Of a stretch of 24,934 nt of DNA, positions 1 through 24,934 are shown one piece after another. Under the pieces are notes generated by a model, which saw nothing but the letters and a program-made list of their open reading frames with translations, was not told the origin of the DNA and made no database searches. Made by a program: the position numbers and the translations under genes. The DNA is from Anaerolineae bacterium (GTDB lineage: Bacteria > Chloroflexota > Anaerolineae > Aggregatilineales > Phototrophicaceae): positions 1-24,934 of the forward strand of contig JACMMD010000833.1 of NCBI GenBank assembly GCA_014379235.1, in the 5' to 3' direction. Positions within the stretch are counted from its first letter, which is position 1. Each line of letters begins with the position of its first letter.

Positions 1-22
1 AAGATGAGATGGATGAGGAAAC

Positions 23-45
23 AAAAAACCGCTTCAACAGCGGTT
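23..45 (-). terminator. Candidate intrinsic terminator downstream of tRNA-Glu
   Basis: Minus strand reads AACCGC-TGTTGAA-GCGGTT followed by TTTTGTTT: 6-bp stem (27-32/40-45) plus U tract. Confidence 0.6.
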
Positions 46-88
46 CGGGAAGTAACACTTCCGGTGTTTCAAGTGGTGGTACGTTTCT

Positions 89-161
89 TGACCCCAACGG
101 GACTCGAACCCGTGTTTTGGCCTTGAAAGGGCCACGTCCTAGGCCGCTAGACGATGGGGCC
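89..161 (-). tRNA. tRNA-Glu (anticodon TTC); 3' CCA not encoded
   Basis: Minus strand GGCCCCATCGTCTAGCGGCCTAGGACGTGGCCCTTTCAAGGCCAAAACACGGGTTCGAGTCCCGTTGGGGTCA folds as a cloverleaf: acceptor GGCCCCA/TGGGGTC, anticodon stem TGGCC/GGCCA with loop CT-TTC-AA, T loop TTCGAGT. Confidence 0.97.
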
Positions 162-171
162 GAATGGGAAC

Positions 172-201
172 AGTTTACCAAAGCCCACACACTGGCGTCA
201 A
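172..201 (-). promoter_or_regulatory. Candidate sigma70-type promoter of the tRNA
   Basis: Minus strand TTGACG (201-196), 18-nt spacer, then TG-G-TAAACT (extended -10, hexamer 177-172), just upstream of the tRNA 5' end. Confidence 0.55.
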
Positions 202-231
202 GTTGCAATATATGAGACGACATCTGAGCGC

Positions 232-936
232 TCAGCTTGCAGATGACTCCATGCCGCAGCACGTCCGAAAACGTTCATCATCTCCCGGCTTCCACAGCCC
301 AAGCCGTTTGCGGATAGCCAGCACCTTTTCAAGCTGTTGCGAAGGAATAACCCGTATGCCACCCGGCATTTGTGCGGCCATGTATAGAATCCTTGCGCTG
401 TGTTCCAAGCTTTCGAGGCGCAAATAAGCATCCCACAGAGTCGCTGCTACCGTTAACGAGCCATGATGTGAAAGCATAATCGCATCATGCTCAACGATTA
501 GTTGGCTGATTGCGTCAAGGTTCTCACTGCTGGCGGGTGTCGCGTAGGGGATCGTCGGCACAAGACCGAGCAGCATGACCATTTCCGGCAAGATACACTG
601 CTGAAAATCGTAACCAACGAGTGTCAATGCCACTGCTGTTGGTGGATGAGCATGAACCACGCCCTGCACATCGGCGCGCTGTTTGTAACATTCGAGGTGC
701 ATAGCCAATTCTGAAGTCGGGCGTGATTGGTCGTTGGCAGTTTTTCCGTCATCAATGTTGACGATCATAAGCTGATCGGGATTCATAAAGCCTTTGGCTG
801 ATCCGCTCGGTGTTGCTAATATCCGCTCAGGGTCGAGGCGTGCTGTAAGGTTGCCGCTCTTGCCGTCAATATAGCCGTTCTGGTGCATCAAACGGCCCAC
901 CAAACACATCTGTTCTCGTAGTTCAAGTTCGTTCAT
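232..936 (-). CDS. Class II aldolase/adducin family metalloenzyme (FucA/MtnB/AraD-like), 234 aa
   Basis: Motifs GNLTAR, TPSG, SELAMH (catalytic Glu), VHAHP and HHG (Zn-binding His). Substrate cannot be assigned. Confidence 0.9.
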   Translation of the reverse strand: MNELELREQMCLVGRLMHQNGYIDGKSGNLTARLDPERILATPSGSAKGFMNPDQLMIVNIDDGKTANDQSRPTSELAMHLECYKQRADVQGVVHAHPPTAVALTLVGYDFQQCILPEMVMLLGLVPTIPYATPASSENLDAISQLIVEHDAIMLSHHGSLTVAATLWDAYLRLESLEHSARILYMAAQMPGGIRVIPSQQLEKVLAIRKRLGLWKPGDDERFRTCCGMESSAS

Positions 937-973
937 ATAGAGCTTATTCTAGGGTCGCAAACTGTATTGGATA

Positions 974-2104
974 TTAATTCGAGTTCGTGTCAAGTGATGG
1001 CAGCATGAAGGAGAAAGTTGTCAAGCCTGTCGATTCTTCCGAACGCGCAGTGAATTCGCCAGCGTGTGCCCGAGCTACCCAATACACAAAAGGGATGCCC
1101 ATCGCCACACTGGTTCGACTGCCCTTCTGCCTACCTTCCCAATGCGGGGCACGCAGAACGATTTGTTCCTCAAGTCCCGGTACAATGGCACGTCCGCTGT
1201 CTGTGAAACGAATCAAGATCATGCTGCTATCGGCCTGTGCGCTGACGTGCAGATGATCGCCTCGCATCGTAAACTTGACAACGTTGTCCAACAACGCAAT
1301 GAATGCCCGTTCGACCAAAGCGCTGTCGCAGATGGCAAGAAGACAGCCTGCGTCGGGCAAGGTGGTTTCAATACGTACAAACTTGGCTTCTAATAAGGGC
1401 TTCTGTGAAGTCAGCGCCTTCCGCAGCAGCAGGGTTAGATCGGTTTTCGAGAGGCGTAAATCAAATTCACCTGTTTCCAAACGGGCAAGATCGACTAAAT
1501 CACTGACGATATATAGTTGGCGATAGGCAGCGTCCAATGCGCCATGAAGCAACTGCATCATGTCAGCGTATTCATTCTGCATCACTTCGCTCATGCCGAA
1601 GATTGAGACAACCGCTTCCAGACTGCTAACAACGGTAGAAATCGGACTACGTAAGTCATGGCTGAGTAAGGCCGCCGCGCCGCGAACTTCATCTGGCGTG
1701 TCGCCAAGCAGTCGATGTGATATGGACACTGTGCCAATCTGATCGTCCGAATGCGGATTGGCTAACCATTGAGAGACCGCTGTCCAATCAAGGGGCTGAT
1801 CCATCACTACATCCGCGCCCGCCGAAAGTGCCGCCGCCATCAGCGTGGAATTCGTGAGATTGAGCGCCACAAGTGGAATTTGTGAAGCCGCGCATTTGAG
1901 CCGCCGACAGACTTCGATACCGTCGTATTCAGGGTTGGCGATTGCAACGAAAAACGCAGTAAGGGAATTCGCCCCTGCGAAGATCAGGGCTTCGTCTGAA
2001 GTTTGCAGCGAATGAAGTTCGTATCCAAGCCGTTTGAGGTTCGCCCGCAGCGGTTCGACTAGCTCTGGCGCACCGTTGCTCACCAAAATGAGGTTGGCGG
2101 TCAC
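974..2104 (-). CDS. Soluble hybrid: pseudo-receiver + HisKA + degenerate HATPase domain, 376 aa
   Basis: Receiver-like N-terminus lacks the phospho-Asp (FFVAIANP) and Lys (MDQP). H-box SHDLRSP is intact (His codon 1658-1660). N-box LLDNVVKF present; G1 is DSGRA and G2 is SVAMGI (degenerate). GTG start overlaps the upstream stop (GTGA). Confidence 0.85.
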   Translation of the reverse strand: MTANLILVSNGAPELVEPLRANLKRLGYELHSLQTSDEALIFAGANSLTAFFVAIANPEYDGIEVCRRLKCAASQIPLVALNLTNSTLMAAALSAGADVVMDQPLDWTAVSQWLANPHSDDQIGTVSISHRLLGDTPDEVRGAAALLSHDLRSPISTVVSSLEAVVSIFGMSEVMQNEYADMMQLLHGALDAAYRQLYIVSDLVDLARLETGEFDLRLSKTDLTLLLRKALTSQKPLLEAKFVRIETTLPDAGCLLAICDSALVERAFIALLDNVVKFTMRGDHLHVSAQADSSMILIRFTDSGRAIVPGLEEQIVLRAPHWEGRQKGSRTSVAMGIPFVYWVARAHAGEFTARSEESTGLTTFSFMLPSLDTNSN

Positions 2105-3141
2105 GCCAACAGCTCCACCACTTCATAAGCCATCACTGGCTCAGACCGTCCTTTGACCGTCAACGAGCCGATCATCTTGGCGTTAACTTCCTTGAGTACC
2201 CGCGCATAGGTCGCCTCGCTGACAAGGATTTGACTGCTGCGAGCCAGCCCTTGCAGCCGTGCTGCGAGATTGACCGTATCACCTACCGCCGTAAAATCCA
2301 TGATCTCTGATGTACCGACATTACCAACAACGGCCATGCCGCTATGGATACCGAAATTGATACGCATCCGGTAGCGCGCTTCAAAACCCTTGTAAAACTC
2401 TGGCAACGCCTCGCGGATGTCCAACGCCGATTTCACCGCTCGCAGCGCGTGATCGGATTGCTCTAACGGCGTATTGAACAACGCCATCACGCCGTCGCCG
2501 ATGAACTTATCTACTGTGCCCGCATGTTCCAAAATGATGCGAACAACCAGAGAATGATACATGTTGAGGATGCTCAACAGCTTTTCCGGTTCAGCGCGCT
2601 CCGAGATACCTGTGAAGTTTTCCAAATCCGTGAAAAGAACGGTCACTTCCTGCAAACGTCCACCAAGCGCAACTTGCGCTGGATTAGCCAGCAGTTGCTC
2701 AACCACCGCAGGCGAAACGAAACGCTCGAACGTGCTGCGGATCATTTGTTGTGTTTCACGCAGTCCATCGGTTTCAACCTTCGCGCGCAAACGGGTCTGA
2801 ATACGCGCCTTCAATTCGCGTGGATTAAACGGCTTCGTCAGGTAATCATCCGCTCCCGAACCCAAGCCCTGAACCCGCGCTTCAACATCGGCCATCGCCG
2901 TGAGCATCAACACCGGAATCTGCGCCGTAGCCGAATCACCTTTGAGAATCGCGCACACGGCGAAGCCGGACATACCCGGCATATTTACGTCGAGAATTAC
3001 AAGGTCTGGCAGCGCAGCCTGAGTGAGGGCGATTGTTTTAGGCCCATCTGCCGACTCGATTATCTCGTGCCCCATGCCCTCTAAAATATCTCGAATTAGC
3101 TGGCGGTTATCTTCGTTATCGTCAGCGACCAGAATCTTCAA
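2101..3141 (-). CDS. Response-regulator receiver + class III adenylate cyclase, 346 aa
   Basis: REC: ADD, ILDVNMP, LTA, TKP. Cyclase: VLFTDLENFT, DKFIGDG (adenine-specifying Lys), DFTAVGDTVNLAARLQ. TTG start with GAGG RBS. Confidence 0.93.
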   Translation of the reverse strand: MKILVADDNEDNRQLIRDILEGMGHEIIESADGPKTIALTQAALPDLVILDVNMPGMSGFAVCAILKGDSATAQIPVLMLTAMADVEARVQGLGSGADDYLTKPFNPRELKARIQTRLRAKVETDGLRETQQMIRSTFERFVSPAVVEQLLANPAQVALGGRLQEVTVLFTDLENFTGISERAEPEKLLSILNMYHSLVVRIILEHAGTVDKFIGDGVMALFNTPLEQSDHALRAVKSALDIREALPEFYKGFEARYRMRINFGIHSGMAVVGNVGTSEIMDFTAVGDTVNLAARLQGLARSSQILVSEATYARVLKEVNAKMIGSLTVKGRSEPVMAYEVVELLA

Positions 3142-3156
3142 AATCGTCCTCGTAGA

Positions 3157-3525
3157 TTAGCTGATGTATTTAGAAAGCTTGCTGGCTAACTCGCGCAAGT
3201 CAATTGGCTTGGAGACGTAATCATCGCAGCCTGCTTCTAAAGCGCGCTCACGATCACCAACCATCGCATGGGCGGTGAGCGCAATGATGGGGATATGCTG
3301 TAGTTCAGGGTCGGATTTAATCGTGCGCGAGGCCGTCCAACCGTCCATCAATGGCAGTGATAAGTCCATCAGGATAAGGTCAGGCCGTTCACTTGCTGCC
3401 ATCTCCACGCCCTGTTCGCCATCAAACGCCTGAACGATGTCATACTCCAACGACTGCAACACGTCCGAAATTAACGTCATGTTGTCAGGATTGTCTTCAA
3501 CGACCAGAATGCGCCCGTTACTCAT
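3157..3525 (-). CDS. Single-domain response regulator (DivK/CheY-like), 122 aa
   Basis: VEDN, ILMDLSLPLMDG, ALTAHAMVGDRERALEAGCDDYVSKP; all receiver catalytic residues are present. The TAHAM..D signature is DivK-like. Confidence 0.95.
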   Translation of the reverse strand: MSNGRILVVEDNPDNMTLISDVLQSLEYDIVQAFDGEQGVEMAASERPDLILMDLSLPLMDGWTASRTIKSDPELQHIPIIALTAHAMVGDRERALEAGCDDYVSKPIDLRELASKLSKYIS

Positions 3526-3527
3526 CT

Positions 3528-5039
3528 TTAAATAAAGTCTCCCCGGTTAATATTACAGCATCGAAACTGAGCGTCAACTGCTGGATACTCAATTAGCAAC
3601 CTCACAGGGCGCATTGCGGGTTCCGTTGTAGGCACATTTTGCGGTGGACTGACTGTAGGTAATGCCGCTTTTGAGTTTTCCGACATTGATTTCTGGTGCA
3701 CGGGCAGCGCGACAAAAAAGGTACTGCCCTCTCCGAGCGCACTTTTTACCCAGATCGACCCTTCATGTAATTCGATCAATTTTTTCGCAATCGCTAAACC
3801 TAACCCCGTGCCTTCAACATGCGCGGCGCGCACACTGTCGGCCCGCCCGAATTCCTCAAATATACGCGCTTGATCTTCGGGAGCGATGCCGATGCCCGTA
3901 TCGGTCACGGTAATGATAATCCAATTGCCATCGCTCAACCACCCGATAAAGGGCAGCTTAAAGGTTGTTGATGTCCCGCGCTCCACAAGGATCAAGATCG
4001 CGTCAATGGTGATTGACCCTTGTTGGGTGAACTTGATCGCATTCGTCAGCAGGTTCGTGAGTACCTGCTGAATACGCCCTTCATCGCCATACAGTGACGG
4101 TAAGCTCGGCTCGGCGTTGACCTTGATCGCCAGACCTTTACGTGTGTAATCCGCCTCGACGCCGATAACCGCTTGCTCAATGATACGCTCGATATGAAAA
4201 ACGCTGGTTTCAAGGTTGATGCGCCCGGTTTCGATCTTGCTCAAATCCAGTACGTTGTTAATAAGCTCCAACAAATATCTGCCGTTTCGATGAATTTTTT
4301 CAAGCCGGTCAAGCTGAGTTGCGTCCAATTCGCCATAGATGCCGCTCTGCAATAACTCACTGTAGCCCACGATAGAATTCAGCGGAGTACGCAGTTCCAG
4401 CCCCATATTGGAGAGAAACAGGCTCTTGGATTGGCTGGCCGTTTGTAGTTCCTGAGTCAAGCGCTCGACCAGAGTCTTCTGCCTCTGCAACTCGACAATG
4501 GCCTGCTGATGATTGCGTTGAGTGCCACGCGAGTCGTCGCTGACGCGGCTTAACGGCTCACGCAGATAGGTTTGCAGCGCAAACCGCGCTGTCCAACCTG
4601 CTGCGACTACGGTCAATATCTGGCTTATATTTGCCAGCAAATCGACAGGCATCCTGCTCCCAAATGCCGGAGTCAGAAGGAAATAGAACACATCAGCCAC
4701 CAGCGCGGCGATTAACAGCCCACAAAAAAGCTGTGTCCGTGCCGCTCCAGACATTACTCGCTCACTAAATCTGAACATCATCCAAGCGTAGAATACAACC
4801 GCTGCCCACAATGCTATCGACAACAGCCGCGCTGTGATTCCTATAATGCGGTCATCCAGCCGAAAGAGATACAGTGCTCCCCAGATCGCCAGCACAGCGC
4901 ACAGCCCCGCGAATAGACTGTGTGACCGCCAGCCTTCCGACTGGCCCCAAACGAGCAGCAGCGCACCGCCGGCCAATGCCAGAGTCAACAAACTTAGGAG
5001 CGCAACTATCCAACTAGTGAACCCTGAAAACAAGTCCAT
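3528..5039 (-). CDS. Membrane histidine-kinase-like sensor lacking the phospho-acceptor His (pseudokinase candidate), about 503 aa
   Basis: About 5 hydrophobic helices and a coiled coil. H-box reads FLSNMGLELRTPLNSIVG (His to Leu, codon 4398-4400). N (NLLTNAIKFT), G1 (DTGIG), F (IFEEF) and G2 (GTGLGL) are intact. ATG 5039 is preferred over TTG 5075 because a TATACT -10 lies at 5086-5081. Confidence 0.9.
   Translation of the reverse strand: MDLFSGFTSWIVALLSLLTLALAGGALLLVWGQSEGWRSHSLFAGLCAVLAIWGALYLFRLDDRIIGITARLLSIALWAAVVFYAWMMFRFSERVMSGAARTQLFCGLLIAALVADVFYFLLTPAFGSRMPVDLLANISQILTVVAAGWTARFALQTYLREPLSRVSDDSRGTQRNHQQAIVELQRQKTLVERLTQELQTASQSKSLFLSNMGLELRTPLNSIVGYSELLQSGIYGELDATQLDRLEKIHRNGRYLLELINNVLDLSKIETGRINLETSVFHIERIIEQAVIGVEADYTRKGLAIKVNAEPSLPSLYGDEGRIQQVLTNLLTNAIKFTQQGSITIDAILILVERGTSTTFKLPFIGWLSDGNWIIITVTDTGIGIAPEDQARIFEEFGRADSVRAAHVEGTGLGLAIAKKLIELHEGSIWVKSALGEGSTFFVALPVHQKSMSENSKAALPTVSPPQNVPTTEPAMRPVRLLIEYPAVDAQFRCCNINRGDFI
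3550..3577 (-). promoter_or_regulatory. Candidate internal sigma70 promoter for the response regulator, inside the kinase 3' end
   Basis: Minus strand TTGACG (3577-3572), 16-nt spacer, TAATAT (3555-3550), then GGGGAG upstream of the ATG at 3525. Confidence 0.4.
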
Positions 5040-5112
5040 AACAAGCGTACCATTCGTCCGCACACATGGCCACAAACCATAGTATATATTAAGCCAGCTT
5101 TACGCACATCTC

Positions 5113-5149
5113 AAAAAAGCGCGGTGTCTGTAATAGACACCGCGCTTTT
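5113..5149 (-). terminator. Intrinsic terminator after lepB and the Zn-finger gene (possibly bidirectional)
   Basis: Perfect 11-bp stem GCGCGGTGTCT/AGACACCGCGC (5119-5129/5135-5145), 5-nt loop, A6 on the left and T4 on the right. Confidence 0.85.
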
Positions 5150-5189
5150 GATGGTTTCGGTTGAAAAATACGCCGCAGCACAAGAGCGG

Positions 5190-5477
5190 CTAGGGCTTCA
5201 AACGCCGGACGTTATCCGCTTCTAGCGTATCGGGCTGGCTGCGCTTGGCCCCCTTGCGATCAGGGGCGCGTGTCGGCTCAGACTCACCGATGAGCGCTTC
5301 GATACGCATCACCGCTTCACGGTCAAATTCCTGGAAGCCGCATACATCACACGTCCATAACAGCACATCGGGAACGCTGACCGGCATGTTACCGATCATC
5401 CGCATGTACGTCGCCTGCGAGGGCTGGTAATGACCGATATGACAGTATGAGCACACGTAAGGCGATTTGTCGGTCAT
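5190..5477 (-). CDS. YgiT-type zinc-finger protein (stand-alone, no HTH), about 95 aa
   Basis: CSYC...CDVC pairs with the 'VSVPDVLLWTCDVCG.QEF' pattern. ATG 5477 follows a GGAGAGG RBS; the ORF track starts at 5510. Confidence 0.8.
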   Translation of the reverse strand: MTDKSPYVCSYCHIGHYQPSQATYMRMIGNMPVSVPDVLLWTCDVCGFQEFDREAVMRIEALIGESEPTRAPDRKGAKRSQPDTLEADNVRRLKP

Positions 5478-5502
5478 TTCGTCCTCTCCATTCATGAAGT
5501 AA

Positions 5503-6138
5503 CTAGTCATCAGGGTAGGCGATGTGGGTTACAAGTCCCCACTCTGACGGCGGCCAATAACGGACAAGCGCCTCGCCAACGATAAACTGCCGGTTTACCG
5601 TCCCGAAAGCGCGCGAATCGCTGCTATGGTTACGGTTATCGCCCATAACGAAATATTCATCCGGGCCGAGCGTCCACACGTCATCACGGCAGCGTCCGGG
5701 TTCGCAAGGTTCATTGATATAGGGTTCATCGAGCTGGACATCGTTTACATACACCAGCGTATCGCGGATTTCGACAGTATCGCCCGGCAGACCAATCACA
5801 CGCTTAATGTAATCTTCTTCGGGATTGCCCGGATAATGGAAGACCACAATGTCGCCGCGCTGCGGCTGGTCAAGCAGATAGTTCAAACGACTGACAATCA
5901 AGAATTCGCCCGTATGGAAGTTCGGCTGCATACTGGGGCCTTGAACGATGAAACGCGCACTGGCCAAATTCACCAGCGAATAGATCGCGGCGATCAGCAC
6001 CAGCGTGTCGATGATTTCACGCATAAAGCTGCGACGCTGGAGTTTAGGGCGTGGCGTCGTCACTTCGGCAGTGTCCGCATACTGCTGCGGTGCTTGAACT
6101 TGCGGTTGTGCAGTCGGTTGGGTTGAAATTTCTTGCAA
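5503..6138 (-). CDS. lepB: Signal peptidase I, 211 aa
   Basis: One TM helix, GPSMQP (catalytic Ser), RGDIVVF, YIKRVIGLPGD (catalytic Lys), GDNRNHSSDSR. TTG start. Confidence 0.96.
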   Translation of the reverse strand: MQEISTQPTAQPQVQAPQQYADTAEVTTPRPKLQRRSFMREIIDTLVLIAAIYSLVNLASARFIVQGPSMQPNFHTGEFLIVSRLNYLLDQPQRGDIVVFHYPGNPEEDYIKRVIGLPGDTVEIRDTLVYVNDVQLDEPYINEPCEPGRCRDDVWTLGPDEYFVMGDNRNHSSDSRAFGTVNRQFIVGEALVRYWPPSEWGLVTHIAYPDD

Positions 6139-6180
6139 GATGTGGGCTGGCTATCAATCTAAAAACGATCAAGTTTATTC

Positions 6181-6209
6181 ATTATAGACCTGTCGCCTAG
6201 AACGAACAA
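6181..6209 (-). promoter_or_regulatory. Candidate sigma70 promoter for lepB
   Basis: Minus strand TTGTTC (6209-6204), 17-nt spacer, TATAAT (6186-6181). Confidence 0.55.
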
Positions 6210-6347
6210 TGTGCATTTGAAGAGCGTTTGCCGCGTCAATAATTTTCTAATGGTCTGCCCAGACGAATTCAATGCGAAAAACCGCACTTCTACATATACT
6301 AAAGGCAGTAGTACATTCCGAAATATACCGTAACAACGAGGCAATAC

Positions 6348-7919
6348 TTGGCTGGTGAACGAATTCTAGTGGTTGATGACGGACGCGAAAACCGCGAATT
6401 CGTGGTTGAATACGTCCTGCAACCCAACGGCTATGAAGCGCTTGTGGCGAAAGACGGCAGAGAAGGTCTCGATATGGTGCTTAAGCATCAGCCTGACCTC
6501 ATTCTGCTTGATTTGCAAATGCCGCGCATGAACGGCATCGAAGTGTTGCAAGCGTTGTCCGAACGTAATCTCGATATTCCCGTTATTTTGATGACTTTTC
6601 ATGGCTCGGAAGAGGTCGCCATCGAGGTTTATCGACTCGGTGTGCGCGACTATGTGAAGAAGCCCTATTCGGTGGACGAAATGCTGGCGGCCATCGAGCG
6701 CAGCCTGACCGAAATCCGACTGCGGCGTGAGAAAGAAGCGCTTACCGAGCGCGTTATCTATGCCAATCGTGAACTGCAACAGCGGGTTCAAGAACTCAAC
6801 GTCCTCTACAGCGTCGGTAAGAACGTCACCGCTTTAGCTGACCTGAACCAACTGCTGCCCAACATCGTCGATGCCGCCGCGCAAGTCACCCACGCGGAAG
6901 AAGGCTACCTCTACCTGACTGAAGAGACGATATTACGCTGTCGGGCGCAGAAGCGTGTGAACAAGGCCCGCGCCGAAGCCGCCGACTTTGAAGCGAAAGA
7001 CCGTATCGCGTTACACGTCGCGCAGACGGGGCAAGCGATGATGCTCAATCCTGAACAATTGAACACCAGCGGCGTGGTTTCGCTGTCGTACACGCCGCTG
7101 GTGTTCCGCGAAAAGGCCATCGGCGTACTGGGCGTGCGAACCGTCACTGAAGGCGGGCACATCTTCACCAAGCACGACAGTGCCCTGCTGAGTGCCCTGT
7201 CTGATTACGCCGCGATTGCTATCGAAAATTCGCACAACTTCGAAGAACTGCAAAAGACCAGAGAGCGTGAAAGCGCGCAAATCCGCAGCACGTTCAAGCG
7301 CTTCGTACCGCCCTCTGTCGTAGACCGCGTGCTCGATCATCCCGAAACTTTGGAGCTTGGTGGCGCGCGGCAAGAAGTCACGATTCTGTTCGCGGACATT
7401 CGCGGTTACACCGCATGGGCCGAACATGCCCCGCCCGAACAGGTCATTGAAGTCCTGAACAATTACCTGAGTCTTGCCGCCGAAGTTGTTCTGGCGTGGC
7501 AGGGTACGCTGGATAAGTTCTTTGGCGATGGGCTGATGGCCATCTTCAACGCGCCCGATCAACAAGAAGACCATGCCATCCGTGCCGCTGTCGCCGCATT
7601 AGACCTTATCAGTGTGGCGAAAGAAATGTCCGAACGGCGCGGTTACAGCCTGTCGTTTAGCGTGGGACTGCATCTGGGCGAGGCTGTCGTCGGCTACGTA
7701 GGCACGGCGCAGGCCATGAACTACACCGCCATTGGCGACGTAGTGAACCTCGCCAAGCGGATTCAAGAACATGCCGCGCCGGGCCAAATTCTGATCACCG
7801 ACACCGTGCATGAACAGCTTGGGGAATTGGCGACCTCGCAACCGCTTGGTCAGCTCAAATTCAAGAACCGCCAACAGCCAGCAACAGTGTACGAGTTACA
7901 AGACATCAAGAACGACTAG
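6348..7919 (+). CDS. Receiver + coiled coil + GAF + class III adenylate cyclase, 523 aa
   Basis: REC: VDD, LLDLQMP, MTFHG, KKP. GAF: IVDAAAQVTHAEEGYLYL...PLVFREKAIGVL...LSALSDYAAIAIEN. Cyclase: LFADIRGYT, DKFFGDG, NYTAIGDVVNLAKRIQ. TTG start with GAGG RBS. Confidence 0.93.
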   Translation: MAGERILVVDDGRENREFVVEYVLQPNGYEALVAKDGREGLDMVLKHQPDLILLDLQMPRMNGIEVLQALSERNLDIPVILMTFHGSEEVAIEVYRLGVRDYVKKPYSVDEMLAAIERSLTEIRLRREKEALTERVIYANRELQQRVQELNVLYSVGKNVTALADLNQLLPNIVDAAAQVTHAEEGYLYLTEETILRCRAQKRVNKARAEAADFEAKDRIALHVAQTGQAMMLNPEQLNTSGVVSLSYTPLVFREKAIGVLGVRTVTEGGHIFTKHDSALLSALSDYAAIAIENSHNFEELQKTRERESAQIRSTFKRFVPPSVVDRVLDHPETLELGGARQEVTILFADIRGYTAWAEHAPPEQVIEVLNNYLSLAAEVVLAWQGTLDKFFGDGLMAIFNAPDQQEDHAIRAAVAALDLISVAKEMSERRGYSLSFSVGLHLGEAVVGYVGTAQAMNYTAIGDVVNLAKRIQEHAAPGQILITDTVHEQLGELATSQPLGQLKFKNRQQPATVYELQDIKND

Positions 7920-7941
7920 ACCAATCTGGCCAATACCGACT

Positions 7942-9333
7942 TTAGTTAGCGTCGTCCATGCCTTCTCGTGGGCGAAAGCTGAGAATCACAGGTGTGCCCT
8001 CGAACGGAAACTCCGCACGAATTTGATTTTCGAGAAAGCGCTTATAGCTGAAATGCACTAAGCGTGTATCGTTGACATGGAATAGGAACACCGGCGGATC
8101 TACCGCAACCTGTGTGGCAAAGAAGATTTTCAGACGTTTCACGCCTTTCGTCGGCGCGGGGTGCTTTTGCTGCGCGGCGCGCAGGATGCGGTTGAGTTCA
8201 GAAGTCGGGATACGGAAGTAACGCCCTTCCCAGATGCGATGTGCCGTCTCCAACACTTGATGAATACGCTGGCCGGTCTTGGCGCTGACGAAAATGATGG
8301 GCGCATAGGGCAAGAAGTGAAAGCGTTCCTCAACCTTCTTGGTGAACTCGACCATCGTGTGTTCGTCTTTCTCGATGGCATCCCACTTATTGACGACGAT
8401 GACTACGCTTTTGTTGGCTTCCATAATGAAGCCCGCGATATGCTCATCCTGCTCGGTGAGGCCCGTCTCGGCATCAAGCATCAGCAGCGCAACGTCCGCC
8501 CGCTCAATCGAGCGAATGGCCCGCAGAACGCTGTACTTCTCTACGCCCGACTCGATCTTGCCACGCTTGCGTATACCCGCCGTGTCGATCAGCATCACAG
8601 GCGTATCATGCCACATGATATTCGTGTCGATAGAGTCGCGGGTTGTTCCGGCAATCGGGCTGACAATCACACGCTCTTCGCCAAGTAGATGATTCAACAT
8701 GCTGCTCTTACCGACGTTGGGACGTCCGACAATGGCGACTTTCATCGTGTTCTCGTCGTCGGGTTCACTCTCATCGACGGGAAGATTCTGGAAAACTTCG
8801 ACCACGCTGTCCAGCAGGTCGCCCACGCCGAGTCCGTGTATCGCGCTGATCGGGAACACCTGCCCCAAACCGAGCGCGTAGAATTCATAGGCGTCATTGT
8901 TACGCCCTAGATTGTCGCTTTTGTTGGCGGCGATGAAAATCGGTTTGTCATCGACATTGGTACGGCGCAGAATGTCCGCGATTTCCTCATCCGCGCCCGT
9001 GAGTCCATTCGACGTATCTACCATCAAAACAATCACATCGGCCTCGCGGATGGCCGCTAACGACTGCGCTTTCATCTCCTCGATGAAGTTCGCGCTGTCC
9101 TCAGCGAGGGGTAAAACTTCACCCACTCCAGTCGGCTGATAAACTTCGATACCGCCGGTATCGACCACATAGAAATCGATGCCGTTCCAGTCGGACTGAC
9201 CCTGAATACGGTCTCGTGTCGTGCCGGGGCGATCATCGGTTACAGCGTGGCGCTGACCAACAAGTCGGTTAAACAGCGTACTCTTGCCTACATTGGGGCG
9301 GCCCACAAGGGCTACCAGAGGTTTACGTGCCAT
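7942..9333 (-). CDS. der: Ribosome biogenesis GTPase Der (EngA), about 463 aa
   Basis: Two GTPase domains (GRPNVGKS twice, DTGG/DTAG, NKSD/NKWD) and a C-terminal KH-like domain ending FEGTPVILSFR. ATG 9333 (MARKPLVALVG) is preferred over 9351. Confidence 0.97.
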   Translation of the reverse strand: MARKPLVALVGRPNVGKSTLFNRLVGQRHAVTDDRPGTTRDRIQGQSDWNGIDFYVVDTGGIEVYQPTGVGEVLPLAEDSANFIEEMKAQSLAAIREADVIVLMVDTSNGLTGADEEIADILRRTNVDDKPIFIAANKSDNLGRNNDAYEFYALGLGQVFPISAIHGLGVGDLLDSVVEVFQNLPVDESEPDDENTMKVAIVGRPNVGKSSMLNHLLGEERVIVSPIAGTTRDSIDTNIMWHDTPVMLIDTAGIRKRGKIESGVEKYSVLRAIRSIERADVALLMLDAETGLTEQDEHIAGFIMEANKSVVIVVNKWDAIEKDEHTMVEFTKKVEERFHFLPYAPIIFVSAKTGQRIHQVLETAHRIWEGRYFRIPTSELNRILRAAQQKHPAPTKGVKRLKIFFATQVAVDPPVFLFHVNDTRLVHFSYKRFLENQIRAEFPFEGTPVILSFRPREGMDDAN

Positions 9334-9441
9334 ACTACACTTAACTTTCAAATTGAATTCGCGGCTTTGATTCTATCAGAGTGGCGTAGTATTTGCGTAT
9401 GCGAGTTTAGCGCCAAAACCGGACAAGGTAGGAACAACGAT

Positions 9442-10047
9442 ATGCCAATTCGAGCGGTTGTTTTTGACATTGGCGGTGTGCTGGAAATCACGCCCAACCT
9501 CAGCATGATTGAGAAGTGGGAGCAGCAGCTAGGGCTAAATCCCGGCGAAATTATGATACGCTGCGAAACACTCTGGCACGATGGTAGTATCGGCACGATT
9601 TCAGAGGCAGACATTCACAAAGCTATTAGCGCGCTTCTGAGCATAGATAGCGCGCAAGTTGAAGCGTTTATGGCCGATATGTGGATAGAGTATCTTGGTG
9701 AACTCAATGCTGAACTCACCGACTACTTTCGCGGTCTGCGATCACGCTGCCAAACGGCTATCCTCAGCAACAGTTTCGTCGGCGCAAGGGAGCGCGAAAT
9801 CGAGCGCTATCACTTCGATGAAATGACCGACCACATCATCTATTCGCATGAAGTGGGGCTGTCCAAGCCGGATCGACGCATTTACGAATTGACCTGTGAA
9901 CGGCTGAACGTGCAGCCAACCGAGATGATTTTCGTCGATAATGTCGAAGCGAACATCAGTGCCGCCCGCGAGTTGGGTATCCACGCTATTCTATTCAAGG
10001 ATAACGCGCAGGCCATCGCAGACATAGAAGCGCTGCTGCAAGGCTAA
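9442..10047 (+). CDS. HAD-superfamily hydrolase (YihX/sEH-N-like phosphatase), about 201 aa
   Basis: Motif I FDIGGV, motif II LSNS, motif III KPDRRIY, motif IV FVDN. ATG 9442 follows AGGA; the ORF-track extension from 9247 overlaps der and is unlikely. Confidence 0.9.
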   Translation: MPIRAVVFDIGGVLEITPNLSMIEKWEQQLGLNPGEIMIRCETLWHDGSIGTISEADIHKAISALLSIDSAQVEAFMADMWIEYLGELNAELTDYFRGLRSRCQTAILSNSFVGAREREIERYHFDEMTDHIIYSHEVGLSKPDRRIYELTCERLNVQPTEMIFVDNVEANISAARELGIHAILFKDNAQAIADIEALLQG

Positions 10048-11366
10048 TTGTCGCTATCGTCGGTAGCTTCAGGGGTTGTTTCCGGTGGAGCTTCGGTCTC
10101 GACTTCGAGCGTTACAACTTCGGCTTCGATAATCACCACATCAATTTCAACCGGAAGGATGGCGATGTCATCCGGCGATACCTGCCCGCCGCTGATGGCC
10201 GCGACAGGCGCAACCTGATAGCTGCCTTCAACGCGACCATTCAAATCAACCGCCGCCCGGATGTTGGACGGCACAAGCAGGTCAAGAAGCGGCTGCGGGC
10301 CGGTGACGATGACCGTCACTTGGCTGGGGACAAGGGTCGCGCTGAAACCATCTTCCAAGCCGATCACCTCGACAGGGATAGCGTCAAACGGACGACTGGC
10401 CGTCAGCGCCGTGATTTCGACGGATACCGTGACGTTTTGCCCGCTCACCAGAAATATATCGGGGTTCGGTAACTCAATCGGTACGGTCACTTCAAACGTG
10501 CCCGTGCGCCCTGCCAGATCAATTGGTGCGGTGGAAACCGTTCCCGGCAGTCCGGCCAGCACATCAGGCGGGCCGCTGACGAGTATAGTCTGCGGTTCAT
10601 AGGTGAACGACACCATCTGATAGCCGTCCGGCAGCGAGCCTGTGAACTCACCCGGCGTCACACGTACTTCACGGAAATCCGCCCGCGAACGAACATCCAC
10701 ATTCACATGAACAACCTGCGGGTCAAGCGTCACATCTGTAACCACATTGCCATCGGCGTCAATAGGCACAGGGCGAACGTCATCTTCAAACGGGGCGCGC
10801 ACGCCGCCAAGATCAAGCTCGACATTGGCAGCAACCACTTGTTCAACCTTGCTGACTGCTCCGCTCACTTCTAGCTGGGCCACATCGAACACCGGATTAT
10901 CGCGCTCAAAACCAGCGGGCGGCTCTTGTGAGACGATTCCCACTACCGGAATATAACGTTCTCGCGCTTCTTCCAGCGTGACCGTGATCTGACGCGGCAG
11001 CGTATCGGCCACGACCACCTGCTCACGCGCCACCTGCCATTGCAGTTCGACAACGTGTGTACCCGGCCCCAAGCCGCTGAGATCGGCCCATAGTACGATG
11101 TCGTCGGTGGTCAGTAGATCAAGCACCGAACTCTGCGCCCGAACGATCACGCCAGCGCTGCGCGTCGGTGTGTTGGTGATGAGCAAACCCTCGTCAGGCT
11201 CAAGCTGTACGGAAACCCGATCCGGTAAACGCTCCTGCTGAATGGGGTCTAGCTGCGAAGTAGCCAATACCCACACGAAAAACGCCAGTATCAGCGAAAC
11301 CAGAAACCACATCAAATTGTTGACGAGTACGGGGCTGAGTGGGATTAATCTCGATTTGCTCTGCAT
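10044..11366 (-). CDS. cdaR: CdaR / YbbR-domain regulator of diadenylate cyclase, about 440 aa
   Basis: N-terminal TM 'NNLMWFLVSLILAFFVWVLA', repeated beta-rich YbbR-like units (e.g. YEPQTILVSGP, VPSQVTVIVTGP), located directly after cdaA. ATG 11366 avoids a long overlap with cdaA. Confidence 0.88.
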   Translation of the reverse strand: MQSKSRLIPLSPVLVNNLMWFLVSLILAFFVWVLATSQLDPIQQERLPDRVSVQLEPDEGLLITNTPTRSAGVIVRAQSSVLDLLTTDDIVLWADLSGLGPGTHVVELQWQVAREQVVVADTLPRQITVTLEEARERYIPVVGIVSQEPPAGFERDNPVFDVAQLEVSGAVSKVEQVVAANVELDLGGVRAPFEDDVRPVPIDADGNVVTDVTLDPQVVHVNVDVRSRADFREVRVTPGEFTGSLPDGYQMVSFTYEPQTILVSGPPDVLAGLPGTVSTAPIDLAGRTGTFEVTVPIELPNPDIFLVSGQNVTVSVEITALTASRPFDAIPVEVIGLEDGFSATLVPSQVTVIVTGPQPLLDLLVPSNIRAAVDLNGRVEGSYQVAPVAAISGGQVSPDDIAILPVEIDVVIIEAEVVTLEVETEAPPETTPEATDDSDN

Positions 11367-11385
11367 AGCTTCGCGCTGCCCGGCC

Positions 11386-12252
11386 CTAAGCCTGATTCCG
11401 TTCGGGGCGCAGGCGATTGCGGATTTCATCAGCCCATTCACGAACGCGGGCCCACATGGGTATGCTCGGCTTACGCTCAGGGTTATACAGGGCGTTGAGG
11501 ATGGTTCGCAGGCGTTTGGGGTCAAGGCGCGGGATCATGCGCCCGCCGTCGGTGATAGCGATTTTGCCCGTTTCTTCGGAGACGACGACGCAAATCGCAT
11601 CGCTCACTTCGCTGATGCCGAGCGCGGCCCGATGGCGTGTACCGAGCTTGCGATCTGGCAAGTTACGGCTGGCCGTCAGGGGCAGCACCGAGGCCGCCGA
11701 AGCGATGCGCCCGTTACCGCTGATAATGGCCGCGCCGTCGTGGAGTTCGGTTTTCGGCCAGAAAACGGTCAAAAGAATTTGCGAACTCACTTCACTGTCC
11801 AGCGGAATACCCGTGCGAATATACTCTTGCAGGCTGCTGTTACGCTCCAAAACGATCAGCGCGCCATGCCGACGCTCTGATAATTTCTCCGCTGCCTGAC
11901 AAATGTCTTCAATGACTTTGGCGCGCAGGGTTTCCGGCGGACGACGGTTGTTGAGCAGCACTCCGGCGCGGCCTAAGCGCTCTAAGGCGCGGCGCAGTTC
12001 CGGTTGAAAAATCACCGGAATGGCCACGGCCAACACCGTCAGCGCATTGCCGAGCAGCCAACGCAGAGCCAGCAGTTGGAACACGTTGGAGACAACCACC
12101 ATGCCCGCCAGCACGATCACCATGCCGCGCAGCAGCACCACAGCCTGCGTCCCGCGAATGAAAAAACTCGCGCCGAAAAAGAGCATCGCCACGAGTAAAA
12201 TGTCGACAATGGCGGTTGGCGTTAGGTTGCTGATTGCCCAAGCCAGTTCCAC
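11386..12252 (-). CDS. cdaA: Diadenylate cyclase CdaA (DacA), 288 aa
   Basis: N-terminal TM helices, FQPELRRALERLG, GALIVLER, HDGAAII (DGA motif) and GTRHRAALGISE (RHR motif). GTG start. Confidence 0.96.
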   Translation of the reverse strand: MELAWAISNLTPTAIVDILLVAMLFFGASFFIRGTQAVVLLRGMVIVLAGMVVVSNVFQLLALRWLLGNALTVLAVAIPVIFQPELRRALERLGRAGVLLNNRRPPETLRAKVIEDICQAAEKLSERRHGALIVLERNSSLQEYIRTGIPLDSEVSSQILLTVFWPKTELHDGAAIISGNGRIASAASVLPLTASRNLPDRKLGTRHRAALGISEVSDAICVVVSEETGKIAITDGGRMIPRLDPKRLRTILNALYNPERKPSIPMWARVREWADEIRNRLRPERNQA

Positions 12253-12292
12253 GACAAATCCTGATCTTCTAACTTACGAATAGTTAATTTTG

Positions 12293-12298
12293 ATTATA
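12293..12298 (-). promoter_or_regulatory. Candidate -10 element for cdaA-cdaR
   Basis: Perfect TATAAT on the minus strand about 40 nt upstream of the GTG in an AT-rich gap; no clear -35. Confidence 0.45.
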
Positions 12299-12342
12299 AC
12301 TCAGAACGTCTCTCTTAAGAGATGTAATCTCAGAGATGCGAA

Positions 12343-12376
12343 ACCGTCTGACGGCGCAGTTTGCGCCGCCAACGGT
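12343..12376 (-). terminator. Stem-loop (probable terminator) after the TPR gene
   Basis: Minus strand ACCGT-TGGCGGCGCA-AAC-TGCGCCGTCA-G-ACGGT-TTCG: 15-bp stem with one G.U pair and one bulge; short U run. Confidence 0.6.
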
Positions 12377-12402
12377 AAACAGACTAATTACACTCGAACT
12401 TC

Positions 12403-14667
12403 TCAGCGCGCCGGGTTCGACCCCGTAAGCTGGGCCAGCAGCTTGAGGTAATCGTCGATGCCATCCGGCTTGAGGGCGATGATCTGGCGAATGGTGTTGA
12501 TCGCATCCTGATGCAGCCCTGCTTCGAGTTGAAGCTCACCCAGCGCGTCAAGCTGCATGATGGCATCTTTCTTGCGCCCTAGCTGGCGATAGATGGCCGC
12601 CAAACGCGAACGCAGTCCGGTATCGTTGGGGTACAACGTCACCAGTTCTTCGAGCAGTTGCAGGATGCGGTTGACCTGCTTGTTCTTGGCGTAGATGCTC
12701 AACAGTTGGTCAAGCCGCTTGACGGCCTCAACCTGATTACCCTGCCGATAGTTGAGGTCAATCAGCATACGCCGCGCCCGCTCGTCTGTCGGCGCAAGCT
12801 CAACAATTTCTTCGTAAGCCTTCTGCGCCCGACGCAGGTCAAGGCGAATCTGGTCGATGTCCGCGAGACGGTGCTTGATACGCACGATCTTGTCCGTGGA
12901 TGCACCGACACGGTTGGCCATGCGCTCCGCCAGCGTGAAAGTATCCCGCGACATCTCGAAGTTGCTCAACTGGTGATAGGTGTCGGCAAGATCGATGTAT
13001 TGATCGAGCGCTTCATCCCAGCGTTCTTCGGTTTCCAGCAGTTCAATCAAGCTCTTGCGGATCGAGATATCGAGCGGTGCACTCTCCAACACTTCGCTGA
13101 GGATGGCGGTGGCGCGGTCATTTTCGCCGCGCACCATGTAGGATTTAGCGACAACATTGTACTTGGTGATCGCTTGGCGAACACGCCCTTCACGCATCAT
13201 GACATCTGCCATACGAATGTGTACGGGTAGATACAGTGGCGAAAACTCGACGGCGCGGTGAGCCTCGTCCATCGCCAGCGTATACAACCCCTGCCGGATA
13301 TGGCGATCAATGCGCGAGACCAAGCGCGTGAGTTCATCACTGCGGCTGGCGACCAGAATATCAATCGCGCCCTGTTCGCCTTCCTCTTTCATGGTCTCTT
13401 CAAGCTGGCGGCGCGTCTCGATAATGCGCTGCTTCCAATCCAGCCCTTCGAGCAGGCTGTTGAAGCGGCGGTTGACCGCTTCGAGCGCGTCGTCGGGGCG
13501 AGCGTCCAGCGCATCCTGTAAGCGCTTATACATCGCGCTGATCTGCTTAACTTCGTCATCGGCCAGCGCATCCATGCTGTCTACCGTTTGGATGCTCTGA
13601 ATCAGATAGCGCATAGCTTGACGCTGCTTATGCATCAGGACATGCGCCATACCAAGCGCGTGATATGCGCCTGCCGCCAACTCTGGTTGGTTGGTGGCAT
13701 CGTTCAGATATCGAATCGCGGCTTCGGGCTGTTCACGCAGCAGCAGCAGCGCGCCGAGACTCATTTTCAACGCGGGATGCCGCAGTTTGGCATCGGCACG
13801 TTGATAGGCTTCAATCGCTTCGTCAAAATATTCTTGTCGTTGTAATTCCATGCCTTGCAGTGCATCGCCGCCCGCCGCATCCAAGCGCCCACTTTCGATG
13901 ACGTGAGAGGCCAACATGCCGAGCGCCAAACCCATTGCCTCGCCCAATGGGCCGAGTGGATTGGAATCGCTGATAACCTGCGCGTCTTCAACTTCCGCAA
14001 ATAGATCGCTAAAACCCGCCCTGCTGCGCTGCTCGGCGTGGCTGTCACCGCCCTCGTCATCCGGCGGCAAAATCGTACCGCCCGTCTCCAACGCCCGCAG
14101 CGTGTTCAATGCCTGCGTGTTGCGACGGTCTAAGCGCAAAGCACGGTGAACCGCTTTGGTTGCCTTATCGTTGTCGCCTGCGCGATGGAAGTTGAACGCC
14201 AGCATCAGGTATTCTCGGATGGCGCGCTTCTTATCGCCAATGCGCTCGTAAGCCTGCGCCAGCTTGGCATGGATGCCGATCAAACCCGGCGTCAAACGGG
14301 TTGCCCGTTCCCAATTGCTGATCGCTTTATCAAGATCGCGCTGTTGCAGATACAGTTCCGACACGTTGACGTACTGCTGCGCTGCTTCACGCAGGCGGCC
14401 CATACGTTCCAGCACATCGGCGCTTTTTTCTAGCGGAATGGGGTCTTCGCGGGAAAGTTGATGGGCGCGTGTATACACACGCAGCGAATCTTCTAACCGC
14501 CCCATTTCCAAAAGCGCGAGGCCCAGATGGTTATGCGCGTCGGGGTCTTCCGGGAACTCTCGGATGGCCTGACTATAGGCTTGAACTGCCGAAGCCCAGT
14601 TCAAATCCCATGCAGAACTATGGCCCGCGTTCATGGCGTTTTCGTAGGCTTCACGATTTCCCGGCAT
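12403..14667 (-). CDS. Large tetratricopeptide-repeat protein, 754 aa
   Basis: Repeated TPR patterns (AVQAYSQAIREFPEDPDAHNHLGLALL, AISNWERATRLTP, AQKAYEEIVELAP) in N- and C-terminal arrays separated by an acidic linker. No signal peptide evident. Confidence 0.9.
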   Translation of the reverse strand: MPGNREAYENAMNAGHSSAWDLNWASAVQAYSQAIREFPEDPDAHNHLGLALLEMGRLEDSLRVYTRAHQLSREDPIPLEKSADVLERMGRLREAAQQYVNVSELYLQQRDLDKAISNWERATRLTPGLIGIHAKLAQAYERIGDKKRAIREYLMLAFNFHRAGDNDKATKAVHRALRLDRRNTQALNTLRALETGGTILPPDDEGGDSHAEQRSRAGFSDLFAEVEDAQVISDSNPLGPLGEAMGLALGMLASHVIESGRLDAAGGDALQGMELQRQEYFDEAIEAYQRADAKLRHPALKMSLGALLLLREQPEAAIRYLNDATNQPELAAGAYHALGMAHVLMHKQRQAMRYLIQSIQTVDSMDALADDEVKQISAMYKRLQDALDARPDDALEAVNRRFNSLLEGLDWKQRIIETRRQLEETMKEEGEQGAIDILVASRSDELTRLVSRIDRHIRQGLYTLAMDEAHRAVEFSPLYLPVHIRMADVMMREGRVRQAITKYNVVAKSYMVRGENDRATAILSEVLESAPLDISIRKSLIELLETEERWDEALDQYIDLADTYHQLSNFEMSRDTFTLAERMANRVGASTDKIVRIKHRLADIDQIRLDLRRAQKAYEEIVELAPTDERARRMLIDLNYRQGNQVEAVKRLDQLLSIYAKNKQVNRILQLLEELVTLYPNDTGLRSRLAAIYRQLGRKKDAIMQLDALGELQLEAGLHQDAINTIRQIIALKPDGIDDYLKLLAQLTGSNPAR

Positions 14668-14696
14668 GTTTATTTGCTCTCGCTGTTACTTCGTCA

Positions 14697-15614
14697 TCAG
14701 GCTAACAATTTAACCAGTATCGCTTTTTGCGCGTGTAGACGGTTTTCTGCCTGCGCGAAGATCACCGACTGCGGGCCATCGGCCACCTCATCGGTGATTT
14801 CGTGTCCCCGATGAGCCGGGAGACAGTGCATCACAATCGCGTCTTTCTGTGCCCGCCGCAGCAGTTTCGCGTTCACTTGATAAGGCAGCATCGCCGCCTC
14901 ACGAGCGGCAGATTCGGTTTCCTGCCCCATGCTCACCCACGTATCCGTATAGATCACGTCCGCGCCTTCGATGGCCTGTTCAGGATGCGTAACCATATCC
15001 AACTGTAGGCCGTTTTCGCCGCTCAAGTGTGCGGCGAGTTCTCGCGCTGCGGGCGGTAGTTCGTAGCCTTCCGGCGTAGCGATGCTGAAGTGCATCCCGA
15101 ACTGTGCCGTCGCTACCGCCAGAGACGCGGCGACGTTGTTGCCATCGCCCACGAAGGCCACGCGCAGACCTTCTGTGCGCCCGAAGTTTTCATAAATGGT
15201 CATGATGTCGGCCATCGCTTGGCAGGGATGCTGCGCGTCGCTAAGGCCGTTAATCACGGGGATGCTGGCATACTGCGCCAGTTCGAGAACGTGCGCGTGG
15301 GCGAACACCCGCGCCATGATGCCCTGTACATAACCGGACATAACCCGTGCTACGTCCGCAACACTTTCACGCTGGCCTAACCCGATCTCAGTCGGGCCGA
15401 TCATCATCGCGTCGCCGCCAAGCTGCTTCATACCCACTTCGAACGAGATGCGAGTACGCAAGGATGGCTTCTGGAAGATCATACCCAGAATTTTGCCTTG
15501 CAGAACGGGGCGGTTGCCACCGGACTGCCATTCGCGCTTAAGGTGGACAGCCAACTGAATGAGATCGCGGAGTTCTGTACTTGTCCAGTCTGCTAAATCA
15601 AGGAAATGTCTCAT
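14697..15614 (-). CDS. argF: Ornithine carbamoyltransferase, 305 aa
   Basis: FQKPSLRT carbamoyl-phosphate site, HPCQ, DTWVSMG ornithine loop, HCLP, QAENRLH. Confidence 0.96.
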   Translation of the reverse strand: MRHFLDLADWTSTELRDLIQLAVHLKREWQSGGNRPVLQGKILGMIFQKPSLRTRISFEVGMKQLGGDAMMIGPTEIGLGQRESVADVARVMSGYVQGIMARVFAHAHVLELAQYASIPVINGLSDAQHPCQAMADIMTIYENFGRTEGLRVAFVGDGNNVAASLAVATAQFGMHFSIATPEGYELPPAARELAAHLSGENGLQLDMVTHPEQAIEGADVIYTDTWVSMGQETESAAREAAMLPYQVNAKLLRRAQKDAIVMHCLPAHRGHEITDEVADGPQSVIFAQAENRLHAQKAILVKLLA

Positions 15615-15656
15615 ATGCTCGACTAAGGTAAGTGCCGCGAATTTCCACTAAAGCCG

Positions 15657-15665
15657 AGTATAACA
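15657..15665 (-). promoter_or_regulatory. Candidate extended -10 promoter for argF
   Basis: Minus strand TG-T-TATACT about 40 nt upstream of the ATG. Confidence 0.45.
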
Positions 15666-15702
15666 TAGTTGCTTCCCGAACGAAAAAAGAAATGTCCGTC
15701 CG

Positions 15703-18468
15703 TTAAATCGCTTCCATATCGCGCCAGTTCGAGCCGACGTAGGCGTTAGCTTGAAGCGGCGCGTCAAGCTGCATAACGCCTTCCATCACCCCAAGAATCA
15801 AGTCGCGCACTTCGGTCACTTCTTTTTCGGGAACTTCCAGCACCAACTCGTCATGTACCTGCAAAATCATACGCGAGTCGAGGTTGCGTTCCAGCAGCGC
15901 ACTATGCAGGTCGATCATGGCGCGCTTCATGATGTCCGCCGCCGTCCCTTGAATGGGCATATTGATAGCTTCGCGTTCAGCGGTGCGTACCTCTTGACGA
16001 CCCTTATTCTTACCGCCCTTCAAAATCGCAAAGTTTCGCCGCCGCCCGAACAGCGTTTCGACGTAGCCGAGTTCTTCGGCTTTCTGAATGGTGCCATCGA
16101 GATATTCACGCACACGCGGGAAGCGCTCGAAATACTTGCGGATGAAATCTTCGGCTTCGGCAAAGGTGAGGTTGCTATCCCGCGCCAGTCGATATGCGCC
16201 CATGCCGTACAAAACGCCAAAGTTCACACGCTTGGCGAAGATACGCTGATCTTTGGTCACTTCATCCATTGGGACACCGTAGACAATCGAGGCAGTCGTC
16301 GCGTGAATGTCTTGCCCCTGCCGGAAAGCGTCGAGCATGGTCGGGTCTTGGCTAATGTGCGCCATGATACGCAGTTCAACTTGGCTGTAATCCGCGCTCA
16401 ACAGCAGCTTTCCCGCTGGCGCGACAAACGCCTGCCGCACCTCGCGCCGCGCTTCGGTGCGAATGGGGATATTCTGCAAATTGGGATTGCTGCTGCTCAT
16501 ACGACCCGTAGCCGCGCCCGCTTGATTGAAGCTGGTATGAACGCGACCCGTTTCCGCGTTCACGAGCTGCGGCAGCGCATCAACGTAGGTGCTTTTGAGC
16601 TTACTCACCTCGCGGTATTGCAAGATGTAGTCGATGATAAGATGCTCGCCCTTGAGGTTTTCGAGGACGTGCGCCGCCGTCGAATAGCCATGCGTCGTGC
16701 GCTCAATGCCCTGCGTGGGCAGTCCGAGCTTGCCGAATAATAGGTCGCTCAACTGCTTGGGGCTGTTCATGTTGACCGCGCCGTAGCCCGCGCTGTGATT
16801 GTTGATTTCTTCTTGTAAGCCGCGAAGCTGCTCTTCGAGCCGCCCGCTCAATTCGCGCAGGAAAGCCACATCAACCACCACGCCCGTGCGCTCCATTGAC
16901 GCGATGACCGGAACAAGCGGCATTTCCAACGTGTTCAAGAGATCGGTGAGGCCATCTTGTTCGAGCGCTGGCTGCAATACTTCAAGCAAACGATAGGTCA
17001 TGGCAGCATCGGCGGCGGCATAAGGCGCGGCGCGCTCGATGGACACCTGATTCATGGTCAACTGCTTTTTGCCTGAGCCGATCAGTTCCTTGATCTCGGT
17101 CATTCTGATCTTAAGCCGATCAAAAACAACGGCCTTGAGGCCGATCTGCCCGACTGGATCGACCAACCACGCCGCCAGCATGGTATCAACGGTGATCGGC
17201 GCAACGTCGATACCGTAGCGCTGCAACATCACCAGATCGTAATTAGCGTTATGCGCGTACTTAGGGATATTCGGATTGGTGAGCGGCCCGCGCAGTGCAT
17301 CCAAAACGGTTTGCATGGGTAACTGCTGACCTTCATCGTGCGCCACCGGGATGTAGTAACCCGTTTCGCCATCCGTCGCCAGCGAGATGCCCACCAGCGC
17401 CGCCGACATTTGATCGGTGCCCGTGCTTTCGGTATCGAACGCGATACCCTGCGCCGCGTTGAGCGTCTCAATTAATGCGGCTAAACTGGTTGCGTCGTTG
17501 ACGATCACCGTCGGTACAACGGCCTCAGCGGGTGTCGCTTCGACAATTGCGCCCGCCGCCGCAAACAGCGGAAGTTGCTCATCCTGCGGGATTTTCAAGC
17601 GCTGACCTAACGAGCGGAATTCCAACTCATCGAACAACGCCAACACTCGCACCGCGTCAAAATCATGGGAGACACACGCGGATAGTTCTATGGTCAGCGG
17701 CAGATCGCATATAATTGTCGCCAGCTTGCGGCTGAGAAACGCCGAGTCGCGCCCTTCGATTAACTTGGACTGTAAACTCCCTTTGATTTCATCTATATGA
17801 TCGTAAATGCCCTCAAGCGTTCCGTACTGTTTCAAAAGCGTGGTCGCGCCTTTATCGCCAATGCCCTTCACGCCGGGGATGTTGTCGGACGTGTCGCCCA
17901 CCAGCCCTTTGTAATCGACCAACTGCTCCGGCTCGAGTTCGTATTCTTCGCGGAACTTGGCGACATCCCATAAGACCGACAAGAACGCATCGGGGCCTTT
18001 GCCTTTACCCGGTAGCTGCACGGTCACATGCTCGCCAAGCAGTTGCAGCAGGTCGCGGTCTCCGGTGACGATCCGCACATCGACGCCTTCTTCGACGGCT
18101 TTCATGGCGATTGTGCCAATCACATCGTCGGCCTCGTTGCCCTCTGAAATCAGCATCGGCGTATTGAACGCCTCGACCACTTGCATGATGCGCTCGATCT
18201 GCGAGGCAAGGTCGGACGGCATCTTATCGCGTGTGCCTTTGTATTCGCTGTACCACGTATCGCGGCCACTGAGGCCCGCGTCGAAGCTAATGGCGAAATA
18301 CTCCGGCTGATCTTTCTGGATGATGTCCAACATCGTGCGTGTAAAGCCAAACACGGCGTTGGTGAATTCACCCGATTTAGTGGTGAAGCTGTTGAGCGGC
18401 ATTCCGAAATACTGACGGTAGGCCAGCGAGTGGCCGTCAATGATGTAAAACATGGGGCGTTTAGGCAT
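15703..18468 (-). CDS. polA: DNA polymerase I (5'-3' exonuclease, 3'-5' exonuclease, polymerase), 921 aa
   Basis: IIDGHSLAYR, EADDVIG, GDTSDNIPGV; Exo motifs FDTES, HNANYD, YAAADA; polymerase motifs ADYSQVELR, KRVNFGVLYG, QVHDE. Confidence 0.98.
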   Translation of the reverse strand: MPKRPMFYIIDGHSLAYRQYFGMPLNSFTTKSGEFTNAVFGFTRTMLDIIQKDQPEYFAISFDAGLSGRDTWYSEYKGTRDKMPSDLASQIERIMQVVEAFNTPMLISEGNEADDVIGTIAMKAVEEGVDVRIVTGDRDLLQLLGEHVTVQLPGKGKGPDAFLSVLWDVAKFREEYELEPEQLVDYKGLVGDTSDNIPGVKGIGDKGATTLLKQYGTLEGIYDHIDEIKGSLQSKLIEGRDSAFLSRKLATIICDLPLTIELSACVSHDFDAVRVLALFDELEFRSLGQRLKIPQDEQLPLFAAAGAIVEATPAEAVVPTVIVNDATSLAALIETLNAAQGIAFDTESTGTDQMSAALVGISLATDGETGYYIPVAHDEGQQLPMQTVLDALRGPLTNPNIPKYAHNANYDLVMLQRYGIDVAPITVDTMLAAWLVDPVGQIGLKAVVFDRLKIRMTEIKELIGSGKKQLTMNQVSIERAAPYAAADAAMTYRLLEVLQPALEQDGLTDLLNTLEMPLVPVIASMERTGVVVDVAFLRELSGRLEEQLRGLQEEINNHSAGYGAVNMNSPKQLSDLLFGKLGLPTQGIERTTHGYSTAAHVLENLKGEHLIIDYILQYREVSKLKSTYVDALPQLVNAETGRVHTSFNQAGAATGRMSSSNPNLQNIPIRTEARREVRQAFVAPAGKLLLSADYSQVELRIMAHISQDPTMLDAFRQGQDIHATTASIVYGVPMDEVTKDQRIFAKRVNFGVLYGMGAYRLARDSNLTFAEAEDFIRKYFERFPRVREYLDGTIQKAEELGYVETLFGRRRNFAILKGGKNKGRQEVRTAEREAINMPIQGTAADIMKRAMIDLHSALLERNLDSRMILQVHDELVLEVPEKEVTEVRDLILGVMEGVMQLDAPLQANAYVGSNWRDMEAI

Positions 18469-18515
18469 GGGTCGATTTCCGCTTATGGTCTTAAGTGTGG
18501 AACATTTGAGCGGAA

Positions 18516-18524
18516 ATTATATCA
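18516..18524 (-). promoter_or_regulatory. Candidate extended -10 promoter for polA
   Basis: Minus strand TG-A-TATAAT about 48 nt upstream of the ATG. Confidence 0.55.
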
Positions 18525-18535
18525 CAAAAGGCGAA

Positions 18536-18563
18536 TAGCTTTTAGCCTTTAGCGGTTAGCTTT
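18536..18563. repeat. Four tandem heptamers TAGCNNT
   Basis: tagcttt-tagcctt-tagcggt-tagcttt in the intergenic gap upstream of polA. Confidence 0.7.
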
Positions 18564-18626
18564 TAATGCGGATTCCTCGTCAGCACTACCGTTTGCCCTA
18601 ACGTATCAACGCTCTACGATGATCGG

Positions 18627-19079
18627 CTAGAGACTTACCATAATATATGCGGTGGAAGTTGCTTCATCTGTCTGATCGATTAAGACTTGATACATAGTTC
18701 GATCATAGCATTCTCCACCCAAATATATCTCTGGGCTTTGGGGAGGTAACCACCAATTTGGCATCCACCATTCAGGTTTTGTGTGTTGAAAAGGGTTCGT
18801 CTGGCTATCAATATCAGTAAATCTGTCTCCACATAATCCAGCCAGAAGATTATCTTCACTTCCGCTTGTGAAGTCGAAGGCTACATAGATGGTTCGGCTT
18901 TGCCCGATACCGAGATAAAATGCGCTGAGATTACTCGCATCAGTCGGTATTGGAATGAATTCCTTAGCCAGATTGATGCTATATTGGGCATGCATCAAGT
19001 AGCCCGCAACTAGCACAAACACGAGCAGCAGAACGACAATCGCACTCTTTGTAAGTAGGCTGCGTTTTTGGCGCGGCAT
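18627..19079 (-). CDS. Hypothetical membrane-anchored or secreted protein, low GC, 150 aa
   Basis: Basic N-terminus plus hydrophobic helix (AIVVLLLVFVLVAGYL), two Cys, a PEWWMPNWWLP motif. GC is about 42% in three 60-nt lines counted, versus about 60% in polA. Confidence 0.7.
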   Translation of the reverse strand: MPRQKRSLLTKSAIVVLLLVFVLVAGYLMHAQYSINLAKEFIPIPTDASNLSAFYLGIGQSRTIYVAFDFTSGSEDNLLAGLCGDRFTDIDSQTNPFQHTKPEWWMPNWWLPPQSPEIYLGGECYDRTMYQVLIDQTDEATSTAYIMVSL

Positions 19080-19099
19080 GAACTTGGCTAACGGCTTGT

Positions 19100-21724
19100 C
19101 TACAGCATTCGCTCGAAGTTGATGAACTGCTGAATTTCTTCAAGGTCGAGTTCGCGGCCCGGCGTGATGACGAGGTAGCTGTCGGCCCACAGGTTTGATG
19201 GCTCAATCGTGGAATCCTGTGTACGGGCGATGTCCGCCGAACGACGCTTCAAATCGCGGATCAGTTCGGGCGGCGGCGTTTCGCCGGGAACGTCCGTCAC
19301 GAGGTAAACATAATCTTCCTGCACTTCAAGAACGCGAATCTGCCAATGCTGTTCGGCAAGCTGGACATTCAGGCCCGCGTGAATGGCTTCGGCGGCGCGT
19401 TCGCTCAAGCGGCCTTCACGGTCACGCAGCAGCCACACATAAGCATAAGCGGTCAGCGGCCCCACTTCTGGAGTCGCAGGCGTGGGCGTAATTACCATCT
19501 CTTGCGATGCACGAGCAGGCGGCGACACATCACGCGGCGCGGTCTGGTCGAGCGCTGGCGCGGGCTGCGTGATCTCCGGCGCGGGGGCTTCACTCACCGC
19601 CGTTGATTCGAGCGGCCTGAGAATTTCTTGCGATTCTTCGATTATAGGCGGCGCATCCGGCACAGCATCAAGCGCATCGAGCAGCCGATCTCCCTGCCGA
19701 CGGATTGCCCGCAGCGGCATGGTTCCAGCGAAGATCATCGACAGCGTGTACTCGGAATCGGTACGACGCGAGTACAGCATGTATTCTTTGCCACTGCTCG
19801 GCAGCGTGATAAAGCGAATGCGGGCCGCGCCTGTTTCCGCGTCCCAATCGTTGGCAATCGCATTGAGCAGGCTTTCCAAATCGGTGGAACTGAGATGCCC
19901 CGCGACGGCGATCACTTCGCCATCCCGCGACAGCAGCGATGCCTCAGCCGTGAGTTCAAGCGAAACCTGCGTCAAGCTCAACGCCATCTTCGCCAGTTCC
20001 GAATCTTCGGTTGGTACGGGTACATTGATGATCGGCGTATCGGAAGGATTGGCGCTTGAAATGGGCCACGCTTCTTCAACCGCTTCGATGGATTCAGCGC
20101 GTTGGTCAGTATCGGCAGATGCGTCCCATGCCCACGCTGCTTCGTCCCATGCATCGGTAGCAGGTACAGCAGGAACAGGCGGCGCAGCAGGCACTGGCGG
20201 TGTTTTGGGCGGCGTTGGCATCTTTGGTTTTGGCGGCGATTGCTCCGGCAGCGTGACAGGCGGCGCGGGGCGCGTCTGCTGTGATGGCAGCAATTGCTCC
20301 GTTGTCGAATCGCGGGCTTCCTGAATATCCTGTTCGAGCTGCTCTTCTTGACTTTGCGAAGGCCGCGTCGTCTGGCCGATCAAGTCAATCGTCGTATTGC
20401 CGAAATCCGGCACACCCGGCTCACGCAGAAAGTCCGGTTCGCGCACATAAAGATCAGCATCAGGCGGCAGAAGTTCGCCACGTTCCATGCTGGCGCGGAT
20501 TTCGTCCAGCGCGACCTCAATCGGTGTCGAGGTATCCATCGTGGCTTCGAGGATGAACTGAGCGGGAATAGCGTCTGCGGTGGCATTGATGTCAGCCCCG
20601 GGAGTCGTATCGGCATTTTCCAGATTGAGAGGCCGCGACGCTGTGCTGTCACTGTCGCCGCGATCTTCACGGCTTTCGTCGCGCATAATCGACAGCACGT
20701 TTTGAAAGCCGGAGTCGGCCACGCCCAACATCAAATCGCCAACCGTGCCGCTTTCCTCGAACAATGGCATCGGCGGTTCTTCTTCCGCCAGCCTGCGAAA
20801 CGTGGTCGATTCGAGCAGCGACTCCAGCAGGTCTTCGCCGGGACGACGCCGTTCGCCTTCGGTTGGCCCCTCCCCGCTAGACGCATCCGCGAGAATAAAT
20901 TCGATCAGTTGGCGGTGACGATCTGGCAGCGATGTGTGAGGTTGATCGCCGCGCATCGAGTCAACGAGTTCGTTGAAGCCGCTTCGATCCGCCTGCTTAA
21001 AGGGCGTGTTATCGCTGCCACCTTCCCCTTCGTCACCGAGCGCGGTTAAAACGTCCTCGAATTCCTGCCCGCTAGTCGCTTGCCCACCAATCACACGGAA
21101 CGGGCTAGGATCATCGGCGGCGGTTTCCTGCGGCGTGACAGGCGTATCTCCATCGTCAGGCGAAGGCGAGTCGAAAAAGTTCGACTCTCCGAACTGCGAC
21201 AACACGTTATCAAGGCTGGAAAATTCGGGCACACTTCCCGGCTGCTGCATATTGAGGTCGCCGGGATACAAATTGAAACGGCGCGGTGGAGCAGCTGAGG
21301 TTTCGTCTTCACGCGACGACTGCGGGCTGGCTTTGAAGTCATCCGCTTCAGGCCACTGTGTCTGCCGCACCTGTTCCAGCGCGGACTGAATGATCGGTAT
21401 CAGTGTGCGGGCAGTAATCGGCGTGTCGATCATCGCTTGCAAGCGCAGGCCGTTAAGGATAGCCGTATCGCTTTGGCGCGGGCTGACAATGATGGCGAGG
21501 TTCGGCTGCACGTCGCGCAGTTGGCGCACCAACTCGATGCCCAGTACGTCCGGCAGGCCAAAATCGACCAGCGCCACATCCTGCGGCGACTCGCGCAGAA
21601 AGTCTAAGCCAGCATCAACTTCGGTAAAGGGGAAAACCTCGTAGATGCCGGTTTTCTCCAACGCCTGCTTGAGCGTCACTGCGAATGCCAGATGGCGGTT
21701 GATGATAAGTATGCGCGTCGTCAT
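19100..21724 (-). CDS. Multidomain protein: atypical receiver + acidic/Pro-rich disordered region + Roadblock/LC7-like domain + inactive IS200-type (Y1) transposase fold, about 874 aa
   Basis: N-terminal REC (ILIINR, LVDFGLPD). About 450 low-complexity acidic residues. SLLSRDGEVIAVAG...EYTLSMIF (roadblock/profilin-like). C-terminal AYVWLLRDR...LEVQEDYVYLV...LIRDLKRRSA...LWADSYLV...EEIQQFINFE parallels IS200 TnpA. ATG 21724 preferred over 21760. Confidence 0.8.
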   Translation of the reverse strand: MTTRILIINRHLAFAVTLKQALEKTGIYEVFPFTEVDAGLDFLRESPQDVALVDFGLPDVLGIELVRQLRDVQPNLAIIVSPRQSDTAILNGLRLQAMIDTPITARTLIPIIQSALEQVRQTQWPEADDFKASPQSSREDETSAAPPRRFNLYPGDLNMQQPGSVPEFSSLDNVLSQFGESNFFDSPSPDDGDTPVTPQETAADDPSPFRVIGGQATSGQEFEDVLTALGDEGEGGSDNTPFKQADRSGFNELVDSMRGDQPHTSLPDRHRQLIEFILADASSGEGPTEGERRRPGEDLLESLLESTTFRRLAEEEPPMPLFEESGTVGDLMLGVADSGFQNVLSIMRDESREDRGDSDSTASRPLNLENADTTPGADINATADAIPAQFILEATMDTSTPIEVALDEIRASMERGELLPPDADLYVREPDFLREPGVPDFGNTTIDLIGQTTRPSQSQEEQLEQDIQEARDSTTEQLLPSQQTRPAPPVTLPEQSPPKPKMPTPPKTPPVPAAPPVPAVPATDAWDEAAWAWDASADTDQRAESIEAVEEAWPISSANPSDTPIINVPVPTEDSELAKMALSLTQVSLELTAEASLLSRDGEVIAVAGHLSSTDLESLLNAIANDWDAETGAARIRFITLPSSGKEYMLYSRRTDSEYTLSMIFAGTMPLRAIRRQGDRLLDALDAVPDAPPIIEESQEILRPLESTAVSEAPAPEITQPAPALDQTAPRDVSPPARASQEMVITPTPATPEVGPLTAYAYVWLLRDREGRLSERAAEAIHAGLNVQLAEQHWQIRVLEVQEDYVYLVTDVPGETPPPELIRDLKRRSADIARTQDSTIEPSNLWADSYLVITPGRELDLEEIQQFINFERML

Positions 21725-21731
21725 AAGCGAG

Positions 21732-21760
21732 ATTGTATAGCGCCCTACAAGTGAACGCAA
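21732..21760 (-). promoter_or_regulatory. Candidate sigma70 promoter giving a leaderless mRNA
   Basis: Minus strand TTGCGT (21760-21755), 17-nt spacer, TACAAT (21737-21732), 7 nt, then ATG 21724; no Shine-Dalgarno sequence. Confidence 0.5.
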
Positions 21761-21784
21761 ACGCTAAATCGGGTGAAATGCGAA

Positions 21785-21815
21785 GGGGCGCGGTACGAAT
21801 ATCGCACCGCGCCCC
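21785..21815 (-). terminator. GC-rich stem-loop, probable terminator of the lipoprotein gene
   Basis: Minus strand GGGGCGCGGTGCGA-TAT-TCGTACCGCGCCCC: 14-bp stem with one G.U pair; only a short U run follows. Confidence 0.6.
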
Positions 21816-21838
21816 TGTCCGACGATTCGTTCGGATGA

Positions 21839-22984
21839 TTAGCTGGTAACCACCACCTCGAAAATTCCGAGGTTGTTGACTTCGCTCTGTTCTGCCACCT
21901 GCGAATCAGAGTCTGTGCGGGCTTGCAGCGTATACGAACCCACCGCCGTGAATGTCACTTCGATTGTGAGCAAGATGTTCTCGCCGGGGGCAAGGTTGCC
22001 CACCACGCCTAGATCAAGCTCCGTGTTATCCGGCTGAAGCAGCATCATGTTGGCAAACTGGCCGGTAGAACCTGCCCCTGTGTTCGTCACGACGATGGAA
22101 TACTGCGACACAATCTCCGTCTCACCGTCCAAACTCAGCGTTTCCTCACCCTCAATCGAGCTAATCACGAGGTCAGCCGGGCCGGGGGTGCGCGTTGGTG
22201 TATAGGTAGCCGTCGGTACGTTCGGAATCGGCGTATTGGTGCGGGTCGCCGTTGCCACACTGCTCGTGGGCGAAGGCGGTGGCAGCACAATCGGAATACC
22301 GCCGCAGTTACCGTAGAGCGTGGCATAGGCAGCGCTCATCCAGCCAATGGTGTTACCAGAGCGCACTTGCCACCACTCGTTTGAGCCAAGCCGCCCGATG
22401 ATCGGTACTTGCACACCTGCCGCGATGTCGCGGATGCGGTCATAGTTCGTGCCGGGGCCAGTTCGCAGATTAACGCCGGTGTTGGTCAAAATACGGCATG
22501 TTGGGTCGTTCGGGTCGATTTGCGGCACGTTTGGCGCGGGAGCAACTGTCGCCGTCACCTGAGCCACATTCGCACGAACGGTGATTTCAATCTCGGCGGG
22601 GTCGCTGGCTGTCGCGGCGCGATAAGCGATGACTTCCAGCGTCACATCACCCGCTTGGCGCGGACGATAATCCAGAATGTAAGTTTCGTTGAGATCGCCA
22701 GTGGGTGAATCCGACGATACCGTTTTGACGATCTGACCATCAGCGACCAACTGGACACGGGTCACGCCGACGGTATCGCTGACGCTGGCACTCACCAGAA
22801 TATCTTCGTTGACCACCACTTCGTCGCCGCTTTCAGGCGAATCAATCGTCACTTCCGGCCTACCCGTATTACTCGTGGGCAGCGTGGCAAGTGGTTCGTT
22901 TTCCACCGGGCCAGAGGTCAAGTTACAAGCGCTGAGAACCAGCAGCGCCAGAATGAGCAGAGTCAGGACAAGCCGATATCGCAT
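21839..22984 (-). CDS. Lipoprotein with Ig-like, bacterial SH3 and CARDB-like domains, about 381 aa
   Basis: Signal peptide II with lipobox LSAC; Ig-like PEVTIDSPESG...GVTRVQLVADG; SH3b VNLRTGPGTNY...WWQV...GWMS; Pro/Thr linker; CARDB ADLVISSI...VTNTG...EQSEVNN. ATG 22984 follows AGGA, with TG-C-TAGAAT at 23045-23037. Confidence 0.85.
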   Translation of the reverse strand: MRYRLVLTLLILALLVLSACNLTSGPVENEPLATLPTSNTGRPEVTIDSPESGDEVVVNEDILVSASVSDTVGVTRVQLVADGQIVKTVSSDSPTGDLNETYILDYRPRQAGDVTLEVIAYRAATASDPAEIEITVRANVAQVTATVAPAPNVPQIDPNDPTCRILTNTGVNLRTGPGTNYDRIRDIAAGVQVPIIGRLGSNEWWQVRSGNTIGWMSAAYATLYGNCGGIPIVLPPPSPTSSVATATRTNTPIPNVPTATYTPTRTPGPADLVISSIEGEETLSLDGETEIVSQYSIVVTNTGAGSTGQFANMMLLQPDNTELDLGVVGNLAPGENILLTIEVTFTAVGSYTLQARTDSDSQVAEQSEVNNLGIFEVVVTS

Positions 22985-23141
22985 AGGGTTTTTCCTTGTT
23001 TGCGCGAAATTCTCGTCGCATAACACATTTAAAACCATTCTAGCACGAAGCGAGAAAGCGGGACAATCAGTCTTATGGCTGATCTCTCGATGGTCAGCCG
23101 ACGATCAGCCAACGCAGGTTAGAAAATGGTAGGAGACGCGC

Positions 23142-23164
23142 AAAAGCCCCCAACTGCGGGGGCT
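23142..23164 (-). terminator. Candidate intrinsic terminator after the V4R gene
   Basis: Minus strand AGCCCCC-GCAGTT-GGGGGCT followed by TTT. Confidence 0.6.
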
Positions 23165-23199
23165 AAGGATCAGGTCAAATTAGTAAGCAGCTGAAAGGA

Positions 23200-23832
23200 T
23201 CAGCCAATCGGCTCTTTATAAACGACATAGCGGCCCATGTCATCGCCCTTGCCGATGCACGTCGCCATATCAACTTTGAACTCACGTCCGCCAGATACCC
23301 AACGCAAACCCTCTTGCAGCAGACCTTGACCCGCAAAGCAAACTGGTCGGTCTGTCTTACGCCCCCAACACATCGGGCAGCGTTCCAGCGTGTAGATCAG
23401 GCGGTCATTGCCTTCTTCATAAACGTTGGAGATTTGATCGGAGAACTGCGAGAAGATATTGGCCATCGCCGGGACGCCGATCTTCAGCTTGGCATTGAGC
23501 GGCAGCACCTTGAAAGCGAGGTCGCCCACGCCGGCCAACGCGCCGAAGCCCTTCAAGCCCTGCGCGAACGTCGCACGGCCAGCACGCAGTGCCAAACCGC
23601 GTCCGCCGCGTGGCCCGTACATATCTTCCAGCGCAATGTTGAGCGCGGTGAATTCTGCGAAGTCAAATCCCTTTTCCAAGTTGTCAATCGGGTAGTTGCC
23701 GACGTAACTCGCCAGCCCTGCCAGATTGAGAATAGCGTTGAGGCCATTCTTGCCCATGATCTCTTCCATCGCCTCGATGAAGATGCGGGCGAACTTGTTG
23801 GGATAGAAATATCCGCTCTTCTCAGGTGGCAT
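23200..23832 (-). CDS. V4R (4-vinyl reductase) domain protein, about 210 aa
   Basis: YGPRGGRGLALRAGR helix and C-terminal metal-ligand pattern CPMC...C...GLLQEGL...C. ATG 23832 follows a GGAGG RBS; the ORF track starts at 23883. Confidence 0.85.
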   Translation of the reverse strand: MPPEKSGYFYPNKFARIFIEAMEEIMGKNGLNAILNLAGLASYVGNYPIDNLEKGFDFAEFTALNIALEDMYGPRGGRGLALRAGRATFAQGLKGFGALAGVGDLAFKVLPLNAKLKIGVPAMANIFSQFSDQISNVYEEGNDRLIYTLERCPMCWGRKTDRPVCFAGQGLLQEGLRWVSGGREFKVDMATCIGKGDDMGRYVVYKEPIG

Positions 23833-23997
23833 CGTGCCTGATCCTCCGTTTGGTGAGTGAAGCCAACGCTGGCTTTGTCTCAATAATGCAATTTTCTACG
23901 GAAATGTTGCCCCCCTTAGAGGCCGCAAATTTAAGTATACGCCAAAAAGCCCTGTACGACGACAAAACAAAATTGAGGAACGAAGCGCGCCAAAATC

Positions 23998-24934
23998 CTA
24001 GCTTGCTAGGACAATGAGCGGAGTCTCAATCTTTTGCGCTGCTGGCAGCCGCCCGCGCATACTCCACGGCCCTGTCCACGTAATCTCGACATGGGCGATT
24101 TTGCCGCGCCAGTCCGCCGCATCCTCAAAGAACACCAGCTTATTCTGCGGTGTACGTCCGCGCCACTTGCCTTTGTGATCTTCCTCAACCAGCACCGGAA
24201 TCGTCTGGCCCAAGAAGCGTGTATTAATCTCCGCGAGAACCCGCGCCTGCATATCGTCAATGGCTTCGTGGCGATATCGCTTTACTTCGTCTGGCACATC
24301 GTCGGGCATGGTGCGCGCACTCACCGTTTGCGGACGCGGGCTGTAACGGGCGAGATGCACCTTATCCAGCTTGAGTTCTTCCAGCAAATCATAGGTGCGC
24401 TGGTACTGTTCTTCGGTTTCGCCGGGGAAACCTACGATGATGTCGGTGTGGATGGCTACGTCAGGGATGCGTGAACGAATGTTAGCGATCAAGCGGCGGT
24501 ATTGGTCAACTGTGTAGCCGCGCTTCATGCGCCGCAGGACTTCATCGTCGCCAGCCTGAACGGGTACTTCGATATGCGGCATCACTCGCGGCAGTTCCGC
24601 AACGGTATCCAGCAGTTTATCGGTCATCCAATTGGGATGGCTGGTCAAGAAGCGGATGCGCTCCAAGCCTGTGCCATCCGTCGCGTCGTGGAGAATCCGC
24701 AGCAGGTCGGACAAATCCGGCCCGTCGTCAACGTCTTTGCCGTAGCGGTCAACGATCTGACCGAGCAGCGTGACCTCTCTAACGCCCTGCGCGACAAGGC
24801 TGCGAACGTGCGCGACAATCTCGCCCACGCTGCGGCTGCGCTCGATACCGCGCCGGAACGGGATAATACAAAAGCTGCAAGCATGGGAGCAGCCGTACAC
24901 AATTGGCACATGCGCGCTAATAAGGCTGTTTTGT
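23998..24934 (-). CDS. miaB: tRNA-2-methylthio-N6-isopentenyladenosine synthase MiaB; 5' part lies outside the window
   Basis: Radical-SAM GCSHACSFCIIP, ERSRS, RFLTSHP, TDIIVGFPGET, YSPRPQT and a C-terminal TRAM (GRTPQNKLV). The frame stays open to the window edge. Confidence 0.93.
   Translation of the reverse strand, partial: QNSLISAHVPIVYGCSHACSFCIIPFRRGIERSRSVGEIVAHVRSLVAQGVREVTLLGQIVDRYGKDVDDGPDLSDLLRILHDATDGTGLERIRFLTSHPNWMTDKLLDTVAELPRVMPHIEVPVQAGDDEVLRRMKRGYTVDQYRRLIANIRSRIPDVAIHTDIIVGFPGETEEQYQRTYDLLEELKLDKVHLARYSPRPQTVSARTMPDDVPDEVKRYRHEAIDDMQARVLAEINTRFLGQTIPVLVEEDHKGKWRGRTPQNKLVFFEDAADWRGKIAHVEITWTGPWSMRGRLPAAQKIETPLIVLAS

Follow-up and report, generated by a model that had tools for sequence, protein, structure and literature searches.

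The window, i.e., the whole stretch of 24,934 nucleotides that was analysed, comes from an uncultured Anaerolineae-type bacterium, and its ORFs include four co-oriented minus-strand genes: HK-A (a 7TM sensor histidine-kinase homologue), a single-domain response regulator (RR), a REC-adenylate cyclase and HK-B (a second kinase-like protein). Read in this order, the first three are separated by gaps of 2 and 15 nt and the last two overlap by 4 nt, and the tight spacing and common orientation described in the first-pass annotation are borne out by the ORF coordinates; the overlap is formed by the start codon region of HK-B and the stop of the cyclase gene. For HK-A there are two start options, TTG at 5075 (515 aa) and ATG at 5039 (503 aa), the latter being the choice of the ORF finder. 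The features are collected in Table 1.

Table 1. Features of the signalling locus and its surroundings (window coordinates).
Feature	Position	Strand	Evidence
HK-A: 7TM sensor histidine-kinase homologue without phospho-acceptor His	3528..5075	-	ORF, translation, Pfam, orthologues
HK-A H-box FLSNMGLELRTPLN	4377..4418	-	Alignment with solved kinases, codons, His-column counts
HK-A catalytic ATP-binding (CA) domain; N, G1, F and G2 boxes all canonical	3696..4088	-	HATPase_c 1.9e-29, residues 330-460
Single-domain RR, 122 aa; acidic pocket, Asp54, Thr and Lys intact	3157..3525	-	Translation, Pfam
REC-class III adenylate cyclase, 346 aa	2101..3141	-	Pfam, solved relatives
HK-B, 376 aa: pseudo-receiver, His149-bearing DHp and remodelled CA domain	974..2104	-	Translation, Pfam, family alignment, AF2
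HK-B pseudo-receiver domain, residues 1-115	1760..2104	-	Translation, family alignment
HK-B His149 codon	1658..1660	-	H149 invariant in family
HK-B lid motif GSRTSVAMGIPF, in place of G2 box GxGxGL	1088..1123	-	Alignment to KdpD
HK-B G1 box DSGRA	1187..1201	-	KdpD and family alignments
Context: small CxxC...CxxC zinc-ribbon ORF	5190..5510	-	Translation
Context: divergently oriented REC-GAF-adenylate cyclase	6348..7919	+	Pfam, synteny

The two central genes are clear in their domain content: Pfam finds Response_reg in the RR (2.2e-29), and Response_reg (2.6e-28) followed by Guanylate_cyc (7.5e-27) in the cyclase. The best solved relatives of the latter are adenylate cyclases, and against CyaB (3r5g, 5.4e-32) the metal-Asp, Lys, Asn and Arg positions are aligned. 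A strong match to the cyclase (E<=1e-75) is present in 143 of the 301 genomes of the order, nearly always once per genome. In a census of 111 related loci, compared for kinase type and for the presence of HK-B, the RR gene immediately precedes that of the cyclase in most cases, and the RR of the window is 64-76% identical to the cyclase-adjacent RRs of the related loci compared. The REC-adenylate cyclase is the module's conserved output; which phosphodonor genes accompany the RR-cyclase pair differs from locus to locus. In cyanobacteria, CyaC combines receiver, kinase, receiver and cyclase in one protein, in which phosphotransfer from the kinase His to the cyclase-adjacent receiver activates cAMP synthesis. 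HK-B and the REC-cyclase together present the same domain set, a likeness by domain content only; whereas CyaC is a single polypeptide, separate genes encode the parts here, their order is reversed and the lid of the kinase portion is remodelled.

HK-A matches HisKA (3.3e-17) as well as HATPase_c, and its H-box NMGLELRTPLN aligns with the NMSHE(I/L)RTPLN of solved kinases, with Leu226 (codon 4400-4398) in place of His and with Glu at +1 and Thr at +4 retained. The Gly-Leu codons GGG CTG (4403-4398) are each at least two changes away from Ser or His, so a base-calling slip does not account for them. The ATP boxes are canonical (N box NLLTNAIKF, G1 DTGIG, F box, G2 GTGLGL); the first-pass description of a first kinase lacking its His but complete in its ATP boxes was therefore correct. 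Among 132 aligned homologues, the His column reads H in 128, L in three (the own clade of HK-A) and Q in one, and the orthologues P0016 (85% identity) and P0017 (78%) carry the same GL H-box, which is fixed in all three. In the tree, HK-A nests on a long stem (0.97) within a clade of 69 non-hybrid 7TM kinases, and by its sequence it is evidently a derivative of an ordinary His-bearing 7TM kinase. Its DHp is 49-68% identical to those of His-bearing relatives, and the helix after the H-box, RTPLNSI[IV]GYSELL, is the same as in His-bearing orthologues paired with an orthologous RR-cyclase. Purifying selection acts on the core of the His-less protein: compared with strain L038, the DHp has 12 synonymous changes and 1 non-synonymous change (pN/pS 0.025), and the CA domain 12 and 4 (pN/pS 0.10).

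The loss of His is also a repeated event in HK-A-type 7TM kinases, having occurred independently at least five times (to L, L, Q, I and Y), and all five His-less versions retain Thr at +4 and the ATP boxes (G1/G2). Genome-wide, HK-B is absent from the genomes of four of the five, the Tyr version among them, which is maintained down to 62% amino acid identity with all ATP boxes intact. The Q version is a recent tip event whose sister cluster P0070 has His.

HK-B is the more remodelled of the two proteins. Pfam finds HATPase_c (1.1e-09) and HisKA (2.9e-06), with Response_reg (1e-4) below the cut-off. Its SHDLRSP, with His149, aligns with the H-box of KdpD, and the N-box Asn is present, while at the G2 position SVAMG stands where KdpD has GVGLG. 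In the receiver, SN replaces the acidic pair, Ala stands at the phospho-Asp position and there is no Lys. The operon encodes no HisKA-type phospho-acceptor His besides His149. By profile score (true members >=187 bits, ordinary kinases <=164 bits), the HK-B family consists of 52 distinct sequences in about 20-25 clusters at 50% identity; it is a small, old family. H149, D150 and P154 are invariant in all 52; the phospho-Asp position of the pseudo-receivers is D in 25, E in 9, N in 5 and A in 4, and Lys is never present. The lid follows the pattern R..G.R[TS]SV[AG].G.PF, in which two Arg, [TS]S-V and P-F are invariant and from which the first G2 glycine is missing throughout (n=52), and the G1 consensus is DxGR without the last (second) Gly. 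As for the earlier view of an intact His box followed by a degenerate ATP lid, the His box and the non-canonical lid stand, but this lid is conserved across the family and not decayed. The Mg-binding Asn is retained in 36 of the 52 members, including HK-B of the window, and is Thr or Ser in the other 16, all f8-type members included. HK-B keeps the adenine-binding (G1) Asp, the G1 Gly, the N-box Lys and the acidic D150 after His, and its lid is as long as usual, with invariant Arg and Ser/Thr; as sequence features, the retained Asp, Lys, lid length and D150 would fit a residual autokinase or another nucleotide ligand. With the AF2 model (pLDDT 83.8), the best Foldseek match is LvrB (8vc9, E 8e-16). 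RetS (6dk7/6dk8) also ranks high among the matches by fold and by sequence.

The first-pass annotation had proposed a co-evolved, complementary split kinase, and the census bears directly on this claim. Members of the HK-B family are encoded behind this RR-cyclase pair in five or more families of the order, either as the only kinase-like gene (24 loci) or together with an upstream hybrid kinase (12 loci), and the family's remodelled lid is found at more than 40 loci without an HK-A-like partner. All 12 loci with a hybrid kinase immediately upstream of the RR have HK-B behind the cyclase, against 0 of the 23 in which a non-hybrid His-bearing kinase takes this orthologous position. This link between hybrid kinases and HK-B represents only 2-3 phylogenetically independent contrasts and is largely family-level structure. 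A non-hybrid kinase directly upstream of the RR together with HK-B occurs only in the clade of the window among the 111 loci, and the kinase there is His-less. Thus the two degenerations are not co-conserved: the HK-B lid is family-wide, the 23 His-bearing relatives lack HK-B, and so do the genomes of the four other independently His-less kinases. Within one shallow clade, made up of the window, L038 and the contig with P0007/P0017, the genes stay co-located, but the exact four-gene order does not extend beyond it. Overall, the earlier interpretation is partly supported, and its comparison with DivL/DivK and its fallback of a phosphatase/sink pair fit the data well.

From the observed sequence states, conservation, selection and gene contexts, we infer all enzymatic activities and the direction of phosphate flow as follows. 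The conserved core is the single-domain RR and the REC-adenylate cyclase, in which phosphorylation of the cyclase receiver would set the cAMP output. HK-B, with the only phosphorylatable His of the operon, would be the cognate His partner of both receivers, somewhat more probably as an HK-fold histidine phosphotransferase (ChpT, Spo0B, PhyK/LovK-like) than as an autokinase with an odd lid, and would relay phosphoryl groups to the cyclase receiver, taking them from the receivers of hybrid kinases or from the single-domain RR. In sister families the hybrid kinases have their genes in cis; here they lie elsewhere in the genome, which is 86% complete and in which only one Hpt domain was found. Since the RR-docking helix, the nucleotide pocket and Thr at +4, the phosphatase residue, are all preserved in HK-A, this non-phosphorylatable 7TM sensor most likely either removes phosphate from RR~P and cyclase-REC~P in a signal-gated way or senses RR~P as DivL does, and it would pull the relay down. 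Phosphatase activity depends on Thr/Asn at +4, and kinase activity does not (PMC3510030). The part played by His in HisKA phosphatase chemistry is debated (PMC7005713), and the Leu variant could therefore be a poor phosphatase; the Glu at +1, retained in HK-A alone among the His-less variants, also counts against this explanation, as do the 24 loci where HK-B has no neighbouring kinase to feed it and the autokinase-like features that HK-B keeps. A relay hub HK-B combined with a phosphatase-type or DivL-like pseudokinase HK-A steering cAMP synthesis is the best explanation, and we give it roughly an even chance.

The split kinase, in which the ATP-binding domain of HK-A phosphorylates His149 of HK-B in trans (in a heterodimer or between dimers) and HK-B feeds the RR and the cyclase receiver, appears improbable. 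It would make sense of defects that are complementary at the motif level, of ATP boxes under purifying selection despite the missing His and of the restriction of the His-less combination to this clade, and its principle has been demonstrated by split CheA3/CheA4 and in vitro by split EnvZ (PMC3591291). However, the lid state of HK-B is ancient, other His-less versions retain their ATP boxes in genomes without any HK-B, and the pair is not co-conserved outside the shallow clade. The DHp of HK-A has stayed near its His-bearing relatives, while that of HK-B is only 22-31% identical to the cluster kinases, and in the search giving those matches the HK-A gene had no DHp_B match; nothing in the DHp comparison points to an HK-A:HK-B heterodimer. 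Because the two defects arose separately, the relay hub with a phosphatase-type pseudokinase is more likely than one split kinase.

A more serious competitor, possible though clearly behind the relay, is a push-pull pair, in which HK-B is a genuine autokinase for the RR and cyclase and HK-A a dedicated, signal-regulated phosphatase. It draws on the invariant G1 Asp and Gly, N-box Lys and D150 beside His, an acidic residue specifically required for kinase activity in HisKA proteins (PMC3510030), on the Mg-binding Asn kept in most members, on the 24 loci where HK-B is the only kinase-like gene beside the RR-cyclase pair, and on its closest fold matches, which are active kinases such as LvrB. Against this, all 52 members are without the G2 glycine loop, which holds the ATP phosphates, and without the second G1 glycine, 31% have lost the Mg-binding Asn, and G1 or G2 mutations, as used in PMC5964349, abolish ATP binding of ordinary kinases. 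That HK-A is a decaying or neutral remnant, functionless and made redundant by HK-B, is very hard to believe: several genomes of genus g40 have dropped the kinase from this locus altogether, and the Q variant at least is recent, but the HK-A ORF is intact in three lineages (78-85% identity) with an almost invariant cytoplasmic core, strong purifying selection followed the loss of His, and the Tyr variant has persisted.

The preferred reading, a relay hub with a pseudokinase, has its nearest counterparts in Caulobacter. DivL is the precedent for a His-less kinase reading a single-domain RR (PMC4211667), and as in DivL-DivK a His-less HisKA pseudokinase gene lies here beside such a regulator; one His-less variant at this locus even has the Tyr of DivL, although HK-A itself has Leu, and a 7TM sensor instead of PAS domains. 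ChpT, in the CckA-ChpT-CtrA,CpdR pathway, has the HK fold but does not bind ATP and acts as a phosphotransferase (PMC3433190), and HK-B resembles it in fold, conserved His, non-canonical ATP domain and phosphotransferase position, with hybrid kinases upstream (here in sister families) and two receiver-containing acceptors. Helices close the pocket of ChpT, whereas HK-B carries a pseudo-receiver and a normal-length lid with conserved Arg and Ser/Thr; the output here is an adenylate cyclase instead of a transcription factor, sequence orthology exists only at the shared-domain level, and the interactions here are predicted ones. PhyK and LovK can be phosphorylated from MrrA, a single-domain RR, even when their G1/G2 boxes are mutated (PMC5964349), and such kinase-like histidine phosphotransferases downstream of a single-domain RR, with ATP binding dispensable, are a probable parallel to HK-B, but they are HisKA2/HWE proteins with canonical G boxes, whereas HK-B is HisKA-type with a naturally remodelled lid.

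Other systems are instructive by their differences. In CheA3/CheA4 of Rhodobacter sphaeroides (PMC3591291), one protein lacks the phospho-acceptor and the other kinase capacity, and HK-A and HK-B could likewise form one kinase together; but the CheA-type partners each miss whole domains (P1 versus P3-P5) and their complementation was shown biochemically, whereas HK-A and HK-B keep all domains and have defects of different age. [quoted passage not shown] RetS, the GacS modulator, is likewise a kinase-fold protein that acts on signalling other than by classical autophosphorylation; it is a hybrid protein targeting another kinase, unlike HK-A and HK-B, for which an HK-A:HK-B or HK-B:kinase complex is hypothetical.

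Two further genes lie near the operon. The zinc-ribbon ORF, situated between signal peptidase and the signalling genes, has no match in Pfam or NCBIfam; it is 99% identical to its counterpart in L038 (the one genome for which the sequences were compared), and ORFs of similar size (95-106 aa) occupy this slot in loci of family f1. The synteny of the divergent REC-GAF-adenylate cyclase is also kept in f1 relatives.

The signalling operon consists of four co-oriented minus-strand genes within the first 5.1 kb of the window, and the tight spacing described in the first-pass annotation (2 nt, 15 nt and then a 4-nt overlap) was obtained again when the ORFs were re-derived. HK-A, a homologue of 7TM sensor kinases, is followed by a single-domain response regulator (RR), by an adenylate cyclase carrying a receiver (REC-cyclase) and by HK-B, which combines a pseudo-receiver, a DHp domain and a remodelled ATP-binding (CA) domain; the domain assignments were confirmed by Pfam. 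Promoter and terminator scans gave no signal above shuffled expectation.

Coordinates of the operon genes and of the other features discussed, with L-numbers denoting loci fetched from related genomes
Feature	Sequence	Position	Strand	Basis
HK-A	window	3528-5075 (alternative ATG start at 5039)	-	ORF + translation
RR (122 aa)	window	3157-3525	-	ORF + translation
REC-adenylate cyclase	window	2101-3141	-	ORF + translation
HK-B	window	974-2104	-	ORF + translation
HK-A sensor half	window	4545-5039	-	
HK-A sensor half, orthologue	L038	2407-2920		
CxxC...CxxC ORF (106 aa)	window	5190-5510	-	
REC-GAF-adenylate cyclase (523 aa)	window	6348-7919	+	
Leu-variant 7TM kinase (506 aa)	L080	869-2389 of oriented locus		
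HK-B member without pseudo-receiver	L034	7106-7894		
GAF protein after cyclase (380 aa)	L129	7538-8683		
GAF protein after cyclase (380 aa)	L135	7538-8680		
MscS-type channel after cyclase	L099	7604-8794		

The phospho-acceptor residue set is complete in the translations of both the RR and the cyclase receiver. The cyclase domain (Guanylate_cyc, 7.5e-27 in Pfam) is nearest to solved adenylate cyclases, with CyaB 3r5g matched at 5.4e-32. In the alignment with CyaB, FTD, KFIGDG and GDTVNLAARL are conserved, and the metal-binding Asp pair, the substrate Lys and the transition-state Asn/Arg are present. The predicted product of the third gene is a class III adenylate cyclase with an N-terminal receiver, its substrate specificity being read from this alignment. 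Outside the operon, a second, divergent cyclase with REC and GAF domains is syntenic in the relatives of family f1, and it could likewise receive phosphate from this phosphorelay. A zinc-ribbon-like ORF with two CxxC motifs is also found near the operon, and f1 loci carry an ORF of 95-106 aa at the same position, between an S26 signal peptidase and the signalling genes; the ORF of the window has no match in Pfam or NCBIfam, and may be part of the signalling module.

Both defects noticed at first pass, namely the His loss of HK-A and the degenerate lid of HK-B, are real according to the alignments to solved kinases and the codons. The H-box of HK-A reads NMGLELRTPLN, compared with NMSHE(I/L)RTPLN in solved kinases, so that Leu226 stands at the place of the phospho-acceptor His of a canonical HisKA sensor kinase. 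Among 132 HK-A homologues, this column holds His in 128, Leu in the three members of the HK-A clade (HK-A and two orthologues) and Gln in one. Since Gly-Leu is encoded by GGG CTG, in which two adjacent codons are altered by at least two bases each, a single-base error is not the cause; a sequencing error is ruled out by these changes together with the same state in three independent assemblies. The ATP-binding boxes are canonical, with NLLTNAIKF (N), DTGIG (G1), IFEEF (F) and GTGLGL (G2) and an HATPase_c match of 1.9e-29, and the Thr of the phosphatase motif is kept at +4 from the His position (L-E-L-R-T). The RR-contacting helix is the same as in His-bearing orthologues, and the HK-A gene adjoins that of the 122-aa RR.

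The GL H-box is shared by the two metagenomic orthologues (85% and 78% identical), in which the cytoplasmic core hardly varies. The orthologue at L038 belongs to a strain nearly identical to that of the window; this strain carries the same operon, with a pS of 0.03-0.05 in the flanking genes and an identical RR at the DNA level. Between the window and L038, the DHp of HK-A differs by 12 synonymous changes and 1 non-synonymous change (pN/pS 0.025) and the CA domain by 12 synonymous and 4 non-synonymous changes (pN/pS 0.10). The membrane sensor half is mosaic (64% aa identity, pS 0.53), which suggests that it was swapped by allelic replacement through recombination. Because selection after the His loss has been purifying, pseudogene decay is rejected. 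That is to say, HK-A is a maintained pseudokinase rather than a wreck, and with a GL H-box fixed across three orthologues it shows the DivL-type state, in which the His is replaced and the protein is kept under selection. In the tree, a long stem (0.97) leads to the HK-A clade, which is nested in a group of 69 non-hybrid 7TM kinases about 510-530 aa in length; descent of HK-A directly from the cluster-linked 7TM hybrid kinase by loss of its REC domain is unsupported by this nesting, and the C-terminal tail of HK-A is unconserved.

The His has been lost at least five times in this one orthologous kinase. At the position equivalent to HK-A, it is replaced elsewhere by Gln (GQKLRTP), by Ile (AIKLRTQ) and, in two genomes, by Tyr (GYF[VI]RTP), and an independent Leu (GLQLRTP) occurs in family f2, in a gene that lies third upstream of the RR and does not directly adjoin it. 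None of the five His-less lineages has lost G1, G2 or the +4 Thr, and the acidic residue at +1 is lost in every His-less variant but HK-A of the window. The f2 Leu kinase (L080, genome G160; GLQLRTPLS) is 72% identical to the His-bearing protein P0121; its cluster also has a hybrid kinase and a normal kinase, both downstream of it. The Tyr variants (L066 and L071, genus g40) are encoded by 344-aa ORFs ahead of the RR; they have a single TM helix, at the N-terminus, and the H-box GYF[VI]RTPLN. They adjoin the RR and REC-cyclase, carry Tyr as DivL does, and have diverged to 62% aa identity with every ATP box intact. Judged by their sequences, they are in a stable DivL-like state, with no partner able to lend a His. 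A family-profile search did not detect HK-B in the five genomes with the other His-less kinases; the best profile hits, when fetched as candidates for a hidden HK-B, proved to be REC-kinases of the usual type: their G2 is canonical and they score 131-153 bits, where true members reach at least 187.

In HK-B, the H-box SHDLRSP with His149 is kept, G1 reads DSGRA, and the G2 position holds SVAMG compared with GVGLG in KdpD. At the N-terminus lies a receiver fold in which SN, Ala and Gln take the place of the acidic pocket, the phospho-Asp and the Lys. The phosphorylatable receiver of Rec-controlled (LvrB-type) kinases is thus lacking, and the Lys is never present in the family. Several families of the order contain orthologues. 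With a profile built from 19 members, true members score at least 187 bits and ordinary kinases at most 164 bits, a clean separation; every true member has the lid motif and lacks GxGxG. In 52 of 52 distinct sequences H149, D150 and P154 are invariant, as are the N-box Lys-Phe, the G1 Asp and Gly, two lid Arg, [TS]-S-V and P-F; no member has the first glycine of G2 or the last one of G1, and the Mg-binding Asn is replaced by Thr/Ser in 16 of the 52. The adenine Asp, the N-box Lys and the lid length are retained. Because the lid residues are invariant over these sequences, the lid is rebuilt and conserved, not decayed. The AF2 model (pLDDT 83.8) has an ordinary REC-DHp-CA fold, in which helices 137-170 and 180-210 form a DHp hairpin bearing the conserved His; fold searches with it returned LvrB, DivL, HK853, RetS and KdpD as best matches and did not separate kinase from phosphotransferase. 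Members of 250-262 aa entirely without the pseudo-receiver occur in genera g4 and g25 (L034, L042, L044, L046, L048, L050, L051 and L054), and for this reason the DHp and the remodelled CA domain look like the functional core of the family. The motif is confined to about 20-25 clusters at 50% identity in a scan of 1.84 billion representative proteins; NCBIfam has no HK-B-specific model, and NCBIfam and the protein atlas give generic kinase names only.

A strong REC-cyclase match (E<=1e-75), nearly always one per genome, was found in 143 of 301 genomes sampled from the order, and 115 loci were fetched, of which 111 were scored. The RR precedes the cyclase in most loci, and the donor genes vary. 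No donor gene lies directly upstream of the RR in 36 loci without HK-B after the cyclase and in 24 loci with it; a non-hybrid His-bearing kinase lies there in 23 loci without HK-B (and 4 more at contig ends, with the same arrangement also at P0023 and P0025), a hybrid kinase in 12 loci with HK-B, and a non-hybrid His-less kinase with HK-B in 2 (the window and L038). A third contig, carrying P0007 and the HK-A orthologue P0017, has the gene order of the window. Since the f1 loci have the same flanks (signal peptidase and small ORF upstream), all arrangements are versions of one locus. In the cyclase tree, f1 clades at the base carry just HK-B, and loci of a later group carry either a direct kinase or nothing; the window falls, unresolved, at the base of the later group and looks like a transitional state retaining both kinase and HK-B. 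All 12 loci in which the RR is immediately preceded by a hybrid kinase have HK-B; they amount to only 2-3 independent contrasts, so no significance is claimed for this link. In the 24 loci named above, HK-B occurs with no kinase close by. In the genome of the window, no orthologue of the cluster-linked hybrid kinase was found, only generic hybrid kinases.

It has been reported that HisKA proteins require the acidic residue following the His for kinase activity but can do without it for phosphatase activity, and that the reverse holds for the Thr/Asn at +4 (PMC3510030). The His-less variants, which keep the +4 Thr and, apart from HK-A, lose the +1 acidic residue, therefore show the pattern predicted by a shift to phosphatase-only function or to RR binding. 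For HK-B there are two precedents: ChpT, which has the histidine kinase fold without ATP binding (PMC3433190), and the kinase-like PhyK and LovK, which take up phosphate from MrrA, a single-domain RR, without requiring their G boxes (PMC5964349). HK-B fits both, on account of its conserved His, its absent phosphate loop, the company of hybrid kinases in sister families and the single Hpt domain found in the genome of the window. From this fit and the residue pattern of HK-A, the operon is read as a relay hub with a His-less sensor. HK-B would feed the RR and the cyclase receiver or exchange phosphate between them, HK-A would act on the same receivers through its 7TM sensor as a phosphatase or DivL-like element, and the output would be cAMP. 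The whole resembles DivL-DivK with CckA-ChpT-CtrA/CpdR, by analogy and not by homology. A serious rival is that HK-B is an autokinase with an odd lid or binds another nucleotide ligand, since the adenine Asp, the N-box Lys and D150 are all still present in it.

The first-pass annotation had proposed a natural split HisKA kinase, in which HK-A phosphorylates His149 of HK-B, which in turn feeds the RR and/or the cyclase receiver. The idea has its appeal: the literature describes a split CheA3/CheA4 as well as predicted HisKA-only proteins (PMC3591291), and the loss of phospho-acceptor and of kinase capacity is indeed complementary at the motif level. However, more than 40 loci have HK-B but no HK-A, and five genomes have a His-less kinase but no HK-B, so the partners are not co-conserved across the census; the two defects differ in age, each is common where the other is missing, and only one shallow clade has the pair. 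Co-folding of two copies of each DHp, as a competition between homo- and heterodimer, gave no answer (score 0.00) and carries no weight either way. The co-evolved split kinase is thus improbable, and it is the DivL and phosphatase alternatives of that annotation that fit the data. If true, it would be the first natural split HisKA kinase, a HisKA-type counterpart of CheA3/CheA4, captured in an evolutionary transition between relay-type and direct two-component input. Less probable still is that the Arg/Ser/Thr lid binds a nucleotide other than ATP, such as the product of the cyclase, as feedback.

What is known of His-less pseudokinases and of phosphotransferases with a kinase fold comes from a few model systems, most of them Alphaproteobacteria. 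The present locus adds a natural series for comparison from uncultured Anaerolineae-type Chloroflexota, in which one conserved output of RR and REC-adenylate cyclase is supplied by a direct kinase, by a hybrid-kinase relay with the dedicated hub HK-B, or by pseudokinase versions. Nothing specific on such an arrangement in Chloroflexota was found in the literature, and no paper was found describing repeated His loss in one orthologous kinase or input swapping around a fixed RR and REC-cyclase output. The HK-B family, small and with its ATP lid rebuilt as a conserved Arg/Ser/Thr motif, is apparently undescribed in the literature searched. All three are within known kinds, that is, pseudokinases and phosphotransferases of the histidine kinase fold. 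The proteins form a set with which one could test at what point a protein of this fold ceases to act as a kinase, what purpose a conserved ATP pocket serves once the His is gone, and by what means phosphorelays control cAMP.

The slot after the cyclase is also filled by other genes. In family f4 (L129 and L135) it holds a protein with a GAF domain and an N-terminus that is receiver-like by eye, without a Pfam receiver hit; in L129 the C-terminus is weakly HisKA-like (E 3e-4, below the cut-off). In f2 an MscS-type channel is found there. Downstream of HK-B in L026-L029 (families f5 and f3) lie a protein of ~175 aa, a REC-ParA/MinD-type ATPase (364-375 aa) and a REC protein of ~280 aa, which hints that in these clusters the relay is linked to a positioning ATPase.

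Follow-up and report, generated by a model that had tools for sequence, protein, structure and literature searches.

A His-less membrane HisKA protein beside a DivK-type receiver in Chloroflexota, with apparent parallel loss of kinase residues among its orthologues

The HK1 locus

The window, that is, the whole stretch of DNA analyzed here (24,934 nucleotides of an Anaerolineae bacterium; assembly GCA_014379235.1, contig JACMMD010000833.1), encodes a membrane sensor kinase homolog, HK1, together with the genes and features below. P0002 and P0003 are its two close orthologues, and L031 and L058 are contigs compared with this one.

3528..5039, minus strand: HK1 (P0001, 503 aa), a membrane HisKA/HATPase_c protein with five TM helices, a coiled coil, a His-less DHp domain and an intact CA domain
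4421..5039, minus strand: membrane sensor and coiled coil of HK1, of HisKA_7TM-like ancestry, about two central helices deleted
4401-4403, minus strand: Gly213 (GGG) in place of Ser, just before Leu214
4398..4400, minus strand: Leu214 (CTG) at the phospho-acceptor His position, common to P0001, P0002 and P0003
4386..4397, minus strand: Glu215 (H+1, kinase base) to Thr218 (H+4, phosphatase residue), both kept
4041..4055, minus strand: N box, both Asn (329 and 333) kept; the first is missing in the Glu-less sister clade
3798..3902, minus strand: G1, F and G2 ATP-binding boxes, canonical
3528..3603, minus strand: C-terminal read-through of HK1, from a 1-bp deletion (~3603) relative to L031/L058; modeled with low confidence
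3157..3525, minus strand: single-domain DivK-type receiver, 122 aa, with intact Asp; presumed HK1 substrate
2101..3141, minus strand: receiver fused to a class III nucleotide cyclase; alternative HK1 substrate and likely output
974..2104, minus strand: HK2, with a degenerate receiver, HisKA with invariant His-Asp and a degenerate CA domain
5190-5510, minus strand: small CxxC protein, upstream synteny marker
5503-6138, minus strand: signal peptidase I, upstream synteny marker
6348..7919, plus strand: receiver-GAF-cyclase, divergently transcribed and conserved beside the HK1 operon

The P0002 and P0003 loci have the same order as this one: signal peptidase, small CxxC protein, HK1, single-domain receiver, receiver-cyclase, HK2 and an aldolase. 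The signal peptidase is a single gene here, and many relatives have two or three in tandem at the same place. A promoter and terminator scan of the locus gave background level only, and literature searches for the HK1 locus and for Phototrophicales kinases returned nothing.

The H-box codons of HK1 (minus strand, 4380-4420) are TTT CTC TCC AAT ATG GGG CTG GAA CTG CGT ACT CCG CTG, so that Leu214 is followed by E-L-R-T-P-L-N, with Glu215 encoded by GAA (4395-4397) and Thr218 by ACT (4386-4388). An earlier note on this DNA had reported that Leu replaces the H-box His; the minus-strand codon bears this out, and the same Gly-Leu-Glu is found in both close orthologues. The note had also dismissed a single-base sequencing error, rightly, as CTG is two changes away from CAC/CAT and the same codons occur in an independent assembly.

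The reading frame is open and matches both HisKA (E 3e-17, 62.7 bits) and HATPase_c (E 2e-29, 102.7 bits) above the cut-offs, giving HK1 the DHp and HATPase_c domains of the class I (HisKA) sensor kinase fold. Its N, G1, F and G2 boxes are canonical and the acidic H+1 residue is present, but Leu214 stands where an active autokinase has its phospho-acceptor His, and HK1 is therefore predicted to be capable of neither DHp autophosphorylation nor phosphate transfer. Thr218, Pro219 and a docking set identical to that of canonical orthologues are all in place, features that are necessary but insufficient for a phosphatase-type HisKA protein, as the case of DivL illustrates (discussed below). The AlphaFold model (mean pLDDT 77.5, pTM 0.49) has five N-terminal helices, the fifth continuous via the coiled coil into DHp helix 1, followed by an ordinary CA domain.

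The description of HK1 in the earlier note as an otherwise intact membrane kinase is correct for the ATP-binding boxes but not for the two ends of the protein, as the membrane domain has five helices versus about seven in relatives and the tail is a read-through. HisKA_7TM (PF16927) kinases share the coiled-coil/DHp/CA layout of HK1, and some HK1 orthologues match that family (best E 5e-11 and 2e-10), whereas HK1 lacks about two central helices as well as the His and gives no match to the Pfam model. Two further orthologues on separate branches, one His-Lys and one canonical (P0037 and P0045), lack roughly the same central TM helices, so that trimming of this domain is recurrent. The 1-bp deletion lengthens HK1 by about 22 residues relative to L058/L031, to 2 nt before the receiver start codon; this tight HK1-receiver gap is private to the present assembly and may be an error.

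Orthologues of HK1 and selection on the His-less protein

Gly-Leu-Glu also occurs in P0002 (85% identical; one JGI contig and one Logan contig with the same codons) and in P0003 (78%), so that Leu is present in three independent assemblies and in all three members of the clade. A profile search of 1.8 billion representatives (50%-representative) found no further cluster, leaving three known members only, and a metagenome scan added the L031 contig alone.

The P0002 genome differs from this one by 1.1-1.6% in the regions flanking the locus and by 26.6% at the nucleotide level over the sensor and coiled coil, a combination that allows a usable test of selection. Relative to this near-identical genome, the DHp domain has 12 synonymous and no replacement changes (dN 0, dS 0.295; binomial P 5e-8), and the CA domain has 11 synonymous and three replacement changes (dN/dS 0.08). 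The cytoplasmic part as a whole has 33 synonymous versus eight non-synonymous changes (P 5e-14 against the neutral expectation), and neutrality is rejected even for the TM part (dN/dS 0.31; P 1e-6). Root-to-tip length is 0.76 for the Leu clade versus 0.77 for canonical His-Glu orthologues, with no acceleration in rate. Loss of the His is thus fixed in the lineage, and the DHp domain, CA domain and docking face are under strong purifying selection; HK1 therefore combines the fixed non-His residue and the purifying selection expected of a functional His-less pseudokinase.

These data also bear on whether HK1 is an assembly error or an incipient pseudogene, a reading that the shortened membrane domain, the frameshifted tail and the fact that many relatives have lost the gene altogether would favor. 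The earlier note had proposed aligning close orthologues, and had reasoned that His in all of them combined with relaxed selection on this copy would mark a pseudogene; the alignment instead shows Leu in both relatives and a DHp domain without a single replacement change. Given that an independent assembly has identical codons, that the residues recur at 78% identity, that dN/dS is 0 for the DHp domain, 0.08 for the CA domain and 0.31 for the TM part, and that no long branch is seen, we reject both explanations, which are now scarcely credible.

Within the sensor (window positions 4421-5039), divergence from L058/L031 peaks at up to 40% per 200 bp (dS 0.87) and fades to 1-2% within about 1 kb on either side. 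In the TM part, P0002 is nearer to P0003 (117/163 positions) than to P0001 (105/163). By sequence, the peak reads as an old allele that the otherwise near-identical genomes have either retained or acquired by recombination, and its presence suggests that ecological selection still acts on the input side.

Syntenic HK1 orthologues are found across the family and order, the majority of them His-Glu; in sister families the HK1 slot contains two to four tandem membrane kinases, some of which match HisKA_7TM. We aligned 62 orthologue rows, which are kin and include some near-duplicates, so the counts that follow are not independent: 39 are His-Glu and 23 lack the His or the Glu. The deviant rows comprise Leu-Glu (the HK1 clade), His-Lys, His-Arg, Gln-Lys, His-Gln and one more degenerate form. 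The H+4 Thr is kept in 22 of these 23, and the Pro and docking set in all but one or two, while the first N-box Asn is lost in 19 of them versus four of the 39 intact rows. Two of the Glu-less relatives also have His replaced by Gln, and one has Thr replaced by Val.

In IQ-TREE analyses of alignments lacking residues 205-215 and 329 (the H-box columns and the N-box Asn), with tandem paralogues, near-duplicates and some long branches omitted, the Leu clade (support 100) is sister to a Glu-less clade (94-96) with UFBoot values of 90 and 87 in two taxon sets. The tree of flanking genes gives the same sister grouping weakly (0.69). The Glu-less clade is thus probably the sister of the Leu clade. 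FastTree had also placed two fused proteins with GHE and GHQ motifs in the kinase-dead clade; this grouping disappeared once the H-box context was removed, so they are treated here as separate events.

In the sister clade two kinase-specific residues, the H+1 Glu and the N-box Asn, are gone, yet the H+4 Thr and the docking face remain. Because Glu and Asn survive on the HK1 branch and His in most of the sister clade, the simplest history has two separate kinase-killing changes. On this history, kinase activity appears to have been lost twice, by different routes, from a His-Glu ancestor, with moderate tree support. This pattern suggests that HK1 and its Glu-less counterpart now only dephosphorylate or bind the neighboring regulator.

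Neighboring genes and candidate phosphate donors

The adjacent receiver is of the DivK type by sequence (E 2e-27 to DivK). Its helix-1 residues hardly vary from one orthologue to the next, regardless of the form that HK1 takes. In 17 loci of the family the receiver, receiver-cyclase and HK2 persist while the HK1 slot is empty or, mostly, filled by microcompartment shell genes. At L289-L295 and L299-L305, the slot contains a highly conserved shell pair, one BMC-like (weak Pfam hit) and one EutN/CcmL (strong hit); in these HK1-less genomes the pair is flanked by the receiver on one side and by the CxxC or signal peptidase gene on the other. HK1 was not found elsewhere in five near-complete HK2-bearing genomes, in a search whose query finds HK1 in controls at E 1e-16 to 1e-20. 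Because the receiver persists where HK1 is not found, gene content implies that it must have a phosphate source other than HK1.

The closest DHp domain in the genome belongs to a GAF-GAF-GAF hybrid kinase on contig C124 (111 bits, versus 116 for HK1 against itself), which is identical to HK1 at 15 of 20 helix-1 docking residues. Each of the four Glu-less genomes, as well as the single HK1-less genome examined, has a kinase of this type with intact His, Glu and Asn. We infer that the C124 hybrid kinase is the best candidate donor for the receiver.

HK2 retains an invariant His-Asp, but the first N-box Asn and the G1 and G2 glycines are missing in all homologues examined. Its ATP lid is rewritten, with R-T-S-V invariant in 14 of 14 aligned sequences, and its receiver is degenerate. 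The HK2 family is present in 53 of 301 genomes of the order, conserved in part of it independently of HK1, and was found in 0 of 28 genomes searched in the Glu-less genus. HK2 was also considered as a ChpT and rejected, with no PF10090 hit among 14 HK2 homologues and no ChpT among the best 60 PDB matches. Possibly the family represents an undescribed phosphotransfer protein.

Possible functions of HK1

His-less HisKA proteins are a known kind, with DivL and PsmA as examples, and His-less and phosphatase-only sensor kinases are known from few unrelated cases. What is new here is that a single orthologous group in Chloroflexota contains a natural series of distinct kinase-killing substitutions, together with a trimmed five-helix sensor and divergent alleles of it. 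DivL of Caulobacter crescentus (PMC4211667; PDB 4Q20) resembles HK1 in its HisKA fold, its replaced His, its retained E-L-R-T-P and a DivK-type receiver as presumed partner. The deposited DivL sequence reads Y-E-L-R-T-P. HK1 differs in having Leu rather than Tyr at the His position and a five-TM membrane domain in place of PAS domains (none in Pfam; in the model the TM helices run into the coiled coil), in lying directly upstream of the receiver gene, and in its phylum, and it gives no sign of orthology to DivL (E 9e-23, rank 18). A search of this genome (85.7% complete) for ChpT with PF10090 gave two marginal hits only, inside long ordinary kinases. By sequence, HK1 lies outside the DivL family. 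Of the term DivL-like pseudokinase used in the earlier note, the second word stands, for a fixed, selected and apparently autokinase-dead HisKA protein beside a DivK-type receiver; the first, in view of the missing PAS, the Leu and the ChpT result, is valid as analogy only.

PsmA of Streptomyces is likewise a conserved His-less HisKA pseudokinase, but it has no H+4 Thr/Asn, its His position varies freely and it acts via DivIVA binding (PMC12963549), whereas HK1 has a fixed Leu, a retained Thr and a cognate receiver adjacent. For CrdS, HK853 and two further HisKA kinases, the kinase reaction alone depends on the H+1 acid, and the phosphatase reaction alone on the H+4 Thr/Asn (PMC3510030). DrBphP of Deinococcus radiodurans, with a non-acidic H+1 residue and no N-box Asn, is a natural phosphatase-only HisKA protein (10.1101/2020.06.26.173310), and the joint loss of these two residues is shared by the Glu-less sister clade. 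Like DrBphP and the engineered CrdS variants E372A and H371A, HK1 has lost a kinase-specific residue and kept the H+4 residue and the docking residues; unlike them, it has lost the His itself, keeps Glu and Asn, and has a membrane sensor.

The earlier note had treated the ExxT motif as the retained phosphatase element. The motif is indeed kept (Glu215, Thr218), but its Glu is a kinase rather than a phosphatase residue (PMC3510030), and DivL, with Y-E-L-R-T-P, binds DivK~P and stabilizes and protects it without dephosphorylation (PMC4211667). Because DivL has ExxT yet protects DivK~P, the motif cannot separate a phosphatase from a binder, and we reject it as proof of phosphatase activity. The stronger argument, drawn from the alignments, is that the sister clade has lost kinase-only residues in parallel.

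Our preferred reading, to which we give about an even chance, is that HK1 no longer acts as a kinase but works at the membrane as a phosphatase under signal control, with the adjacent single-domain receiver, the receiver-cyclase or both as substrates and a conserved paralogous kinase as the source of phosphate. HK1 would still dimerize and bind ATP/ADP, and its DHp domain would dock the phosphorylated adjacent receiver, or that of the next gene's cyclase, with Thr218 speeding hydrolysis of the aspartyl-phosphate at a rate set by the trimmed membrane domain. The phosphate would come from another kinase, of which the C124 hybrid is the best candidate, and the output would be the level of receiver phosphorylation acting on cyclic-nucleotide synthesis, as gene order alone suggests. 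HisKA enzymes differ in how far their phosphatase activity needs the His: it survives the loss in CrdS and EnvZ, is weakened in HK853 and disappears in PleC. CrdS H371A keeps most of its phosphatase activity (CrdA~P half-life 2.6 versus 53.5 min; PMC3510030), PleC H610A loses both activities (PMC3510030), and HK853 H260A has diminished phosphatase activity (PMC5727384). Because of the last two, His to Leu may cost more than Glu to Lys. Further counterpoints are that Thr218 is also part of the docking face and might have been kept for binding alone; that support for the sister group is moderate (87-90, and 0.69 in the flanking-gene tree); and that the proposed donor is a hybrid kinase with its own receivers.

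A rival reading is a non-catalytic binder, in which HK1, like DivL, would shield or sequester the (phosphorylated) receiver at the membrane, or read its state, without hydrolysis. The absent His, docking residues the same as in His-bearing orthologues and the DivK-type receiver all fit this alternative, and in DivL precisely this set of motifs goes with a lack of phosphatase activity (PMC4211667). However, phospho-specific binding by DivL requires the PAS domains (PMC4211667) that HK1 does not have, and the PF10090 search of this 85.7% complete genome yielded no ChpT-like stand-alone gene. We favor a phosphatase because the sister clade, which mostly keeps His and loses Glu in the pattern of engineered and natural phosphatase-only enzymes, lost kinase-only residues in parallel while Thr, docking face and ATP pocket were kept; a pure binder is, in our estimate, a rather unlikely though serious alternative. 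Quite improbable is a natural split class I kinase, in which the CA domain of the His-less membrane HK1 would phosphorylate the invariant His of HK2 in trans within a heterodimer, HK1 alone would act as receiver phosphatase, and the sister lineage would have lost HK2 and let its kinase-only residues decay. HK2 is kept at all three Leu loci with its His-Asp and without the first N-box Asn and G-box glycines, and within the kinase-dead clade the Leu branch alone keeps both HK2 and the N-box Asn. Predicted as a complex, the cytoplasmic parts of HK1 and HK2 scored 0.33, under the mark of 0.34, and this prediction is counted neither for nor against the split kinase. Mutual dependence is not seen, however: HK2 occurs in the 17 loci with an empty or shell-gene-filled HK1 slot and in the five near-complete genomes where HK1 was not found, many genomes have HK1 without HK2, and HK2 coexists with fully canonical HK1 in sister families. 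Since HK2 occurs both without HK1 and beside canonical HK1, its degeneracy is older than and independent of the loss of the His. The correlation, moreover, amounts to one evolutionary event, and retention of both Glu and Asn along a branch of 0.53 is not improbable by default.

Heterodimer inhibition follows a RetS/GacS-like logic, and HK1 might in this way pair with a paralogous kinase of similar DHp domain, such as the C124 hybrid, and damp its activity according to a membrane signal. The complete conservation of the DHp domain between alleles, its closeness to that of the C124 kinase and the conservation of this kinase across the family are consistent with such pairing. We nevertheless consider it very improbable, as it leaves unexplained why HK1 stays directly upstream of the receiver in kinase-dead lineages.

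The orthologous group forms a natural series (His-Glu, Leu-Glu, His-Lys/Arg, Gln-Lys) on one scaffold with one conserved receiver, and bears on the route from a bifunctional sensor to a dedicated phosphatase or binder, within the reach that an uncultured host allows.

Tandem paralogues in other families of the order (P0031; L176:6945) have Leu or Tyr at the His position (S-L-E and S-Y-E), and on this basis the loss of His is recurrent within this kinase array. In this genome His-less DHp domains are rare (four of 66 DHp hits). The three besides HK1, on contigs C953, C287 and C282, have Gln, Gln and Lys, respectively, the latter two with weak scores. Contig C287 also encodes (L317:226-6060, minus strand) a 1945-aa fusion of an ammonium transporter, PAS/GAF domains, a histidine kinase and two receivers.

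Follow-up and report, generated by a model that had tools for sequence, protein, structure and literature searches.

The question raised by this locus is how the fold of a transposase came to form the end of a protein with domains of the signalling type, and what such a fold may do there. The window, i.e. the whole stretch of 24,934 nucleotides analysed here (contig JACMMD010000833.1 of an Anaerolineae bacterium), carries on its minus strand a long gene, the last part of which was read in a first-pass annotation as a domesticated and catalytically dead IS200/Y1 transposase. The following conclusion is drawn with very high confidence: the last 118 residues have the IS200/IS605 TnpA fold, which was captured long ago by an Anaerolineae receiver-Roadblock protein and has lost its catalysis, and the gene is a single-copy chromosomal gene under purifying selection, co-oriented with and upstream of polA.

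The fused gene and its parts

The open frame extends over 19100-21760 on the minus strand and comprises 886 aa when counted from the first TTG (21760), with the stop TAG at 19100-19102. Judged by its sequence, the fused protein probably starts at the ATG at 21724, which gives a protein of 874 aa and agrees with the N-terminus of the family (consensus M-x-T-x-V-L-I-I); the database copy is of 874 aa. Residue numbers are counted from the TTG at 21760 throughout. The GC content of the gene (0.59) lies within the range of the window (0.49-0.59), in agreement with the host-like composition originally noted. The features are as follows.

19100..21724, minus strand: the whole gene, with degenerate receiver, acidic and Pro-rich linker, Roadblock fold and dead Y1 transposase fold
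21356..21718, minus strand: degenerate receiver (REC) domain, aa 15-135 (PF00072, alignment to Spo0F and KdpE, column counts in 120 relatives)
20006..21340, minus strand: long linker, aa 141-585 (composition; islands of family consensus)
19667..20002, minus strand: Roadblock/LC7 (MglB-like) fold, aa 587-698 (AF2, Foldseek, VIA-align)
19457..19666, minus strand: second Pro-rich linker, aa 699-768 (pLDDT 43-49, 22% Pro)
19103..19456, minus strand: catalytically dead IS200/IS605 TnpA (Y1-HUH) fold, aa 769-886, at the extreme C-terminus (Pfam, phmmer, AF2, Foldseek, VIA-align)
19304..19312, minus strand: former HUH metal-binding motif, Tyr817-Val818-Tyr819 (aligned to DHIHL of 2f4f)
19124..19126, minus strand: Phe879 in the place of the nucleophile Tyr (pairs with Tyr in 2f4f and 2fyx and with Phe in 2xo6)
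19112..19114, minus strand: position of the class-1 'Y---Q' Gln metal ligand, now Glu883 (column counts in 120 relatives)
19241..19249, minus strand: Lys838-Arg839-Arg840, a conserved basic cluster where helix alpha-C begins (conservation; aligned to KGK of 2f4f)
15703..18468, minus strand: polA (921 aa, DNA polymerase I), conserved as downstream partner in the same orientation
18627..19079, minus strand: membrane-anchored ORF of 150 aa between the fused gene and polA, without a Pfam match

The Y1 domain is in frame with a receiver and a Roadblock fold, as had been proposed. The receiver is recognised by PF00072 with 39.4 bits (cut-off 30.2) and aligns to Spo0F with E 6e-6. Its fold is present, but the phosphorylation pocket is incomplete: the acidic pair DD is replaced by Asn21-Arg22 and the Lys by Thr113, while Asp66 and Ser93 are retained. 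Among 120 relatives, the pair is N or H followed by R or G and the Lys is A, T, M or V, with Asp66 kept in 111 and Ser or Thr kept at position 93. Therefore, control by phosphorylation is doubtful. The 'signalling protein' of the first pass thus has a degenerate receiver, in which only Asp66 is left of the acidic residues and Lys.

The linker of aa 141-585 has a net charge of -57, contains 12% Pro and short conserved islands, and is probably disordered, judging from its composition. The Roadblock block is modelled by AF2 with pLDDT 73-93 and the topology alpha-beta-beta-alpha-beta-beta-beta-alpha. It matches MglB (6izw and 6hjm) in Foldseek with E of about 4e-6 to 5e-6, and VIA-align gives Z 12.2 to MglB 6hjm_B and 11.3 to the Streptomyces Roadblock 3leq. 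Unlike in MglB and MglC, the domain is not detected by Pfam Robl_LC7 (PF03259), which gives no match on the fused protein even at E 10; the four PF03259 matches of the genome do not include it. Three canonical Roadblock genes and small GTPases are present in the genome, and no small GTPase gene was found adjoining the fused gene. The order of receiver, long Pro-rich and acidic linker, and Roadblock of the MglB fold resembles Myxococcus RomR taken together with MglB and MglC; it differs from that module in being one polypeptide with a transposase-derived tail, beside polA and with no adjacent small GTPase.

The TnpA fold and its catalytic residues

The Pfam profile Y1_Tnp (PF01797) matches aa 769-886 with 40.1 bits (gathering score 23) and E 4.8e-10, over profile positions 6-119 of 121, and phmmer of the PDB finds 2f4f with E 4e-7. 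The domain is modelled by AF2 with pLDDT 92-98. The structural comparison with Y1_Tnp that had been suggested as a check gave a match with both programs: Foldseek aligns the model to 2f4f (E 1e-7, probability 1.00), and in VIA-align 118 residues superpose on 2fyx with Z 13.7. The NCBIfam IS200 equivalog NF033573 scores 39.1 bits, below its cut-off of 55. All five motifs of the IS200 TnpA pattern seen in the first pass align to solved IS200 TnpAs: AYVWLLRDR pairs with YHFVWIPKHR, EDYVYLV with PDHIHLF, LKRRSA with FKGKSA, LWADSYLV with LWTRSYFV, and IQQFIN with IKKYIE. W776, W806, Y819, W858, Y862 and F882 are invariant (120/120 relatives).

In comparison with the TnpAs of IS608 (2a6m, 2vjv), ISDra2 (2xm3, 2fyx) and Sulfolobus (2f4f, 2ec2), the domain shares the fold beta-alpha-beta-beta-alpha-beta followed by helix alpha-D (Z 12-13.7, 22-28% identity). 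The VW in beta-1, GW, LWxxSY and the K-x-x-S at the start of alpha-C are also shared, and the Thr and Lys/Arg dimer determinants, as placed by alignment and residue spacing, appear to be retained. In contrast to these enzymes, it has neither HUH, nucleophile Tyr nor Gln ligand, the hinge before alpha-D contains a Pro, and it is a single-copy domain, acidic rather than basic, without IS ends or tnpB; where TnpA stands alone as a protein of 130-160 aa, it is here joined to the C-terminus of a protein of 874 aa.

Alignment to the solved TnpAs confirms the change of HUH to YVY and of the nucleophile Tyr to Phe, and the codons first assigned to Y817-V818-Y819 (19312-19304) and F879 (19126-19124) prove exact. 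HUH is found in none of 237 relatives, as the reading of a catalytically dead domain would have it. The position of the second His is Tyr in 236 and Phe in one, and that of the first is mostly Tyr or Phe (His in 18, Cys in 3, Ala in 1). At the former nucleophile position Phe stands in about 200 of the 237, and Tyr is retained in about 35. The Gln-ligand position, whose role is known from Q131 (PMC6006769), is E in 60 and Q in 31 of 120 relatives, and Glu883 in the window copy.

All characterised HUH enzymes need metal coordination by both His (PMC3597680; PMC6006769), and with Y-V-Y in the place of HUH no metal site is left. IS608 TnpA is inactivated by mutation of H64 or H66 or by Y127F (PMC3597680); Phe879 is the same change as in the inactive laboratory mutants Y127F (IS608) and Y132F (2xo6). 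Since HUH, the nucleophile Tyr and the Gln ligand are all lost, the domain can neither cut nor join DNA; as read from its residues, its catalytic chemistry is entirely gone. Its natural Phe879 is the substitution by which inactive TnpA-DNA complexes have been trapped, and such laboratory-dead TnpAs (IS608 Y127F and H64A; ISDra2 Y132F, 2xo6) still fold, dimerise and bind hairpin DNA. Unlike in H64A, however, the second His is always replaced by an aromatic residue and the first mostly so (Ala in 1/237 at the first His and in none at the second), and the change has been fixed by evolution in hundreds of lineages.

Distribution, selection and the polA neighbourhood

Clustering at 50% identity gives 338 clusters with the domain. 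Of the 150 clusters listed, all but one have it as the very last part of the protein; the exception, P0122 (3125 aa, 26 stretches), which was the top representative match, was rejected as a repeat-protein artefact. As to whether the receiver-Roadblock-Y1 architecture is conserved across the class, at least four Anaerolineae families have it. In genome samples it is present in 14/14 of family f1 and 24/24 of family f2. Families f94 and f7 also have the fused domain, with other decay states of HUH (YVH, YVQ, Y[LVI]Q, LIH). At the second-His position, f2 has Gln, and f94 either His or Gln. In a tree, a branch (support 73/91) separates the fused domains from 11 true TnpAs. Relatives without Y1, which are receiver-Roadblock proteins of 256-330 aa, exist in other Anaerolineae families; the Y1 domain is an add-on to an older receiver-Roadblock core. 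With a PolA tree as species proxy, the best tree requires two Y1 changes, while the well-supported branches permit one. The refuting conditions named in the first pass turned out in support of its reading, with HUH in none of the 237 and the fusion in several families, although these shorter relatives lack the domain.

In the 5.6-Mb assembly, PF01797 matches the fused gene alone. No tnpB was found on its contig, as had been noted; the four TnpB-type matches of the genome all lie on other contigs. The intergenic gaps on its two sides are of 20 and 78 nt and leave no room for IS ends. Four close pairs give dN/dS values of 0.014-0.14 for the Y1 part, i.e. below one, as would be expected of a domain under constraint. 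The sole PF01797 match, the low dN/dS and the occurrence in several families bear out recruitment into a host protein rather than accidental fusion.

The only nearby hairpin is an inverted repeat at 21784-21816, upstream of the fused gene. The genomic repeat search, which covered this hairpin only, found it once in the assembly; being unique there, it is not a REP. A similar AGGGGC...GCCCCT stem is found at the same place in one orthologous locus and is absent in four others; the hairpin is probably the terminator of the upstream gene. In database entries the relatives are named 'transposase' or 'RayT'. The RAYTs (TnpA-REP; 4er8, Foldseek E 6e-5) are likewise Y1 relatives kept as single-copy host genes. 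They are, however, active nucleases with intact HUH and Tyr, monomers, and flanked by REP hairpins repeated in the genome, in contrast to the present family with its lost catalytic residues and the unique hairpin.

The conserved, co-oriented adjacency to polA, which the first pass had overlooked, is the strongest functional clue. The fused gene is the co-oriented upstream neighbour of polA in 13/16 f1-type loci: in 11/16, polA is directly next at a distance of at most about 100 nt, and in two further loci, the window included, one gene lies between. Adjacency is seen in 8/8 loci of f2 and for 11/23 receiver-Roadblock proteins without Y1, the pairing extending to five further families with the Y1-less protein. 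It is absent in f94, f7, 3/16 f1-type loci and half of the Y1-less relatives. The link to polA is thus one of the receiver-Roadblock core and not specifically of the Y1 domain. The pair persists at PolA identities of 47-50%, where the upstream neighbours are wholly different. In f1 and f2 alike, a TPR gene follows polA in synteny, so that the linkage may in part reflect inherited gene order.

The intervening ORF of the window (18627..19079) is strain-specific. A strain 94-95% identical, seen in a contig of run X2, lacks the ORF and has 157 other bases there (joint 18565>19087), and no counterpart was seen in loci with polA within about 100 nt. Two soil runs labelled 'RNA', consulted for transcripts of a polA operon, gave only fragments of 150-200 nt and are probably DNA.

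Possible roles of the dead fold

In the preferred reading, the dead TnpA fold would serve, without catalysis, as a module for anchoring and assembly in DNA transactions related to Pol I. As a whole, mechanism included, this reading is plausible but held with caution, and the mechanism taken by itself is about equally tentative. Under this reading, the Y1 fold would form a TnpA-like dimer serving as an anchor, and would grip structured or single-stranded DNA such as hairpins, gaps and fork- or flap-like DNA through the basic helix alpha-C (K838-R839-R840) and an aromatic face in the place of the active site. The acidic receiver-linker-Roadblock scaffold would thereby be placed at Pol I worksites, in Okazaki-fragment processing or gap repair, with the degenerate receiver and the Roadblock dimer serving for regulation and partner binding. 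The data show the fold, its lost catalytic residues, its conservation under selection, the single copy and the linkage to polA; dimerisation, DNA binding and contact with Pol I or the replisome are what we infer for the fused protein.

The clues from the domain itself point in both directions. [quoted passage not shown] The dimer determinants T115 and K18 of IS608 correspond, by alignment and residue spacing, to T866 (97/120) and R779 (102/120). Against a dimer, IS608 P73, a dimer-interface residue 7 positions past the second His, corresponds by the same means to Gly826, although the invariant Pro825 is next to it. A homodimer prediction (two copies of aa 760-886 with the family alignment) scored 0.24 vs a mark of 0.42, a value that speaks neither for nor against a dimer. 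The net charge of the Y1 domain is -10 in the window (pI 4.6), with a family median of -7, as against 0 to +9 in true TnpAs (10/11 at +4 to +9; pI 7.2-10.1), and the whole fused protein is strongly acidic. The acidity of the domain in the clade of the window makes generic nucleic-acid binding less likely.

It is also quite possible, though somewhat less probable than the anchoring module, that the Y1 fold binds no nucleic acid and is a pure protein-protein module. Next to the Roadblock dimer it would then be a second domain for dimerisation or docking, which would build an acidic polymeric or condensate-like scaffold or dock a partner, e.g. Pol I, a small GTPase system or the clamp. This would suit the acidic domain, and also the nearly invariant T-P-G-R-E-L-D-x-E-E-I-Q-Q-F-I-N-F-E-R-M, which stops exactly at the C-terminus, and the Pro where IS608 has a flexible Gly-Gly hinge, which suggests a fixed helix. 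IS200-type TnpAs are obligate interwoven dimers (PMC3479197), Roadblock domains are modules of dimerisation and partner binding (MglB structures), and canonical Roadblock genes and small GTPases are present in the genome. Nevertheless, the basic alpha-C cluster is kept and even enriched, and the Y1 domains of the f2 type are basic, with pI about 9.

A further clue in favour of the preferred reading is that IS608 TnpA localises to stalled forks, binds fork-like DNA and interacts with the beta clamp (PMC5027513). A bolder form of the preferred reading, which we consider unlikely, would make the fused protein an undescribed Pol I accessory factor of the Anaerolineae, in which the former transposase still finds hairpins, gaps or forks on the lagging-strand template, and possibly the beta clamp, and recruits or regulates Pol I in Okazaki-fragment maturation or repair. 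A beta-clamp motif (QLxLxF) in the C-terminal Q-Q-F-I-N-F was considered and dropped as a partial likeness only, since this segment lies in the packed helix alpha-D and is inherited from the I-x-x-Y-I of TnpA.

More improbable again is that the adjacency to polA reflects inherited gene order alone. The protein would then have nothing to do with DNA and would be a scaffold of the polarity or cytoskeletal type, comparable to the module of RomR, MglB and MglC. Its receiver, Pro-rich and acidic linker and MglB-like Roadblock do recall the Myxococcus polarity proteins, the synteny reaches the TPR gene in f1 and f2, and the linkage is missing in some lineages. However, the pair has outlasted both the divergence of PolA and the complete exchange of upstream neighbours, it recurs in five further families with the Y1-less protein, and the added domain descends from an ssDNA enzyme that targets replication forks (PMC5027513).

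It is very improbable that the domain has remained enzymatically active through a rewired active site, e.g. with a new Tyr as metal-independent nucleophile on DNA or RNA. Tyr819 is more uniform in the clade (236/237) than simple decay predicts, and the Tyr at the old nucleophile position survives in about 35/237; nevertheless, characterised HUH enzymes all depend on both His for the metal (PMC3597680; PMC6006769), and at the position of Tyr819 f2 has Gln and f94 either His or Gln, so that no new catalytic residue is common to the fused family. The names 'transposase' and 'RayT' and the sub-threshold NCBIfam IS200 score (39 bits, cut-off 55) might suggest that the fusion is recent and accidental, or that an IS200 element inserted at the 3' end of a host gene is decaying there as a pseudogene-like relic. 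Either is hardly credible for a single-copy domain without IS ends that is fused in 338 clusters and in several families, has many invariant positions (six at 120/120) and a dN/dS of 0.014-0.14.

No publication on a catalytically dead TnpA, or on a TnpA fused to a receiver or Roadblock domain, came up in full-text literature searches. In the main survey of the TnpA-Y1 superfamily, sequences without HuH or Y were set aside as non-functional (PMC6006769), which accounts for the family having been overlooked. The nearest parallel is with TldR and other nuclease-dead TnpB derivatives, in which an IS200/IS605 protein has also lost catalysis and its binding ability is kept by the host; unlike the present protein, TldR derives from TnpB/RuvC, is RNA-guided and has a demonstrated function.

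The known domesticated Y1/HUH transposases, the RAYTs, are still nucleases, and the known dead IS200/IS605 derivatives come from TnpB, not TnpA. The present family would be a TnpA fold held for hundreds of millions of years in the Anaerolineae for a purely non-catalytic role and joined to domains of the signalling type. For annotation, the names 'transposase' and 'RayT' are misleading in hundreds of database entries, since these proteins are not mobile and are not enzymes. The tight linkage to polA points to a factor of replication or repair peculiar to this lineage, in a phylum of which the cell biology has hardly been studied; if the reading as a Pol I accessory factor is true, a fork-targeting transposase would have been turned into a part of the host's own replication or repair.

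Domains, fold and catalytic positions

Residue numbers below count from the first TTG, and numbers counted from the ATG at 21724 are lower by 12. Judging from the family consensus N-terminus and an 874-aa database copy, the true start of the gene is probably this ATG.

19100-21760, minus strand: open reading frame of the receiver-Roadblock-Y1 protein, 886 aa from the first TTG
aa 17-101, minus-strand gene: Pfam Response_reg, 39.4 bits
aa 771-881, minus-strand gene: Pfam Y1_Tnp (PF01797), 40.1 bits (gathering score 23), spanning profile positions 6-119 of 121

In a phmmer search of PDB sequences, the protein matches first 2f4f (E 4e-7) and 2ec2, both Sulfolobus IS200 transposases, and then ISDra2 and IS608 TnpA. 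The alignments bear out the five IS200 TnpA motifs read in the first-pass annotation. They place Y817-V-Y819 on the H-I-H of IS200-type TnpAs, and F879 on the nucleophile Tyr, as well as on the Phe that was engineered into ISDra2 TnpA in the Y132F mutant 2xo6. For Y-V-Y and Phe, the claimed codon coordinates are exact.

The AF2 model (aa 575-886, 59-row family alignment, mean pLDDT 81) contains two domains separated by a Pro-rich linker of low confidence: aa 587-698, alpha-beta-beta-alpha-beta-beta-beta-alpha, and aa 769-885, beta-alpha-beta-beta-alpha-beta-alpha (pLDDT 92-98). In Foldseek searches of the PDB, the best fold matches are the IS200, ISDra2 and IS608 TnpAs (E 1e-7 to 5e-6), RAYT 4er8 is matched at E 6e-5, and the middle domain matches MglB (E 4e-6). 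VIA-align gives Z 13.7 for the Y1 domain against 2fyx over 118 residues, helix alpha-D included, and Z 12.2 for the middle domain against MglB 6hjm. Therefore, the proposed Y1 fold and Roadblock-like domain both hold, and the observation of an IS200/Y1 fold at the C-terminus is confirmed. The middle domain has an MglB-like fold, yet no match to Pfam Robl_LC7.

Residues at the catalytic positions in the relatives
First His: Tyr or Phe; His, Cys and Ala rare
Second His: Tyr 236, Phe 1
Nucleophile Tyr: Phe about 200, Tyr about 35, Leu 1
Gln (nucleophile + four residues): Glu or Gln in most; Ala, Tyr, Asp and others in the rest

IS608 TnpA is inactivated by each of the H64, H66 and Y127F mutations (PMC3597680), and Q131 belongs to the metal site (PMC6006769). 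Among 11 stand-alone TnpAs of other Chloroflexota (131-162 aa), H-[VI]-H is kept in ten, the eleventh having Y-V-H, and Tyr is kept in all. The claim of a catalytically dead domain is well supported, with HUH present in none of 237 relatives.

The receiver has also diverged: the acidic pair is replaced (by N/H-R/G in 120 relatives and by Asn-Arg in the window protein), the conserved Lys is gone, and Asp66 (111/120) and Ser/Thr93 are kept. Classical phosphorylation in the window's clade is, on these residues, doubtful. The receivers of the shorter, Y1-less relatives look more canonical.

Domestication, distribution and origin

The gene is the sole PF01797 match in the 5.6-Mb assembly (86% complete), and TnpB-type genes are confined to other contigs, as the reported lack of a neighbouring tnpB had it. 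Gaps of 20 and 78 nt flank the gene, and the sole inverted repeat in them is unique in the genome. With the Y1 domain alone as query, an exhaustive phmmer search found 338 clusters (50% identity). Of the best 150, one is a repeat-protein artefact; in each of the others, the match lies at the very C-terminal end of a long protein or of a fragment. The dN/dS of the Y1 part in four close pairs is 0.137, 0.014, 0.030 and 0.022 (Nei-Gojobori), below 1 as foreseen and as low as, or below, that of the Roadblock part. W776, W806, Y819, W858, Y862 and F882 are invariant in 120 sequences. Domestication is well supported by the single copy, the lack of IS context, the low dN/dS and the many clusters.

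Between the CARDB gene and the receiver gene, a 15-bp GC-rich hairpin (21784-21816; AGGGGCGCGGTGCGA/TCGTACCGCGCCCCT on the gene strand), unique in the genome, is likely a terminator without a T-run; a similar AGGGGC...GCCCCT stem occupies the corresponding place in another locus (L020, 7923-7947). Next comes a promoter-like TTGCGT-N15-TATACA; since this ends a mere 9 nt ahead of ATG 21724, the transcript may be near-leaderless.

Two overlapping samples were searched, one from the phylum and one from the class, each of about 400 genomes (family names coded). The fused architecture was found in at least four Anaerolineae families: f1, the window's family, where 14/14 genomes have the full Roadblock-plus-Y1 module; f2, where all 24 genomes encode a fused protein of 430-600 aa in the order receiver, Roadblock, long linker, Y1; f94; and f7. 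Many other families have solely the Y1-less receiver-Roadblock protein of 256-330 aa (L014, L015, L018, L019, L071-L089). The expected conservation of the substitutions stands in part: among the 237 relatives the second His is Tyr in all but one and the nucleophile mostly Phe, but f2 has Y-[LVI]-Q, f94 has Y-V-H or Y-V-Q with Tyr kept, and one f7 genome has L-I-H with Phe. A stand-alone 131-aa TnpA of another Anaerolineae family (L039, G644:C20:2700-3800), with Y-V-H for H-V-H and Tyr kept, has lost the first His as the f94 fusions have; it could be an IS copy in decay, or else hint at how the domain looked when it was captured.

In the ML tree, a branch with support 73/91 separates 23 fused domains from 11 true TnpAs, a topology consistent with a single capture of the Y1 domain but no proof of it; long stems lead to f1 and f2. 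The PolA tree, taken as a species proxy, is compatible with one gain and losses or with two gains. At least nine fold clusters in the AlphaFold DB have the two-domain module, and each is named only by automatic annotation ('response regulator', 'IS200/IS605 family transposase', 'GGDEF domain-containing protein'). A full-text literature search found no publication describing the receiver-Roadblock-dead Y1 family, and sequences lacking HuH and Y were excluded, by design, from the main TnpA-Y1 survey (PMC6006769).

The polA neighbourhood

Linkage to polA (tblastn; query, the window's PolA; target, the downstream DNA at each homologue)
f1-type loci: polA directly downstream, co-oriented, 11/16, gap about 100 nt or less
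f1-type loci, remainder: one intervening gene in 2/16 (window included); no polA nearby in 3/16
f2: directly downstream, co-oriented, 8/8
f94: directly downstream, 0/2
f7: directly downstream, 0/1
Y1-less receiver-Roadblock proteins: directly downstream, co-oriented, 11/23 (f97, f101, f133, f91, f92)

PolA identity between the linked lineages is merely 47-60%, and the upstream neighbours of f1 and f2 are unlike; f1 keeps an upstream block of radical-SAM/TRAM, a 227-aa protein and a Big_7/SH3_3/CARDB protein. A 754-aa TPR gene (window 12403-14667, minus strand) is syntenic downstream of polA in both families (L063, L065, L066, L068-L070), after the ornithine/aspartate carbamoyltransferase gene in f1 and directly after polA in f2. 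Therefore, the conserved unit is larger than the pair and consists of receiver-Roadblock-Y1, polA and TPR.

The ORF between the gene and polA in the window (18627-19079, minus strand; 150 aa) has an N-terminal membrane anchor and no Pfam match. A microbial-mat metagenome contig (run X2), 94-95% identical, has 157 other bases in place of 18566-19086 (521 bases). The ORF is therefore a strain-specific insert, and direct adjacency to polA is probably the older state in the window's lineage.

In the single f7 genome (L017, G761:C1:83600-88300), the 383-aa receiver-Roadblock-Y1 gene has on either side, in place of polA, genes that read by eye as endonuclease/exonuclease/phosphatase-like. The upstream 227-aa gene (window 23200-23883, minus strand) has a faint V4R-like C-terminus (E 0.014), and its 54%-identical paralogue in the same genome (L021, 1934-2581) directly follows a canonical 123-aa Roadblock/LC7 gene, which hints at a recurring Roadblock-plus-V4R-like pairing. 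Elsewhere the window carries several two-component genes at 974-7919, including a receiver-GAF-adenylate/guanylate cyclase (6348-7919); CdaA, the c-di-AMP cyclase, lies together with YbbR at 10044-12252.

Possible roles of the dead domain

In the RAYT-REP complex, alpha-B and alpha-C form the positive surface that binds the hairpin, and alpha-C lies in the minor groove (PMC3479197). The motif K-[GR]-x-[ST] at the start of alpha-C is kept in every fused type, and in the window's clade this start is enriched, as K838-R839-R840 (kept in 108/120, 96/120 and 112/120, respectively). The Y1 domain in the window is acidic (net -10, pI 4.6; family median -7, range -16 to +1), in contrast to true TnpAs (net 0 to +9, 10/11 at +4 to +9; pI 7.2-10.1); that of the f2 type has net +2 to +4. 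Strong acidity marks the protein as a whole, with net -57 in the linker alone. Binding to DNA structures may have been retained, as the alpha-C motif and the RAYT and IS608 TnpA precedents would argue, although the acidity counts against it. A pure protein-docking or assembly role is a close rival, quite possible but placed second.

The IS608 dimer determinants K18 and T115 correspond to R779 (102/120) and T866 (97/120) in the window's clade, and would count for a retained dimer. The dimer-interface Pro (IS608 P73) stands seven residues beyond the second His. All 11 TnpAs have this Pro, and so do f2, f94 and f7; the window's clade has Gly826 there, adjoining the invariant Pro825. The hinge before alpha-D, Gly-Gly in IS608 (PMC3597680), is a nearly invariant T-P-G-R in the window's clade, which suggests that the helix may be fixed rather than swinging.

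IS608 TnpA is found at stalled forks, binds DNA of fork-like structure and has the beta clamp as an interaction partner (PMC5027513), a behaviour that would offer a rationale for recruiting a Y1 fold beside Pol I. We tentatively favour the reading that the dead Y1 domain would serve as a non-catalytic, probably dimeric module anchoring the protein on structured or single-stranded DNA in a Pol I context.
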